Numbered from the stretch's first letter, positions 1-64,000 are shown. The stretch is 64,000 nt of DNA from an uncultured Acidobacteriota bacterium (GCA_963741955.1 CAVUKB010000004.1:96001-160000), one strand, 5' to 3'. The notes: generated from the sequence alone by a model not told the origin. Numbers and translations are program-made.

Positions 1-7
1 CGCACCG

Positions 8-3000
8 GTGAACGCGGCTGCGGGGCAGGTCTTCACTCTGTCGATTCGGAACGGCCTCGTGACCAGCGGAGACCTCGCATTCCTTACCGATACTCCGGTC
101 GTCGAGCCGCTGCGCATCGTCGCTGCGCGCCAGGATCTTCACCTCGACGCAGACGGTCACGTGGTGACGGTTCTCCTCAACCGGCCTCTCGAGAATCCTC
201 CTTCGGACTTCGTTCCGCTCTTCGACACCGACGTGTCGCTCGATGCCGCGAAGTTCGGCGTCGGATACTCCGGAAAACGTGCGCTCGCCGGCGCCGCTCT
301 GCAGGCCGACGGACGGACCATTCGACTGAACTACGACAGCGCACTCTCCGGCGACGCCAGCTACGTCATCCACACCACCGGCATCGTCGATCCGGCAAGT
401 CCGTCCGACGTCGTTCCGCAGGTCGAGCTTCGTGATTCCGCGCTCATCCTCGGGACGGTGATCGACGGATCCAATCTCCCCATTCCCGGCGCCGACGTCA
501 GGATCGCGACGTTCACCGGAATCCAATGGATGACCGCGGACGCCGATGGCCGCTTCCTCTTCGAGTACGTGCCGCGAATCATCGACGGCCCCGAGGTCGG
601 TGGAAACTACCACCTCGAAGCGTACGCGAACCAGAAGAAGGCGGAGCTCGATGGGACCGTTCGCCTCCTGCACACCCTCAATTTCGTGAACATCTCATTC
701 CTCGGTCGTGGCTCCGCGGAAGGGTATGTCCGGTACGACAATGGAGAGCCGGTCTCCGGCGCGACAGTCGTGGTCGGAAGCACGATGTTCAATCAGTTCC
801 GGAGAACGACCACGGACGCGGCGGGGCACTACGCGGTGACCGATCTTCCGGTCGGGCCTCTCACGTTCAGCGCGCAGGATGCGGACGGCAACGTCGCGTT
901 CGCGGCGGGAGAGATCCGCTCCGCCGGTCAGGCGGTCCTGCAGGACATCTCCATCTACCGGCGGCCGTTTCCCGGGACCGGAACGGTACGTGGACGCATC
1001 GTCCGGAGCGACGATGGAACACCCGTTGCCGGGGCCCACGTCGGTGTCTACAGCCAGGGATACGGCCTGCGCGACGCGTACACGGGAAGCGACGGCAAAT
1101 TCGAATTCACCAGCGTTCCTTCGGGGTTCGTGACCGTTCTCGCCGAGGACTACCAGGTCGCGCCGCAGTCGATCGCAGTCGATTTCGATCTGAAGACGGA
1201 CGAGGTTCACGAGACGGGCGACCTCGCTCTCGCGATCGCATCGGGTGTGACGTACGTCCAGGTGGAAGGCGACGTGACGACCGAGGATCCGTTGATCCCC
1301 GGTTCGTACGCACCGGTCCCCGGGGCGATCGTCCAGATCTCGGGACTGCCGGCCGCGGTCGCTGACGCGAGCGGCCATTACACATACGCCTCGGTTCCTC
1401 AGTCGTTCAGCGGGAGAAAGATTCGTGGATACGATCCTTCGACCGGAAGGATGGCGGAGGTTCCGCTTCCTTCGCTCAACGCCGGCACGAATGCTGTGCC
1501 GATCGTCATTCCGCGCGACGCGGGGTCGGGGACCGGAACGATTCGGGTGCATCTCCTGGCGGCCGACGGCTCGCCCGTCGTCGGGTACCACGTCTTCGAA
1601 TCGGGATTCCCGACTCTCGAATCGGTCGAGAAGGAGAACGGCGTCTACGAGTTCGCCGGAGTCCAGGTCGGCCGGCGGCTCACTCCGATCATGGCCACGC
1701 CCCCGGGCGGGTACGACTCCCGGTACGGATATCAGTTCACATCCGGCACCGCGTCGGTCTCGTTTCCGGAACAGATCTCGACTCTGACGCTTCGTCTGCC
1801 CGGCCAGGGCTCGGTCCGCGCACGCATTCAGCAGCAGACGGAGGCGGGTGTCCTGATTCAGATCGCAGGGCAGCTGAAGCTTCGCCTTCGAAGGTGGAGT
1901 GACGTGGTGCAGGGTGTGAAGCTGGTCGAAGTGACCGCCTCCACCGACGGATCGACCGACGCCGTCTTCGATCAGGTTCCGGCGGGAGAGGATCATCTCC
2001 TCGAGACCTTCGATTCGGTCGGGTACGACAGCGACAACGTGCGTATCAACTACGACGGCGAGGTCGCTTCGCGGACTCTCACCCTCTCCAGCTTGTCCAG
2101 TGTGAGGGGTCACGTCTTCACTATCGACGGATTCACTCCGGTCCCCGGTGCGGCGGTCCGCCTGGTCGACTCGGCGCAGGACCACGGCTGGATCACGACG
2201 GGCCTGGACGGCAGCTTCGAATTTCGCAACGTGACGTCCGGCTCGGGCTTCACGGTCACGGCCGAATGGACGCAGAACGGGATCTTCAGAACCGCACGCC
2301 TCACCGGCACGACGCCAGTGAATGGAGGGCGGATCGACGACCTCTCGCTGGTCCTGATGCGCCAGGGCTCCGTGGAGGGGACGATCGTCGATGCGGGCGG
2401 TGCGCCGATCCCGTTCGCCCTCTTCTGGATCCGCGAGCTCGATTTTCCCTCCAGGACCTTCGGATCGAAGAGCGAGCCGCTGAAGGCGGACCAGAACGGC
2501 CGGTTCCGCGTCAACGGAATCTTCGCCGTCCCGTTCCGGATCGACGCCCGGGATCCGATCAACGATCAGCTCACCGGAGCCTGGAGCGGCAGGATCGACG
2601 ACGAGGGTCAGGTCGTGACTCCGACCATCACCGTCGGCGGAGCCGGCGTCGGCACAGTCCGGGTGGTGGTGGTCGACCCGAATGCTTCATACGCGCCGGT
2701 CGCCAACGCCGAAGTCTCGCTGGTTCGAGAGTCGACGCTGTTCGATTTCGCAACGACCGACGGTACGGGTACGGTCGTCTTCCAGGGCGTTCCGGCCGCG
2801 CAGACGTATACGCTCGACGCCTATTCGAAGGCGCTCGCGAAATCGGGATCGGCTTCGTCGTTCACGGTCGCGGCCGACTCGACTCTCGAAGAACAGATCA
2901 CTCTCGTCTTCAGCGGTGAAGTGACCGGAACGCTGAGCGATCCGGAGAACGCCTCTGCGCCGATCGCCGGTGCGAGCGTGACGCTGCACGGCGACCATTA

Positions 3001-6000
3001 CGATACGCGGACCTCCACCCTCGGATCAGGGGCGTTCGTCTTCGGCGGCGTGCGTGAGGGGATGTTCCGTCTCGAAGCGCGCGATCCTCTCTCGATTCGC
3101 CGCGCGACGGGTACGGGGGCGGTCAGCACGGCGCAGCCGACCGTCATCGTCGACCTGCAGCTCGAGCCGACGTCGATTCTCACCGTCGATGCGTTCCTCC
3201 CCGACGACGCGGGTAATCCCTCTTCGACACTCGCGCCTCTGGTCACCATCGACGTCAGCCAGCACTCTCTCGGTGGGGCGTATCTCCGCAGCTCGCAGAC
3301 GAATGGAGCGGAGTTCCCCGGTCTCCTCCGTGGCGTGTCGTACGACGTCGTAGTCCACGAGATCGGCGGCCTGCAACGGGTGGTCGGTAGCAGCGGTACG
3401 TTCGACGCGAACACCGCGACGAAGACGCTCAACCTCGTCTTCAAGGCGACCGGCTCCGTGATCGTGCACGTGATGCAGGGGAGTCCCGCGGCTCCCGCTC
3501 CGAACGTCCGCGTCACCGCCTCCAGCGTCGGATCGTCCATCAGCGGCTACACCGACGCGAATGGAACGGTGACCCTGAACGGCGTCCCGCTCGGGACGAG
3601 CGTGTCGCTCCAGGCGACGACCGGTGGCATCTCGCCGCTGACAGGCGCGGGATCCGTTTCACTCGCCAGCCAGAGCCAGCCGGCCGAAGCGACGATCCTT
3701 CTCGGCTCCTACAGCGGTGTGACCGGTTACGTCGAAGCCGAAGAAGGGGGCGCGTCTCAGTCGACGCGCGTCCTCGCGATCTACGACGGCGTGACCCTCG
3801 AAACGCGGACCGACGTGACCGGTCGCTACACCTTGCAGGGGATCGCGACACCGCTCGCAGGCATCGACGTCCGCCTCACATACCTCGGCCCGGACGATCA
3901 GACCATCGGTGCGACGCAGAGCGTGCACCTCGCGAACGGTGCGGGTCTCGTCGAAGCTCCCGCAGTGCGTCTCGACTCCACCCCGCCGCACCTCGACTCG
4001 ATCTTCCCCGCGGACGGCGCGAGCTCCGTCGCTCCCGACACACAGCTGCGGTTCACGTTCAGTCGGGCGATCCAGTCGAACCAGCTGAACAACGGCTACT
4101 TCCAGCTCTTCGAAGTCGCGACCAGCGCACAGGTGAGCCTGACCCTCGCGTCGGCCGTCCTGCAACCGGATGGGAGCGAGATCGTCTCGTTCGCACCTCC
4201 GCTGCCACCTCCCGGGCAGACGTTCCCGCTCCGCAGCAAGACGCTGTACCGCATCCGCGTCTCGGGTCAGCTGCAGGATACCGCCGGTCACGCGCTCGGC
4301 GCAGACCTCGGCGCGAGCTTCACCACGAGTGACTACAGCAATCCACAGGTGGTGAAAGTCGAGCCGTCACCGAAGCTCCCGCTGACGAAGCAGGGACTTC
4401 GTTTCGGAGTGACGTTCAGCAAGCCTCTCGATCCGGCGCCATGGCAGGCCGGAGGCAGCGGCGTCATGCAGCTCGTCCGGATCGACGCGATCGGCGGACA
4501 GCCGGTCGGGACTCCCGTCACCGGGACGATTCAGCTCGATCCCGACACCGCAGCCACACTCTGGTTCGGACCCGGGGAGACGCTCTCTCCCGCATCGTTC
4601 TACCGGCTGTCGATCAGCGGCGTGAAAGACACTGAGGGTCGCGGGCTCGTCGACGACCATGGCGCGCCCCTCTCCGTATGGACTCAGGACTTCTTCACGT
4701 ACGACGAGACGGCGCCGGTGGTGACGCTCACCCCACCACTTCTCAACGGTGTCGCGATCGGCGAGGCCGATCCGCTCTACACCGGGGTTCTCTACACGTT
4801 CCCCCTCTCCGCGACGAATCCCGACGGGTCCGCAGCGACGGATCTTGCGCGAGTCGACTTCTTCGTGGTCGACGATTCCGGACACGAGACGTTGCTCGGC
4901 AACCATCCGCTGGCCAGCGTCGCTCTGTCGCTTCCCTCGGGCTCCACCAGCTTCACGCTGAAAGCGGTGGCGACCGACCTTTCGGGCAACGTGAGTGCTC
5001 CCGCCACGCGTAGCTGGAGCGTGCAGGAGATTCCGGCGCTCTCGATCGCGGCGACCTCGTTCGCTCCTGCGACCATCTACGCGGGGAACACCGTGACCGA
5101 GACGATCTTGATTGCGGGCGGTGCGCTCGACGCGACCGTCTCCGTCAACGTGACCGCTGAAGGTTCTCCGACCACCGTCGCCTCCGCGACCCAGGCGCTG
5201 CATCGGGCTGCATTCGGCGATCCGTGGTCGCCGGTCGCGCTGGAGCTCCCGATCCCGAGCGGTGTTGCCGCGGGGTCACTCCTCCACTTCGTCGCCACGG
5301 TCGTCGACGCGCGTGGCGTACCTCTCTCGCGCGATGACGCGATTCAGCTCGCGGCGGACGCAGGCGCTCCGTCGATCGACACCCCGACGATCGAGGTCGT
5401 GCACTCCACCGTCTCCGGCTCGCCGGTCGATCGCTTCAACGGCGGCGACACGTACCGCGTCCACGTCCTCACGTCCGACGCGGAGACCGGAATCTCGTCC
5501 GTGGTCTTCCACGTCGACGGCGTCGATTTCACAGTGACCAGCGGCGTCTGGAGGAGCGATCTCTCCAGGTGGGAGTTCGTCTCGCCGACGATCACCGCAG
5601 AGGCGCGCAACAACGACACGACCATCCAGATCGCCGCGACCGCGCACGATTTCGGCGGGAACGACGCGACGTCGGCGACGCAGATCACGTACAACGGCCT
5701 CCACGATCCGAATGCGCCGACGGTAGGCTGGATCCAGCCCCTCGACGGCGCCGCATGGCCCGCATCACACGCTGGCTTCACGACGCGACTGCGCGTGTAC
5801 GCGAGGTCGGCACTTCCGCTCGCGGGGACGTTCGATGTCCCCGGCGCCGGAACGGTCACCGCCATCCGCGGTACCGATGAGCTCTACGCCGACCTCACGT
5901 CGTTCGACACTCCGGCAGCCGGAACGACGCTCGACATCGTCGCCCACGTCAATGACGGCGACGGCGGCCACGCGGTCGACCTCCCGATCTCCGTCCATCT

Positions 6001-9000
6001 CGTCGACGTCACGCAGACCATCGGAAGCGGCCAGACGATCGCGGTCGACGCGACACATCCGCTGTCCGGTGACTCGATTATCGTCGATGGCGGCCAGCTC
6101 GTGCCGCACATCCCGCTCGCGCTGTCGAACCTGATCGTGATGAACGGTGGAGTCGTCAAGACGGTGCGATCGACCACCACTGCCGATCAGAAGCTCGACC
6201 TCACCGTCTCGGATCACCTCTACATCGACGCGGCCTCTTCCATCGACGTGACCGCGTGCGGATACCTCGGCGGCCACCAGCAGAATTTCGATCTCACCGG
6301 CACCAATGACGACGCCCGCGGAATGACTCTCGGACGGACCGTCGAAGGCGGCACACAGCCCGGTGCGTCTGCGTCCTACGCAGGCCTCGGCGGTGAGCCG
6401 CAGAGCGGTCTTACGAACCCGGTGTACGGATCCATCACCGATCCCTCCGATCTCGGGAGCGGCGGCGGTGCGGCCAGTGCGACGGGAGGGAGTGCGGCCG
6501 GCGGTCAGGGCGGCGGCGCCACCTCGCTGACTGCGCCTTCCGGCGCCCGCGTCGCGATTGCCGGCGTCATTCTCGCGAACGGCGAGGATGGTGTGGGCCG
6601 CGGCGGTGCCGGTTCCGGCGGCGGCATCTCCATTCACGTCGACTCGATCGTTCTCGGCGCGGCCTCACGTCTCGCGGCCAACGGCGGCGACGACGACGCG
6701 GCGGATCAGACCTCGCGCGGCGGCGGAGGCGGACGTGTCGCGATCTCCGCGACGTCCCTCCTCGATATCGATACGGCGAATCCGCCGCACGTGAAAGCTC
6801 GCGGCGGACGGAACCGCGGAGGGGAGATCGCCAGTGCGCTCGACGGCGGCGCGGGAACGATCTATCTCCGCGCGCCGGGTGCGACCGACGGAATGCTCGA
6901 AGTCTCCTCGCTCGATCCGCGATACCCGACGTCGATTCACCTCACCCGGCCGACGCCCTTGAGTGATGCGACCGGAGCGCTCTCGTTCGATGCGATGGCC
7001 GTCGGCCCGCGCGCGCTCGTGCGCGCCGACGCGCAGCTCACCATCGGCGGAGTCACTGATGATGTTTCGAAGGCGGCGGTCGATCCGACGGCAGTCCTCG
7101 TGCTGCAGAACCAGCAGCCTTCGATCTCGCTCAGTACCACACCCGGTGAAGGGTCGTCTCTGATCCAGGGATCGTCACTGAACGTGACTTACGACGCCAC
7201 ATCGCTCTCGGGCGTGGGCGAGGTCCGGCTTCAGTGGTCGCCGGTGACGCCCGATCGCGTCGACCCGTTCACGTCGTACCCGGCAGACACCGGGTTCAAA
7301 GGTGCGGCGCTCGCGATTCCGGTCGATGCGGTTGCCGGCTCCACGGCGACGCTCGCGCTCGGGGCGACCGATCGCGCCGGACGCAGCGTCGATTCGGCTC
7401 CGCTCAGCTACACGATCGTCGCGAACAGTGCACCTGTGATCGACCGCTTCGACGTCACCGCGCCGTCGCCTCTCTATCCCGGCGCACGTGTCACCGTCAC
7501 GATTGACGCACACGACGACCTCTCGGTCACGAAGCTGGCGCTCGACAGCCAGATCGGCTCGGGCGTGGTGAATACACAGTCCGTGACGCCGAACACCAGC
7601 GCGATCCTTCAGAACTTCACGATCGATATTCCGAAGGACATTCCGGCCGGCGCGACGACGCTCACACTCACCCTCTCCGTGGAAGACGCCTTCCCCGCAC
7701 GGAGCGCGACGGTCCAGACGCAGACGCTCACCATCACTCCTGATACCGCGGCGCCCACGGTGCAGATCACCGCACCGGCAACGGGCGCGCTCTTCAACGA
7801 AGGGAGTGGCAACACCATCCACGTCGTCGCCACCGCGACGGACGTCGAGACCGGCATTGCGCAGATCACGGCAACGATCGAGAGCGGCACGACGGCATCG
7901 ATGACCGCGACCGGCAATCCGAACGAGTACGCCACCGACCTCCCGGTGCCGAACGTGGTCGGCGACCAGGACGTCACGAAGCAGATCACCGTCACCGCGA
8001 CGGATTACGCCACGCATTCGACTGCGATGATGCTGCCGGTCACCATCCATCCGCTCGTCGATCCGACTGCCCCGGTCATCACCTGGGCCTGCGGCACCAC
8101 CGGCGCGATGTTCCCGGTCGGATACACCGCGCAGCTCAGCATCACCGCGACGCCTCCGGCGAGCGGAAACGCGGTCGAGAGCGTGACGTTCTTCGACGGC
8201 ACGAACAGCTACCCGGCCACGCAGAATGGCACGACCTGGAGCATCTCTTACGTGATTCCCGACGTCGGCGACGGCACAGCGATCCCCATCAGCGTCACCG
8301 CGACCGCGCAGGGCGGCGCCGCGGCCGACGCACAGACCTCCATCACCGCAATCGTCGCCGACAAGACCATCACCTCAGATACGACGATCCTCGACGGCGA
8401 CGCGACGTACGACAACCAGACGGTGGTTGTCGAGGGCGGTAGCCTGACTCTCGACGGAGACCATACGTTCACGAGATTCATCGTCCTCTCCAGCGCCGTC
8501 GTCACACATCTTCCGACCAACGCTTCAGGAGAGCACCATCTCGGCGTTACCGCTGACCGCGTGTTCGTCGCCTGCGGAGCCAGAGTCGATATCACGGCAC
8601 GCGGATACTCCGGCTGGACGAATGGCCAGGCAGCCACGTGGCCGAACAGATTCGACAACGGCAGCAGTGGCTACTCCGGCGGGAGCCACGGTGGAATTGG
8701 CGGTAACTATTCGGGAACACCGGCGCCGGTGTATGACTCCGTCTACGAGCCGCACGAACCGGGAGGCGCGGGAGCCGGATCGCCCAATAGTCAGGGTGGC
8801 GGTGTCGTGCGAATCGACAGCTCGACGCTGACGTTGGACGGATCGATCGTCGCGAATGGAACTGTCGATGGAGGTTCCTACGCTATCTCGGGTGGTGGTG
8901 CAGGAGGCACTGTCCTGATCCATACGGGCTCGATGTCGGGTGTCGGCCAAATCTCCGCTGATGGTTCAACAGGCCTGTGGCAAACGAGCGGCTACTATGC

Positions 9001-12000
9001 GCCCGGTGGGGGCGGGGGCGGGCGCGTGGCGATCTATCACCGGAATCCGTTGGAATTCGACGAATCGAAAATTTCGGCCCTGGGAGGGCACGGCCGGCCG
9101 TCAGGTGCAGCTGGGACGATCTATCTATGCACGGTCGATCAGGCCGGCGCGAAGGTCTCCAACAAGCTCGTGATCAGGAACGTGGAGACGGGTCGCACGA
9201 CGGAGTTGCCATCTCTCGGCGCGGGTCGGATCTCTGCCTTCGATGCAACCACCGGGGTTATTCTGACGGACCGGCCGACTGAGATTCCATCGTATCTCGT
9301 CGGCAACGGGGTCAAGATCTGGGCGGCTGACGGTTCTACCCTGAAGGGATATTCGAACCTTCGAAGCGTTCTATTCGATTCGTCTTCCGGACTCGCGAGT
9401 TTCTCGCTGAATTCGGGCGACATCGGCTCGCTCGCGCTCCAGCCGACCGATCAATGGCGCGGTGTCTACCGGGTCGACGAGTTGTCGGTCGATGGAGCGG
9501 TTCTTCTGTCCGAAGATCTACTCGAAAGCGGCAATCCACCCGAATTGACGCATGGCGGCTCGATCGAAGGCAGCAATGAGGCGGCACCTTCCGTCGATGC
9601 GAGTCGCATAAGTCTTCTCTTGAGCAGTATCGGGTACAGCGTCGTCGGGACCGTGGGGGCCGTCGCCGATCCGGATCAACCGGTCCACGTGACTGTCACG
9701 AATGAAAGAAGTGGCGATTCGTGGGAAACCACCGCGGAGTCGGATGGGAGCTTTGCCGTCGTGGTGAACGGTCAGATGGACGACGCGATTTCGCTTCAGG
9801 CCCGAGACTCGAGCTACTTCGCCATGACGTCCGGCACGATCGAGGTCGGTACCTTGCCCGCGGATGCACCTGCGAGTTCGTCTGTCGATCCCGCAGCCTG
9901 GGGCGTCGATGCGGCATTCCGTGTCCGGAGCGTCGCGGCCGGATGGCACCGGTTGCTCGTAGGCGGCCGGCCTTTCTACGCCGGATCCTGGAGCGGTCAC
10001 TCCGATAATCTCGCGATACTCGATACGACGAATACCGCTTCTCCCGGGCTCATTGGGAAGCTCTCAGTCGGCAACGGTTGGATCAGGGACATACTGGTTC
10101 GAGACGACAAGGCATACCTGGCCTGTGATGATCTGCGAGTCATCGATCTGGCAGGGCCAGTGCCCACGGTGGCCGTGCCCGACCGTGCCGTGAGTGGGAA
10201 CGCGATGGCGGTGGCGGTCGACGGCGGCAACGCGTGGGTTTCGAGCGATCAGGGCGACGGGCGGTTGACTCTCTTCGATGTGACGGATCCGTTCCATGCA
10301 CGCTTTGTGGTCGAACGCAGCATGATGTCCGGAGTCACCTTTACCGGTCTTTTCGACCCTGGCCCGAACTATCTCATCGCCACCTCTCCGAATCGGACCA
10401 ACAGCGGGACCTTGGGGCACGATGTCGTCGTCATCGATCGCCGCAATTCGACGGCTCCGACCATCGCTGCGGATCTCGACATCCCCGCATTCGACGCGAG
10501 ATCGGGCGTGCTCGTCGGTAATCTCTTGTACCTCGCCGGCTTCGACACCGGATTCGCCATTGTCGATGTGTCCGATCCGGCACACCCGGTGACTCGAAGC
10601 GTCAACCCGATCGGATATGTGCGTGGTGTTTACGTCGCAGGCACGGATGCTTACGTGACCGTGGGGACGAGACTCGAAATGTTCGATATTTCCGATCCCA
10701 TGACGCCGGTGCTCGAAGGTATTACGGACCTTCCAGGAGACGGATGGGAGATCGAGAGGACCGGCGACATGCTCTATGTAGCGGCCGATACGACGCTGTC
10801 GATCGTGTCTGCGTCGCCGTCACCGTCCGTCGATGCGTATCTATTCACTGTGAACGGACCGACAGGTGTTGCCGAAGTGCACGGACAGCCGAACGCTATC
10901 GTGGGCGTCGCGCCACTGACGGTCGAGCTACGTGACGTCGCCCGCGGATCATCGACGGCGGGTATTTCCGTGGCCGCCGATGGAAGTGTAGACGGATCGA
11001 TCGCCGCGCAACCTGGGGATGAGGTCGAAGTCATCGCCACGGATTCGCTCGGTCGGTCAAGTCTGGTCGTGACGATCGGCTCGGTGCCGTTTGGAACCGG
11101 AGACGTCACGGTACCGATCACGTATGGGATGACGAACAACGACGTCAACTTCCGTGCACGGCTGCTGGAGGTGGAAGGGACGAACCTGATCACGACCGGA
11201 TGGCACGACACGGACAAGGTGGTGCGATTCGATCTGACGGATCCGCGTTCGCCGGGGTACGTGGAGACGATCAACGTCGGCAACGGGAAAATCTGGGATG
11301 TCGCGCTGCGGAACGGGTATGCGTATGTGGCGGCGAGCTACTTGCGGGTGCTCAATTTGAACGTGACGCCAGCGACGGAGTTCACGCCAGACGCAGGCAG
11401 CCTCAACACGGCGGTATCGGTAGCGGTGGACGGAACGTACGCATTCGTCGGCGCGGACGGAACGAGCGGATGGATTCAGATTCTGGACGTGAGCAACCCG
11501 GAAGCGCCGCACTGGATCCGGAGGCAGAGTCTGGGCGGAGGAGTGAACTTCCACAAGCTGATCACGCTGGGAACCGACTACCTGATCGGGATCACCCCGC
11601 AGGGGAACAACGATATCTGGATCATCGACCGGCGGGACATCAACAACCTTCGGGTGGTGGCGCAGCTGTCGATACCCGGGATGACGGCAAGCACGGCGAG
11701 GCTCGAGGGAAACACGCTCTACGTGATCCACAGGGGGAGTGGGAACGGCGTGGCTGCAGTCGATGTGACGAACCCCGCGTCTCCGACGCTGCTCTGGACC
11801 TCGGCGACGGGAGGGCTCGGCTTCGGTCTGGATGTGGCCGGGTCGACGCTGGCGGTGGGGGATGGGAGTTCGGGAGTGAGTCTGCTCGATGCGAGCGGTC
11901 CGGGTGGCGCTACGCTGAAGGGGACGCAAACGTTACCGGGAACCAGCTGGGATGCGCGGTTCGCGAACGGAGCCTTGTACGTCGCGCACGAGACCGGGAT

Positions 12001-15000
12001 CAGCGTGATCTCGGGTGTCGTCGCACCGCCGGTGATCGACGTTTCGGGAATCACCGTGGCGCAGACGAGCGGCGGTGGTCTGGTGAACGGCGGCGTGAGA
12101 TCCGTGACGGGAACGGGCGCCCTGAGTGTGACTCTGCGAAACGAGACGAGCGCCGCAACGTCAAGCAGTGTTGCAGTCTCCGCCGATGGGAGTTTCAGTG
12201 CGACGGTGAGCGGAGTACCAGGCGATCGTATCAGCGTCACGGTAACGGATGATTCGGGTCGGTCCACCGGCCCGACAGTGATCGGAGCGATCCCGTTCGG
12301 CGGTGCGATAACGACGGTACCGATCACGTATGGGATGACGAACAACGACGTCAACTTCCGTGCACGGCTGCTGGAGGTGGAAGGGACGAACCTGATCACG
12401 ACCGGATGGCACGACACGGACAAGGTGGTGCGATTCGATCTGACGGATCCGCGTTCGCCGGGGTACGTGGAGACGATCAACGTCGGCAACGGGAAAATCT
12501 GGGATGTCGCGCTGCGGAACGGGTATGCGTATGTGGCGGCGAGCTACTTGCGGGTGCTCAATTTGAACGTGACGCCAGCGACGGAGTTCACGCCAGACGC
12601 AGGCAGCCTCAACACGGCGGTATCGGTAGCGGTGGACGGAACGTACGCATTCGTCGGCGCGGACGGAACGAGCGGATGGATTCAGATTCTGGACGTGAGC
12701 AACCCGGAAGCGCCGCACTGGATCCGGAGGCAGAGTCTGGGCGGAGGAGTGAACTTCCACAAGCTGATCACGCTGGGAACCGACTACCTGATCGGGATCA
12801 CCCCGCAGGGGAACAACGATATCTGGATCATCGACCGGCGGGACATCAACAACCTTCGGGTGGTGGCGCAGCTGTTGATACCCGGGATGACGGCAAGCAC
12901 GGCGAGGCTCGAGGGAAACACGCTCTACGTGATCCAGCGCGGCGGCGGTGCGATTGCCATCGTAGACGTGACCGATCCGACGGCGCCGGCTCTCGACAGC
13001 GTCGAACAGACGCGAGGGCTCGCGTTCGGGCTCGATTCGAGCACTTCTCTCGTCGCCGTCGGCGAAGGATCTCCCGGCACGACTCTCATCGACACGACGA
13101 CCCCATCTTCGCCAATCGTCCTCGGTTCGCAGTTCCTCGGCGGAACGACCTGGGACGTCAGATTCGCGAACGGAGCGGTCTATGCGGCGCGGGAAGTCGG
13201 CATTGCGGTCATCGAAGACTTCAGCACGGTGGCACTCGCCCGATCCCCACGGCCGTTCGCTTCATCGAAGGCGGTGTCACCGGTAAGGCACGACTCGGAG
13301 GTGTTCCTTGCTGACCTCTCGAAGGTTTCGATAGTGCCCGGACACGGTGTCGTCACTATCCGAGGATCCGCTGCCGCGATGGCCGGTCCCGCGCCGCTGA
13401 CTGTCGAGATCACGAACGAGACTCTCGGTACCTCCGTCCCGATCGTGCCGGTCGCCGTCGACGGAAGTTTCGAAACGAACCTCGTTGCTGCACCCGGCGA
13501 CCACCTCACCCTACGCGCGACGTCCGGGACCGGCGAGACGACTGCTCCCCTGGATCTCGGTCAGGTGCCCCACTTTGCCCCCCCGGAGGGTCGCGTTCCA
13601 AACGAATCGTTCGACCCGGCGGGAGTGGGCCGAATACCGCGCTCTGCAGCCGCGATCGCCGCGGATGCATCCCCCGAGGAGCGCCGGCTTCCAGCCGGCA
13701 GCGGTCAGGCCTCTGCGCCTGACCGCGAGCGACCGCGCGACGACCGGCGGATGCTCGATGCGACACCGATTGCGAGATCTCACCGGTTGTCGTGGCTTTC
13801 CCCGCGAACGCCGATCGCATTCGCCATTCTCCCGAGCCTCGAGCCTCGAGCCTCGAGCCCCGCGTCTCTCACCCCGAGCCTCGAGCCTCGCGTCCTGTAC
13901 CTTCATCCTGGAGCAGCGATGACCTCACCCTCGCAGAAAGATGCAACCATGGATCAGCGTCAGAGAACCGCAGACTCGATGGCGCATGGTTCGACGCTAG
14001 GTAGCCGAACCCTGTTCGCGACTCTGATGCCACAGGGCGAGCAAGTGCGGTGCAGGTTCCCGTCAGAATTGAGCGAGCCGCTACAGTCGTGGCTCGCGAC
14101 CGCGGCTGTGGTGCCAGAGAGCGACGATCTCCACGCCGTGCGGCGTGATCTGATAGTAGAGCCAATAGCCGGTATGCCGAAGGATCAGCCGTTGAACCTG
14201 TCCGCTCCGACGGCCGTGAACGACTTGCCCGATCGACGGGTGTCTGCGAAGCATCTCGACCGCAGCGCTGATCTCCTGCTCCAGCAGTGTGGGTGCCTCG
14301 GGACGGTTCTGGTTCCACCACTCCAGCGCACGCCACGTCTGTCGCGCGGCGCGCGGAGCGAAGGTGACCTGCTCGATCAATCCGGAAGCCCTGACGGTCG
14401 ATGCTTCAGCACGTCTTCAGCGGGGATCCCTTCGCCTCGCCTCAACTCGAGCTGCGCCTGCCAGATCTCCTCGTCCTCTTCGTCGTTCAGCTCGTACGCC
14501 TCGTCCGGCTCGATGACGTTGATCTCCACCGAGGCACCCTCCGGGAGTTGTGCATCACTCTCGATCCGGATCTGCCCATCCACGATTCTTCCCGTCAGTT
14601 TCATCAGAGTTCCCCTTGCCGGCAGCATCGGCTTTACCCGGAGCAACCGGCGATGCGAGGAGGTAATTCTGCAGAACCCACTCTCCGCATCGATCGGCGG
14701 TCGCAATGTCCCTGATCTGTTTTCGGGGCGCGGGCGTAACCCGCAGCCGGACGTTCACTCTCTGGCCTCGAGCTCATCCAGAAACGCCCGGGCATCAGTG
14801 GCTCCGCCTTCACTCGCCGCCGCCACCGCTTCACGAAGCCAGACCTTCTCTTCATCCGTCAGCGTGACGGGCTCTTCCTCCAGCAGCGCGACTTTGACCA
14901 GCTGCCCTTCGGGAAGCGCTTCCGCATCGACATTCAGGCGCCCATTGACGACACGAGCGGTTGTGATCCTCATGAACTCATCCTACTCCCGGCGCGGAGC

Positions 15001-15253
15001 CTGCGCCACCAATCAGAACGGTGACTTTCCGTCGCGAACGACGCGGGCGAATTCCATTGGACTTCGATCTCGCTCCGGCGAGGACCACCGGCCTTCATCC
15101 GACAGCGCTCAGGCTTCCGCACCTCAGCGCGATGAACCGCGCGACGAGCAACCGACGTACAGAACGACCCCGACCGCGTGTTCACCCCTCCCGGCCTCCG
15201 GACGGCGCGCGCGGTTGTCGGCACAAGTCACCGCAATTTTTGGGATCTCCTAA
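8..15253 (+). CDS. Giant surface/adhesin-like protein, 5' partial (carboxypeptidase-regulatory-like repeats, SbsA/Big_5 Ig domains, two Gly-rich domains, LVIVD beta-propellers). The folded part ends near 13570; the rest is read-through.
   Basis: 5081-aa ORF with G.V....G.PV.GA.V repeats, DxTPP/P.DGA..V Ig motifs, GGGGGGRVAI segments and 'IVDVSDP..P' LVIVD repeats. The stop codon lies inside the ISL3 end. Confidence 0.85.
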   Translation: MNAAAGQVFTLSIRNGLVTSGDLAFLTDTPVVEPLRIVAARQDLHLDADGHVVTVLLNRPLENPPSDFVPLFDTDVSLDAAKFGVGYSGKRALAGAALQADGRTIRLNYDSALSGDASYVIHTTGIVDPASPSDVVPQVELRDSALILGTVIDGSNLPIPGADVRIATFTGIQWMTADADGRFLFEYVPRIIDGPEVGGNYHLEAYANQKKAELDGTVRLLHTLNFVNISFLGRGSAEGYVRYDNGEPVSGATVVVGSTMFNQFRRTTTDAAGHYAVTDLPVGPLTFSAQDADGNVAFAAGEIRSAGQAVLQDISIYRRPFPGTGTVRGRIVRSDDGTPVAGAHVGVYSQGYGLRDAYTGSDGKFEFTSVPSGFVTVLAEDYQVAPQSIAVDFDLKTDEVHETGDLALAIASGVTYVQVEGDVTTEDPLIPGSYAPVPGAIVQISGLPAAVADASGHYTYASVPQSFSGRKIRGYDPSTGRMAEVPLPSLNAGTNAVPIVIPRDAGSGTGTIRVHLLAADGSPVVGYHVFESGFPTLESVEKENGVYEFAGVQVGRRLTPIMATPPGGYDSRYGYQFTSGTASVSFPEQISTLTLRLPGQGSVRARIQQQTEAGVLIQIAGQLKLRLRRWSDVVQGVKLVEVTASTDGSTDAVFDQVPAGEDHLLETFDSVGYDSDNVRINYDGEVASRTLTLSSLSSVRGHVFTIDGFTPVPGAAVRLVDSAQDHGWITTGLDGSFEFRNVTSGSGFTVTAEWTQNGIFRTARLTGTTPVNGGRIDDLSLVLMRQGSVEGTIVDAGGAPIPFALFWIRELDFPSRTFGSKSEPLKADQNGRFRVNGIFAVPFRIDARDPINDQLTGAWSGRIDDEGQVVTPTITVGGAGVGTVRVVVVDPNASYAPVANAEVSLVRESTLFDFATTDGTGTVVFQGVPAAQTYTLDAYSKALAKSGSASSFTVAADSTLEEQITLVFSGEVTGTLSDPENASAPIAGASVTLHGDHYDTRTSTLGSGAFVFGGVREGMFRLEARDPLSIRRATGTGAVSTAQPTVIVDLQLEPTSILTVDAFLPDDAGNPSSTLAPLVTIDVSQHSLGGAYLRSSQTNGAEFPGLLRGVSYDVVVHEIGGLQRVVGSSGTFDANTATKTLNLVFKATGSVIVHVMQGSPAAPAPNVRVTASSVGSSISGYTDANGTVTLNGVPLGTSVSLQATTGGISPLTGAGSVSLASQSQPAEATILLGSYSGVTGYVEAEEGGASQSTRVLAIYDGVTLETRTDVTGRYTLQGIATPLAGIDVRLTYLGPDDQTIGATQSVHLANGAGLVEAPAVRLDSTPPHLDSIFPADGASSVAPDTQLRFTFSRAIQSNQLNNGYFQLFEVATSAQVSLTLASAVLQPDGSEIVSFAPPLPPPGQTFPLRSKTLYRIRVSGQLQDTAGHALGADLGASFTTSDYSNPQVVKVEPSPKLPLTKQGLRFGVTFSKPLDPAPWQAGGSGVMQLVRIDAIGGQPVGTPVTGTIQLDPDTAATLWFGPGETLSPASFYRLSISGVKDTEGRGLVDDHGAPLSVWTQDFFTYDETAPVVTLTPPLLNGVAIGEADPLYTGVLYTFPLSATNPDGSAATDLARVDFFVVDDSGHETLLGNHPLASVALSLPSGSTSFTLKAVATDLSGNVSAPATRSWSVQEIPALSIAATSFAPATIYAGNTVTETILIAGGALDATVSVNVTAEGSPTTVASATQALHRAAFGDPWSPVALELPIPSGVAAGSLLHFVATVVDARGVPLSRDDAIQLAADAGAPSIDTPTIEVVHSTVSGSPVDRFNGGDTYRVHVLTSDAETGISSVVFHVDGVDFTVTSGVWRSDLSRWEFVSPTITAEARNNDTTIQIAATAHDFGGNDATSATQITYNGLHDPNAPTVGWIQPLDGAAWPASHAGFTTRLRVYARSALPLAGTFDVPGAGTVTAIRGTDELYADLTSFDTPAAGTTLDIVAHVNDGDGGHAVDLPISVHLVDVTQTIGSGQTIAVDATHPLSGDSIIVDGGQLVPHIPLALSNLIVMNGGVVKTVRSTTTADQKLDLTVSDHLYIDAASSIDVTACGYLGGHQQNFDLTGTNDDARGMTLGRTVEGGTQPGASASYAGLGGEPQSGLTNPVYGSITDPSDLGSGGGAASATGGSAAGGQGGGATSLTAPSGARVAIAGVILANGEDGVGRGGAGSGGGISIHVDSIVLGAASRLAANGGDDDAADQTSRGGGGGRVAISATSLLDIDTANPPHVKARGGRNRGGEIASALDGGAGTIYLRAPGATDGMLEVSSLDPRYPTSIHLTRPTPLSDATGALSFDAMAVGPRALVRADAQLTIGGVTDDVSKAAVDPTAVLVLQNQQPSISLSTTPGEGSSLIQGSSLNVTYDATSLSGVGEVRLQWSPVTPDRVDPFTSYPADTGFKGAALAIPVDAVAGSTATLALGATDRAGRSVDSAPLSYTIVANSAPVIDRFDVTAPSPLYPGARVTVTIDAHDDLSVTKLALDSQIGSGVVNTQSVTPNTSAILQNFTIDIPKDIPAGATTLTLTLSVEDAFPARSATVQTQTLTITPDTAAPTVQITAPATGALFNEGSGNTIHVVATATDVETGIAQITATIESGTTASMTATGNPNEYATDLPVPNVVGDQDVTKQITVTATDYATHSTAMMLPVTIHPLVDPTAPVITWACGTTGAMFPVGYTAQLSITATPPASGNAVESVTFFDGTNSYPATQNGTTWSISYVIPDVGDGTAIPISVTATAQGGAAADAQTSITAIVADKTITSDTTILDGDATYDNQTVVVEGGSLTLDGDHTFTRFIVLSSAVVTHLPTNASGEHHLGVTADRVFVACGARVDITARGYSGWTNGQAATWPNRFDNGSSGYSGGSHGGIGGNYSGTPAPVYDSVYEPHEPGGAGAGSPNSQGGGVVRIDSSTLTLDGSIVANGTVDGGSYAISGGGAGGTVLIHTGSMSGVGQISADGSTGLWQTSGYYAPGGGGGGRVAIYHRNPLEFDESKISALGGHGRPSGAAGTIYLCTVDQAGAKVSNKLVIRNVETGRTTELPSLGAGRISAFDATTGVILTDRPTEIPSYLVGNGVKIWAADGSTLKGYSNLRSVLFDSSSGLASFSLNSGDIGSLALQPTDQWRGVYRVDELSVDGAVLLSEDLLESGNPPELTHGGSIEGSNEAAPSVDASRISLLLSSIGYSVVGTVGAVADPDQPVHVTVTNERSGDSWETTAESDGSFAVVVNGQMDDAISLQARDSSYFAMTSGTIEVGTLPADAPASSSVDPAAWGVDAAFRVRSVAAGWHRLLVGGRPFYAGSWSGHSDNLAILDTTNTASPGLIGKLSVGNGWIRDILVRDDKAYLACDDLRVIDLAGPVPTVAVPDRAVSGNAMAVAVDGGNAWVSSDQGDGRLTLFDVTDPFHARFVVERSMMSGVTFTGLFDPGPNYLIATSPNRTNSGTLGHDVVVIDRRNSTAPTIAADLDIPAFDARSGVLVGNLLYLAGFDTGFAIVDVSDPAHPVTRSVNPIGYVRGVYVAGTDAYVTVGTRLEMFDISDPMTPVLEGITDLPGDGWEIERTGDMLYVAADTTLSIVSASPSPSVDAYLFTVNGPTGVAEVHGQPNAIVGVAPLTVELRDVARGSSTAGISVAADGSVDGSIAAQPGDEVEVIATDSLGRSSLVVTIGSVPFGTGDVTVPITYGMTNNDVNFRARLLEVEGTNLITTGWHDTDKVVRFDLTDPRSPGYVETINVGNGKIWDVALRNGYAYVAASYLRVLNLNVTPATEFTPDAGSLNTAVSVAVDGTYAFVGADGTSGWIQILDVSNPEAPHWIRRQSLGGGVNFHKLITLGTDYLIGITPQGNNDIWIIDRRDINNLRVVAQLSIPGMTASTARLEGNTLYVIHRGSGNGVAAVDVTNPASPTLLWTSATGGLGFGLDVAGSTLAVGDGSSGVSLLDASGPGGATLKGTQTLPGTSWDARFANGALYVAHETGISVISGVVAPPVIDVSGITVAQTSGGGLVNGGVRSVTGTGALSVTLRNETSAATSSSVAVSADGSFSATVSGVPGDRISVTVTDDSGRSTGPTVIGAIPFGGAITTVPITYGMTNNDVNFRARLLEVEGTNLITTGWHDTDKVVRFDLTDPRSPGYVETINVGNGKIWDVALRNGYAYVAASYLRVLNLNVTPATEFTPDAGSLNTAVSVAVDGTYAFVGADGTSGWIQILDVSNPEAPHWIRRQSLGGGVNFHKLITLGTDYLIGITPQGNNDIWIIDRRDINNLRVVAQLLIPGMTASTARLEGNTLYVIQRGGGAIAIVDVTDPTAPALDSVEQTRGLAFGLDSSTSLVAVGEGSPGTTLIDTTTPSSPIVLGSQFLGGTTWDVRFANGAVYAAREVGIAVIEDFSTVALARSPRPFASSKAVSPVRHDSEVFLADLSKVSIVPGHGVVTIRGSAAAMAGPAPLTVEITNETLGTSVPIVPVAVDGSFETNLVAAPGDHLTLRATSGTGETTAPLDLGQVPHFAPPEGRVPNESFDPAGVGRIPRSAAAIAADASPEERRLPAGSGQASAPDRERPRDDRRMLDATPIARSHRLSWLSPRTPIAFAILPSLEPRASSPASLTPSLEPRVLYLHPGAAMTSPSQKDATMDQRQRTADSMAHGSTLGSRTLFATLMPQGEQVRCRFPSELSEPLQSWLATAAVVPESDDLHAVRRDLIVEPIAGMPKDQPLNLSAPTAVNDLPDRRVSAKHLDRSADLLLQQCGCLGTVLVPPLQRTPRLSRGARSEGDLLDQSGSPDGRCFSTSSAGIPSPRLNSSCACQISSSSSSFSSYASSGSMTLISTEAPSGSCASLSIRICPSTILPVSFIRVPLAGSIGFTRSNRRCEEVILQNPLSASIGGRNVPDLFSGRGRNPQPDVHSLASSSSRNARASVAPPSLAAATASRSQTFSSSVSVTGSSSSSATLTSCPSGSASASTFRRPLTTRAVVILMNSSYSRRGACATNQNGDFPSRTTRANSIGLRSRSGEDHRPSSDSAQASAPQRDEPRDEQPTYRTTPTACSPLPASGRRARLSAQVTAIFGIS
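11108..12936 (+). repeat. 623-bp near-identical intragenic duplication (11108-11730 / 12314-12936) of an LVIVD block
   Basis: Direct comparison at offset 1206; one substitution noticed (QLSIP vs QLLIP). Confidence 0.9.
13683..13699. repeat. REP-like mini hairpin GCCGGCT-TCC-AGCCGGC
   Basis: Perfect 7-bp stem with a 3-nt loop at the start of the low-complexity tail of ORF1. Confidence 0.5.
13834..13940 (+). repeat. Heptamer array + RBS + MTSPSQK start module, copy 1
   Basis: (GAGCCTC)n followed by CCTGGAGCAGCG-ATG-ACCTCACCCTCGCAGAAAG, ATG at 13919. Confidence 0.85.
14081..14380 (-). CDS. RelE/ParE-family toxin, antisense within ORF1
   Basis: V.F.P.A.......WW..NRP.AP..L..E......L...P..G...R........Y.LYY......V.IVALWH..R pattern; overlaps the stop of the upstream antitoxin. 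Confidence 0.85.
   Translation of the reverse strand: MIEQVTFAPRAARQTWRALEWWNQNRPEAPTLLEQEISAAVEMLRRHPSIGQVVHGRRSGQVQRLILRHTGYWLYYQITPHGVEIVALWHHSRGREPRL
14377..14604 (-). CDS. Putative antitoxin (MKLTGRIVDGQI...LPEG..V, acidic C-terminus)
   Basis: 75 aa, AAGGGG RBS, directly upstream of and coupled to the ParE-like gene. Confidence 0.7.
   Translation of the reverse strand: MKLTGRIVDGQIRIESDAQLPEGASVEINVIEPDEAYELNDEEDEEIWQAQLELRRGEGIPAEDVLKHRPSGLPD
14700..14758 (-). pseudogene. Truncated N-terminus of a second ParE-like toxin (MNVRLRVTP..RKQIRDI)
   Basis: ATGA-coupled to the 14755-14973 antitoxin; similarity is lost after about 20 codons. Confidence 0.45.
14755..14973 (-). CDS. Putative antitoxin, paralogue of 14377-14604
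   Basis: MRITTARVVNGRL....LPEG..V.V....E....LT.EE; AGGA RBS. Confidence 0.7.
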   Translation of the reverse strand: MRITTARVVNGRLNVDAEALPEGQLVKVALLEEEPVTLTDEEKVWLREAVAAASEGGATDARAFLDELEARE

Positions 15254-16826
15254 CAGGTGTGTAGCAGAGTTCATAGGCCGAGAGGATGGAATGCGATTGC
15301 TGACGTACAGAGGAACGCCATTGCGATCAGAGCTTCCGCGGTGTGAAAGCCGAAAGCGCGGTGACTGAGCATTCGGATCTTGTTGTTGCAGCCTTCAGCA
15401 ACTGCATTCGTGAGTCGATACTCGAAGTAACGGCGGATGCCAGGCCATTTCGCCGCGACGGTTCGCGCGAAGCGAACGAGGGGTTGAATGCGGCTATGAA
15501 CCGCGGACTGATACCAGCGCTTGAACCGTCGATCAGCTTGGCGGACGGACGAGGAGTCATAGATGTCCTGAAAGGATTCCTTGACCAGGTAACTGCGAAA
15601 GAGGGTGTGATTCATCCGCGCGAGCTCCGAGAGTTTCGCCTCCTCGGCATCACGCAGGTTCCAGGGGTTCTTCAGGAGGACGAACCGAGTGGATTTGAGA
15701 GCGGAGCGCTCCTCGCCGGTGGCCTTTCGCATCTCGTCCCGCCTCACCTGATCGATCGCATTCCCGAGGAGTTGGACCACGTGGAACCGATCGAAAACGA
15801 CCTCGGCGTTCGGCAGTCGGTCGCGAACAGCTTTCTCGAAGGCCGCGCTCATGTCGATGCTCACCAGACGGATTCGCGCGCAGCGCTCGGGGCCGAGCAG
15901 ATCGAACAGCCCGTCGAGAACCTCTGCACTTTTACCCTTCGCCGCCCAGATCATCTGCCCGGTCTCGTGGTTCGTGACCACGGTCATGAACTTCTTCGGC
16001 CGCCCCCAGCAGATCTCGTCGATGCCGATCCGGGTCAGATTCTCGAGCGCGTTCGGGTCGCGTTTTTCGGCAACCACTCGAGCGGCGATCCGTCCGGCCG
16101 TGAGCCAGCTGACCTTGAAGTACGCCGAGACCGCGGTTTGATTGGATCGCTGCAGAAACCAGGCAAGCTCGTCTTCGAACGCGCGGGTGAACATCGAACC
16201 AGGCCGTGCCCACGGAACCGCGGCCGTTCGCACCCCGCAGCGGCGGCAACGCACCCGCGGCAGATCCGCCCGCAGCATCACCCGGCATCCCCAGAGGCCG
16301 AGATGACGCCATTCGCGATGCTTCATCACCGTTCCGTGAAGCTCGGGAGCAACCCGTCCGCACCCTCCGCACCGCGGACGTCTCCACGTTGGACTCACGT
16401 CGAGATAGAGACTCCGAGCTTCGAACCGAACCCCGCGAACCGTTACGTTTGCCATGTTGAGCAACTTCCGGAACAATGTCGTCAGGCGCACCGTGCCTGT
16501 CCTCCCCGTGTCTTGGTTTCATCGACTACAGACTACGGGAAATGGGCAGCACGGTTCGCCGATTCCAACCTGCTATCGCTGCTTCGATCTTCACCTCTCC
16601 ACGAGCAGCGACTTTCGGGGCTCCTTCAGATCCTTCCGCGACGGCGGGGCAAGTTGTGGGAACGGCGGAAAACGCGGCGGCCGGGTGGCGGCGTTTTCCG
16701 CGGTTTCCACAACTTCGCTTTCCGAACGCTTCGGCGAACACCGACTTGCTCCTCGAAAACAGCCGCGTCGCCGTTCCTGCATGCCTCCGACAATCATTCC
16801 GCACCTACACACCTGTTAGGAGAACC
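15243..16826 (-). mobile_element. ISL3-family insertion sequence, copy 1 (1584 bp)
   Basis: 22-bp IRs GG(A/T)TCTCCTAACAGGTGTGTAG; 8-bp target duplication AATTTTTG at 15235-15242 and 16827-16834. Confidence 0.95.
15271..16491 (-). CDS. ISL3-family transposase
   Basis: CxxC zinc-finger motifs, 'IGIDE', 'SIDMS', 'VFDRFHV', 'TNAVAEGCNNKI...AFGF'. Confidence 0.95.
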   Translation of the reverse strand: MRLTTLFRKLLNMANVTVRGVRFEARSLYLDVSPTWRRPRCGGCGRVAPELHGTVMKHREWRHLGLWGCRVMLRADLPRVRCRRCGVRTAAVPWARPGSMFTRAFEDELAWFLQRSNQTAVSAYFKVSWLTAGRIAARVVAEKRDPNALENLTRIGIDEICWGRPKKFMTVVTNHETGQMIWAAKGKSAEVLDGLFDLLGPERCARIRLVSIDMSAAFEKAVRDRLPNAEVVFDRFHVVQLLGNAIDQVRRDEMRKATGEERSALKSTRFVLLKNPWNLRDAEEAKLSELARMNHTLFRSYLVKESFQDIYDSSSVRQADRRFKRWYQSAVHSRIQPLVRFARTVAAKWPGIRRYFEYRLTNAVAEGCNNKIRMLSHRAFGFHTAEALIAMAFLCTSAIAFHPLGL

Positions 16827-16844
16827 AATTTTTGCCGGCCCTCC

Positions 16845-17070
16845 GAGCCTCGAGCCCCGAGCCTCGAGTCCCGCATCCACTCTTCCGAGCCTCGAGCCCC
16901 GAGCCTCGAGCCCCGCGTCTCTCACCTCGAGCCTCGAGCCTCGAGTCTCGAGCTCCGCGTCTCTCACCCCGAGCCTCGCGTCCCGAGCCTCGAGTCCCGC
17001 GTCTCTCACCCCGAGCCTCGCGTCCCGCACCTTCAGCCTGGAGCAGCGATGACTTCACCTTCGCAGAAAG
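16845..17070 (+). repeat. Heptamer array with 42-bp period + RBS + MTSPSQK start module, copy 2
   Basis: Tracts start at 16845, 16887, 16929, 16971 and 17013; GGAG-cagcg-ATG at 17049. Confidence 0.85.
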
Positions 17071-20000
17071 CCATGAAAATGACGCAATCTCGCCAGACGG
17101 AGTCGCCCATCGGCCTCGACACTCAGAGACAATCAGACTGTCCCTCTCGAACCGGTTTATTCCGGACTACGGAGCGGCAGCAAGCGCGCGCGAGCGCCGC
17201 GCTCGTCGACACTGATCAGACAACCTGCCTGGATCGCCTCGGCGTGACTCTCGACGAGAGCAAGGATCATCGCCACGAGTTCCTCGTTCAGCACGTCCAC
17301 CATGCGGATCTGAATGACAGTGGGAAGACGCTGGGAGCTCAGGGCGAGGAGGTCGCTGAAGTCGAGGTCCCGGGTGACGACGACCCAGCCTTGCCGTCGA
17401 GCTCTCTCCAGAATCTCGGAATCAGCTGCGGTCGGCTCGCCGATCGACATCCAGTGAACGCTCTCGATCCCTCTTGTCGACAGCTTTCGCGCGAGGGAAG
17501 GAGCGAGATTGAAGTCGATCAGCAGCTTCACTGCGGGTCCGCAGCCTTACCGATCTCGACCTCGGCCTCGGACGAACGCCACGCTCCGTACGCCAGTGCC
17601 TCGCGGATGTCCGCTTCCTCGAGGTACGGATACTCGGACAGAATCTCCTCGGCAGTTCGCCCGGACGCAAGGAGCCCGAGGATCGTTCCCACCGTCACCC
17701 GCATCCCGCGGATGCACGGCTTTCCGCCCATGACTGCCGGATCCCTGGTGATGCGTGTCAGCCGATGCATGTCAGCCCTCCAGCGGAAGATCGGCGGTGC
17801 GGCTGCCGATCGTGTCCATTCCATCTCCCGCAACGCCACGGCCCGAACCCGAAATCTCGACAGGCCGAGGCATACTTCGAGCAGCCGCAGGAGCTCGGCT
17901 CTGAGCGGCCTCTCCGCCGCGCTGCTTCTCTTCTTCGCGCTACTTCCCGCCCTCCCTCTTTTCGCCCAATCTCCGACCGAAGTCGTCGTTCAGGAAGACT
18001 TCCAGTCGTACCCGACCCAGGCCAACCCGCAAGGCTGGGTCGATACCTCCGTCGGCAACCCGCACCCCCAGGCCGAGGGGCTGTACAAGACGTGGCCGGA
18101 TCCGACGCAGGGGAACAAGGGAGCGAATGTCGTCTACGGGACGAAACAATCCTCCGGCAAACCGGAAGGGCGCAACCCGCGCATCGGGACATTCTCCACA
18201 CTCGTCGATCACACATTCGGCACAAAGGGACGTTTCGAATACCGCGGGCGTTTCATCCGCACGCGCTCCGACGCGCGCATCGGCCTCACGTTCCTCTCCT
18301 CCTATCCCGACTCCGACCACTATTACCTTCTCGGCCTCTGGTCCCAGGCGACGTCGAGCAAGCTCACCATGCAGCTCTTCTCGTTCGGCGCGGGGACGCT
18401 GACCGGCACCATCGACAGCAACTTCACTCCCGAGCCCGGCAAGTGGATCCGCTTCCTCATTCAGGTCGACGGATCGGACGCTGGCAACAAAATCCGCGCG
18501 CGCTTCTGGATCGACGGCACCGACGAGCCGTCCGGATTCACGATCGAGGCGGAAGACTCCGCCGCGGGACATCTCGCGTCGGGCCGCATCGGTATCTGGG
18601 CCGCAGTCAAGGGCGACGCATACTTCGACGAGCTCTTCGCGAAGTACCCGGTCGACATCACCGCGCCCGCAATCTCCTTCCTCGAGTCGGGAACTACGCT
18701 CAACGACGGCGCGAAGTTCAACCGCGACGTCGCCCCCGCGATTCAGGTCGTCGACGACACCGACCCGAGCCCCTCCTGGTCCGCAACGCTCGACGGACAG
18801 CCGTTCACGTCCGGAACGACGGTCGCCGCCGAGGGAACGCATCTCCTTGCAGTCGACGCGGCCGACTCAGCCGGGAACGCGTCGCACGCCCAGCTCTCCT
18901 TCTTCATCGACAAGACTGCGCCGCTCCTCGCGGTTACCGAATCGGGCGCGCCACTCGCCGACGGCGCGATCTTCGATCACGATGCTGTCGTCTCGATTGT
19001 CGTGACCGACATCAGCGCGACCACCGACGCGATCCTCCTCGATGGCCAGCCTTACACATCGCTCACCCCGATCACCACGGAAGCGCAGCACGAGCTTTCC
19101 GTCTCTTCGATCGACGAGCTCGGAAACGGCCCCACGACGTTCGGTCCGGTTCATTTCTTCGTCGACGAGACCGCGCCGGTCGTGACCATTCTCCAGAACG
19201 GAGCGACGCTCCAGGAAGGCTCGGCGTTCAACCACGACGTCACCGGCTCACTCGCTATCGAAGACCTGACCCCGACCACGAGCTCCATGGCCCTCGACGG
19301 GCAGCCCTATGCGTCCGGAACGCCGATCAGCACCGACGGCTCTCACACCCTCGCCGCGACGGTCACGGACTCCGCTGGTCACACCACCACCGCCGGCCCG
19401 CTCCATTTCATCCTCGACGAGGCAGGGCCCACGGTCACCATCCTCGAGAGCGGCCAGCCGTTCCCGGCGGCCTATTTCTTCAACCGGGATGTCGTCGCGT
19501 CGGTCTCAGTCGACGACATCGCGCCGCACACCGCGACGATGTCTCTCGATGGTCAGCCGTACACGGAAGGGACGCCGATCACCGCCGAAGGTCCGCATGA
19601 GATCTCGGCGCACGTGACGGACACCGCAGGAAACGACGTGACCGTCGGTCCGATCGCGCTCACCATCGACAAGACTCCGCCCGTCGTGACGCTCCTCGAG
19701 AGCGGCCAGCCGTTCGCGGCGGGCCAGACGTTCCCACGCGACGTGGTCGCGGATGCCACTGCCACCGACACGATCTCGAAGGCCACGCTCACTTTGACCC
19801 TCGATGGGCAGACGTACGTCGCCTCCACTCCCGTCACCGCCGAAGGAGAGCACACCTTCGCCGCGACCGCCGTCGACCAGGGGGGGAACACGGCGTCCGC
19901 CTCCGTCTCCTTCGTCATCGACGAGACTCCCCCCGAGTTGTCGTTGCTCCTCGGCGGGCAACCGTTCCCGGCCGACCTCTGGACGAATCAGGATGTCACT

Positions 20001-23000
20001 CCCGAGCTCGACATCGTCGACATCTCCACCACCACGACCGACGCGACGCTCGACGGAGCACCGTACGCGATCGGCGCGCCCGTCTCTCTGGAAGGGGAGC
20101 ACGTTCTCGACGTCGCCGTGACCGATGCCGCGGGGTGGACCACGACGCTCGACGCGGTGACGTTCCACATCGACCGCGTACCTCCGGCACTCACTGTCAC
20201 TTCGCATCAGCAGGGTCAGGTCTTGCCGGAGCCGCGCGTCGTCCTCGCCGGCGGTGCGGATGACGCCGTGAGCGTCACGGTGAACGGCCAGACGGCGACG
20301 GTCGACGCGACGGCGAGAACGTGGACTGCGCCCGAGCTTCCACTGCTCGAAGGAAGCAACGCGTTCACGATCCGCGGGACGGACCGCGCCGGGAACAGCG
20401 GGGAGATCACGCTGAATCTAGTTGCCGACACCCGCGCGCCGGAGCTCGCGATCGTGGCGCCCGTTGCCGGAAGCTGCGTCGCCGGCTCGCCGCTCGAGAT
20501 CCGCGGTTCAGCCAGCGATCCCGAGATCGGCGACGTCGTGGTCTCCGTCGATGGAACGTCGGTTCCCGCCTCGCTCGACGCGTCCGGCAACTTCGTCGTC
20601 ACGTTCGCCAACCTCTCCGAAGGAGAGAAGAACGTCACCGTCACGGCGACGGATACGATCGGACATGCGACCTCGCTCGTCCTCCCGCTCAGCATCGACC
20701 GCACGCCGCCGGTCATCGCCGTCACCGAGGGCGGCAAGCCATTCACCGCGACGCTCGTGAACCGCCCGATTGCACTCTTCATCAGCACCAGCGACGCCGA
20801 CCCGAACGCGAAGCCGGTGGCAACGCTCGACGGCGCGGCGTACTCCTCCGGCTCCACGATTGCGAATGAAGGTGCCCACGCGCTTCAGATCACCGCGACC
20901 GACTGTGCCGGTCTCACCGCGACGAGCTCCCTTACCTTCACCATCGACACGACCGCACCGACCATCACGAACCTCCTCCCCGCCAACGGTGCCACGGTAG
21001 GGGAGATGCCGACGACGGTCACCGGCAAGACCGATCCTGACGTCCACGACCTCGTCGTTCGAGCCTCGAGCCTCGAGTCCCGAGCCTCGTCTTTCGCCCC
21101 CGACGGCACCTTCACCATCCCCAGCGTCCCCTTCGCCGAAGGGGAGAACCGCTTCACGATTCACGCGACCGATGACGCCGGAAACTCCAGCGACACGCCG
21201 TACGTCGTCACCGTCCGCACGACGACTCCTTCTCTCGAGATCCTCGACAGCGGCTCGCCGATCCCGCCCGGCGCGCTCTACAACCGCACCGTCACGCCGG
21301 TGATCCGCAGCGGAGCCTCCGACGCGACGATCTCCGCGACCCTCAACGGCGATCCCTTCACCTCGGGGACGGAGATCACCGCGGACGGCGCGTACACTGT
21401 CGACGCCACCGCCACCGACTCGCTCGGCCACAGCGGGAACGCAACCGCGACGTTCTCGATCGACCGCACGCCTCCCGCTGTCGCGATCGCCTCGCCCGCC
21501 GACGGCGCGGCGATCGACGCCGATCAGGTCGTGGTGACCGGCACGTCCGGGGATGCGACATCCGTCAATGTCGACGGCGCGCCCGCCGCACTCGACGGCA
21601 GCGGCCACTTCACCGCGACGCTTCCGCTCGAACCGGGCGAAACGGCGATTATTGCGACCGGCCGTGACGCCGCCGGCAACTCCGGCACCGCTCAGATCAC
21701 CGTCACCCGCGCCGCTGCTGCGACCGGCATCATCCTCACGTCACCCACCGACCACTCCCTGACCAACCGCCCGACCACAGTCGTCACTGGCCGCATCCTC
21801 ACTCCCGCAAATGCCGTGTCGCTCGTCATCGACGGCACCGCGCTCGGAGCGCAGGCTACCGGCCGGCGCTCTCCTTCAAATGCACCCGGATCCACGCCGC
21901 TCGCGACGGCCCATTCCCCTCTCCCCGTCCGGACCTTTGCCTCGGGCGTAAATCGAACTCCGGGGAGAGGGGTCAGGGGTGAGGGGCAACTACGCGCGCA
22001 AACCGAAGTTGTGAGCACGAGTCCCGAGTCCCGAGCCTCGAGCCTCGCAACTCCCTTCGACCCCACCGGCGCATTTCGCGTCACCGCGTTCCCTCTGGTC
22101 GAAGGCGAGAACACCATCACCGCGACCGTCACCGACAAGTCCGGCAAGACCAGCACCGCGAGCGTCCGGATCACAGCAGACCTGACCCCACCCGCTGTGT
22201 CGCTGCTCGAATCAGGCCAGCCTCTGGAGGACCAGGCCCGTTTCGCGACGCAAGCCCTCCTCTCCGCGACGGCGACCGACTCCGGTGCCGCCATCGACGC
22301 GACCCTCACCATCGACGGCGCGTCTGCCACGTCGCCCGGCACGATCACGGCTGCCGGCCCGCACATCGCAATCGCCTCGGCACGCGACACGGCCGGCAAC
22401 GTGACCCGCGTCCAGCGCACGTTCTTCATCGGTACGGAGCAGGGGAGTGGGTGCGGTCTCTCCGCATTCGATCCTGCCGATGGCTCCGTCGTCACCGCGA
22501 GCTCCGTCACGCTCGTCGGCCGCAGCGGCGGCGCAGCCGGCGTCACGGTCAACGGTGTCCCCGCAGTGGTCGCGAACGGCTCGTTCTCCGGCACCGCGGA
22601 GCTCCCGCAGGAAGGGCCGAACCTCGTCACCATCCGCTGCACCGACGCCTCCGGCAACCCCACCGGCGGCCCGGTCACCCTCACTCTCAACCGCGTCACC
22701 GGCAATCCATCCGTTTCCATCACCACTCCCGCCGAGATGGCGACGTTCGCCGCCGGAACCGTCGATGTCACCGGCACGTACGCCGATGCCTCCCGCGTCG
22801 ACGTCAACGGAGTCGCCGCGACGCTCGCGAACGGAACCTTCAGCGTCGCCGCGCTCCGTCTCTCTCCTGGTCTGAACATCCTGGTCGCCCGTGCCACCAA
22901 CGAAGCCGGCCGCAGCTCCATCGCTTCGCGCCGCGTCCTCTATCTCGACAAGTCGTCCGTGATCTCCATCGACTGGCCGAACGACGGCTTCACCACCGGC

Positions 23001-26000
23001 GCCGCCTCTCTGGACGTCAGCGGCACGTGGAGCAATCTCGTTCCGTCGACCATCACAGTCAGTGTGAGCGGCGTGCAAGAGGCGAGAGACGAGAGGCGAG
23101 GGGCGAGAAGGAACACAACAGGTCGGCTGCGGTCGGCGGAGCCACGATCGAAGAACGATGTCGCGAGCGACGACGGTACGGTTTCTTCACGCACCGCCCG
23201 CCACTCGACACACGCCTCCGATCGCATCGCAGCGCAGGGAGAGAAGAATGAGCTTCGACTATCGCGATCTGAAAGCGTGGCAGCTCGGAATGCAGATGGC
23301 TCGTCGGGTCTACGAGATCACGCGAGATTTTCCGAAGCGAGAACAGTACGGCCTGACGCAACAGATCCAGAAGGCAGCCGTTTCGGTTCCGTCGAACATT
23401 GCGGAAGGTCATGCGAGGGATTCGACGGCGGACTTCCTCCGCCATCTGTCGATCAGTCGCGGTTCGCTCGCGGAATTGGAAACGCAGCTGATCTTGGCGA
23501 AAGCTTTTGGATATCTCCCTCTGCAGAGCCTGGAGGAGTTGATGAAAGTATCGGACGAGCTGAGCCGAACTCTGAGGGGACTTCAAAAATCGTTGAGGCG
23601 TCGACTGGAGAAGAAACCATAGCGGAAGTGTCGATCGATGCGATTGCGTGGTCCGACACGACTGGAAACTTCATCGCTCACGCGGTGCCCTTGCTTCCCG
23701 GTACTCAGACCATCACCGTGACGGGTTCGACCATGGATGGTCGCATCGCCACCACGAGTATTCGGGTGACCAGAATCGATGGCGAATCAGACATTACGAT
23801 CGATTCGCCTCTCGCCGAATCCTGGTTCAGCGCGAACGCGGGAGATCCGATCTCCGTCGCCGGCACCTTCACTGCAGCTCCCGGTTCCAATGTCGAGGTG
23901 AATGGTTCGACGGCGACCCTCGGCGTCGCCTCTTCTTCGACCAGAACAGTCACCCTCGCCGCGTCCTCAACGAGCGCTGTCTCTGCGCACCCCGTTTCTT
24001 CGCTCGCCTCTCGCCTCTCGCCTCTCGCCTCTTCTTCGACCAGAACAGTCACCCTCGCCGCGTCCTCAACGAGCGCTGTCTCTGCGCACCCCGTTTCTTC
24101 GCTCGCCTCTCGCCTCTCGCCTCTCGCCTCTTCTCCTTACTCTGCAACCGCCGCGTTCTCCTCCTCCGACCCCACTCCCATCATCGCCCGCGTCACCCAG
24201 CCCGACGGCCTCTCCGCGATCACGACCATCTTCGTCCATCACCTCTCGGGCGCTCCTGCAGTGAAGGACGTCTTCCCCGCGGACGGCGCCACTTCCGTCG
24301 ATCCCGCAGCGCTGATCCTCGTCTCCTTCTCCGCGCCGATGGACCGCGCGTCGCTCTCGGCCGCATTCACGCTCGAGAACATGAGCGGCATGCCCGTCGC
24401 CGGACAGATGCGTCTCGATCGCGATGTCCTCAGCTTCGCCCCCGCGACGACTCTCAATCCCGGCGAGCGCTATACCGTCCGTCTCTCGACCGCCGCGAAG
24501 GACCTCGCCGGGAATGCGCTCGCCTCCGAGTTCACCAGCAGCTTCACGATCTCCACCACGGCGCCATCCACCGCGCCGGTGGTGAACCCGGTCGCCTCGC
24601 CCCTCTGCTCGGATCGGGTCGCCCTCAGCGGCACGGCACTTGCGGGGTCACGTCTGCGGATCGATTTCAAGGGCGTTCCGCAGTTCACGGCCGCGGCTCC
24701 GACGGAACGTGGCATTTCGATCTCGCCATCCCCGCCGAATCGGGATTCGACGTGGTCCGCGTCCGCATCGTCGGCGGCGACGGCACGCTCTCGCCTGCGG
24801 CCGAAGTGAAGTTCCAGGTCGACTGCGCCGGTCCGCAGCTTCTCGGCGCGTCCTACGACCGCACCACGAACATCGTCACCATCGACGTTCTCGAAGCCGA
24901 TGGATCTCGCATCAGCGTCCACCGGCCGAACTCCGCTCTCTCTCTCCAGATCGCCGACGGCACGATCCTCGGCGGCACCGTCGCGCAGGGCGACGAGCTC
25001 CTCTTCGCTCACCCTTACGCCAGCATCCGATCTGACGCAGCAGACGTTCACGCTCAACGTCACGACCGCGATCAAAGACACTACCGGCCGCAACCTCGTC
25101 TCCGGCTATACGCAGACCTTCGCCACCGGCTCCGGATCCGAACCTCCTCCCACCGACGGCACCGGCTACATCTCCGGCAAGATCCTCGACGCCGCCACCG
25201 GTCGCCCCCTCGCGGGCGCGGACATCACCATTGACGTCCCCGTGAACGCCTTTGCCCGAGGGGAGCAAGCTCATAGCTTGCTCTCTCGTTCCACTGGATC
25301 CGCACCCATGCCTCTCGGGACCTCCGGTTCCCCTCTCCCCGTCCACACCCAGGCCTCGGGCGCAATTCGCACTTCGGGGAGAGGGGTCAGGGGTGAGGGG
25401 CAGCTACGCGCGCTGAGCGAAATCGTAAGCGCCGCTTCGTCCACCCTCTCCTCCGACGCCACCGGCACCTATACCACCCGCCTTCCCGAAGGCGCCTACA
25501 CCATCCACGCATCCGCTCCCGGCTACACCGAGGTCTGGCGCCAGATCGTCGTCCCGGCCGGCCAGGGCGTCCTCCCGATCGACATCCGTCTCACACCCCT
25601 CGGCGCCACCGGCACCGTCGGAGCGGCCTCCATCGAGCCCCGAGCCTCGAGCCTCGAGCCTCGGTTCCGTCGGCTCTCCCACGAGCCCCGAGCCTCGAGC
25701 CTCGAGCCTCGGCTCTGTCGGTTCTCCCACGAGCCCCGAGCCTCGAGCCTCGAGCCTCGGCATCCTCTTCAGACCTGACCCTCTCCCACGGCGGCGAGAC
25801 ATCCGTCACCCGCCCCGCGACGCTGACCGTCCCCTCCGGCGCCGATCACCTCCGGCACGACACTGACACTCACCTCCGTCGGCGGCCAGTCCCTCGCCGG
25901 CCTCCTCCCTCTCGGCTGGTCCCCGCTGGCGTCCACAGAGATCTCCTCCGTCGCCACGTCCGCGAACGCAGCCCGAGGGGAGCGAGCTTATAGCTTGCTC

Positions 26001-29000
26001 TCTCCGAAGACATCCGCAGAAATCGGACCTGCCAGCGCGAATCGCCCAGCGTCCTCCCTCGCCGCTCCGGTTTCGTCCTCACTCGTCTCTCGCCTCTCGT
26101 CTCTCGCCTCTCTCCCCAACTCCACTCTCACGTTCACCGTCCCTTACACCGATATCACCAGCGCGGCTCAGACCCTCACCGCCGTCCGCTACGACAGCGA
26201 TCGCGACGAATGGATCGTCCTCGAGCCCGTCGTCAGCATCACCTCCGACGGCCCCGCCTCGATCACCGTCGACTCCACCGGCGCGTACGCTCTCGTCTAC
26301 CCGGATAAGGACTCGGGGAGTACTCTGCAGACTCCACCGCTCCCCATTCCAGGCTCGGCGCTCGCCGGCGTCACTCCCGTCGACCTCGATCCGACGACCA
26401 TCACCGCATCTCTCACCCTCGATCCTTCGATCGTTCTCCCCAGCGGCCGAACCGTCGGCACCCTCACGGTCTCTCCGAGCCTCGAGCCTCCAGCCTCGAG
26501 CCTCGCGTTCCCCTCGGGCACCGCAGTCCAGGCGTTCGTCCACGAAGAGCTGCGTCTCGTCGACGGAACCGTCGTCGCGGACCAGCCGTTCTCCGCGGAC
26601 CTCGTCCTCTACCGCACGCTCTCCGGCGCTCCGGCGACCGCGGCGTTCCACCTCCAGCCGAGCGCGAAGGCCGCGACGGTTCCGCTGCAGATCGGCTACG
26701 ACCACATCCGCGTCTTTCCGTATCCCGGACGCCTCGACCGCGGCACACTCATCGGCCCCGAGGGTGGACGCGTTCCCTCGGATGGGGGAGTGGAGCTCGA
26801 GATCCCGCCCGGCGCAGCCACCGAGCCGCTCCACGCCAGCGCGACGTCGCTCGACGCCACTGCGCTCGCTTCCTACGGCACCATCGACGGCTTCACCCTC
26901 GTCGGCGGCTTCACGTTCTCGCTCGACCGCGCAGTCGGGGGAGAAGAGGCGAGAGACGAGAGGCGAGAGGCGAGTGGATCTGACGCCCGAGGCTCTCGTG
27001 GCTCGGGCTCTTCGTCACGCGCATCGGAGATTGGAGCTGGCAACGGTGATCGTGAAGCGTTCTCTCTCGCCTCTCGTCTCTCGCCTCTCGCCTCTGACGT
27101 CGCGTCCCCCACGCTTCTCGCCTCCGCCCGCGCGACCTTCTCCGTCGACACGACCAATCTCACCGCGCCCCAGTTCATCCTCGCCGAGGTCCTCGGCGAC
27201 ACGCCGTACGGCCGTGTGATCCGTCTTGCGAACGTGATGGAACCACTTGTTGGAGGAGCCGAGGCTCGAGACTCGAGGCTCGAGGCTCGCAGCGGCATCG
27301 CCCGTGGAGAGCAGGCTTATAGCCTGCTCCCTCCGGTACCATCTTCAGACACGGGTGTCGCGAACGATCATCGTCAGGCGTCCTCTCTCGCCTCTCGCCT
27401 CTCGTCTCTCGCCTCTGATTCCACGCGCATCACCACATCCAGGATCGATCCCTCGAACCTCCCTCTCGACGGCATCTCCCACTCCGGGATCTACCTCCTC
27501 CTCCGCGCGAACCAGCCCATCGCCTACGCGACGGGTCTCGTCCGCTTCGGCATCTCCGGCCTCTACGCCTCCGACGCCAGCGTCCTCTCACTCACGTCGA
27601 CGCCACTCGGGACGGCGTCGGTCAAGGAGGCGAGAGGCGAGAGGCGAGAGGCGAGGGGAGGAACGAATTCCGGACTTCTGTCATCGTCACCCGCTGATGC
27701 GCAGGCTCATAGCCTCCGCTCTGGTTCCGGCAAATCCGTACCCGCGACTCTCGCGACGCCCGCTTCCCCTCTCCCCGTCCGCACTCTCGCCTCGGGCGCA
27801 AATCCCAATTCGGGGAGAGGGGTCAGGGGTGAGGGGCAACTACGCGCGCAGAACGAGGTCGCTCGCAGGGCCTCCTCCCTCGCCTCTCGTCTCTCGTCTC
27901 TCGCCTCTTCTCCCGCGTCGCTCGCCGCTTCGTCCCCCCTCGGCACCACCGACCTTACCCGCCCCACCGGCCTCTTCTCCATCCCCGTCGTCGCCACTCC
28001 CGCGGATCCCTTTGCGCTCCAGCCCTCGCACCCATCCACCGGCGCCGGCACCCCCTGGACCGCAAACTCCAGCCCTGACCCCGGCATCGTCATTCACGTT
28101 GGCGATCTTGTTCTCACATCGCAGCCGCCGCAGCTCCAGCACGTCAACGTCATTGGCGGCGACCCCTCCGGCACGATCGACCTCGTCGCCGTGAACGGGG
28201 CAGGCGAGATCTCCCTAGGCACGAGTGTTCAGGCCCTCTTCGACGTGAACCTCGATCCGGCATCCGCCGGCGCGACCTCGCTCGTCGTCACCGACGCGTC
28301 CACGCAGACCGTCGTCGCGGGCACCGCGATGCTCGCCGGCTCGACCCTCACCTGGACCGCATCCACTCCGAACGCGCTTGCGCCGTCGAGGCAATACAGG
28401 GTGACCCTCTCAGCCACGCTCCGCGGCGCGAACGGCGCCCCGCTTGGGACGACCCGCACGTTCGCCTTCACCACCGTTTCGCAGATCACCAGCACCGAGA
28501 TCGATCCTTCCAAGATCCACATCACCATCCCCGACGCGAACGGCGTATCCACAATTTACGGCCTCCCCGGCGCGCTCCCCTCCGGCTGGCGCGCCGTCGC
28601 CCTCCGCCGCGGCACCGCCTTCGTCACGCAATACCAGACCACCGCCGCAGGGGATGGAAGTTTCTCGTTCGCGATCGGCGGGTGCGGGGGAGGGACGGGG
28701 GTCGGGGGTCAGGGGTCAGGGGTCAGGGAGCTGAGTCGATCTGATCGCCGGACCTCTGAGATTTCCCGCGACGAAGCCTTGTCCCTGTATTCGTCGACCC
28801 ACACGTCACCCCGACCCCTGACCCCCGACCCCGGACCCCTAAGCTCCGTCTCGCAACCACAATTACGAAAGGCCACTCATGAAGATACAAACCTATCGCG
28901 ATCTGGTCGTCTGGCAGGAATCGATGCAGCTCGCGAAACAGGTGGTCCTGATCGCGCGTCGGTTTCCTCGGGAGGAACTCTTCGGATTGTCGGCGCAGGT

Positions 29001-32000
29001 CAAGAGAGCAGCCGTATCGGTGCCGTCGAATATCGCGGAAGGGCACGCGCGGGATTCGACGAAGGAGTATCTCCATCATCTATCGATTGCTCACGGTTCT
29101 CTGGCCGAAGTGGAGACGCAGCTCCTGCTGGCGAAGGATCTTGGCTGGGGAGACTCGTCTTCGATCGAAGGAGCTCTCCAACAGAGCGATTCACTCGGCA
29201 GGAAGCTTCACGCATTACGCAGATCGCTTCGATCGCGCCGCTGACGGCGGCTCTCCCTGACCCCCGACCCCTAACCCCTGACCCCCACTCCCGTCAGGCG
29301 ACTACGACATGCACGGACCAGCTCTCCCTCACCGACCACATCTCCCTCGAGATCCTCAACACCGCCGACAACATCGCGGCGATCATCCCGCTCACGCCAT
29401 TCGTCACGGCGGACGGCCACGGCTTCGTCGCCCCGCCCGACCAGGACATCACGTTCATCATCTCGGACGAGATTACCGTCCACGTCCCCGCCGGCGCGTT
29501 CGACCAGCCAACGCTCGTCACCGCCACGCCGTCCACGAAGGACGCCTTCTCCGAAGTCCCGAACTTCGACACAGAGCTCGACTACAAAGCCTCGGTCAAC
29601 CTCTCCTTCGACTGCACAGTGGCTTCTTCGTCCTCCCCGAGCCTCGAGCCTCGAGCCTCTAGCCTCGGTTCCCCAAGTCTCGGTTCCCCAACGAGCCTCG
29701 AGCCCCGAGCCTCGAGCCTCGCGTTTCCCTGTCGCGCGAACAAGCCCCTCGACCTCTCCATCCCGGTTCCCGCAAACACCGACCCCACGAAGCAATACCT
29801 CCTCGGCTGGCTCGGCCAGTCCATCCGCGGCCCGCGGATCATGATCGTCGACACCCTCCGCATTGACGGCGACCACTTCACCACCACGCCCGCGCCGTCG
29901 ATCGGAACGACCAGTGCGCAAACCGTGCACGCATCGTCGACCTTTTCAAACTCGTCGCTCTACCAGGTTCGAGATCCCGGAACGTACGTCATCACCTCAC
30001 TGCTCAGTCCCTACGCCTGGGTGGATGTCGTCGTCAGATCGGCTGACCTCTACTGGTCGACGTCGTTCTCTCTCTTCGTCGCAGAACGCTACATCACGAT
30101 GGCGAAGGGTCACGTATACATCCCCGTGCTGACGGACACGCCCTTCCGCGTCTACGGCGTGGACGCGACCGGTTTCGAAACCTATTCGCGCGATTACGAC
30201 GGAATCGTTCCTGGAGATCCTGGAGTTTCGGTAGCACTCCCATCGGCATCTCCCGATAACAATGGACCTTATCCCGTGTGGGGCAGCCCTTATCGCGTCG
30301 ATTCCGTAATCCTTCGCGATGGAGACGTGATCGTTCCAAACATCAAGGTCAATCAGTCGGGAGGAGTTGCGACGGTCACGCAGAACTCTTCCTCCACCAC
30401 CGCGAGTGTTCTTTCGAAGGGAACGAAGGTTCAGGCATTCGACGTCGAAACCGGCGCGGTGAACAGCGCGACAGTCGGTGACGGCGGCAGTTTCTCGATG
30501 TCAGTTTCTCCGGTCCATTCCGGAGACCGTCTTCTTCTCTTCATCAGTGCCTCCGACGTCGATCCGTCGAGTCTCGTCACCGTGGTTTTCAACGAGCCGC
30601 TCCAGCTCGCGAACATTCCGGAAGGCATGAGCTCCGCGGATGCCGAGATCGCAAACGAGAAGTTCCTGCACGACCTCATCGGCCTCGAGCACTTCACTAG
30701 TACGGGATGGGTACCGATAACCGACCAGGTGCACTTCCGGCACGATTCGGGAGACCGCCGAATCGTCCTCGAGTTGCCGTCCTCGCTGGTTCGAGGCGAT
30801 CGGTATCGGGTTCACCTCAGCGAGGCAATCACCGACGCCGGGGACAACCACATCGGATCGGTTAAGGACTCCAGCGGGAAGGTCACCAACGGCGCTGGAC
30901 TCCCGTTGGATCTCGAATTCACGGTCCGCAGCCCACACGGCGCGATCTCCTCTTTCGACATCGATCCGAGCACGGCTCACCATGGAGGGCTCGTGCGTGA
31001 CATCGCACGCAACGACACCCTCGTCTTCGTCTCGGCTCTCGACGGCGGAATCCTCGCCTACGATACATACGATCCGGCTGCACTCGCAAAAGACGGAAGC
31101 ACTCCGGCGCCCCTTTCCTTCGTGCCGGCCGCATGGACCAACGATGCCGGACAGCAGGTGACCGGCGGGATGGACGAGCACTGGGCGCTTGCCGTCGATA
31201 AGCACGGGCGCGTCTTTTCGACCGGCTTCATGGCCTCGTTCTCGGTCCTTCGGACTTACCGCGTGGAAGATTTCTGGAAGGCCTCCACTCAGCCCATGTG
31301 TGCCGGATTCGATCAGGCGCCACCGCACGCCCTCTGTAGATACGAGGGCTCCTCAATCATCGCCTGGCGCCCCGGAGTGTCGCTCGGCATTCCCGGGATC
31401 GACGATTCCCTCTACGGACTGACGGAAGGCTATCCGCGAAAGATCCGAGTCATTGAGCAGGACGATGGAGGGGAAGCTCTAGATCGAGACAACTTTGCGT
31501 CGACCTACGGAGGCGCGATCCAGAAGACCTTCAGCAATGGGATTCAGAAACTCTCCGTCACCGTCGCATGGGATACCACGAATCCCTACCAGCTCCAGCG
31601 CATTACGGTGGAGAACCTGACTCAACAGCTTCACTGGTCTGCCGACGCGACCCCGACGTCTCCTGCCGTGATCTCGGAGATCCTCGCCAAACCGGACGAC
31701 AAGCTCCGAATTGTGAAGAACGAGCGCACGTGGGCCGTCGTATCTCTCTTCGGCTACGGGATCGCCACCTACGACGTGAACGCCATCGAATCCAATGATT
31801 CACCAGATAAGGCTGCGGGTTACACCAACGTACCCGAACAGCTGTTCCTCTCGTCCGCCAGCGTCGACGATGCGTGCGACGGCCGGACGTTCCCGACCGA
31901 GGCGATCCGGGATTTGGCCTTCAGTCCCGATTTCGTCGCGAAAGTGGAAGTCGACGCCACGACCAACACAGCGACCATTGGGATCGACGCTCTCGATGTC

Positions 32001-35000
32001 CGCAAAGGCGTACTCGACGTCCTCACCCCGATCGGTGGGGGACTCCAGAAGGGGTCATGCCTCCAGCGGTGGGCGGGACTCATCGTGAACGACCCGGCGT
32101 CCGGATACCTCCTGAGCCGGTTTCAGGGCGTCAACGACGAATTCACGGAGAAACATCACCCGAACCCGTTCATTCGATTCAGCTCGGCCGACTATTTCGA
32201 CTGGACTGTCCAGGCAGAAGACAACACCATCGGACTTCGGGGATCGGAACCCGGCACGAACGTTCATCGTGAGTACGCGCTGGTCGCCGGTGGAGACTAC
32301 GGGCTCCTGGTGGTCGAGATCGGTGGCGATCCCCTCCCGAGCAAGGCTCCAGTGACTCATCCGCTCGATGCGGTGAACCTGGTCGACGACATCTGGTTCC
32401 CTGCAGGGGCCTATGCCGTTCGAGCGATTCCCGGTACCTCGATGGCCGCAGTCCTCGATGGGAAGCACCGGCTGCTGCTCGTCGACCTCTCGAGGATCGA
32501 CGAACGGTGGGACGAAGGCGTCGGGCCGAACGATTTCTTTCCCATCCCGGATGCGGCGATGAAGAACAAAGGTGGGCTCCCTGACGAGGTGGGTGTGGAC
32601 GACCCACGCATCATCTGGAAGTCGAAAGAGGACTTCATCGCTGGAAGCATTGCGCCGATCGTCGACCCGCGCACGGGCATCGTTTACGCGGGCGATTCCA
32701 CTGGCAAGAAGGTGAAGATCGGGTCAGTCCTCGATCCGCGGGTACGAGCACTCGCAGATCCCGATGGCACGGGACAACTGCGGGAGGTTGGCTCGGTCTT
32801 TGGCCTCGGAGTGAAGACCCTTCTCGCTCTTCCTTCGGTCGGTGGGCTCTCGGCGTTTCGATTCGAGGTCGATCTTCCCGGAGGCGTCGCTCAGTCGATC
32901 TCGGATCACAAACTCCACTTTGCCGTCGAAAGTGAGCGCCTCCCGGGTGTGGCCGAATTGCAGACCGCCGCTCCATGGCCGCTGTCGAGCCTCCGACTGA
33001 CTACACGTTCCGGTGAGGCGGAGCTGACCGGCAGGCAGACCGATATCGTTCTCGAGCAGGAGCTCACGAGCGGATTGACGCCGGAGGAGGTGGCGGAGCT
33101 CGCCCCGATCCTTCGAAAGCAGGAAGGATCCGCGCGATTCGTCTCGCCCTGGATCGTGGTCCTCGCAGATCCGCGTGCGAGCGAAACGGCGGCCCCACCC
33201 GTGGGCGGCCTTGCCGCTGCCGGATGTGAGAACTGCGTGCGGCCCGAGGCGCTTCGGAACAAGAGTCGAAGCGATGGCGTGTACGAGATCATGGCCACCG
33301 GCCCGCGGATTGCGATTCGTCCCGAGTGCGAGCTCGCCGCAGGATGCAACAACGTATTCGCGGGAACCCCGTACGAATATCTTGGCCAGAAGGGGAGACT
33401 CGAAGCGGTCCTCCAGACCACTCCCGCCGATACGATTCGCCCGACGGAAGCGCTCGTCGCCGCACAGAACCCTCCCGTCGCCGACGGGATGTTCCAGGAC
33501 GCGATCTATCTTCACAGTGGCGAGCTCGAGACTGTCTCGACGGACCTTGATGCGGGAGGTCGCGCTGGCTTCGAGGTCACGATCGATCGCTTCTACCGAT
33601 CGCGATCGATGGGAATGTCCCCGCTCGGCAATGGATGGGACTCGCCGCTGTACCGGCGTTTGCGGCAGCTTCCGGATGGGAGCGTCGAGTACCGCGACGG
33701 GGCGGATGTCTGGATCTTCAAGACCGGCGACGCCAGCACGGGAGTGGCGGACGTTCTCGCATCGATCGTTCGTCCGACTCTCGTCTACAAGTCACCGGCC
33801 GGACTCGATCTCAAGCTCGTCGCGAATCGCGACGGATGGGTCCTGATCGACCAGCAGTTCCGACTCACCCGATTCGACACGACCGGGCGCCTCGTCTCCG
33901 AGTCGGACGTGATGTACGACCCGAACAAGCCCGGGTCGGGCAACGTCATTCACTATCTCTATGATGACGAAGGTCGCCTCGCGCGCATCGTCGATCCTGT
34001 TGGGCGAGAAACGACGCTCACGTACTGGCACTACGGCGACGACCCGGCGAGGCGCTACCCCGGCCTTCTCGCGAAGGTCACCGACTGGCGTGGCCGTGAG
34101 GTCGAATACGACTACGATGCCGAAGGTCGCCTCACGGACGTTCGGCTCCCCGAAGCCGCCGCAGCGGACGGCGTTCCGTCGAAGTATTCCCATAGCCGGT
34201 GCGGCGCGCCCCGTGATCCACTACACGTACGACAAGACTCCCAGCCAGATCGCGTCGGGTCTCGATGCCCAGCACTCCCCGGAGGTCCTCGACTCGATGG
34301 AGTTCGTCGGAAATCTCGGCAGCGAAACGGATCCTGCCGAGGTCGCGTCCGGCGGCCCGCCGCGAGTGAGCTACACGTACGGCGCCGCTGGCGACGCGCT
34401 CACGCGCGACCGCATCTCGATCCAGCACTGGCCGTGCGGAAATCACGTCGGTGGTAGCTGCTCGAACCTCGACGCAACGCTGTCCTGGACCGCTTCGAAC
34501 GCGGTCAAAACGACCGATGTTCTCGGGCAGGTGCGGGAGTACACGCTGACCGATCCCGCGAAGTATGACGAAAAGGTTCACATCGGATCGATCAAAGCGT
34601 CCATACCAGCCATCGACTACTCGAACGGATTGCCGGAGGTAGCGCAACCTTCCCTGACACCCACCAGCGCCGACATTTCTATGAGTTACGAGTACGACGA
34701 CGCCGGAGAGATCCACATTGCCGACTCGTCCACGGGCCTCAAAACGCAACTCGACCACAAGGCGGCGAACAACGGGGCATCGGGCGAGCTGCTCTACGGA
34801 ATTGTTCAGATGGCACCGTCAATCGGTCAGTTAATCGCGAGCGTCGGTTACGACAATGTGCATCCGACCTCATCGAACGTGCTCTTTCAGATTGGGCGTC
34901 CGGATGCGGCGACAGGCAAGGATGTTTTTCGTGAACTTTCCATCGGCACACGCGATCGATCGAGCATCGAGCGCACCGATGCGGGAACGAAGAGCACCAC

Positions 35001-38000
35001 GAGCTTTGATGATGCCGGTCGTGTGAAAGAGATCAAGACGGTGGATGACCAGGGTACCGTCACTCAAGTCACGAAACTCACGCCGTGGGGCGATACCGAT
35101 GGCACCCTCGCCATTGCACGGGGCCGAAATCACGTGGTCGACTCCGGAAATGGGAGCGTCGTCACCGAGATCTCGTACCAGGATGGTCCCGGCCACGGAA
35201 TGATCGTCACCGCGACGGACCAGAAGAATTCCGCGGAGACGGTGACCTCGTATGACGCGGCCGACCGGCCCATCCACGTCGTCGTGACCGGGCCGAGCGG
35301 CACTCTGAAGGACGAGACGTACGGCTACGACGCGTCGGGACGACTCGCCTTCACGCGCCGCAAACAGAAGGGCGTCGGCAACGTCACCAGCGAAACGACC
35401 TTCGACGCGATGGGCAGGGTCGTCAAGACCACCCTCGACCAGACCTCGGTAGGTGGCTCGCTGCAGAATGTCTCCGCGAGCAGCAGCTATGACCTTTCCG
35501 GCCACACGATCCTGACCGAGCCCCTCCACGCAGGTTCCGCTCCGTACACGACGGAAACTCAGATCGACACACTCGGTCGAGTGGTCAAGCGCACCACGAA
35601 CGGCACAACGGACGGAAGCCTCATTTCGGTATTCGGCTACGACAAGCATGGGCAGCAGAGCTATGTCTCCGACACCGTGCGCACCGCAGAGATCCGGCAG
35701 TTCGACGATCTCGGACGGCAGATCGGCTCCGCCACATCCGATGGTCGGAAGACAATTACGACCTGGTCCGCCTGGAACGAGCCGCTCGAAACCACCGAAT
35801 ACGCCTCAGATGGTTCGATCTCCAGCCATGACAAGAACATCTTCACTTCTCATGGCCGCCTTCGTGCGACCAACGAGGCAATCGTCACGAATGGCGCTGC
35901 CCGGCAGTCCCGCTTCAGCTGGGATGATGGCGACAAGACTCACGGAACCTCGGTCGCACCGATCGCATCGATCGACACGATCAATCTCACCGGTCCGAAC
36001 CGTCGGGCGGAATCCGTAGTCGACGACGCCGGACGCACGATCGCGACGCGAATGGGGCTCGGTAACGGCATCGCGAAGTCCCTTCTTGATGACGGCTCCG
36101 TGATCTTCGGATCGAGCGATACGAACTACCTCGGTACCCTTCCCCTGAGCGTCACGACGAGAGAGCCACTGGCGGGAGCCCAGTACGCGACCACGACGTC
36201 CTATGATGTCCTGGGCCGCCCGATCGCCAGCACCCTGGCGGGCATCTACACGACGAAAACTGAATGGGACGAGGCCGGCGATGGCCTCAGCGTCACGCGC
36301 CCGGGGACGAGCCCCGAAAGTGCGACGTATGACTCCCGTGGCCTCGTTCTCACAAGGACCCTTCCCGACAACGAGACGCAGTCGTACCAGTACGACTCCC
36401 TCGGCGGCGTCACCACCTCCACCGACGAAGCCGGTGAGCCGACGATTTACACCCGCGATGACCTCGGGCGCGTGAAACTGATCCGCTATCCCGATGCCAC
36501 CACGGAGGAGACCCAGTACGAGCCGGTCACGGGCGCGGTTCTCGCGCACAAGAATCGCGCCGGCACCTGGCTCTCGTACGCCTACGACGCTGCGGGACGG
36601 GTGACGGAAGTGCACGAAGGCGAGGACCCTGCGAACGGAAAACTCCTCGAGAAGTACCAGTACGACGCCGCCGGACGTCTGCAATTCGCGAAGAATGCCG
36701 ACGCCTGGATCGAATACGCGGATTACGACCTGCTCGGCCGCCGGCACACCACGCGCAGCTACCGGCTCGCCGGCGATGGACTCGCGCTCACTGCGACGAC
36801 GCTCGACATCCACACGCAGAGACACGACTGGAACGTTTACGACGAGCGCTCGTCGTGGCACATGCCGGTCAACGGGTTCGAAGTTCCCAACGACGACCCG
36901 AATCTCCCGTGGCTCCAGACGATCGTCGAGACTCGGGATGCCGGATCGAATCTCGTCGGGCAGGCGAGACCTGACGGAACGCTTCTCACCGAGGCCACTC
37001 CCCGCGGCGCGGGGCGCGTCAAGGATCGCACGGTGCATCTTGCGGGAGGCTCGGTGGCCGTGACCTCGTTCGCATTCGAAGACGGCAATCCGGTTCCCCC
37101 CACCGGAGATGAGATCCCGGGTCTGTCGTGGCCAACCGGTCCGTCCACAGGGTTTCCTCTCGGCGACATCACCGAGTCGAATGGCACCGTGATCTCCGGA
37201 AGCCTCCTCGATCGCGATTCGGCCGCCCGGGTCGCGAAGATCGATCTCGCCGGGCTCGTCTCGCACGAATCGAGCTTCGGCTATGACGGTCGGGGACGCC
37301 TCCAGCAGTCGCTCCTCATTTGGCCCGACGGAAAACTTGATTCAGCACCGAAGACGATCGACACGTTCGTCCCTGCCGACTTCCTCACTCTCCACGAAGC
37401 TCCTTCGGCACTCTCTACAGCGCAGAACCAGAAGCTCGGGGAGAAGGCCTGGTCGATCGAGCCCGCAACCTGGAGCGCCTCGCGGCGGACCGGCGGACGG
37501 ATCGGAACGCTTACTCTTTCTCTGCCGGGTCTGAACGAAAGCGCCCGCACGTTCCAGTACACCGGCGGCCGCCGCACCTCCGACGGAGTCTGGACTTACA
37601 CGTGGGACGATTTCGAGCGGCTCACCGCGATGGAGAACCCCTCCACCTCGCGCCGTATCGAGTTCCGGTACGACACGAGCGGCCGCGTCATTTCCCGTAC
37701 CGCGTATCGGATCGGCGGCACGGAGCCGCTCCTCGAAGACCGTGGGGACATTCTCGCGAAAGACGGGCTTCCGGCCGACACGACGTTCGTCTGGGATCCG
37801 ATCGCCGACCGTCTCGTGGCCATCTTCGAAGGGCGCCAGACACTGGTCCCCGGCGGCCCGAAACCGTACGACGGTCTCCTCCGCCAGATGCTCCATGGCG
37901 ACCAGGGGTACGACGATCCGGTCGAGGTCCTCAAACGCGTCGGCGGCAGCTCGTCGTACCCCGAGGTCGAGCACTTCTATCCGGTGGTCGACCACTCGGG

Positions 38001-39645
38001 GACCGGATCCCTCCAGGCGGTGCTCGGCGCGGACGGCAATCTCATCGAGCGCGTCCTCTACGGCAGCGCCTGGGGAGCGAAGCCGAAGTACCTCCAGGGA
38101 CCGATGGTCGAGAACGCGAAGCTCGAAGCAGAGAAGGACGGGAGCGGGAATCTGAGGAAGGTCACCGCCGAGATCCGGCTGACCGAGAAGATCGCCGAGA
38201 GCTCGCTCCCGGGCATGGGGATCCATCTTCTGAAAGCCGACGGGAGCGAAGCTGCGCCGCCCACCGGCTCGCTGACGCTCGACTCGAAGAGGCCGAACGT
38301 CCTGGTCTGGAGCGTGAGCGGAGCCGAGTGGCAGTCGTGGACGAGTGCGAGCGGGGCAGCGACGCTCGAGATCGCCGTCACGGACCAGCTCCGTGCCGAA
38401 GGATGGGGCGACACGCCGGTGATGCCCGCTCCGGAGTGGGCGACGACGCTATATGGTGTAAAATCGAGTGCATCACGACCGTGGCAGCGTCGCGAATCGC
38501 TCGCGACGCTCGCCACCGAGCTCTTTGACAAGACCGCGGCCGGTGCGACCCGCGACCGGGAGATCTACGACATCCCGGATCTCTATCTCGCCGCCTCGCC
38601 CGACTCAAAGACGCAGCTCCTGACCGGGTTCAAAGCCTATCCCTTCACCGAACCCGCCTCCGGGATGGTGTACGTCCGCGCCCGCTGGTACGACCCGGAG
38701 ACCGGAACGTGGCTCTCCCCCGATCCGCTCGGCTACCGCGACTCCTCGAACCTCTACGCGTTCGCGGGCGGGGACCCGGTGAATGAGACAGATCCGACGG
38801 GTCTTGCTCTGTACGCTTTCGATGGGACGTGGAACGACCGCACCAAGATGCAAGGGCATGAGACGAACTCTGCAAAGCTGTTCGATGTGTACGGCGGTCC
38901 AAACAAACAGTACGAAGTCGGGGTCGGGAACAAGTGGTATTCGTCGTGGGTCGGCGGGGCTACCGGGTTAGGAGGGCGTGCTCGGCTGAACGAGGCTTAC
39001 AAAGCTCTCGAAGAGTTTTACAATAGCGGCGATCATGATATCGATATCATCGGATTCAGCAGGGGCGCGGCCGAGGCGCGTGAGTTTGCGAATCTGATCA
39101 ACGAACGCGGCGTTTACAACCGGGCGACCGGGAAGGTCGACCACCCGCCGGTTCGCTTCCTCGGGGTGTTCGATACGGTTGCTTCATTTGGCATTCCGGG
39201 GAATGACATCAATCTCGGTTACAACTTGAAGGTTGCGCCGAACGTCCAAACGGCCCGGCAGGCGATCGCCGCCAATGAGTACCGCGGTACATTCCCGTTA
39301 TCGCGCCTAGAGAATCCGAAATGCCCTGACCCGCGCGTTGAGGAGCAGCCCTTTCCGGGCTCACACTCTGACGTTGGCGGCGGATACGAAGATAACCAGC
39401 ACCTTTCTCGCGAAGCATTGAAATGGATGTGGGCGCAGATGAAAGCGGCTGGTTTGCCGGTTGATGAGCTTTCAGAGGAGGATCTCAACGACACTGATCC
39501 TGCCAAGGTCCATAAGTCGTATCGAAGCTGGATGTCGATTCCGACTTGGGTCAGGGTCGCGTGGGCTCATCACCAACGCCGGAAGCCGAGCCGAAAGACA
39601 TATTACCCACCCTGCACGCAACCGAGGTTGGAGGCAGGACGCTGA
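17049..39645 (+). CDS. rhs: Giant (~7500 codon) exported Rhs/YD polymorphic toxin: signal peptide, lectin-like domain, Ig repeats, SbsA/Big_5, carboxypeptidase-regulatory-like, beta-propeller, DUF6531-like, YD shell, Rhs core, DUF2235 toxin. Split into ORFs 16476-24809, 23648-25234 (3' part), 24900-25778, 25995-34457 and 33961-39645.
   Basis: Signal-like LLLFFALLPALPLFA|QS near 17920-17970; continuous domain logic across apparent +/-1 shifts near 24690, 24885, 24925, 24990, 25640-25760, 25845 and 34197; RARWYDP..G.WLSPDP.G......NLY.F...DPVN..DPTG core. An alternative start exists at 17769. Confidence 0.75.
17157..17531 (-). CDS. DUF5615 PIN-like toxin (VapC45-like), antisense within the giant gene's 5' extension
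   Basis: MKLLID.NL.P....L...G....H........D.EI...A......VVTRDLDF...GARARLLPL. Confidence 0.9.
   Translation of the reverse strand: MKLLIDFNLAPSLARKLSTRGIESVHWMSIGEPTAADSEILERARRQGWVVVTRDLDFSDLLALSSQRLPTVIQIRMVDVLNEELVAMILALVESHAEAIQAGCLISVDERGARARLLPLRSPE
17528..17770 (-). CDS. DUF433 antitoxin
   Basis: RITRDPAVMGGKPCIRGMRVTV..IL..LA.G....EIL..YPYLE..DIR.AL.Y; GGAGG RBS. Confidence 0.92.
   Translation of the reverse strand: MHRLTRITRDPAVMGGKPCIRGMRVTVGTILGLLASGRTAEEILSEYPYLEEADIREALAYGAWRSSEAEVEIGKAADPQ
21916..21999 (+). repeat. Palindromic element CCCCTCTCCCCG-N33-CGGGGAGAGGGG-TCAGGGGTGAGGGG, copy 1 (in frame)
   Basis: 12-bp perfect stem; encodes SPLPV...GRGVRGEGQLRA. Confidence 0.85.
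23248..23622 (+). CDS. Four-helix-bundle protein (TIGR02436 / 23S rRNA-IVS protein, Avd-like fold) nested in the +1 frame of the giant gene
   Basis: YRDLKAWQ.GM......Y..T..FP..EQYGLT.QI.KAAVSVPSNIAEG.AR....F..HL.I.RGSL.ELETQL; GGGAGAG RBS. Confidence 0.93.
   Translation: MSFDYRDLKAWQLGMQMARRVYEITRDFPKREQYGLTQQIQKAAVSVPSNIAEGHARDSTADFLRHLSISRGSLAELETQLILAKAFGYLPLQSLEELMKVSDELSRTLRGLQKSLRRRLEKKP
23926..24133 (+). repeat. 99-bp tandem duplication, each unit ending in (TCGCCTC)4
   Basis: Units start at 23926 and 24025; encodes ASSSTRTVTLAASSTSAVSAHPVSSLASRLSPL twice. Confidence 0.9.
25260..25286. repeat. REP-like hairpin GAGCAAGCT-NAT-AGCTTGCTC (also at 25977-26003 and 27309-27329; degenerate near 27700)
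   Basis: 9-12-bp stems with a 3-nt loop; the three full copies encode ARGE(Q/R)A(H/Y)SLL. Confidence 0.8.
25330..25413 (+). repeat. Palindromic GRGVRGEG element, copy 2
   Basis: Same stem and tail as 21916-21999. Confidence 0.85.
25635..25758 (+). repeat. Three 48-bp-period units, each with a 4x heptamer tract
   Basis: GAGCCCC(GAGCCTC)3 at 25635, 25683 and 25731. Confidence 0.9.
26945..27095. repeat. Inverted heptamer tracts forming a 30-bp stem with a ~91-nt loop
   Basis: 26945-26974 vs reverse complement of 27066-27095: 28/30. Confidence 0.85.
27627..27907. repeat. Inverted heptamer tracts (~31-bp stem) enclosing palindromic element copy 3 (27766-27849)
   Basis: (GAGGCGA)4 pairs with TCGCCTC/TCGTCTC x4; the mismatches are G-U compatible. 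Confidence 0.85.
28697..29286. mobile_element. IVS-like cassette: 34-bp inverted (GGGGTCA)4/(TGACCCC)4 arms enclosing a four-helix-bundle gene
   Basis: 28697-28730 vs reverse complement of 29253-29286: 31/34. A second TGACCCC tract lies at 28812-28839. Mobility is inferred, not shown. Confidence 0.7.
28879..29244 (+). CDS. Second four-helix-bundle protein (TIGR02436-like), nested in the +1 frame of the giant gene
   Basis: MKIQTYRDLVVWQ.SM.LA......FP.EE.FGL.AQV.RAAVSVPSNIAEG.AR....Y..HL.IA.GSL.EVETQL; GAAAGG RBS. Confidence 0.93.
   Translation: MKIQTYRDLVVWQESMQLAKQVVLIARRFPREELFGLSAQVKRAAVSVPSNIAEGHARDSTKEYLHHLSIAHGSLAEVETQLLLAKDLGWGDSSSIEGALQQSDSLGRKLHALRRSLRSRR
38804..39645 (+). other. 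C-terminal toxin domain: DUF2235 / Tle1-like alpha-beta hydrolase (phospholipase)
   Basis: After DPTG: FDGTWN, IIGFSRGAA, FLGVFDTVAS, FPGSHSDVGGGY. Confidence 0.9.
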
Positions 39646-39653
39646 GGGAGATC

Positions 39654-40007
39654 ATGAGAACTTTAGGGCTGATGCTGACGATGGTACTGATCACCTGCGC
39701 ATCGACGCCGACGTACAACGTCGTTTTGCGGAATGCGACGGCCGAAAAGATTACCGGCGCCCACGTCTCGTACGCCGGTTTCCGATCAGTTGGAGGGGTG
39801 CTCGTCCCGGGTGCGATGGCACGGCAAGCACTGGTTCAGAAACCTGTACCTCAAAAAGCGAAAGTTGAATGGAGAACAGCAGACGGGCAATTGCACGTCA
39901 AAGAAGTCGCTGTGAAGACAGCAATCCCCGAACGGTTTTCCGGGGACATCACATTCGAAATCTTGGATCACGAACAGGTACGTGTCTCGGCTCAGGGCGG
40001 CGGTTGA
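39654..40007 (+). CDS. Putative lipoprotein immunity protein for the lipase toxin
   Basis: GGGAG RBS; short hydrophobic leader ending LITC; immediately downstream of the toxin. Confidence 0.7.
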   Translation: MRTLGLMLTMVLITCASTPTYNVVLRNATAEKITGAHVSYAGFRSVGGVLVPGAMARQALVQKPVPQKAKVEWRTADGQLHVKEVAVKTAIPERFSGDITFEILDHEQVRVSAQGGG

Positions 40008-40532
40008 GTGGGATAAGATCGCGTCTCGCAGTAGCGGGACCGGGTGCCTGGAAGAGGGTGTCGTGGCTGCGCCGGGAGAGAAGAGGGGTCACAGCTTCCC
40101 TTCTATACAGTTCCAAGGCAGCGTCAGCGTTAGGAGTGGCTCATGGAGCTTGCTCGCATCTATCTTTCGATCCAATGATCGGAAGATCGGGGCCAGGCCT
40201 TGGATTCTCGGGAGAAATGGGGTCACAGCTTCGCTTCTCGGTCCGATCCTTCAGATTTGCGGTCCGACGCAATACTGATGGGTGGCTGTTGGCCGGTCGC
40301 GGGACCGTTGGGAAGGAAGAGGGTCAGGGGGCTTCGCTCGTCGGTCAAGTCGATCGGAAGAGGTGGGTGGCGAGATGCGTGACGGTCCGAGTCGCGTCCG
40401 ACCTGCACCCGACGTGCGAAAGACAGGCGACTTGCGCTGGTTTTCGCGCAACGACCGGGATTTCGGCCGATCTCGGACAGAGCTCCGCCACGTCGATTCA
40501 GATCGATCTTCGGTTTTCGGGAGGCGGAGCCC

Positions 40533-40628
40533 GCCTCAGAACGGTGGTGGGCCGACTGAGTCGCGGATGATATCCGGGGGCGGAAGCATCGGCCAGATCG
40601 GAAGCGGACGCGCCGGAGGGGAGTCCGG
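40533..40628 (-). pseudogene. Second copy of the 3' tip of the RAYT-like gene remnant
   Basis: Near-identical to 47679-47775. Confidence 0.6.
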
Positions 40629-40940
40629 AAAATGAAGAAAATGAAGGGTCAGGCCTGCGTCTCTCGCTTATTCCTCTAAGTAACCGAATATACGCGAGTT
40701 ACTCGTCTGTTTGTCGCGCGACGGGACTTGATGCGGCCCTTTCGCGGCGTTGTTGAGTTCTCGGATGTTCATCCACTGCTCCTGTTCGATCACTTGATTC
40801 CTCCGCCCTCCGGCTCGCTCCGCTCGCCTCCGGACGGAGGAATCATCACCCAGCACGGTTCTCCCCGGCGGAGCCCCTTCCCCTCAGGTGGTCAACTTTT
40901 ACTTCTTCGCAGTGTGTCACTTTTACATCTTCATCGACAC

Positions 40941-42812
40941 GCGATCTTCGAAGGGCGCCAGACGCTGGTCCCCGGCGGCCCGAAACCCTACGACGGTCTC
41001 CTTCGCCAGATGCTCCACGGCGACCATGGATACGACGATCCGGTCGAGGTCCTCAAACGCGTCGGCGGCAGCTCGGCGGCCCCGGAAGTCGAGCACCTCT
41101 ATCCGGTGGTCGACCACTCGGGGACCGGCTCCCTCCAGGCGGTCCTCGGCGCGGACGGCAACCTGATCGAGCGCGTCCTCTACGGCAGCGCCTGGGGAGC
41201 GAAGCCGAAGTACCTTCAGGGACCGCTCGTCGAGAACGCGAAGCTCGAAGCAGAGAAGGACGGGAGCGGGAATCTGAGGAAGGTCACCGCCGAGATCCGG
41301 CTGACCGAGAAGATCGCCGAGAGCTCGCTCCCGGGCATGGGGATCCATCTTCTGAAAGCCGACGGGAGCGAAGCTTCGCCGCCCACCGGCTCGCTGACGC
41401 TCGACTCGAAGAGGCCGAACGTCCTGGTCTGGAGCGTGAGCGGAGCCGAGTGGCAGTCGTGGACGAGTGCGAGCGGCGCGGCGACGCTCGAGATCGCCGT
41501 CACGGACCAGCTCCGCGCGGAAGGGTGGGGGGAAACGCCGGTCATGCCGGCCCCCGAGTGGGCAACAACGCTCTATGGTGTAAAATCGAGTGCATCACGA
41601 CCGTGGCAGCGTCGCGAGTCCCTCGCAACGCTCGCCACCGAGCTCTTTGACAAGACCGCGGCCGGCGCGACCCGCGACCGGGAGATCTACGCCATCCCTG
41701 ATCTCTACCTCGCCGCCTCGCCCGACTCGAAGACGCAGCTCCTCACCGGCTTCCAGTCCGCTCCCTATGTGGAGCCTGCGAACGGAATGGCGCAATTCCG
41801 CGCGAGATGGTACGACCCCGAGACCGGGACGTGGCTTTCCCCTGATCCACTCGGCTACGGAGCGTCCGGGTCCAATCTCTATAGCTACGCTCACGCGGAC
41901 CCGGTGAACGGTAGAGATCCGACCGGTGAGCTGTGCGAGACGAGCAACGCATCGGGCGTGTTCAACTGGCTGCAGCGATGCGGCGAAGACATGTTCAACG
42001 TGCAGCAGGACTTCAGCGAAGGCATCCTGCTGCACCCGTTGAAGACCGGCGGTCGCGCAGTCGCCGGTGTGGTCGGCACGGGGAAGATGATCGGAAAAGC
42101 GGCCATCGGTATCACAGCGATGGTTGTCGATCAGCAGCTCGCGCGAACGGGCGACGTGAACGCGATGATGCGCCAAGGCCAGCGCGTCATGGCGATGGGC
42201 AACGCGCTACGGCATCCGATCGACACGGTGGTCAAAGCGCATACCGACATGGCGGAGAACGTACTCGCTCACGAACAGAAGGGCGAGTGGTTCCAAGCGT
42301 CAATCGAAGCCGGCGAAACCGGTGCGGCCGATGCGGCGGCGATAGCTGGCGCGACGGAGATCGGTATCAGTCTTGGACGCTTCGGCACGCGATTACTGAC
42401 GCGCACGGCCGCGATTGAGTCAGGCGCTGCAGGCGGTACGGCAGCGGGCGCCGAAGCCGCGGCCGGTCCGACAGGCGACATATACAGCGTTATGTATCAA
42501 ACGGAACTGAGGAGCACGTCGTATCCCGGTTTGTCACGCGCAGCGCACTTCCAGGAGGCGAATGAAGCCCTGCTTACAACGATGGAAGCAAACCCGGAGT
42601 TCGCGACCGCATTGCGGCAGGCGGGCGTTAATCTTGAGCGAACACCGACAGGCCTTGCGCCTCGGACTTCACCTCAAGGTTGGACCTGGCACCACGCACA
42701 GCAGCCTGGTGTCATGCAGCTCGTGCCGCGGCTGCAACACACGGCAGGCAGTATCTTCTGGGACGCTTTCCATCCAGGAGGTATCGGCGGCTTCGCAATT
42801 TGGGGGAGATGA
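40941..42812 (+). CDS. Orphan Rhs cassette (core type A) with WHH HNH/EndoVII nuclease CT
   Basis: Homology to the main gene starts at AIFEGRQ; DPVN..DPTG; HF..AN..L and GWTWHH....G.MQLV....H. Confidence 0.85.
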   Translation, partial: AIFEGRQTLVPGGPKPYDGLLRQMLHGDHGYDDPVEVLKRVGGSSAAPEVEHLYPVVDHSGTGSLQAVLGADGNLIERVLYGSAWGAKPKYLQGPLVENAKLEAEKDGSGNLRKVTAEIRLTEKIAESSLPGMGIHLLKADGSEASPPTGSLTLDSKRPNVLVWSVSGAEWQSWTSASGAATLEIAVTDQLRAEGWGETPVMPAPEWATTLYGVKSSASRPWQRRESLATLATELFDKTAAGATRDREIYAIPDLYLAASPDSKTQLLTGFQSAPYVEPANGMAQFRARWYDPETGTWLSPDPLGYGASGSNLYSYAHADPVNGRDPTGELCETSNASGVFNWLQRCGEDMFNVQQDFSEGILLHPLKTGGRAVAGVVGTGKMIGKAAIGITAMVVDQQLARTGDVNAMMRQGQRVMAMGNALRHPIDTVVKAHTDMAENVLAHEQKGEWFQASIEAGETGAADAAAIAGATEIGISLGRFGTRLLTRTAAIESGAAGGTAAGAEAAAGPTGDIYSVMYQTELRSTSYPGLSRAAHFQEANEALLTTMEANPEFATALRQAGVNLERTPTGLAPRTSPQGWTWHHAQQPGVMQLVPRLQHTAGSIFWDAFHPGGIGGFAIWGR

Positions 42813-43090
42813 TGACGCTGCTGGAGGTGACGGGGAGTCTCGCTTCGCTCGACGATGCAAGCACGATCTATGCGGCCGAGCCGTGGACGCCGGAGTCGGC
42901 CGCGGTGGTTGCCGCAGAGCCTCTCGGCGGCGGCGTGCCTGCAGAGGCCGGGCACCTTGGGTGCAAGTACTTTCTCGAGGTCGTGATCGCGCGCGAATTT
43001 CTGGATGGATGGAAGATCCATTTCGCCGGCACACCGACTATAGCCCAACAGTGCGAACGATTGATCCAGTACGCAGTCACCGACGCTTAA
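42809..43090 (+). CDS. Putative immunity protein
   Basis: ATGA overlap with the toxin stop; 93 aa. Confidence 0.7.
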   Translation: MMTLLEVTGSLASLDDASTIYAAEPWTPESAAVVAAEPLGGGVPAEAGHLGCKYFLEVVIAREFLDGWKIHFAGTPTIAQQCERLIQYAVTDA

Positions 43091-43469
43091 CCGTCAGCGG
43101 CATGACAGCGCTGCAGAAATCGCAGCGGCGCTCGGCGCGCATTAACAAGTCCTACCGAACGACGTACGGGCGGTTCACGAGATCGGTCATCTCGGGTCCT
43201 TTGTAATAGGGCTTGGGATGCCGGGCGGATGTGTCGATCCGACGGGAACGTCCGGATGGTGGTCGACGAACGTCGGGTGGCTCGACGAAGAAGGATGGCG
43301 AGAGTTCCGGGGTCTGATGAGCAACGAGGCCGGAAGGCCGACCGGAGCCGCCTCTGGGACCAAGCTCGTTATCGGGGCCAGGCCTTCGATTCTCGCTTGC
43401 GTGTGTAGCGACGCCGACGGAGCGACGTGCTCTGCCTCTGAGAAGAGATGGGTCAGGGCTTTGCCTGTC

Positions 43470-46450
43470 GGTTGTCCATCGTAACTCACTGCCGCAGCGT
43501 CACTTAGCGTCAACGTCGACTCCATCCAGCGGACGCTCTTCGGCGGCCAGACGCCACTCCCTCTCCTCACCGCGAGCTACCGCAACGCGGGACGTCCCGA
43601 TGTCCGCGCCGTCCAGACCGATTGCACCGCGATCCCGAACTGCACGCCGAGCTCGTTCGCGAGGAGATACGGCTACGACAGCGAGACCGGACGGCTCGAC
43701 GAGATGCGCGTCGAAACGGCGGGCGGGATGACCCTCGCCGGATCGCGCGTCGGCTTCGACGGGCTCCAGATCAACGACATCGAGATCCTCGGCGTGTCGA
43801 ACGGCGCGCGTCATTCGCGTTTCGCGTACGACGCCAGGAGCCGCCTCGCCGGGTCGATCTACGGCACGACCACCGACGCGCAGCCGACTCCGGGCGCGCC
43901 GAGCACGAGCCAGGCCACCGAAGAGCTGACCCCTGCCGACTTCCGCTCCGGCCAGGAGCGGACGCCGCAGCTCGACTCGGCGACGCGCTCGGTCCTCGCC
44001 TCGGGCGGGATCGACCTCTCGCTGCTCGACCCGCCGTCGATGACCGCGGCCGAGAGCGCGGGACACAAGATCGACTCGATCACCCGCGGCTCCACCACCG
44101 AGGCGCTCCACTACCCGCAGTCGCAGAGAACCGAGGACGGGACGTTCGTCTACGAGTGGGACGAGAAGGGGAGGCTCACGAGCGTCACGGAGAAGCCCAC
44201 GTCCGCGAACGGGAAGATCCGGCGGATCCTGTACGACTACGACGGCAACGACCGTCTCGTCGGACGCCGTGCGGAGATGGCCGAGGTTACCGATCCCGCG
44301 GCAGACCTCGCGACGCTCAGCTGGGAGCCGGCTCGGATTTCTCCCACCATCTCTGCTGCGGAGGCGGATAGCGGCCTGTCTGCTGCGTTGCGCTTGCTTC
44401 GGCTCCTCGACATAGTCACCACTATGCCTTCGTCGCCGAAGCTGCGCACGCCTTGCATCCAGACCCCTCTCCACCTTCTCGCGACGAGACGGTGAGAGAA
44501 ATCCGAGCCGGAGCCCGGTCCCGATGTCCTCGCGAGCGACGGGCTGCCGGCGGACGTCACGCTGGTGTGGGATCCGCTCTCGGACACGCTCGTCTCCATC
44601 TTCAAGGCGGGGGCGAGCCGGAACGTATCGATCGACCCGAATGGCGGACTCCTCGCGCAGTTCATCCACGGCGGGCTCTCGTACGACGACCCGATCGAGA
44701 CGACCCGCGTTTCCACGCGCCCGAGCACGACTGGCAGCGAGATCGGCCGCTTCTATCCGGTTTACGACGAGGCCGGGACGGGGAACCTCGACGCGGTGCT
44801 GAACGCGAGCGGGGAGATCGTCGCCCGCAACGTGCCGAACGACCCGTTCGGCGCGCACGAGCTCGATCTCAACGGCGCGGCGGTCGACGGGATGGCGATC
44901 CGCGCCGCAAAGGACCGCAACGGCCATCTCTCCTCGGTCGACGTCACGGTGCGGACCACCGAGGCGCTTAGCGCGGCGACGCTCGCAGCGGGTCTGCGGC
45001 TCGCGGCGGTGGACGGCGGGGGAGCGGTGGTAAGATCCTCGGGCGCAGTCCCGCAGCTCATTGACAACGATCCGTATACGGCACGCTTCACGCTGACTCC
45101 CGCGCAGTGGACCGCGCTGACGGATGCGTCTCCGGTGGGACGCTCACGCCGGCGGCGATGTCGGTCGCGGTGACGAAAGACCTCCGGGCCGCGGCATGGG
45201 GATCGGACGTCCCCGTTCTCCCGGCGCCCGACTGGGCGACCGCATCGCAGCCGGTGACGAGCTCCGGGGAGCTTCCGGTGGAAGTGCGCGAGTCGCTCTC
45301 GAGCCTCTCGGCCTGGCTCGCCGGGGTCCCGGCGGACGGCGAGGCGACGAAGAAGCTCTACGAGGTCGACTCGCTCGCCCTCCTCGCCTCGGCAGCCCCC
45401 GCCTCAGGAGGCGGCGAGAGTCCCATGGGCGCGATGCTCACCGCCCGCTTCCAGGCCCAGCCCTTCACTGAGCCGCTCACCCGCCACAACTACGTCCGCG
45501 CGAGATGGTACGACCCGGAGACCGGGACGTGGCTCTCGCCGGATCCGCTCGGGTACCGGGATAGCTCGAACCTGTACGCGTTCGCGGGCGGAGATCCGGT
45601 CAACGGAAGGGATCCGAGGGGGGCGCAAACTGCGGAGGATGACCCGAGAGATGTAGCGGACAGCGGCGTCGACATGTATTACGACGCCCGCAAGAGAGAA
45701 ACGCAGGCTCTCAAGACTGCTGGAAAGATTGGGAGAGCTGGATATCAGGTTCTCGATCTCGCGACTGACTTCGCGCCGGGCATCGGCGTATTAAAGATTC
45801 CGCTCCCTTTCATCGAGGCCTACAAGCGTGGCGGACGACGAGAGCTCATGCGCATGGGCCTAGATGCCGGCGCGGTCGTCATGATCTCCGCTGTTCTCAC
45901 ACACCGGCTCCACCCTAAAATTCAACTTACCAAGGAGGAACTGGCGCTCGAAGAGAAAGCTGAGTTCAAGCTATCGCTCGAAGCAGACGAGCTGGAGGCG
46001 AAAGCAGCCTCACTTAACGCCTCAAGTGGCCTACCAACCACCAATCCTCGACGATTGCTAGCTGGAAAGACCTCATCCGAGATGGGACTCGACTTTCAAC
46101 GGTCCGTTCATGAAGCGCTCGGCATTCCAGAGAATACGGCAAAGTTCACGGGAACAGCTCGGTCAGGGAAACTCGTTAACACCGAACCAGATCTGTACGG
46201 GCTGAGGACCGGCGTTACCGAAATTAAGGACGTTCGTGAGATCAGCTTCGGCGAGCAATTGCAAGCTCAGTTCGACGTCGCGAGGCAGTCGAACCAGTCA
46301 TTTAACCTGATCATAGGTCCCCAAACGGAAACTGTCTCGCGAGCACTACAGCAGGCCATTCGATCTCGTGGGGGTGTGATCGTTTAGTACGATGCCGCGA
46401 CGGGAAAGTGGCGGTACGTGAAATTTGATCGCAATAAGGTGGTTCGATGA
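43470..46450 (+). pseudogene. Orphan Rhs cassette (core type B) with Tox-REase-7-like CT; interrupted by a MITE, a frameshift near 45139 and an amber codon at 46385
   Basis: Homologous to 56960-58935; CT PD......EIKDV..IS...QL.A....A......FNLI. Confidence 0.8.
44330..44509. mobile_element. 180-bp MITE
   Basis: 24-bp TIRs GGCTCGGATTTCTCyCACCrTCTC; 6-bp duplication GGAGCC (44324-44329, 44510-44515); absent from the paralogous cassette near 57815. Confidence 0.85.
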
Positions 46451-47199
46451 AAGAACGGCTTGCCATCGGGCTTTTGACGCCATTATCGATGGACGACGCG
46501 TCAAGCGGCGCAAGAGTGCTTGACATCCTAGTTCGAACGGCACCGGAGCTATCGCCTGAGTTCTATGGCAACTTCGAGCCGGTAAAGACGCCGTTTCAGT
46601 CAATTGAAGAGAGCGTCGGTTGGTGGAAGCCTCCGTTTCTTTGGAAGCGTACAAAGCGCGTGCGCGTCGATGGTGCTGTGTGGTTTACAAACCGAGGCAA
46701 TCACTCTGCTGTGTACATCACGGTGAAGGCGCGGCGTCCGCCAATAGAACAGGCGGTCGCTTTCATTCAAGCTGCGGCGCTTACGCTGTCGGCCGACTTA
46801 GCATATGTGCATCTGATGACGGAAGAGGAGACCAAGTCGTCGCGCGGCACCTACGATACGTGGTACCCGATCGACATCGGAATCACGACGCACGACTTGA
46901 AGAACGGCATTCCGAACGTCTGCTGGGCCATGGTGTTCGGGCCGGCATATGTCCGACTGATTGGCCGGGAGAAGCTCCGTACCGCGCCATGCTTCGACGT
47001 TAAGGATCTGGCTGACGAGCATGTCTATCTTCAGGTAACGGCGGACGTTGAAGCTATCCAGCAAGACTTCCAAGATTTCGATGACCTGCGGCAAAGAATC
47101 AGAGAGCATCTGGGCGAACAGTTTTTCCTAGCGCGACATCCTGATGATTCGGCGCGAGCTGTCCCGCAGTTCAGCGACAAACTCGGCGCCACTTCGTGA
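46447..47199 (+). CDS. Putative immunity protein for the REase toxin
   Basis: 250 aa; ATGA-coupled to the restored toxin end at 46450. Confidence 0.75.
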   Translation: MKERLAIGLLTPLSMDDASSGARVLDILVRTAPELSPEFYGNFEPVKTPFQSIEESVGWWKPPFLWKRTKRVRVDGAVWFTNRGNHSAVYITVKARRPPIEQAVAFIQAAALTLSADLAYVHLMTEEETKSSRGTYDTWYPIDIGITTHDLKNGIPNVCWAMVFGPAYVRLIGREKLRTAPCFDVKDLADEHVYLQVTADVEAIQQDFQDFDDLRQRIREHLGEQFFLARHPDDSARAVPQFSDKLGATS

Positions 47200-47681
47200 T
47201 GTTGCCCTGCTCAGAAACTCTGCACGGAGCATCGGATCCTATTGAAGGTGGCGAGCGATATCACGGCTCGCGGGCACGATGAGCGGAAGAGCGGCGGCGG
47301 AATCTCCCCGCAGCGGTGTCCTGCTCGGAAGGAAGAGGGTCAAGGAAGAGGGTCGGGCCTTCGCTCATCGCTCGCCCATCGTGCCGCGAAGATCGGGGTC
47401 AGGCCTTCGATTCTCGGTCGCGAGTGTAAGCGGCTGCATGGTCTGTGGTTAGCGACACGGTGACTTTGACTCTGAACGGAGAAAGCGGGGTCAGGTGCGT
47501 CGCTTCTCGGTTGATTCGTCAGATGCTCGATCGAATGCGGCGTAGTGGACTGGTGTCGATGGAGATCAGAACGGATTCGGCCTCCGTCTCGTGCCGAAAC
47601 CTGGACCGGGCGTCACTTGGAACGAGGCTCCGCCAGGGCGAATCGTCAGGAGTGATCAGTTTTCAGGGGATCGCGGTTGCC

Positions 47682-47991
47682 TCAGAACGGTGGTGGGCCG
47701 GCTGAGTCGCGGATGATGTCCGGGGGCGGAAGCATCGGCCAGATCGGAAGCGGACGCGCCGGAGGGGAGCCCGGGACTCCGGGCTGAAGCGACGCGAGGC
47801 ACTGGTCGGCGAGAACGCGGAGAAGAGGATCATTCGCCAGCTCGCGCTCGGAACGCGAGATCAAGTTCGAGACGTGTCCGGTGCTGCCGAGGCGCAAGGT
47901 GGCAGCGATCGGACGGAGCTGCTCGGCGCTCTCGTATCGGCCGAGCCACGCGGCCAGCATCCGTGCCGCGCCGCCTCGGCCGTGACGAATC
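47682..47991 (-). pseudogene. 3' remnant of a probable REP-associated tyrosine transposase (DnaA-C-like HTH tail), truncated by ISL3
   Basis: R..AAWL.R......L..IA..L......VS..I.R pattern. No HUH catalytic part is present, so the call is by inference. Confidence 0.45.
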
Positions 47992-49575
47992 GGATCTCCT
48001 AACAGGTGTGTAGCAGAGTTCATAGGCCGAGAGGATGGAATGCGATTGCTGACGTACAGAGGAACGCCATTGCGATCAGAGCTTCCGCGGTGTGAAAGCC
48101 GAAAGCGCGGTGACTGAGCATTCGGATCTTGTTGTTGCAGCCTTCAGCAACTGCATTCGTGAGTCGATACTCGAAGTAACGGCGGATGCCAGGCCATTTC
48201 GCCGCGACGGTTCGCGCGAAGCGAACGAGGGGTTGAATGCGGCTATGAACCGCGGACTGATACCAGCGCTTGAACCGTCGATCAGCTTGGCGGACGGACG
48301 AGGAGTCATAGATTTCCTGAAAGGATTCCTTGACCAGGTAACTGCGAAAGAGGGTGTGATTCATCCGCGCGAGCTCCGAGAGTTTCGCCTCCTCGGCATC
48401 ACGCAGGTTCCAGGGGTTCTTCAGGAGGACGAACCGAGTGGATTTGAGAGCGGAGCGCTCCTCGCCGGTGGCCTTTCGCATCTCGTCCCGCCTCACCTGA
48501 TCGATCGCATTCCCGAGGAGTTGGACCACGTGGAACCGATCGAAAACGACCTCGGCGTTCGGCAGTCGGTCGCGAACAGCTTTCTCGAAGGCCGCGCTCA
48601 TGTCGATGCTCACCAGACGGATTCGCGCGCAGCGCTCGGGGCCGAGCAGATCGAACAGCCCGTCGAGAACCTCTGCACTTTTACCCTTCGCCGCCCAGAT
48701 CATCTGCCCGGTCTCGTGGTTCGTGACCACGGTCATGAACTTCTTCGGCCGCCCCCAGCAGATCTCGTCGATGCCGATCCGGGTCAGATTCTCGAGCGCG
48801 TTCGGGTCGCGTTTTTCGGCAACCACTCGAGCGGCGATCCGTCCGGCCGTGAGCCAGCTGACCTTGAAGTACGCCGAGACCGCGGTTTGATTGGATCGCT
48901 GCAGAAACCAGGCAAGCTCGTCTTCGAACGCGCGGGTGAACATCGAACCAGGCCGTGCCCACGGAACCGCGGCCGTTCGCACCCCGCAGCGGCGGCAACG
49001 CACCCGCGGCAGATCCGCCCGCAGGATCACCCGGCATCCCCAGAGGCCGAGATGACGCCATTCGCGATGCTTCATCACCGTTCCGTGAAGCTCGGGAGCA
49101 ACCCGTCCGCACCCTCCGCACCGCGGACGTCTCCACGTTGGACTCACGTCGAGATAGAGACTCCGAGCTTCGAACCGAACCCCGCGAACCGTTACGTTTG
49201 CCATGTTGAGCAACTTCCGGAACAATGTCGTCAGGCGCACCGTGCCTGTCCTCCCCGTGTCTTGGTTTCATCGACTACAGACTACGGGAAATGGGCAGCA
49301 CGGTTCGCCGATTCCAACCTGCTATCGCTGCTTCGATCTTCACCTCTCCACGAGCAGCGACTTTCGGGGCACCTTCAGATCCTTCCGCGACGGCGGGGCA
49401 AGTTGTGGGAACGGCGGAAAACGCGGCGGCCGGGTGGCGGCGTTTTCCGCGGTTTCCACAACTTCGCTTTCCGAACGCTTCGGCGAACACCGACTTGCTC
49501 CTCGAAAACAGCCGCGTCGCCGTTCCTGCATGCCTCCGACAATCATTCCGCACCTACACACCTGTTAGGAGAACC
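47992..49575 (-). mobile_element. ISL3-family IS, copy 2
   Basis: Same IRs and near-identical to copy 1; no target duplication. Confidence 0.95.
48020..49240 (-). CDS. ISL3-family transposase
   Basis: Two aa differences seen versus copy 1. Confidence 0.95.
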   Translation of the reverse strand: MRLTTLFRKLLNMANVTVRGVRFEARSLYLDVSPTWRRPRCGGCGRVAPELHGTVMKHREWRHLGLWGCRVILRADLPRVRCRRCGVRTAAVPWARPGSMFTRAFEDELAWFLQRSNQTAVSAYFKVSWLTAGRIAARVVAEKRDPNALENLTRIGIDEICWGRPKKFMTVVTNHETGQMIWAAKGKSAEVLDGLFDLLGPERCARIRLVSIDMSAAFEKAVRDRLPNAEVVFDRFHVVQLLGNAIDQVRRDEMRKATGEERSALKSTRFVLLKNPWNLRDAEEAKLSELARMNHTLFRSYLVKESFQEIYDSSSVRQADRRFKRWYQSAVHSRIQPLVRFARTVAAKWPGIRRYFEYRLTNAVAEGCNNKIRMLSHRAFGFHTAEALIAMAFLCTSAIAFHPLGL

Positions 49576-49628
49576 ACACATTTCAGGTTGGCGTAGCGAC
49601 GGGCCAACTCGGCCTGGATCTCTACCTG

Positions 49629-50843
49629 ATGAAAGGAGGTGGCGAGCTCGCCGAGATGAAGGAAGGCTCGCTACTCGCTGAAGCCAAAGCGGCCGAGCGA
49701 TTCAGGAGAGAGGTTCGCGCCGCGGAGGAGTTGTCGGATCTCGAACGTGGTGGCGGGCGAGCGATATCCGAGGTCAAGGCAGGGATGAAAGAGGTCGGGC
49801 TCGAGCCGTGCCCGATCGGTGCGTGCCTCATCGGGAGTGCGCACATCGCAACTCCCGGCGGCTTCGAGCCCATCGAAGACATCAAGGTGGGGGACCGCGT
49901 GACCTCGACGTATGTCGATTCCTCGCACCCCGACGGGTGGACCGATGTCGATCCGATCGACTGGCATGTCCTCACGTTGCGGATGGACAATCCGCAGCAG
50001 CCAGGCGACACCTATGAAATCGAGATGCTCCGTCCAGTCGGATGGGTCGTTGCGCACGGAGCATACCCTGGCCGCACGATCGAGCTCGCGACCGAACGCA
50101 ATGCGAGGGACGAGGCGCACGTCGTGAGCGTCGAGCCGGCACCGCGGATCGCCACCGGCTCGGGTCGCGTCGTTCTCGCGACGTACGTTCACCAGGACCA
50201 GATTCTCTCTATCCGGTTCGTTGGAGTGGACGAGCCGGTGGCGTCCTCGCCGTGGCACCGTCTTTTCTCCGTCGATCGACATGACTGGATCATGGCTCGG
50301 GATCTCCGCGTCGGCGAGCGCGTTCGCGCGAGATCCGGAGAGGCCACGATCGCGGCGATCGAGCAAGAATTTGCAGGAGCGCGCGTGTTCGACATTGAGG
50401 TTGAGCGCGATCACGCGTACTATCTTGGCCCGGCCGCCATACTGAGCCACAATTGTGGAGATCGTCTGCGCGACCTTCCCGATCGACCCGGTATCTACCA
50501 CGTTGAGGCGGAGGGTCGCTATTATACGGGGTCGGCGATAAACGTCCGGAGCAGAGTTATGGATCCGAATCATCCAGCGCGAGAGCTGTTCGACGCCGGC
50601 GATGCAAAGATTACGATCTGGGACGTCGACCTTGGTCACGCGAATCCGGCTCTGACGACAAGGGGAACGATGGGGGCAGCATACAACCACAGCCTGCGAG
50701 GCGCCGAGCAAACGATCATGGATGAAGTAGGAAACGTGCCACGTACGGGCGGTTCCCTGAACCGCATCCGTGCGGCTGCCGTAGGTCGGCATGAACATTT
50801 CCTGCGTCAGAACCCTCTCGTTGGTCTTCCGAAGAGGTACTAG
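49629..50843 (+). CDS. 5'-truncated toxin cassette: pretoxin HINT (49824-50453) + GIY-YIG-like nuclease CT
   Basis: CL...........G...IEDIKVGD.V ... VFDIEVE..H.YY.G...ILSHN|C, then LP..PGIY........YTGSA.NVR.R. Confidence 0.8.
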   Translation: MKGGGELAEMKEGSLLAEAKAAERFRREVRAAEELSDLERGGGRAISEVKAGMKEVGLEPCPIGACLIGSAHIATPGGFEPIEDIKVGDRVTSTYVDSSHPDGWTDVDPIDWHVLTLRMDNPQQPGDTYEIEMLRPVGWVVAHGAYPGRTIELATERNARDEAHVVSVEPAPRIATGSGRVVLATYVHQDQILSIRFVGVDEPVASSPWHRLFSVDRHDWIMARDLRVGERVRARSGEATIAAIEQEFAGARVFDIEVERDHAYYLGPAAILSHNCGDRLRDLPDRPGIYHVEAEGRYYTGSAINVRSRVMDPNHPARELFDAGDAKITIWDVDLGHANPALTTRGTMGAAYNHSLRGAEQTIMDEVGNVPRTGGSLNRIRAAAVGRHEHFLRQNPLVGLPKRY

Positions 50844-50844
50844 A

Positions 50845-51711
50845 ATGAGCTTGTCGATGATGCACCAAGAAATGGTGAGCTATGTTGGCTCCATGCCATC
50901 TGAGCGAATTGTGATCGTTGCAGATCGCAACCAGCAAACACGGATGAGCGCGATTCTGGGCCCGGGGCGGGTAGTACTACCTCAACAAGCGGCTACGCTG
51001 TTGCGGTCTCGAACCGACGTCGCTGTTAGACTCGACATCAAACAGCCCAATGTACTTCGGGACGTGTTACTCGATATGGCCGAACTTCAGGTGAAGTATT
51101 TGGCCATACCATCCGTACTCGCGACGGAGATTTACACCACTCTCTTGCCGAAGGCGGTCAAAGTGTTAGAATTCACGGGCCCTGAAGTCGCCCGAGTTGA
51201 CGCATCGGCCAGAGTTGAAGGTCTGACGCGTCTAGTAGGGGATCGCGTTAAGTGCGAGCCGCAGTCGTTTCGCACCCTTTTGCACACAGACATCGAGGCC
51301 GACTCTGCGGGCGTGCGGTTCATCGTTAACTCGCGGCAATTGAGGACTGTCAACGCGAAGAAGGCGGGCAATTCGGATTTCATAAAGTCTTTGGAGGGAT
51401 CTGAACTGGTGCAGCTGGGTATCCGTGGCGCGTCGCGTGTGAATCTGTTTGATGTGTCCAGGATGCGTAAGCTGGTCGGTCTATGGGTCCAAGACGTTAG
51501 GGGTGAACTTGATCTCGCGCCCCTTGCTGCCAGCGAGATTTGCGAGCTCACGATCGGTTATTGCTCCCAAGTTCGAAACATCGACGTGCTACGAGACTGG
51601 ACATCCTTACGCAGGCTTCATGTCTTCGGTTGTGGGGATATCGGCGTAGAAAAGGCGATCAGAGCCGTCGAAGGCCGCTTCGAGGTTGTGGTCATCGATG
51701 GTTCGGGATAA
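50845..51711 (+). CDS. LRR-like immunity protein
   Basis: LxxLxI/V repeats (LRDWTSLRRLHVFGC); starts 1 nt after the toxin stop. Confidence 0.7.
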   Translation: MSLSMMHQEMVSYVGSMPSERIVIVADRNQQTRMSAILGPGRVVLPQQAATLLRSRTDVAVRLDIKQPNVLRDVLLDMAELQVKYLAIPSVLATEIYTTLLPKAVKVLEFTGPEVARVDASARVEGLTRLVGDRVKCEPQSFRTLLHTDIEADSAGVRFIVNSRQLRTVNAKKAGNSDFIKSLEGSELVQLGIRGASRVNLFDVSRMRKLVGLWVQDVRGELDLAPLAASEICELTIGYCSQVRNIDVLRDWTSLRRLHVFGCGDIGVEKAIRAVEGRFEVVVIDGSG

Positions 51712-51726
51712 CAGCGACCTAACTCC

Positions 51727-52073
51727 AATATGGGGGCGAGGCCTTCGCCTGTCGGTTCTTCGTCCTAAGCCACTGTCGAAGCAGCACTTCGGTTGCGCTG
51801 TCTCTCGGCGCGGATTGCACTCCATGCCCCTCCGCAGTGGTCGTCCGGGCCCTCGAGAGCCGGCGCGTTGCTCCGAACCTATTCTACGAGGAGTAGAACC
51901 CTGGGCGCGAGAGCCGAGGGACTCTCGGTCGCCTGGTACGACCACGTCGACTCGAGTTTCGCGCCGCCGCGTTCCACGTCGCCCGGCGCGGCAACGGGCC
52001 GATTCAATTCGCGGAGACGTCGTTTTCGTGCAGCAACTTGGACGCATCGACCGAAGAGCGAAGGCCTGACTCC
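51727..52073. repeat. ~347-bp non-coding element with inverted AGGCCTTCGC..TCGGT ends; second copy at 62026-62372
   Basis: Direct comparison at offset 10299; both copies precede type-A cassettes. Confidence 0.75.
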
Positions 52074-54666
52074 GAACAACCGCCTCGGGTTCGAGGACGG
52101 AAAGCCGGTTCCGCCGTCCGGGAACGAGATCCCCGGCCTCTCCTGGCCGACCGGCCCCGTGACGGGATTCCCGAGTGGCGAGGTCACCGTCTCGGGAGGA
52201 ACCGTGGTTTGGGGCGGCGCGCTCGAGCGAGACACGGCCGCTCGCATCAAAAAGATCGATCTAGCCGGAGTCGTCTCCCATGGTTCCAGCTACACCTACG
52301 ACAAGGACCGTGGATGGCTCCGCGAGTCGATTCTGGTGCGGCCGGACGAGAAGCTCAGTTCGGTCCCGCCCACGATCGATTCGTTCGTCCCGGCCGACTT
52401 CCTCACTCTCCACGAAGCTCCTTCGGCACTCTCTACAGCGCAGAACCAGAAGCTCGGGGAGAAGGCGTGGTCGATCGAGCCCGCAACCTGGAGCGCCTCG
52501 CGGCAGACCGGGAGCCGGATCGGAACGCTGACCCTCTCTCTCCCGGGTCTGGACGACCTCTCCCGCACGTTCCAGTACACCGGCGGCCGGCGCACCTCGG
52601 ACGGAGTCTGGACGTACACGTGGGACGATTTCGAGCGGCTCACCGCGATGGAGAACCCCTCGACCGCGCGTCGCATCGAGTTCCGGTACGACACGAATGG
52701 GCGGGTGATCTCCCGGACGGCATTCCGAACCGATGGCATCGATCCGCTCCTCGAAGACCGTGGGGACATTCTCGCGAAAGACGGGCTTCCGGCCGACACG
52801 ACGTTCGTCTGGGATCCGATCGCCGACCGTCTCGTGGCGATCTTCGAAGGTCGCCAGACACTGGTCCCCGGCGGCCCGAAAGCGTACGACGGTCTCCTCC
52901 GCCAGATGCTCCATGGCGACCAGGGGTACGACGATCCGGTCGAGGTCCTCAAACGCGTCGGCGGCAGCTCGGCGGCCCCGGAAGTCGAGCACCTCTATCC
53001 GGTGGTCGACCACTCGGGGACCGGCTCCCTCCAGGCGGTCCTCGGCGCGGACGGCAATCTCATCGAGCGCGTCCTCTACGGCAGCGCCTGGGGAGCGAAG
53101 CCGAAGTACCTCCAGGGACCGCTCGTCGAGAACGCGAAGCTCGAAGCAGAGAAGGACGGCAGCGGAAATCTCACGAAGGTCACCGCCGAGATCCGGCTGA
53201 CCGAGAAGATCGCCGAGAGCTCGCTCCCGGGCATGGTGATCCATCTGCTAAAGGCCGACGGCAGCGAAGCCGCGGGAACGACGGGTACGCTCACGGTCGA
53301 TTCGAAGAAGCCGAACGTCCTCCTCTGGACGATGACCGGCGCGGAGTGGCAGTCGTGGACCGCCGCGAGCGGAGCGGCGACGCTCGAGATCGCCGTCACG
53401 GACCAGCTCCGCGCGGAAGCGTGGGGGGAAACGCCGGTCATGCCGGCCCCCGAGTGGGCGCCGACGCTGTATGGTGTAAAATCGAGTGCATCACAACCGT
53501 GGCAGCGTCGCGAGTCCCTCGCAACGCTCGCCACCGAGCTCTTTGACAAGACCGCGGCCGGCGCGACCCGCGACCGGGAGATCTACGACATCCCGGACCT
53601 CTATCTCGCCGCCTCGTCCGACTCCAAGACGCAGCTCCTGACCGGCTTTCACGCCTATCCCTTTACGGAACCCGCATCCGGGCTCGTCTACCTCCGCGCA
53701 AGGTGGTACGACCCAGGGACGGGGAGCTTCCTCAGTCCTGACCCGCTGGGGTATCAGGACTCCTCGAATCTCTACGCATTCTGCGGCGGCGATCCGGTCA
53801 ACTGCTCGGACCCGACCGGCAACGCTGGCGTCAAGAAGGGATCGATCAGCTATCCCGACAATCCTCTGCCAGGTGAGACGCGCGAGCAGTACGTCACTCG
53901 GCTAACCAAGAGCGGCCAGGTCAGCTTCATGGACGCCGCAATGATGGGCGAGTGCTACTTCACGAGCCAATGCGGCAGCGCCCGAATCACGGAGATCGCA
54001 CAGCAGGTCGATACCCGTGTAAAGGCACAAGCGAAGCTGATGCTGACGATGGAGGCTGTCGGAGTCGCGACGGTCTTCACGGGCGGTGCAGCGGGCGGGT
54101 TGGTGACCACATACGGTGGCGGGACATTGCTTGCCACAACCATCGGCGGAGCTGTCGGAGGAGCAGCGGGGCAGGGAACGGCAGACCTCATCAGAGGCAA
54201 GCGTTCGTCGGGCGCTGACTACGCACAGTCAGCGCTGCTCGGAATCGGCGGTGCTTACATTGGTGGCGCCGTCATGGGCGGTGTGGATCCAGGGCCGCTC
54301 ACGATCTTCAAAGCTCCGGTTCGATCGTTTCCGACGCTAACGTTCAGGTACTCGGAGACGCCTGGCATCGCCGCGAACATCGAGACAGCGCAGCAGTCTG
54401 GAACACCAAGTACGCTTTCACGGGCGACGAACAGAAGCTTGATTCGTGCGAATCGCCGTGTAGCTCTGCGGGGTCAGACCGCTCCGGGGTCGGGTTTGTC
54501 GCTCGATGAATATCCGTTCGCATCGACGTATCAAGGTGGATCAGGGGCGCAGGTAGCGGCCGTGCCGGTGCACGAACAGAACGTACAGGGAGGGAAGCTG
54601 TCCATCTTCTATCAGGAGCATGCGATCGGTGAAGGTGACTGGTTCCATGTAGTGATAAAACCATGA
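52074..54666 (+). CDS. Orphan Rhs cassette (type A) with NucA/NucB DNase CT
   Basis: Homology to the main gene from FEDG.PVPP; CT NRR.AL......G.SLDEYPFAST.QGG.GA.V..V...EQ..QGG.L..FY. Confidence 0.88.
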
Positions 54667-55247
54667 CTTCGCCGGTTGCGATCGAAAACGCTCTTGCGCG
54701 AATCGAGGCTGGCTTTAATCGCCTCGGCTTGCCCGTGCATCACCTACTTTGCCCTGGGATATCGAGAGACGCAGTCGAGAAGGAATTTCGCGAATTTGGC
54801 TTCGCGCTCACAGATGAACTTGCGCGACTCTGGAACTGGCGTGATGGCACGGATGTCGTTGGGCGTGTGCTCGACGACACGCATTTCTTCCCTGGGTTCT
54901 ACCTAATCTCGCATGCCGATTCGATCGAGCATTACCGGCGCTTTCGCAACGATCATCGCTGGGACCCGAGCTGGGTGCCTATCTTTGCAAACGGTGGCGG
55001 CGATTTTTATGTCGTGTCGTTAACGGCATCTCGCCGGCCAACGAGCGAAGTAATAGGGTTCATTCTCGGCGAGGAAACGCATCCAGTTGAGTTTCTAAGT
55101 CTCACGGTGATGCTTGAAGTGATTGCCGAGTGCTACGAACACGGTGCGTATTTTCTTTCGGATGAGGGATACCTCGAGACGAACGATGAAATTGAGATCG
55201 CGATCGCGAGTCGTCTAAATCCGGGTGTCGAACGCTGGGCCTCGTAG
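54663..55247 (+). CDS. SMI1/KNR4 (SUKH) immunity protein
   Basis: L.PG.S......L..EL..LW.W.DG; W..SW.PIF.NGGGDFY; ATGA-coupled. Confidence 0.85.
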   Translation: MTSPVAIENALARIEAGFNRLGLPVHHLLCPGISRDAVEKEFREFGFALTDELARLWNWRDGTDVVGRVLDDTHFFPGFYLISHADSIEHYRRFRNDHRWDPSWVPIFANGGGDFYVVSLTASRRPTSEVIGFILGEETHPVEFLSLTVMLEVIAECYEHGAYFLSDEGYLETNDEIEIAIASRLNPGVERWAS

Positions 55248-55415
55248 CGAGAAGAGTTGGAGATGAAGCTTCGGGTGTCTGCCGCGTGTCCGAGCGCGTT
55301 GCAACGTCAGCAGTTCCGGGTCGCTGAGCTCGAGCAGCTGGCTCGAAAACGACCGCTTCGTACGTCTCTCCCTTCTTCCGTCGCGCCATTCTTCACATCT
55401 CCATGGCATCACGTC

Positions 55416-56318
55416 TCAAGCTTCGTTCCGCTGCTGCGCTCTCTTGAGCACATCGAAGTAGGGAAGACGAAGCAGAATGCCGAGCGCCTCGTGCGTCAGT
55501 TCGGCCGACATCTTCCTGAGTGCGTCGCTCGCTGCGATGGCGTGCGGTGGGTCAACAGGGAAAGCAATCAGTTCGCCGATGATCGTCTCCGCCTGCCGCG
55601 CGTCGGCATCAATCAGACGAAGCAGTCCGCTGGCGATCGCGTTTTCGTATGGGAACAGAGCGCGCTTCGGCATCGCGGCATCCAGTCGTGCGAGAAAATG
55701 AACCACGGCATGACTCAGCATGAAGTAGTAGTTACCTCGTGCAGCGGGCGAGAGGACATGTCTCCAAACATCCCACGCGATGCGCTTCTGCACCTCGATC
55801 GCGAATCCGGTGACGGGGAACTCCGCGCCGAGCGAGCGGATGTCGTTGACGTAATCATCGAGCACCTCGTGTGCTTCGTCGAAACTGAGACGGCTAAACG
55901 AATCGTGAGCATGCTCGAACATCATCTCGCGGTACGAGCGCAGTCCTTTCGACTCACGGAATCGCCGGGCGAGATCCTCGGCACGTTCTCGCGGCGGTCC
56001 ACTTTCGTACTCGGATGAGAGGAGGGTGTCGCGAAGGACCTGCAGAAACAGTTTCAATCGCTGGCCGCGACTCGCTGCGTCGGCGGCTTCGATGTCGGCG
56101 CGGGGTATCGAGCGCACGCGCAGTTCGCAGTCGGCCGCGTAGGCCTGATCAGCCGCGTAGTGCGACAGGTAGTGAATCGGAGCTGACGAATCGCGAACGA
56201 CTTTGAACACGGGCTCTCTGCATGCCGGACAGACGATCTGAAAGCTTCGGCAGTCGTCGTAGCTGACAGCAGGTGCGTGAATGTGTTCGCCGAGAAGGAC
56301 GCTGTAGCCCAGATCCAC
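55416..56318 (-). CDS. Hypothetical protein with an N-terminal CPAC..H...C zinc-finger-like motif
   Basis: 300-aa ORF with IVCPACREPVF...YLSHY......C. Confidence 0.6.
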   Translation of the reverse strand: MDLGYSVLLGEHIHAPAVSYDDCRSFQIVCPACREPVFKVVRDSSAPIHYLSHYAADQAYAADCELRVRSIPRADIEAADAASRGQRLKLFLQVLRDTLLSSEYESGPPRERAEDLARRFRESKGLRSYREMMFEHAHDSFSRLSFDEAHEVLDDYVNDIRSLGAEFPVTGFAIEVQKRIAWDVWRHVLSPAARGNYYFMLSHAVVHFLARLDAAMPKRALFPYENAIASGLLRLIDADARQAETIIGELIAFPVDPPHAIAASDALRKMSAELTHEALGILLRLPYFDVLKRAQQRNEA

Positions 56319-56394
56319 GCTTCACCTTGTCATTCGCGCGCTAAGCTCGCGGAGGATGTGGTGTCGCGCACCGGCTTCTTGTGAGCGATCGTCA

Positions 56395-56838
56395 TCAACC
56401 GGCCTTTCCCAGGAACGCGTCGATGGTTCGGAGCAGCGCTTCCTGATCGCGCCGCGGGAGCTGCTCGAGCTGCTGAAGCTTGCGAAGCAGGCGGCGGTTT
56501 TTGATCGGAGCACCGGCGCGCGGCTCTGCGATGCCGAGGATCTCGTCAGCCGACGCGCCGAGGATCTGCGTGAGCGCGATGATCACCTCGCCGTTGAGAC
56601 GGAACGAATCGCGTTCCCATCCTGAGATCATCGGTTGCGCAACGCCGAGCATCCCCGCCAACTCCTCCTGCGTGATGCCGCGGTCGCGGCGCAAACGTGC
56701 GAGCCGCTGACCGACCGTCTCTTCCTGTTTCGCTGCAGCCTTCCGAACCAAGTCGCGAGCCTCCCTGAGATCTTCCGAATCGATTTTAGGGAGTAGGTTC
56801 GTGGTCATCGGCTGTGCTTCTTGACTCTTCATAAGCAT
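56395..56838 (-). CDS. XRE-family HTH regulator (start uncertain)
   Basis: GQRLARLRRDRGITQEELA..LGV.Q..IS.WE; C-terminal LPRRDQ..LLR.IDAFL. Confidence 0.88.
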   Translation of the reverse strand: MLMKSQEAQPMTTNLLPKIDSEDLREARDLVRKAAAKQEETVGQRLARLRRDRGITQEELAGMLGVAQPMISGWERDSFRLNGEVIIALTQILGASADEILGIAEPRAGAPIKNRRLLRKLQQLEQLPRRDQEALLRTIDAFLGKAG

Positions 56839-56959
56839 AGCTTATATTCTACTGGGCAGTTTCGCGAGGTAGCAAATTCATCGAAAAAGCCCTTGACACG
56901 TTTTTCGAAGGAGGCCAGAAGCGACGCGTGAAGAGTGGGGGTCAGGGCTTTGCCTGTCG

Positions 56960-59660
56960 GTTGTCCATCGTAACTCGCTGCCACGGCGCCACTTAGCGTC
57001 AACGTCGACTCCATCCAGCGGACGCTCTTCGGCGGCCAGACGCCACTCCCTCTTCTCACCGCGAGCTATCGGAATGCAAGACGTCCCGACGTTCGTACCG
57101 TCCAGACCGACTGCACCGCGATCCCGAACTGCACGCCGAGCTCGTTCTCGCGGATCTACGCCTACGAGACCGAGACTGGACGGCTCGACGAGATGCGCGT
57201 CGAAACGGCGGGCGGGATGACCCTCGCCGGAACCCATGTCGGCTTCGACGACTCCAGATCAACGACATCAACCTCCTCGGCGTCTCGAACGGCGCGCGTC
57301 ATTCGCGTTTCGCATACGACGCCAGGAGCCGCCTCGCCGGGTCGATCTACGGGACGACGACCGACGCACAACCGTCCGTCGGCGCTCCGAGCACCGGGCA
57401 GTCGACCGAAGACCTGACCCCCGCCGACTTCCGCTCGGGCCAGGAGCGGACGCCGCAGCTCGACTCGGCGACGCTCTCGGTTCTCGCCTCGCGCGGGATC
57501 GACCTCTCGCTCCTCGACCCGCCGTCGATGACGGCCACCGAGTCGGCGGCGGGACACAAGATCGAATCGATCAGCAGCGGCTCCACGACCGAGGCGCTCC
57601 ACTACCCGCAGTCGCAGAGAACCGAGGACGGCCAGTTCGTATACGAGTGGGATGAGAAGGGGAGACTGACCAGCGTCACCGAGAAGCCCACCTCCGCGAA
57701 CGGGGAGATCCGGCGGATCCTGTACGACTACGACGGCAACGACCGTCTCGTCGGACGCCGCGCGGAGATGGCCGAGGTTACCGATCCCGCGGCGGACCCG
57801 GACACACTCTCCTGGGATCTCGAGGCCCGTCCCGACGTCCTCGCGAGCGACGGGCTTCCGGCGGACGTCACGCTCGTGTGGGATCCGCTGTCCGATACGC
57901 TCGTCTCCATCTTCAAGGCGGGGGCGAGCCGGAACGCATCGATCGATGCGAACGGCGGGCTCCTCGCGCAGTTCATCCACGGCGGGCTCTCGTACGACGA
58001 CCCGATCGAGACCACCCGCGTTTCCACGCGCCCGGGCACGACTGGCAGCGAGATCGACCGCTTCTATCCGGTCTACGACGAGGCCGGGACGGGGAATCTC
58101 GACGCGGTGCTGAACGCGAGCGGCGAGATCGTCGCGCGCAACGTGCCGAACGATCCGTTCGGTGCGCACGAGCTGGATCTCAACGGCGCCGCGGTCGACG
58201 GGATGGCGATCGACGCCGCAAAAGACCGCGACGGCAACCTCACTACGGTGGAGGTCACGGTGCGGACCACCGAGGCGCTGAGCGCGCCGACGCTCGCAGC
58301 GGGTCTGCGGCTCGCGGCTGTGGACGGCGGGGGAGCGGTGGTAAGATCGTCGGGCGCAATCCCGCAGCTCATTGACAACGATCCGTACTCGGCACGCTTC
58401 ACGCTGACGGCGGCGCAATGGACCGCACTGACGGACGCGTCTCCGGTGGGGACGCTCACGCCGGCGGCGCTGTCGGTCGCGGTGACGAAGGAGCTCCGGG
58501 CCGCGGCGTGGGGAGCGGATGTCCCCGTCCTCCCGGCGCCCGACTGGGCGACGGCGACGCAACCGGTGACGAGCTCCGGCAATCTTCCGGTCGAAGTGCG
58601 CGAGTCGCTCTCGAGCCTCTCCATCTGGCTCGCAGGGGTTCCCGCGGACGGCGCCGACAAAAAGACGTTCTACGAGGTCGATTCGCTCGCGCTCCTCGCC
58701 TCGGCGGCGCCCGCCTCAGGCGGCGGCGAGAGCCCCATGGCCGCGATGCTCACCGCCCGCTTCCAGGCCCAGCCCTTCACCGAGCCCCTCACCCGCCACA
58801 ACTACGTCCGCGCCCGCTGGTACGACCCGGAGACCGGGACGTGGCTCACCCCAGATCCACTCGGCTATCGCGACTCTTCGAATCTTTACTCCTATTGCCA
58901 CGGCGATCCGGTGAATCGAAGGGATCCGACGGGGCAGTACGAAACAGACGTACATCGCGTCTTCACGCAGTACCTCGCGTTGCGTGCAGGCTTCTCTCCT
59001 GCCGAAGCCCTCTTGATCGCTGCTGGCGACGAAGCCGTAGATCAGGATCCGGTGTCTGAGCCGTTAGGAAATGCTCGCGCCGGTAACTGGCCCGCGGTTC
59101 GCCGTAACCATTTCGCTATTTCGTCAGGCGAAATCAAGGTACGGAGAAATAGCCCTATAGCGCGCCGCGGAGTGGAGACCGCGACCGATCTGGGCGCCCT
59201 TGGCCGAGGCCTCCACGTGCTGCAGGACTCGTACTCACATGAGGATGCGTACGTAGGTGATATTGCCGATCAGTACAAGAAGTACGGCGGCGTGCGGCTC
59301 GGCACTGTGATGCGCGCGATCAAAGATCCGGAGGAAGGGATCGGTCACCCCGACAAGCCCGAAATCGGCAGTCGAGCCGACAATCATTTGACTGACCAGA
59401 CATGGACCGATCCAGGGAAGGCGGTCGAAATGGCACGCACGACGTCTGATGCGCTCGTCGATTATCGCCTCCGCTCAGGTCAGATCACGACTGCTCAGGC
59501 AGCGGCGTTGCGAAGCAAGTGGGATCGTCTCCAACCAAGCGTATCCGCATTCGCTCAAGCGAAAACGAAAGCAGAGAAACAGCAGTGGCTCCAACGGTAC
59601 GCGCAAACACTTGAATTTACGGAGGAGGACTTGAAGGATATGAGCATCCCGAAAGACTGA
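56960..59660 (+). CDS. Orphan Rhs cassette (type B; frameshift near 57250) with Zn-dependent phospholipase C/HET-C-like CT
   Basis: DPVN..DPTG|QYETDVH...T..LA..AGF, HF, LG..LH..QDSYSH. Confidence 0.75.
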
Positions 59661-59661
59661 T

Positions 59662-59931
59662 ATGACAAGACGCCTGCTCCCATCGCTGATCATTGCGTCG
59701 ATCGCTCACTCGGCACTCTGGCTGACGTGGCCGGCTTACAGGTACGGGTTCGGACTGCGCTTGCCAAAGGTTGTGCTCGACTTTGTTGCTTCCGCTTTTC
59801 GATACCGCCAAATCGAAGATCTGCCTGATGCACAAGCGAAAGGCATTCTGATCATGGGGTTTCTTCTGATAGCAGCCGGCGGCGTCGCTGCTTTCGTTTT
59901 GGACCGACGTCGTAAAGCGCAATCGATCTGA
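59662..59931 (+). CDS. Small membrane protein, putative immunity
   Basis: Two hydrophobic segments; starts 1 nt after the toxin stop. Confidence 0.65.
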   Translation: MTRRLLPSLIIASIAHSALWLTWPAYRYGFGLRLPKVVLDFVASAFRYRQIEDLPDAQAKGILIMGFLLIAAGGVAAFVLDRRRKAQSI

Positions 59932-60116
59932 CGCCTACAGCCCAGTGACCTTCTGACGAAGCTTCTCCTTCAGAAGAAGAGCAGGTGTTCTGCCTCAGTC
60001 GGAACGTGACGGACGAACGGCCGTGCCGGAACCCGCAGCAGGGCCAAAGCTTCATTTTTCTCATCCCGGGCAGTGGTATCCGGTCCTGCAGGGTCGACAT
60101 CAGGTCGCCACTGTGC

Positions 60117-61010
60117 TCATGACGCAGCGATCCTTGCGTCGGTGACGATGGCACGCAGCAGAGCCTCGGATGAGGCGAGCACGTTGCGGTCGGCGCGGCG
60201 GGCGAGGGCGACATTCGCGAGGCGGACGGCACCTTCGTTGAGAGTTGTGCGGTTCAGAGAAGGTCCTTCAGTCGGATGGCCGATGAACAGAGCGGCGCGT
60301 GGTGAGAGCGGGAAGGCGCGGATCAGACGCGGATCGAATGGATCGTCGCCGAATCCTCCCTGGCGAACGAGAAGGCCGAGGGGGCGATCGCTCGTGATGA
60401 AGGCCGAGTTCGCGGGAGCGCGGCCGACGAGCCATTCGGTCCAGAACAGATGCATCGCGAGCTCAAACCCGCCGGCGAGCATGACGCTGATCTGGTCGAA
60501 GCCTTTGGTTAGGTCGAGGTGAGCGCAGTCGTCGAGAACGAGGTTCTTGATCGTCCACGGGTCGAGCCACACGCCGGTCACGCCGCGGAACGCTTCGGAA
60601 AACCGCTCGAGAAAGGCCTCGTCGTCGTCGAGGTTGTCGCGGGCGGAGAGCGGCGGGGTGGTGGTGCGAAATCCCGAGCCGCGTGAATCGGCGAATCCCA
60701 TGAAGAACGCCACGCTCCAGCGCTCTTCGCGCGTGAGCGTCTCGCCGTGTTCGATCTTGTCGAAGATCGCGACGGCGCTGTCGATCTCAGCCAGCCGGCC
60801 TTCCACCCAGCGCTCGGTCGCGCCCTCCTTCGTCTTCATCGCGTAGAAGTCGGTCTGCGCCGCGATGTTCCTCGTTCCGCTGAATCGGTACTTGCCTGTC
60901 ACGCGGTCGAACACGTGAACACGGGGGCCATCGGGTGAGAATCGCCGCATGTAGCCCTGCGGCAGCAAGTGGTGGAGCTTCGCGTCGGTCTCGGGAGCGC
61001 GTTGGCGCAT
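60117..61010 (-). CDS. DUF4238-family protein
   Basis: HHLLPQGYM..F, ..DFY, FITSD.P, FPLSP. Confidence 0.85.
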   Translation of the reverse strand: MRQRAPETDAKLHHLLPQGYMRRFSPDGPRVHVFDRVTGKYRFSGTRNIAAQTDFYAMKTKEGATERWVEGRLAEIDSAVAIFDKIEHGETLTREERWSVAFFMGFADSRGSGFRTTTPPLSARDNLDDDEAFLERFSEAFRGVTGVWLDPWTIKNLVLDDCAHLDLTKGFDQISVMLAGGFELAMHLFWTEWLVGRAPANSAFITSDRPLGLLVRQGGFGDDPFDPRLIRAFPLSPRAALFIGHPTEGPSLNRTTLNEGAVRLANVALARRADRNVLASSEALLRAIVTDARIAAS

Positions 61011-61061
61011 TGCGTTAGGTCGTCAGGCGCATGGGTGTGATGAGGTCTTCTGGCCTCCGGC

Positions 61062-61856
61062 CTACTTCTTCTCGAGTGCTCGGCGTACGGTGTTCTTGAT
61101 GGACCGTTCGAGCAAGGCGAGAGACTCGTCGTAGCGGTTCTCGTCGCGGAAGTCGGCGTAGCGGTAATCAGCGAGGAAGAGGGGCACGGTGCATTCTTTG
61201 TGCAGCACCGGAAAGATCTTGAAATCGCTCCCCAGGCGCAGCGCGTACGCGGCACGGAGCTCCTCGTTGACCCACGGGCGCGAGAGCGCTTCGGGCGAGA
61301 GAACGATGAGCATGGAGTACGAGTTCTGCAGTCCTTCCTGAATCTTCGCGGAGAGCGAGTCACCGATCTCGATCTCGTGTTCGTCGCGCCAGATGTTGAT
61401 CTCACGCAAGCCGAGATCGTGCTCGAGACGTCGCGCGAAGTCGGCATCGCCGCTGAAGTAACTCATGAATGTGTCGAAGCGCTTTGGGCGAGTCATATCG
61501 AGGAGGCTGCCGCGTGGGACCAGGACGTCCATCGCCCCGTAGCGTGATCCTTCCGGGTTGGCGGGAGCGAGTCGATCGATGATCGTCTCCGGTGGCGCGT
61601 TGCGGACTAGCACTCCGCGCCGGCTCCAGTACGGATCATCGGCGAATCTTGTCGTGTAGTTGATGATCTTCTCGCCGGCAGTGACGAGACTCGGCAGGTT
61701 CAGAATCCACTCGGCTTCATCCGGGAAGAAGTCGAGCAACAGCAGATCCCGGCCATTCAGCATGTCGCCGATGTTGACGATCTGAATGTTGTTCCCCTTG
61801 GTCGTCAGCTCGTGAATGCCCCAGCAGGGGTTCTGCGCATCGGGCTTGGGGAGCAT
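61062..61856 (-). CDS. TIR (TIR_2) domain protein; start uncertain
   Basis: FDTFMSY...D..FA.RL..DL......W.D..EI..GDSL...I..GL..S...LIVLSP..L..PWV..EL. Confidence 0.85.
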   Translation of the reverse strand: MLPKPDAQNPCWGIHELTTKGNNIQIVNIGDMLNGRDLLLLDFFPDEAEWILNLPSLVTAGEKIINYTTRFADDPYWSRRGVLVRNAPPETIIDRLAPANPEGSRYGAMDVLVPRGSLLDMTRPKRFDTFMSYFSGDADFARRLEHDLGLREINIWRDEHEIEIGDSLSAKIQEGLQNSYSMLIVLSPEALSRPWVNEELRAAYALRLGSDFKIFPVLHKECTVPLFLADYRYADFRDENRYDESLALLERSIKNTVRRALEKK

Positions 61857-62372
61857 GAAGAAGACGTTGGGTGTCTCCGGGAAAGATGAAGGGTCAGGGC
61901 TTCGTCTCTTGCTTGTTCCTCTAAGTACCCGAATATACGCGAGTTACTCGTCGGTTTGTCGCGCTACGAGAAATGATGCGGCGCCTTCGCCCGTCGGTTG
62001 TGACAGGAGATCATCGGGGGGACCGAATATGGGGGCGAGGCCTTCGCCTGTCGGTTCTTCGTCCTAAGCCACTGTCGAAGCAGCACTTCGGTTGCGCTGT
62101 CTCTCGGCGCGGATTGCACTCCATGCCCCTCCGCAGTGGTCGTCCGGGCCCTCGAGAGGCGGCGCGTCGCTCCGAACCTATTCTGCGAGGAGTAGAACCC
62201 TGGGCGCGAGAGCCGAGGGACTCTCGATCGCCTGGTACGACCACGTCGACTCGAGTTTCGCGCCGCCGCGTTCCACGTCGCCCGGCGCGGCAACGAGACG
62301 TTCAATTCGCGGAGAAGTCGTCTTCGTGCAGCAACTTTGGGCGCATCGACCGAAGGGCGAAGGCCTGACTCC

Positions 62373-64000
62373 GAACAACCGCCTCGGGTTCGAGGACGGA
62401 AAGCCGGTTCCGCCGTCCGGGAACGAGATCCCCGGCCTCTCCTGGCCGACCGGCCCCGTGACGGGATTCCCGAGTGGCGAGGTCACCGTCTCGGGAGGAA
62501 CCGTGGTTTGGGGCGGCGCGCTCGAGCGAGACACGGCCGCTCGCATCAAGAAGATCGATCTCGCCGGAGTCGTCTCGCATGGGTCCAGCTACACCTACGA
62601 CAAGGACCGTGGATGGCTCCGCGAGTCGATTCTGGTGCGGCCGGACGAGAAGCTCAGTTCGGTCCCGCCCACGATCGATTCGTTCGTCCCGGCCGACTTC
62701 CTCACTCTCCACGAAGCTCCTTCGGCACTCTCTACAGCGCAGAACCAGAAGCTCGGGGAGAAGGCGTGGTCGATCGAGCCCGCAACCTGGAGCGCCTCGC
62801 GGCAGACCGGGAGCCGGATCGGAACGCTGACCCTCTCTCTCCCGGGTCTGGACGACCTCTCCCGCACGTTCCAGTACACCGGCGGCCGGCGCACCTCGGA
62901 CGGAGTCTGGACGTACACGTGGGACGATTTCGAGCGGCTCACCGCGATGGAGAACCCCTCGACCGCGCGTCGCATCGAGTTCCGGTACGACACGAATGGG
63001 CGGGTGATCTCCCGGACGGCATTCCGAACCGATGGCATCGATCCGCTCCTCGAAGACCGTGGGGACATTCTCGCGAAAGACGGGCTTCCGGCCGACACGA
63101 CGTTCGTCTGGGATCCGATCGCCGACCGTCTCGTGGCGATCTTCGAAGGTCGCCAGACACTGGTCCCCGGCGGCCCGAAAGCGTACGACGGTCTCCTCCG
63201 CCAGATGCTCCATGGCGACCAGGGGTACGACGATCCGGTCGAGGTCCTCAAACGCGTCGGCGGCAGCTCGGCGGCCCCGGAAGTCGAGCACCTCTATCCG
63301 GTGGTCGACCACTCGGGGACCGGCTCCCTCCAGGCGGTCCTCGGCGCGGACGGCAATCTCATCGAGCGCGTCCTCTACGGCAGCGCCTGGGGAGCGAAGC
63401 CGAAGTACCTCCAGGGACCGCTCGTCGAGAACGCGAAGCTCGAAGCAGAGAAGGACGGCAGCGGAAATCTCACGAAGGTCACCGCCGAGATCCGGCTGAC
63501 CGAGAAGATCGCCGAGAGCTCGCTCCCGGGCATGGTGATCCATCTTCTGAAAGCCGACGGGAGCGAAGCTGCGCCGCCCACCGGCTCGCTGACGCTCGAC
63601 TCGAAGAGGCCGAACGTCCTGGTCTGGAGCGTGACCGGAGCGGAGTGGCAGTCGTGGACGGCGGCGAGCGGCGCGGCGACGCTCGAGATCGCCGTCACGG
63701 ACCAGCTCCGCGCGGAAGGGTGGGGGGAGACGCCGGTCATGATGGCCCCCGAGTGGGCAACGACGCTGTATGGTGTAAAATCGAGTGCATCACAACCGTG
63801 GCAGCGTCGCGAGTCGCTCGCGACGCTCGCCACCGAGTTCTTTGACAAGACCGCGGCCGGCGCGACCCGCGAGGCGGAGATCTACGACATCCCGGACCTC
63901 TATCTCGCCGCCTCACCCGACTCGAAGACGCAGCTCCTGACCGGCTTTCACGCCTATCCCTTCGTCGAACCCGCATCCGGGCTCGTGTACGCGCGAGCAC
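62373..64000 (+). CDS. Orphan Rhs cassette (type A), running off the window end
   Basis: Near-identical to 52074-53700; the toxin lies beyond the window. Confidence 0.85.

Follow-up and report, generated by a model that had tools for sequence, protein, structure and literature searches.

The window analysed here is a stretch of 64,000 nucleotides from an uncultured Acidobacteriota bacterium. Within it a small gene lies entirely inside a far larger open reading frame (ORF), and the small gene is enclosed by complementary arms of heptameric repeats, forming what we will call a cassette. The larger frame is part of a giant gene of the Ig-like/Rhs surface-protein type, and it crosses the cassette in frame without a stop codon. 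The orthologues of the giant gene in relatives are single ORFs of 5462–7386 amino acids. The features of the region are collected in Table 1.

Table 1. Features of the cassette, its host gene and neighbouring inserts, with positions counted from the first nucleotide of the window.
Feature	Position	Strand	Remarks
G-rich (GAGGCGA-type) arm, second IVS-protein cassette of giant gene	23077..23111	+	
Second nested PF05635 gene, 124 aa	23248..23622	+	one base ahead of host frame
Two (CTCGCCT)4 arrays, 24003-24033 and 24102-24132	24003..24132	+	complementary to arm 23077-23111
Host ORF, 2820 codons, part of Ig-like/Rhs surface-protein gene	25995..34457	+	Big_5, RHS_repeat and DUF6531 matches
hp1, heptamer-armed gene-less hairpin insert	26946..27095	+	in frame; this genome only
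hp2, heptamer-armed hairpin insert	27262..27412	+	in frame; this genome only
hp3, heptamer-armed hairpin insert	27622..27915	+	in frame; this genome only
Host Cys codon 5' of insertion, first of Cys-Cys loop	28683..28685	+	sequence, orthologue alignment
Left arm, G-rich heptamer array (GGGGTCR)n	28697..28730	+	host-frame reading GVGGQGSGVRE
Inner-hairpin loop	28731..28808	+	single copy in genome
Inner C-rich arm, competitor for left arm	28809..28840	+	direct repeat of outer arm
Shine-Dalgarno-like GAAAGG	28867..28872	+	6 nt 5' of nested ATG; outside both stems
Nested gene, 121 aa, PF05635/TIGR02436 '23S rRNA IVS protein'	28879..29244	+	frame = host +1
Outer C-rich arm	29253..29286	+	host-frame reading LPDPRPLTPDPH
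Host Cys codon 3' of insertion, second of Cys-Cys loop	29310..29312	+	sequence, orthologue alignment
Small in-frame (CGAGCCT)n array insert, next Cys-Cys loop	29632..29722	+	absent from orthologues

The nested protein scores 121 bits against PF05635 (cut-off 33.8), 118.4 against TIGR02436 (cut-off 24) and 137.7 against NF008911 (cut-off 137), and matches PDB entry 2gsc by sequence similarity (E 1.3e-25). Its length agrees with the ~120 residues of the family, and R43, S47, N51 and E54 provide all four positions of the conserved family motif R-x3-S-x3-N-x2-E (PMC3936711). In an alignment of 23 sequences, S47 and E54 never vary and N51 hardly does. By these profile and motif matches the protein is classed as a member of the four-helix-bundle PF05635/TIGR02436 family. 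XCC0516 is a pentamer of four-helix bundles. A Y1/HUH transposase identity was rejected, as the only families matched are PF05635 and bAvd.

The outer arms (34 nt each, spaced 522 nt apart) are complementary at 31 of 34 positions (91%), in agreement with the stem around the nested gene described in the initial annotation of the window. The best flanking inverted-repeat score at the cassette is 25, whereas dinucleotide-shuffled flanks (200 shuffles) averaged 9.3 and never exceeded 13; a score of 25 was attained at just 2 of 300 random genome positions. The competing inner arm proposed for the left arm is likewise present: 28692–28721 can pair with 28809–28838 (30 nt, 90% complementary), and a longer pairing between 28698–28741 and 28796–28839 covers 44 nt at 80%. 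The inner and outer C-rich arms form a direct repeat (28816–28847 and 29255–29286, 84% identity), and the Shine-Dalgarno-like site is located downstream of the inner hairpin, where the annotation had placed it. Loop, leader and gene of the cassette are all single copy in the genome and the heptamer arms alone recur, for which reason a near-identical multi-copy MITE or palindromic element was rejected. Neither promoter-like nor terminator-like sites were detected in 28300–29700, the promoter scan using a sigma-70 consensus that may not suit the host organism, and no rRNA, intron, riboswitch or other Rfam family gave a match reaching threshold at the loci.

Insertion site and host reading frame

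The cassette occupies an interdomain loop, with a conserved cysteine on either side of it, as seen in the orthologue alignment and an AlphaFold2 model. The host segments AIGGCGG and TTTCTDQL adjoin in orthologues, where the cysteines are spaced C-x(5-9)-C; the expectation that removal of the cassette would join these segments in a Cys-Cys loop agrees with the orthologues. Empty sites, which had been named as a check on the annotation, were recovered from 11 of 40 other genomes, all relatives and including one unpublished genome (G034); in these the host flanks lie 0–70 nt apart on one contig, versus ~606 nt here. Only this lineage carries the insertion. There is no transposase and no visible target-site duplication for the cassette, and its interior is single copy, all of which counts against the insertion account. 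In the AlphaFold2 model, calculated from a shallow alignment of 10 sequences and with a pTM of 0.49, the flanking domains are folded (pLDDT 76–93), and residues 183–390 are without secondary structure (pLDDT 26–43) between strands 175–180 and 401–406.

Further inserts are found in the same gene. The second cassette (insert 23078–23633) is missing from 10 orthologues, and one host domain 3' of it the (CTCGCCT)4 arrays constitute a separate in-frame insert. Gene-less hairpins with GAGGCGA arms share the giant gene with the cassettes, and a copy of a different dispersed repeat is nested within hp3. The third nested cassette of this genome is inside an HmaA-type helicase gene and is absent in 4 aligned relatives.

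The host frame of the main cassette has no stops in 203 codons, and the host frames of the other two nested cassettes of this genome have none in 185 and 144; the non-host frames of the three contain 5 and 6, 1 and 9, and 3 and 5 stops, respectively. Under shuffling, the probability of a stop-free host frame is at most 0.005 for each of these cassettes. All seven inserts tested in this genome are stop-free in the host frame. Six more in-frame cassettes were identified in other phyla, within Eco57I/MmeI, Type ISP, N6_N4 and DUF1156 methyltransferase genes, bringing the open host frames to 9 of 9 nested cases. Every one of the nine is in sense orientation, and a single antisense span of at least 300 aa was seen among 79 loci. 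IVS-type cassettes thus sit in frame within large genes of several bacterial phyla.

The host frame corresponds to the cassette-gene frame +2, the one in which the small gene has no stops. At loci where the PF05635 gene is not nested, its +2 frame is free of stops in only 4 of 27 cases from relatives and 13 of 79 from many phyla, and its +1 frame in none of the 106. Within the two C-rich arms, the T(G/A)A position is in phase with the host frame in three units, which there read CGA, GGA and CGA; of the six units out of phase, five retain TGA or TAA (hypergeometric 4/84 = 0.048, hand-calculated, for n=9 units only). Going by this count, the stop-type triplets of the C-rich arms are replaced where they would be read in the host frame.

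Because the host frames are free of stops in nine nested cassettes, the sequences argue that these are translated through rather than skipped. Excision or skipping of the cassette would give no reason for a stop-free host frame, which speaks against the toggle put forward in the annotation. On the other hand, the computed stems of –69 to –90 kcal/mol are within the coding region and should hinder ribosomes, which counts against read-through.

Recurrence of the layout and dispersal of the heptamers

A stem around the gene, made from inverted tandem-heptamer arrays, is the usual layout of the family. A flanking inverted repeat scores above the shuffle maximum at 25 of the 27 PF05635 loci from relatives and more than 5 above it at 51 of the 79 loci from many phyla; where the score is at least 18, the period is 7 in 36 of 45 loci. 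In a copy on a Nostoc plasmid the (TAGGGAG)n arms extend over 34 nt (97%), and the plasmid matches to the nested protein are mostly from Nostocales. The same arrays also bracket PF05635 genes at intergenic sites.

The heptamers themselves are dispersed. This genome contains 566 heptamer arrays versus 5–85 for periods 5, 6, 8, 9 and 10, and 50 inverted same-unit array pairs occur genome-wide. Dispersed families match the arm units of four cassettes (GAGGCGA, 48 arrays; GGATCGT, 30; GAATGCA, 10; GGGGTCA/GGGGGTC, 3+11). Arm units from the IVS-protein cassettes of three relatives were each searched in 31 genomes. (AGGGATC)3 matched 54 times in the genome it came from (G020), once in G000 and nowhere in the remaining 29; (GCTTCTA)3 matched 101 times in G005 and not at all in the 30 others; and (GAGTGCT)3 matched 85 times in G006, with further matches in 6 genomes of the same family and none in the remaining 24. 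As each of the three tested arm heptamers is dispersed in its carrier genome, a REP/RAYT-like arrangement is suggested, and by analogy the PF05635 gene with its heptamer arrays may resemble a REPtron repeat system.

Interpretation and alternative explanations

With moderate confidence, we consider the locus to be an IVS-type cassette inserted in frame and in sense into the Cys-Cys loop of the giant gene, with the host probably read through and the small protein made by internal initiation. The gene family, the stems, the insertion relative to empty sites, the open host frame and the recurrence of the layout are direct observations. A PF05635 gene that lacks a promoter but has its own ribosome-binding site, together with the inverted tandem-heptamer arrays on either side of it, would have entered an interdomain Cys-Cys loop of an Ig-like/Rhs surface-protein gene in the orientation of its host. 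Transcription and translation of the host would then run on across the cassette, which would form a disordered loop of ~200 aa, and the small gene would depend on host transcription, its protein arising from internal initiation in the overlapping frame.

Compatible with this explanation is the possibility, entertained tentatively, that the PF05635 protein acts in the manner of a REPtron as a trans-acting partner of its own arrays, spreading or maintaining non-autonomous copies that include those in coding regions. It would account for the three tested arm units being abundant in their own genomes and rare or absent in most others, for the dispersed families and inverted pairs counted here, and for the gene-less GAGGCGA-armed hairpins in the giant gene. 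The evidence is nevertheless correlative, and comes from 3 units in a single bacterial class. No cassette carries exactly either of the two most frequent units, AGGATCG (155 arrays) and AGCCTCG (54), although one arm of the C6 cassette is built from AGGATCG-type units, and the PF05635 gene at C6:532493 is flanked by non-heptamer repeats. We know of no nuclease or recombinase motif in the PF05635 protein, and polymerase slippage or recombination could spread the arrays without it. A broader proposal, to which we give rather little weight, is that PF05635 proteins and inverted heptamer arrays form a widespread, genome-specific repeat-propagating system, analogous to REP/RAYT and built on an Avd-like bundle, that inserts itself in frame into coding sequences, with a preference for large genes of the surface and anti-phage defence classes. 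If true, the 7-nt periodicity and long stems could hand the host gene frame switching or RNase III gating.

It is also conceivable by analogy, if somewhat unlikely, that the cassette is processed like an rRNA IVS: RNase III would cut the stem or stems, free an mRNA for the small gene and sever the host message, leaving the host gene down-regulated or split. True IVS elements with the PF05635 family and heptamers are cut by RNase III (as described in the available part of PMC4990558), the stems here are 30–44 bp, and the genome has an RNase III gene. Efficient cutting, however, would leave the host frame unconstrained, and yet it is open in all of the nested cases.

An unlikely alternative is a phase-variation module. 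Since a 7-nt unit does not make a whole number of codons, slippage that adds or removes a single unit would shift the host frame, and could thereby toggle surface and defence genes. The hosts, namely a giant surface protein, restriction-modification methyltransferases and a defence helicase, are in keeping with this, as surface, restriction-modification and defence genes are phase-variable classes elsewhere. Four frame changes were found in the giant gene (near 24690, near 25030, after the array insert 25641–25760 and near 25840), of which the third directly follows its array; Coxiella strains, moreover, differ in heptamer copy number (available part of PMC4990558). The remaining three changes, however, are away from arrays, the arrays of nested cassettes are short (3–5 units) and degenerate, making slippage less likely, and the same arrays occur at intergenic sites, where frame has no bearing.

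The frame changes within 24690–25840, together with an ORF overlap at 33961–34457, may mean that the giant gene is decaying, or that the assembly is wrong at the frame changes. That it is a pseudogene whose frame stays open across the inserts by chance in GC-rich DNA (the genome is 63% G+C) nevertheless appears quite improbable. Stretches of 2820, 2777 and 5083 codons are still open, the tested inserts are all stop-free, and long open frames are also seen for the HmaA-type helicase host and the six methyltransferase hosts.

The fold predictions bear on the switch proposed in the initial annotation, in which the left arm alternates between its inner and outer partners, and the nested gene is either expressed or else excised or skipped, with mRNA rejoining or ribosomal bypass restoring the host protein. 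The isolated arm–arm duplexes are both strong (inner –68.6 and outer –79.3 kcal/mol), and removal of the cassette would exactly restore the conserved loop. However, the predicted minimum-energy fold of 28680–29300 (–276.1 kcal/mol) contains the inner hairpin, and the outer stem is predicted to form when the inner arm is blocked, at –262.9 kcal/mol. The inner hairpin is thus favoured by 13 kcal/mol, and in the predicted ensemble the mean pairing probability of the left arm is 0.74 with the inner arm and 0.005 with the outer. Of 106 other loci, just two (L064 and L124) show the three-arm layout with its upstream hairpin; local duplication of the C-rich array has given the third, inner arm, which is not a conserved switch. 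Neither stem includes the ribosome-binding site, which speaks against folds gating nested expression, and no RtcB ligase was found in this 99.1% complete genome. With the host frame kept open and no Rfam family, intron or riboswitch matched, the alternating-arm scheme is very improbable, and a riboswitch-like switch was rejected, the second fold being almost unpopulated, the pairing not conserved, and no ribosome-binding site or terminator gated in these predictions. The likeness to an IVS, the empty sites and the Cys-Cys loop are what stands of the original reading; the RNA-switch toggle is not supported.

Relation to known systems

The cassette protein belongs to the same family as the S23p/PF05635 ORF of the 23S rRNA intervening sequences (IVS) of Leptospira and Coxiella, elements that were reportedly treated by Ralph and McClelland in 1993. 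Such rRNA elements are excised by RNase III without re-ligation. The architecture matches too, as the annotation had surmised: in the available part of PMC4990558 the ORF is described within the loop of a long inverted-repeat stem with tandem heptamers adjoining it (5' of the ORF in Coxiella), and RNase III cuts true IVS elements at the first repeat. Unlike these, the cassette is in a protein-coding gene, with no rRNA found at the loci, and it is in frame and stop-free in its host, so that excision is not required. A true rRNA IVS was rejected on location, which would be a 23S rRNA helix.

A distantly shared fold family links the protein to Avd of diversity-generating retroelements (bAvd E 3e-4, NF033474 25 bits; available part of PMC10053308), although the scores are under the family cut-offs of 40 bits for bAvd and 80 bits for NF033474. 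A diversity-generating retroelement was rejected on the NF033474 score and for want of an adjacent reverse transcriptase, the sole RVT_1 match in the genome being on another contig (C11). Over-represented, G-rich heptamer arrays, often in convergent inverted pairs as here, are described for the STRR of cyanobacteria and for Xanthomonas (GGGAATC) in the available part of PMC4692102, which reports no function or PF05635 link for them. The arrays described here, in contrast, bracket PF05635 genes.

Rickettsia palindromic elements are in-frame selfish DNA within coding genes, and resemble the cassette as palindromic inserts that keep the host frame and occupy tolerant loops. The cassette differs in having its own gene, in being single copy except for its arms, and in the phylum of its host. 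REPtrons and REPINs comprise a RAYT gene flanked by inverted REP copies. RAYT is a Y1/HUH transposase whereas the cassette gene encodes a small four-helix bundle, and the repeats here are tandem heptamer arrays rather than single palindromes. In both systems, however, inverted copies of a short repeat stand on either side of the gene, and this repeat is dispersed and genome-specific (in 3 of the 3 units tested here) and often occurs as inverted pairs in the same genome.

The nested gene and its insertion site

The product of the nested gene matches PF05635 with 121 bits (cut-off 33.8), TIGR02436 ("four helix bundle protein") and the solved structure of XCC0516 (E 1.3e-25). The motif R-x3-S-x3-N-x2-E, quoted for PF05635 proteins in the available text of PMC3936711, is intact. 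The likeness to an rRNA intervening sequence (IVS) drawn in the initial annotation is therefore literally right for the gene family. PF05635 genes inside cas loci are also noted in that text, and a link between PF05635 and Avd, the accessory protein of diversity-generating retroelements (DGRs), is made in the available text of PMC10053308. The similarity of the nested protein to Avd is weak, and a DGR context was rejected, as the sole reverse transcriptase of the genome lies on contig C11.

The outer stem and the competing inner arm that had been described by eye were both recovered by repeat searching, and the sequence features are real. The flanking inverted repeat scores 25, versus at most 13 in 200 dinucleotide shuffles of the flanks under the same scoring, a score reached by just 2 of 300 random positions in the genome. 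All arms are composed of tandem heptamers, of GGGGTCA type on the left and of the complement on the right, and the two C-rich arms repeat one another in direct orientation. Within the genome only the arms recur; the gene, its leader and the loop each occur once.

The host ORF, in which Big_5, RHS and DUF6531 domains are found, is a piece of a giant gene that relatives encode as a single ORF of 5462-7386 aa. Empty-site homologues, which the initial annotation had proposed to seek, exist in 11 of 40 other genomes, where the cassette flanks are 0-70 nt apart on one contig; this count includes the unpublished G034, and the conclusions are unchanged without G024 and G034. The junction alignment covers ten of the 11, G010 being left out downstream on account of two matches in different frames. 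The orthologues have C-x(5-9)-C at the insertion point, in agreement with the earlier guess of a Cys-Cys loop, and in this genome Cys 28683 and Cys 29310 are separated by approximately 200 additional codons. In an AlphaFold2 model of 28140-29999, calculated from a shallow alignment of the nine published orthologues (pTM 0.49), both flanking beta-domains fold (pLDDT 76-93), and residues 183-390, between strands 175-180 and 401-406, are unstructured (pLDDT 26-43). No metagenome contig with an exact match to a 36-nt host flank was found. Among sequencing runs, one soil-metagenome DNA run contains the stretch and may represent the source sample; no RNA run was listed. The nested gene is an IVS-family cassette inserted in frame into a conserved gene.

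In comparison to the G007 orthologue, the giant gene in this assembly changes frame four times between 24690 and 25840: from 0 to 2 near 24690, from 2 to 0 near 25030, from 0 to 1 right after a (CGAGCCT)n insert (25641-25760) and from 1 to 0 near 25840. The changes form a local cluster, the adjoining stretches of 8-15 kb being uninterrupted, and could reflect genuine clustered mutations or an error of assembly. Downstream, a second ORF overlaps the host ORF at 33961-34457. It combines RHS repeats with a C-terminal Tle1-like phospholipase domain of the T6SS-effector type, so that the giant gene probably has an interbacterial toxin module at its end.

Coordinates of the cassettes, repeats and related features (window positions unless a contig or locus is named; G000 is the genome under study)
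Feature	Position	Remarks
Host ORF	25995-34457
Downstream ORF	33961-39645
Nested PF05635 gene	28879-29244	GAAAGG 6 nt 5' of ATG
Outer stem	28697-28730/29253-29286	34 nt, 91%
Inner stem	28692-28721/28809-28838	30 nt, 90%
Inner stem, longer pairing	28698-28741/28796-28839	44 nt, 80%
C-rich direct repeats	28816-28847, 29255-29286	84%
Second giant-gene cassette	23078-23633	G-rich arm 23077-23111; complementary arms 24003-24033 and 24102-24132, in another insert
Gene-less in-frame heptamer-armed inserts	26946-27095, 27262-27412, 27622-27915	Giant gene; only in this genome; absent from eight orthologues
Further in-frame heptamer inserts	29632-29722, 23940-24140	Giant gene; only in this genome
Other dispersed repeat, containing GGGGAGAGGGGTCAGGGGTGAGGGGCA	25240-25420, 27700-27860, 21866-22009	About 110-156 nt; nested in insert 27622-27915 and read in frame in giant gene; tandem arrays at G000:C5:1165283-1168866
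Helicase-nested cassette	L001 (G000:C4:3500-7500), 1706-2140	In frame in PADLOC HmaA SNF2 defence helicase; flanking inverted repeat weak, TAGGAC-type units
PF05635 copy	C4:517020	Flanking inverted repeats 43 nt, 93%, GAATGCA units
Intergenic cassette	L002 (G000:C4:515000-519500), 1541-2467	43-nt GAATGCA-type arms; fills exact gap from stop of imuB-like (IMS) gene to start of dnaE2-like gene, same orientation
PF05635 copy	C6:534950	Flanking inverted repeats 54 nt, 91%, rich in heptamer units
Divergent PF05635 gene	L003 (G000:C6:530500-537500), 1391-3340	199-aa ORF, domain at residues 82-176; ringed by 70-nt non-heptamer repeats, direct and inverted
AGGATCG array	G000:C6:83775-83968	194 nt
In-frame nestings, cross-phylum	L064, L067, L070, L082, L108, L127	All in DNA methyltransferase/restriction genes

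The open host frame and other nested cassettes

Three of the six strong PF05635 genes in this genome are enclosed by long ORFs, namely two in the giant gene, 5.6 kb apart within the window, and one in the helicase. The second giant-gene insert is absent from ten orthologues (the nine published and G034), and the helicase insert, of approximately 130 aa, is absent from four aligned relatives. The host frame is the frame of the small gene +2 in all three cases and contains no stop in 203, 185 and 144 codons, with 5 and 6, 1 and 9, and 3 and 5 stops in the other two frames, respectively; a stop-free host frame is obtained in at most 0.5% of mononucleotide shuffles. At other loci, an open +2 frame spans the gene in 4 of 27 cases from relatives and 13 of 79 from many phyla, and an open +1 frame in none of either set. 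The gene-less inserts are also stop-free in the host frame, but for such short inserts this would not be improbable by chance (P 0.11-0.63). Their hairpin loops showed no likeness to the cassette leader by BLAST. In the second giant-gene cassette, a 97-aa host domain that is also present in orthologues separates the G-rich arm from its complementary arms, so that the stem would enclose host coding sequence.

A perfect (TGACCCC)n array would place a stop in any frame at each third unit. The three host-phase units of the two C-rich arms read CGA, GGA and CGA, and TGA or TAA is kept in five of the six out-of-phase units; mismatches in the stem arise from these substitutions.

Of the 13 cross-phylum loci with an open +2 frame, six are truly nested within long ORFs, the hosts being Eco57I/MmeI-type, Type ISP, N6_N4 and DUF1156 methyltransferases, which suggests that nesting favours defence genes or large mobile genes. 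L090 and L135 were rejected as nestings. All nine nestings are in sense orientation, and only one antisense span of 300 aa or more was seen in the 79 loci. We infer survivorship, in which only sense insertions in the one stop-poor phase and in tolerant loops persist, and therefore that ribosomes read through the cassettes. In locus L011 (G023:C3:94259-97573) the PF05635 match shares its frame with a long upstream open frame, which covers at least 612 aa within the locus and 1114 aa when followed along the contig, and may be a fusion or a case of read-through.

Predicted folding of the cassette RNA

The initial annotation had proposed that two mutually exclusive folds toggle between expression of the nested protein and excision or skipping of the cassette. 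Both isolated duplexes are predicted to be strong (inner -68.6 kcal/mol, outer -79.3 kcal/mol). In the folded 621-nt RNA, however, the inner hairpin is predicted to win, with -276.1 kcal/mol versus -262.9 kcal/mol when the inner arm is blocked, and the left arm has a mean pairing probability of 0.74 with the inner arm and 0.005 with the outer. Neither stem contains the ribosome-binding site. Of 106 other loci, only L064 and L124 showed an upstream hairpin of this three-arm kind; L106, also flagged, was discounted as a run of N. An RNase III gene is present; a search of the genome for an RtcB ligase found none, which disfavours RtcB splicing of the cassette. The RNA-switch mechanism is accordingly not supported. 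Rfam returned nothing for loci L001-L003 at the gathering threshold and, at a permissive threshold, matched only the hairpins in 22500-30500, as sub-threshold resemblances to miRNA precursors. A scan of 28300-29700 found no promoter or terminator.

Heptamer repeats around PF05635 genes and across the genome

The inverted heptamer layout is the norm of the family and not a special switch. Among 27 loci from relatives (including L027, from the unpublished G024), the flanking inverted repeat exceeds its 20 shuffles in 25, the two exceptions being a locus on a truncated contig and a weakly matching one, and scores at least 18 in 22. The shuffle maximum is exceeded by more than 5 in 51 of the 79 analysable cross-phylum loci, which were gathered with a 7-sequence alignment query (L116 was left out, having too little flank); these include Planctomycetota, Acidobacteriota, Pseudomonadota, Chloroflexota, Bacteroidota, Clostridia, Fibrobacterota and others. 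The period is 7 in 36 of the 45 cross-phylum loci scoring at least 18, and the unit differs cassette by cassette. Of two named cyanobacterial plasmid copies, that of Nostoc edaphicum has (TAGGGAG)n arms, and no flanking inverted repeat was found around that of the Nostoc PCC 7120 gamma plasmid. In 50 of 54 loci the G-rich arm lies on the 5' side, a polarity that is identical read from either strand. Since an X...revcomp(X) layout is strand-symmetric, polarity is shown but not which strand matters, and the G-rich 5' arm was rejected as a sign of a sense-strand RNA role.

This genome has 566 heptamer arrays, versus 5-85 for neighbouring periods. It also contains 50 pairs of same-unit arrays in inverted orientation, and four cassettes have arm units that belong to its dispersed heptamer families. 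The commonest unit, AGGATCG, forms 155 arrays, and many of these are paired in inverted orientation at distances of 140-570 nt without enclosing a PF05635 gene. Each of three cassette arm units from relatives was searched in 31 genomes. (AGGGATC)3 gave 54 matches in its home genome G020, one in G000 and none in 29 others; (GCTTCTA)3 gave 101 in its home G005 and none in 30 others; and (GAGTGCT)3 gave 85 in its home G006, with matches in six other genomes of the same family and none in 24.

G-rich heptamers arranged as convergent pairs, their function unexplained, are described in the available text of PMC4692102, which does not mention a PF05635 gene. In the literature searched, no paper connected PF05635 with inverted heptamer arrays or with nesting in frame, and the wider pattern revealed by the cassette is, as far as searched, new. 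The 23S-rRNA-IVS protein family is large, spans many phyla and is without known function, and the excess of heptamer repeats in bacteria (PMC4692102) is a second puzzle. The locus joins the two, as the gene is habitually bracketed by inverted heptamer arrays whose unit is scattered through the carrier genome. It also shows that such cassettes can reside in protein-coding genes that stay unbroken, as dual-coding inserts that overlap the host gene and occupy loops, both in giant surface proteins and in restriction or defence enzymes. A functional link would assign the PF05635 family a role, account for the heptamer repeats and add a new kind of in-frame selfish element, which could affect annotation, protein evolution and possibly defence-gene regulation.

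Genome-specific dispersal of a flanking repeat is the pattern of REP sequences and the RAYT gene. The scattering of the arm unit through the carrier genome resembles that arrangement, as a correlation only. In the Coxiella 23S IVS, according to the available text of PMC4990558, three tandem GACAGAT units lie 5' of the S23p ORF, with an RNase III site at the first unit; tandem heptamers there stand ahead of an ORF of the family, as they do at the PF05635 cassettes.
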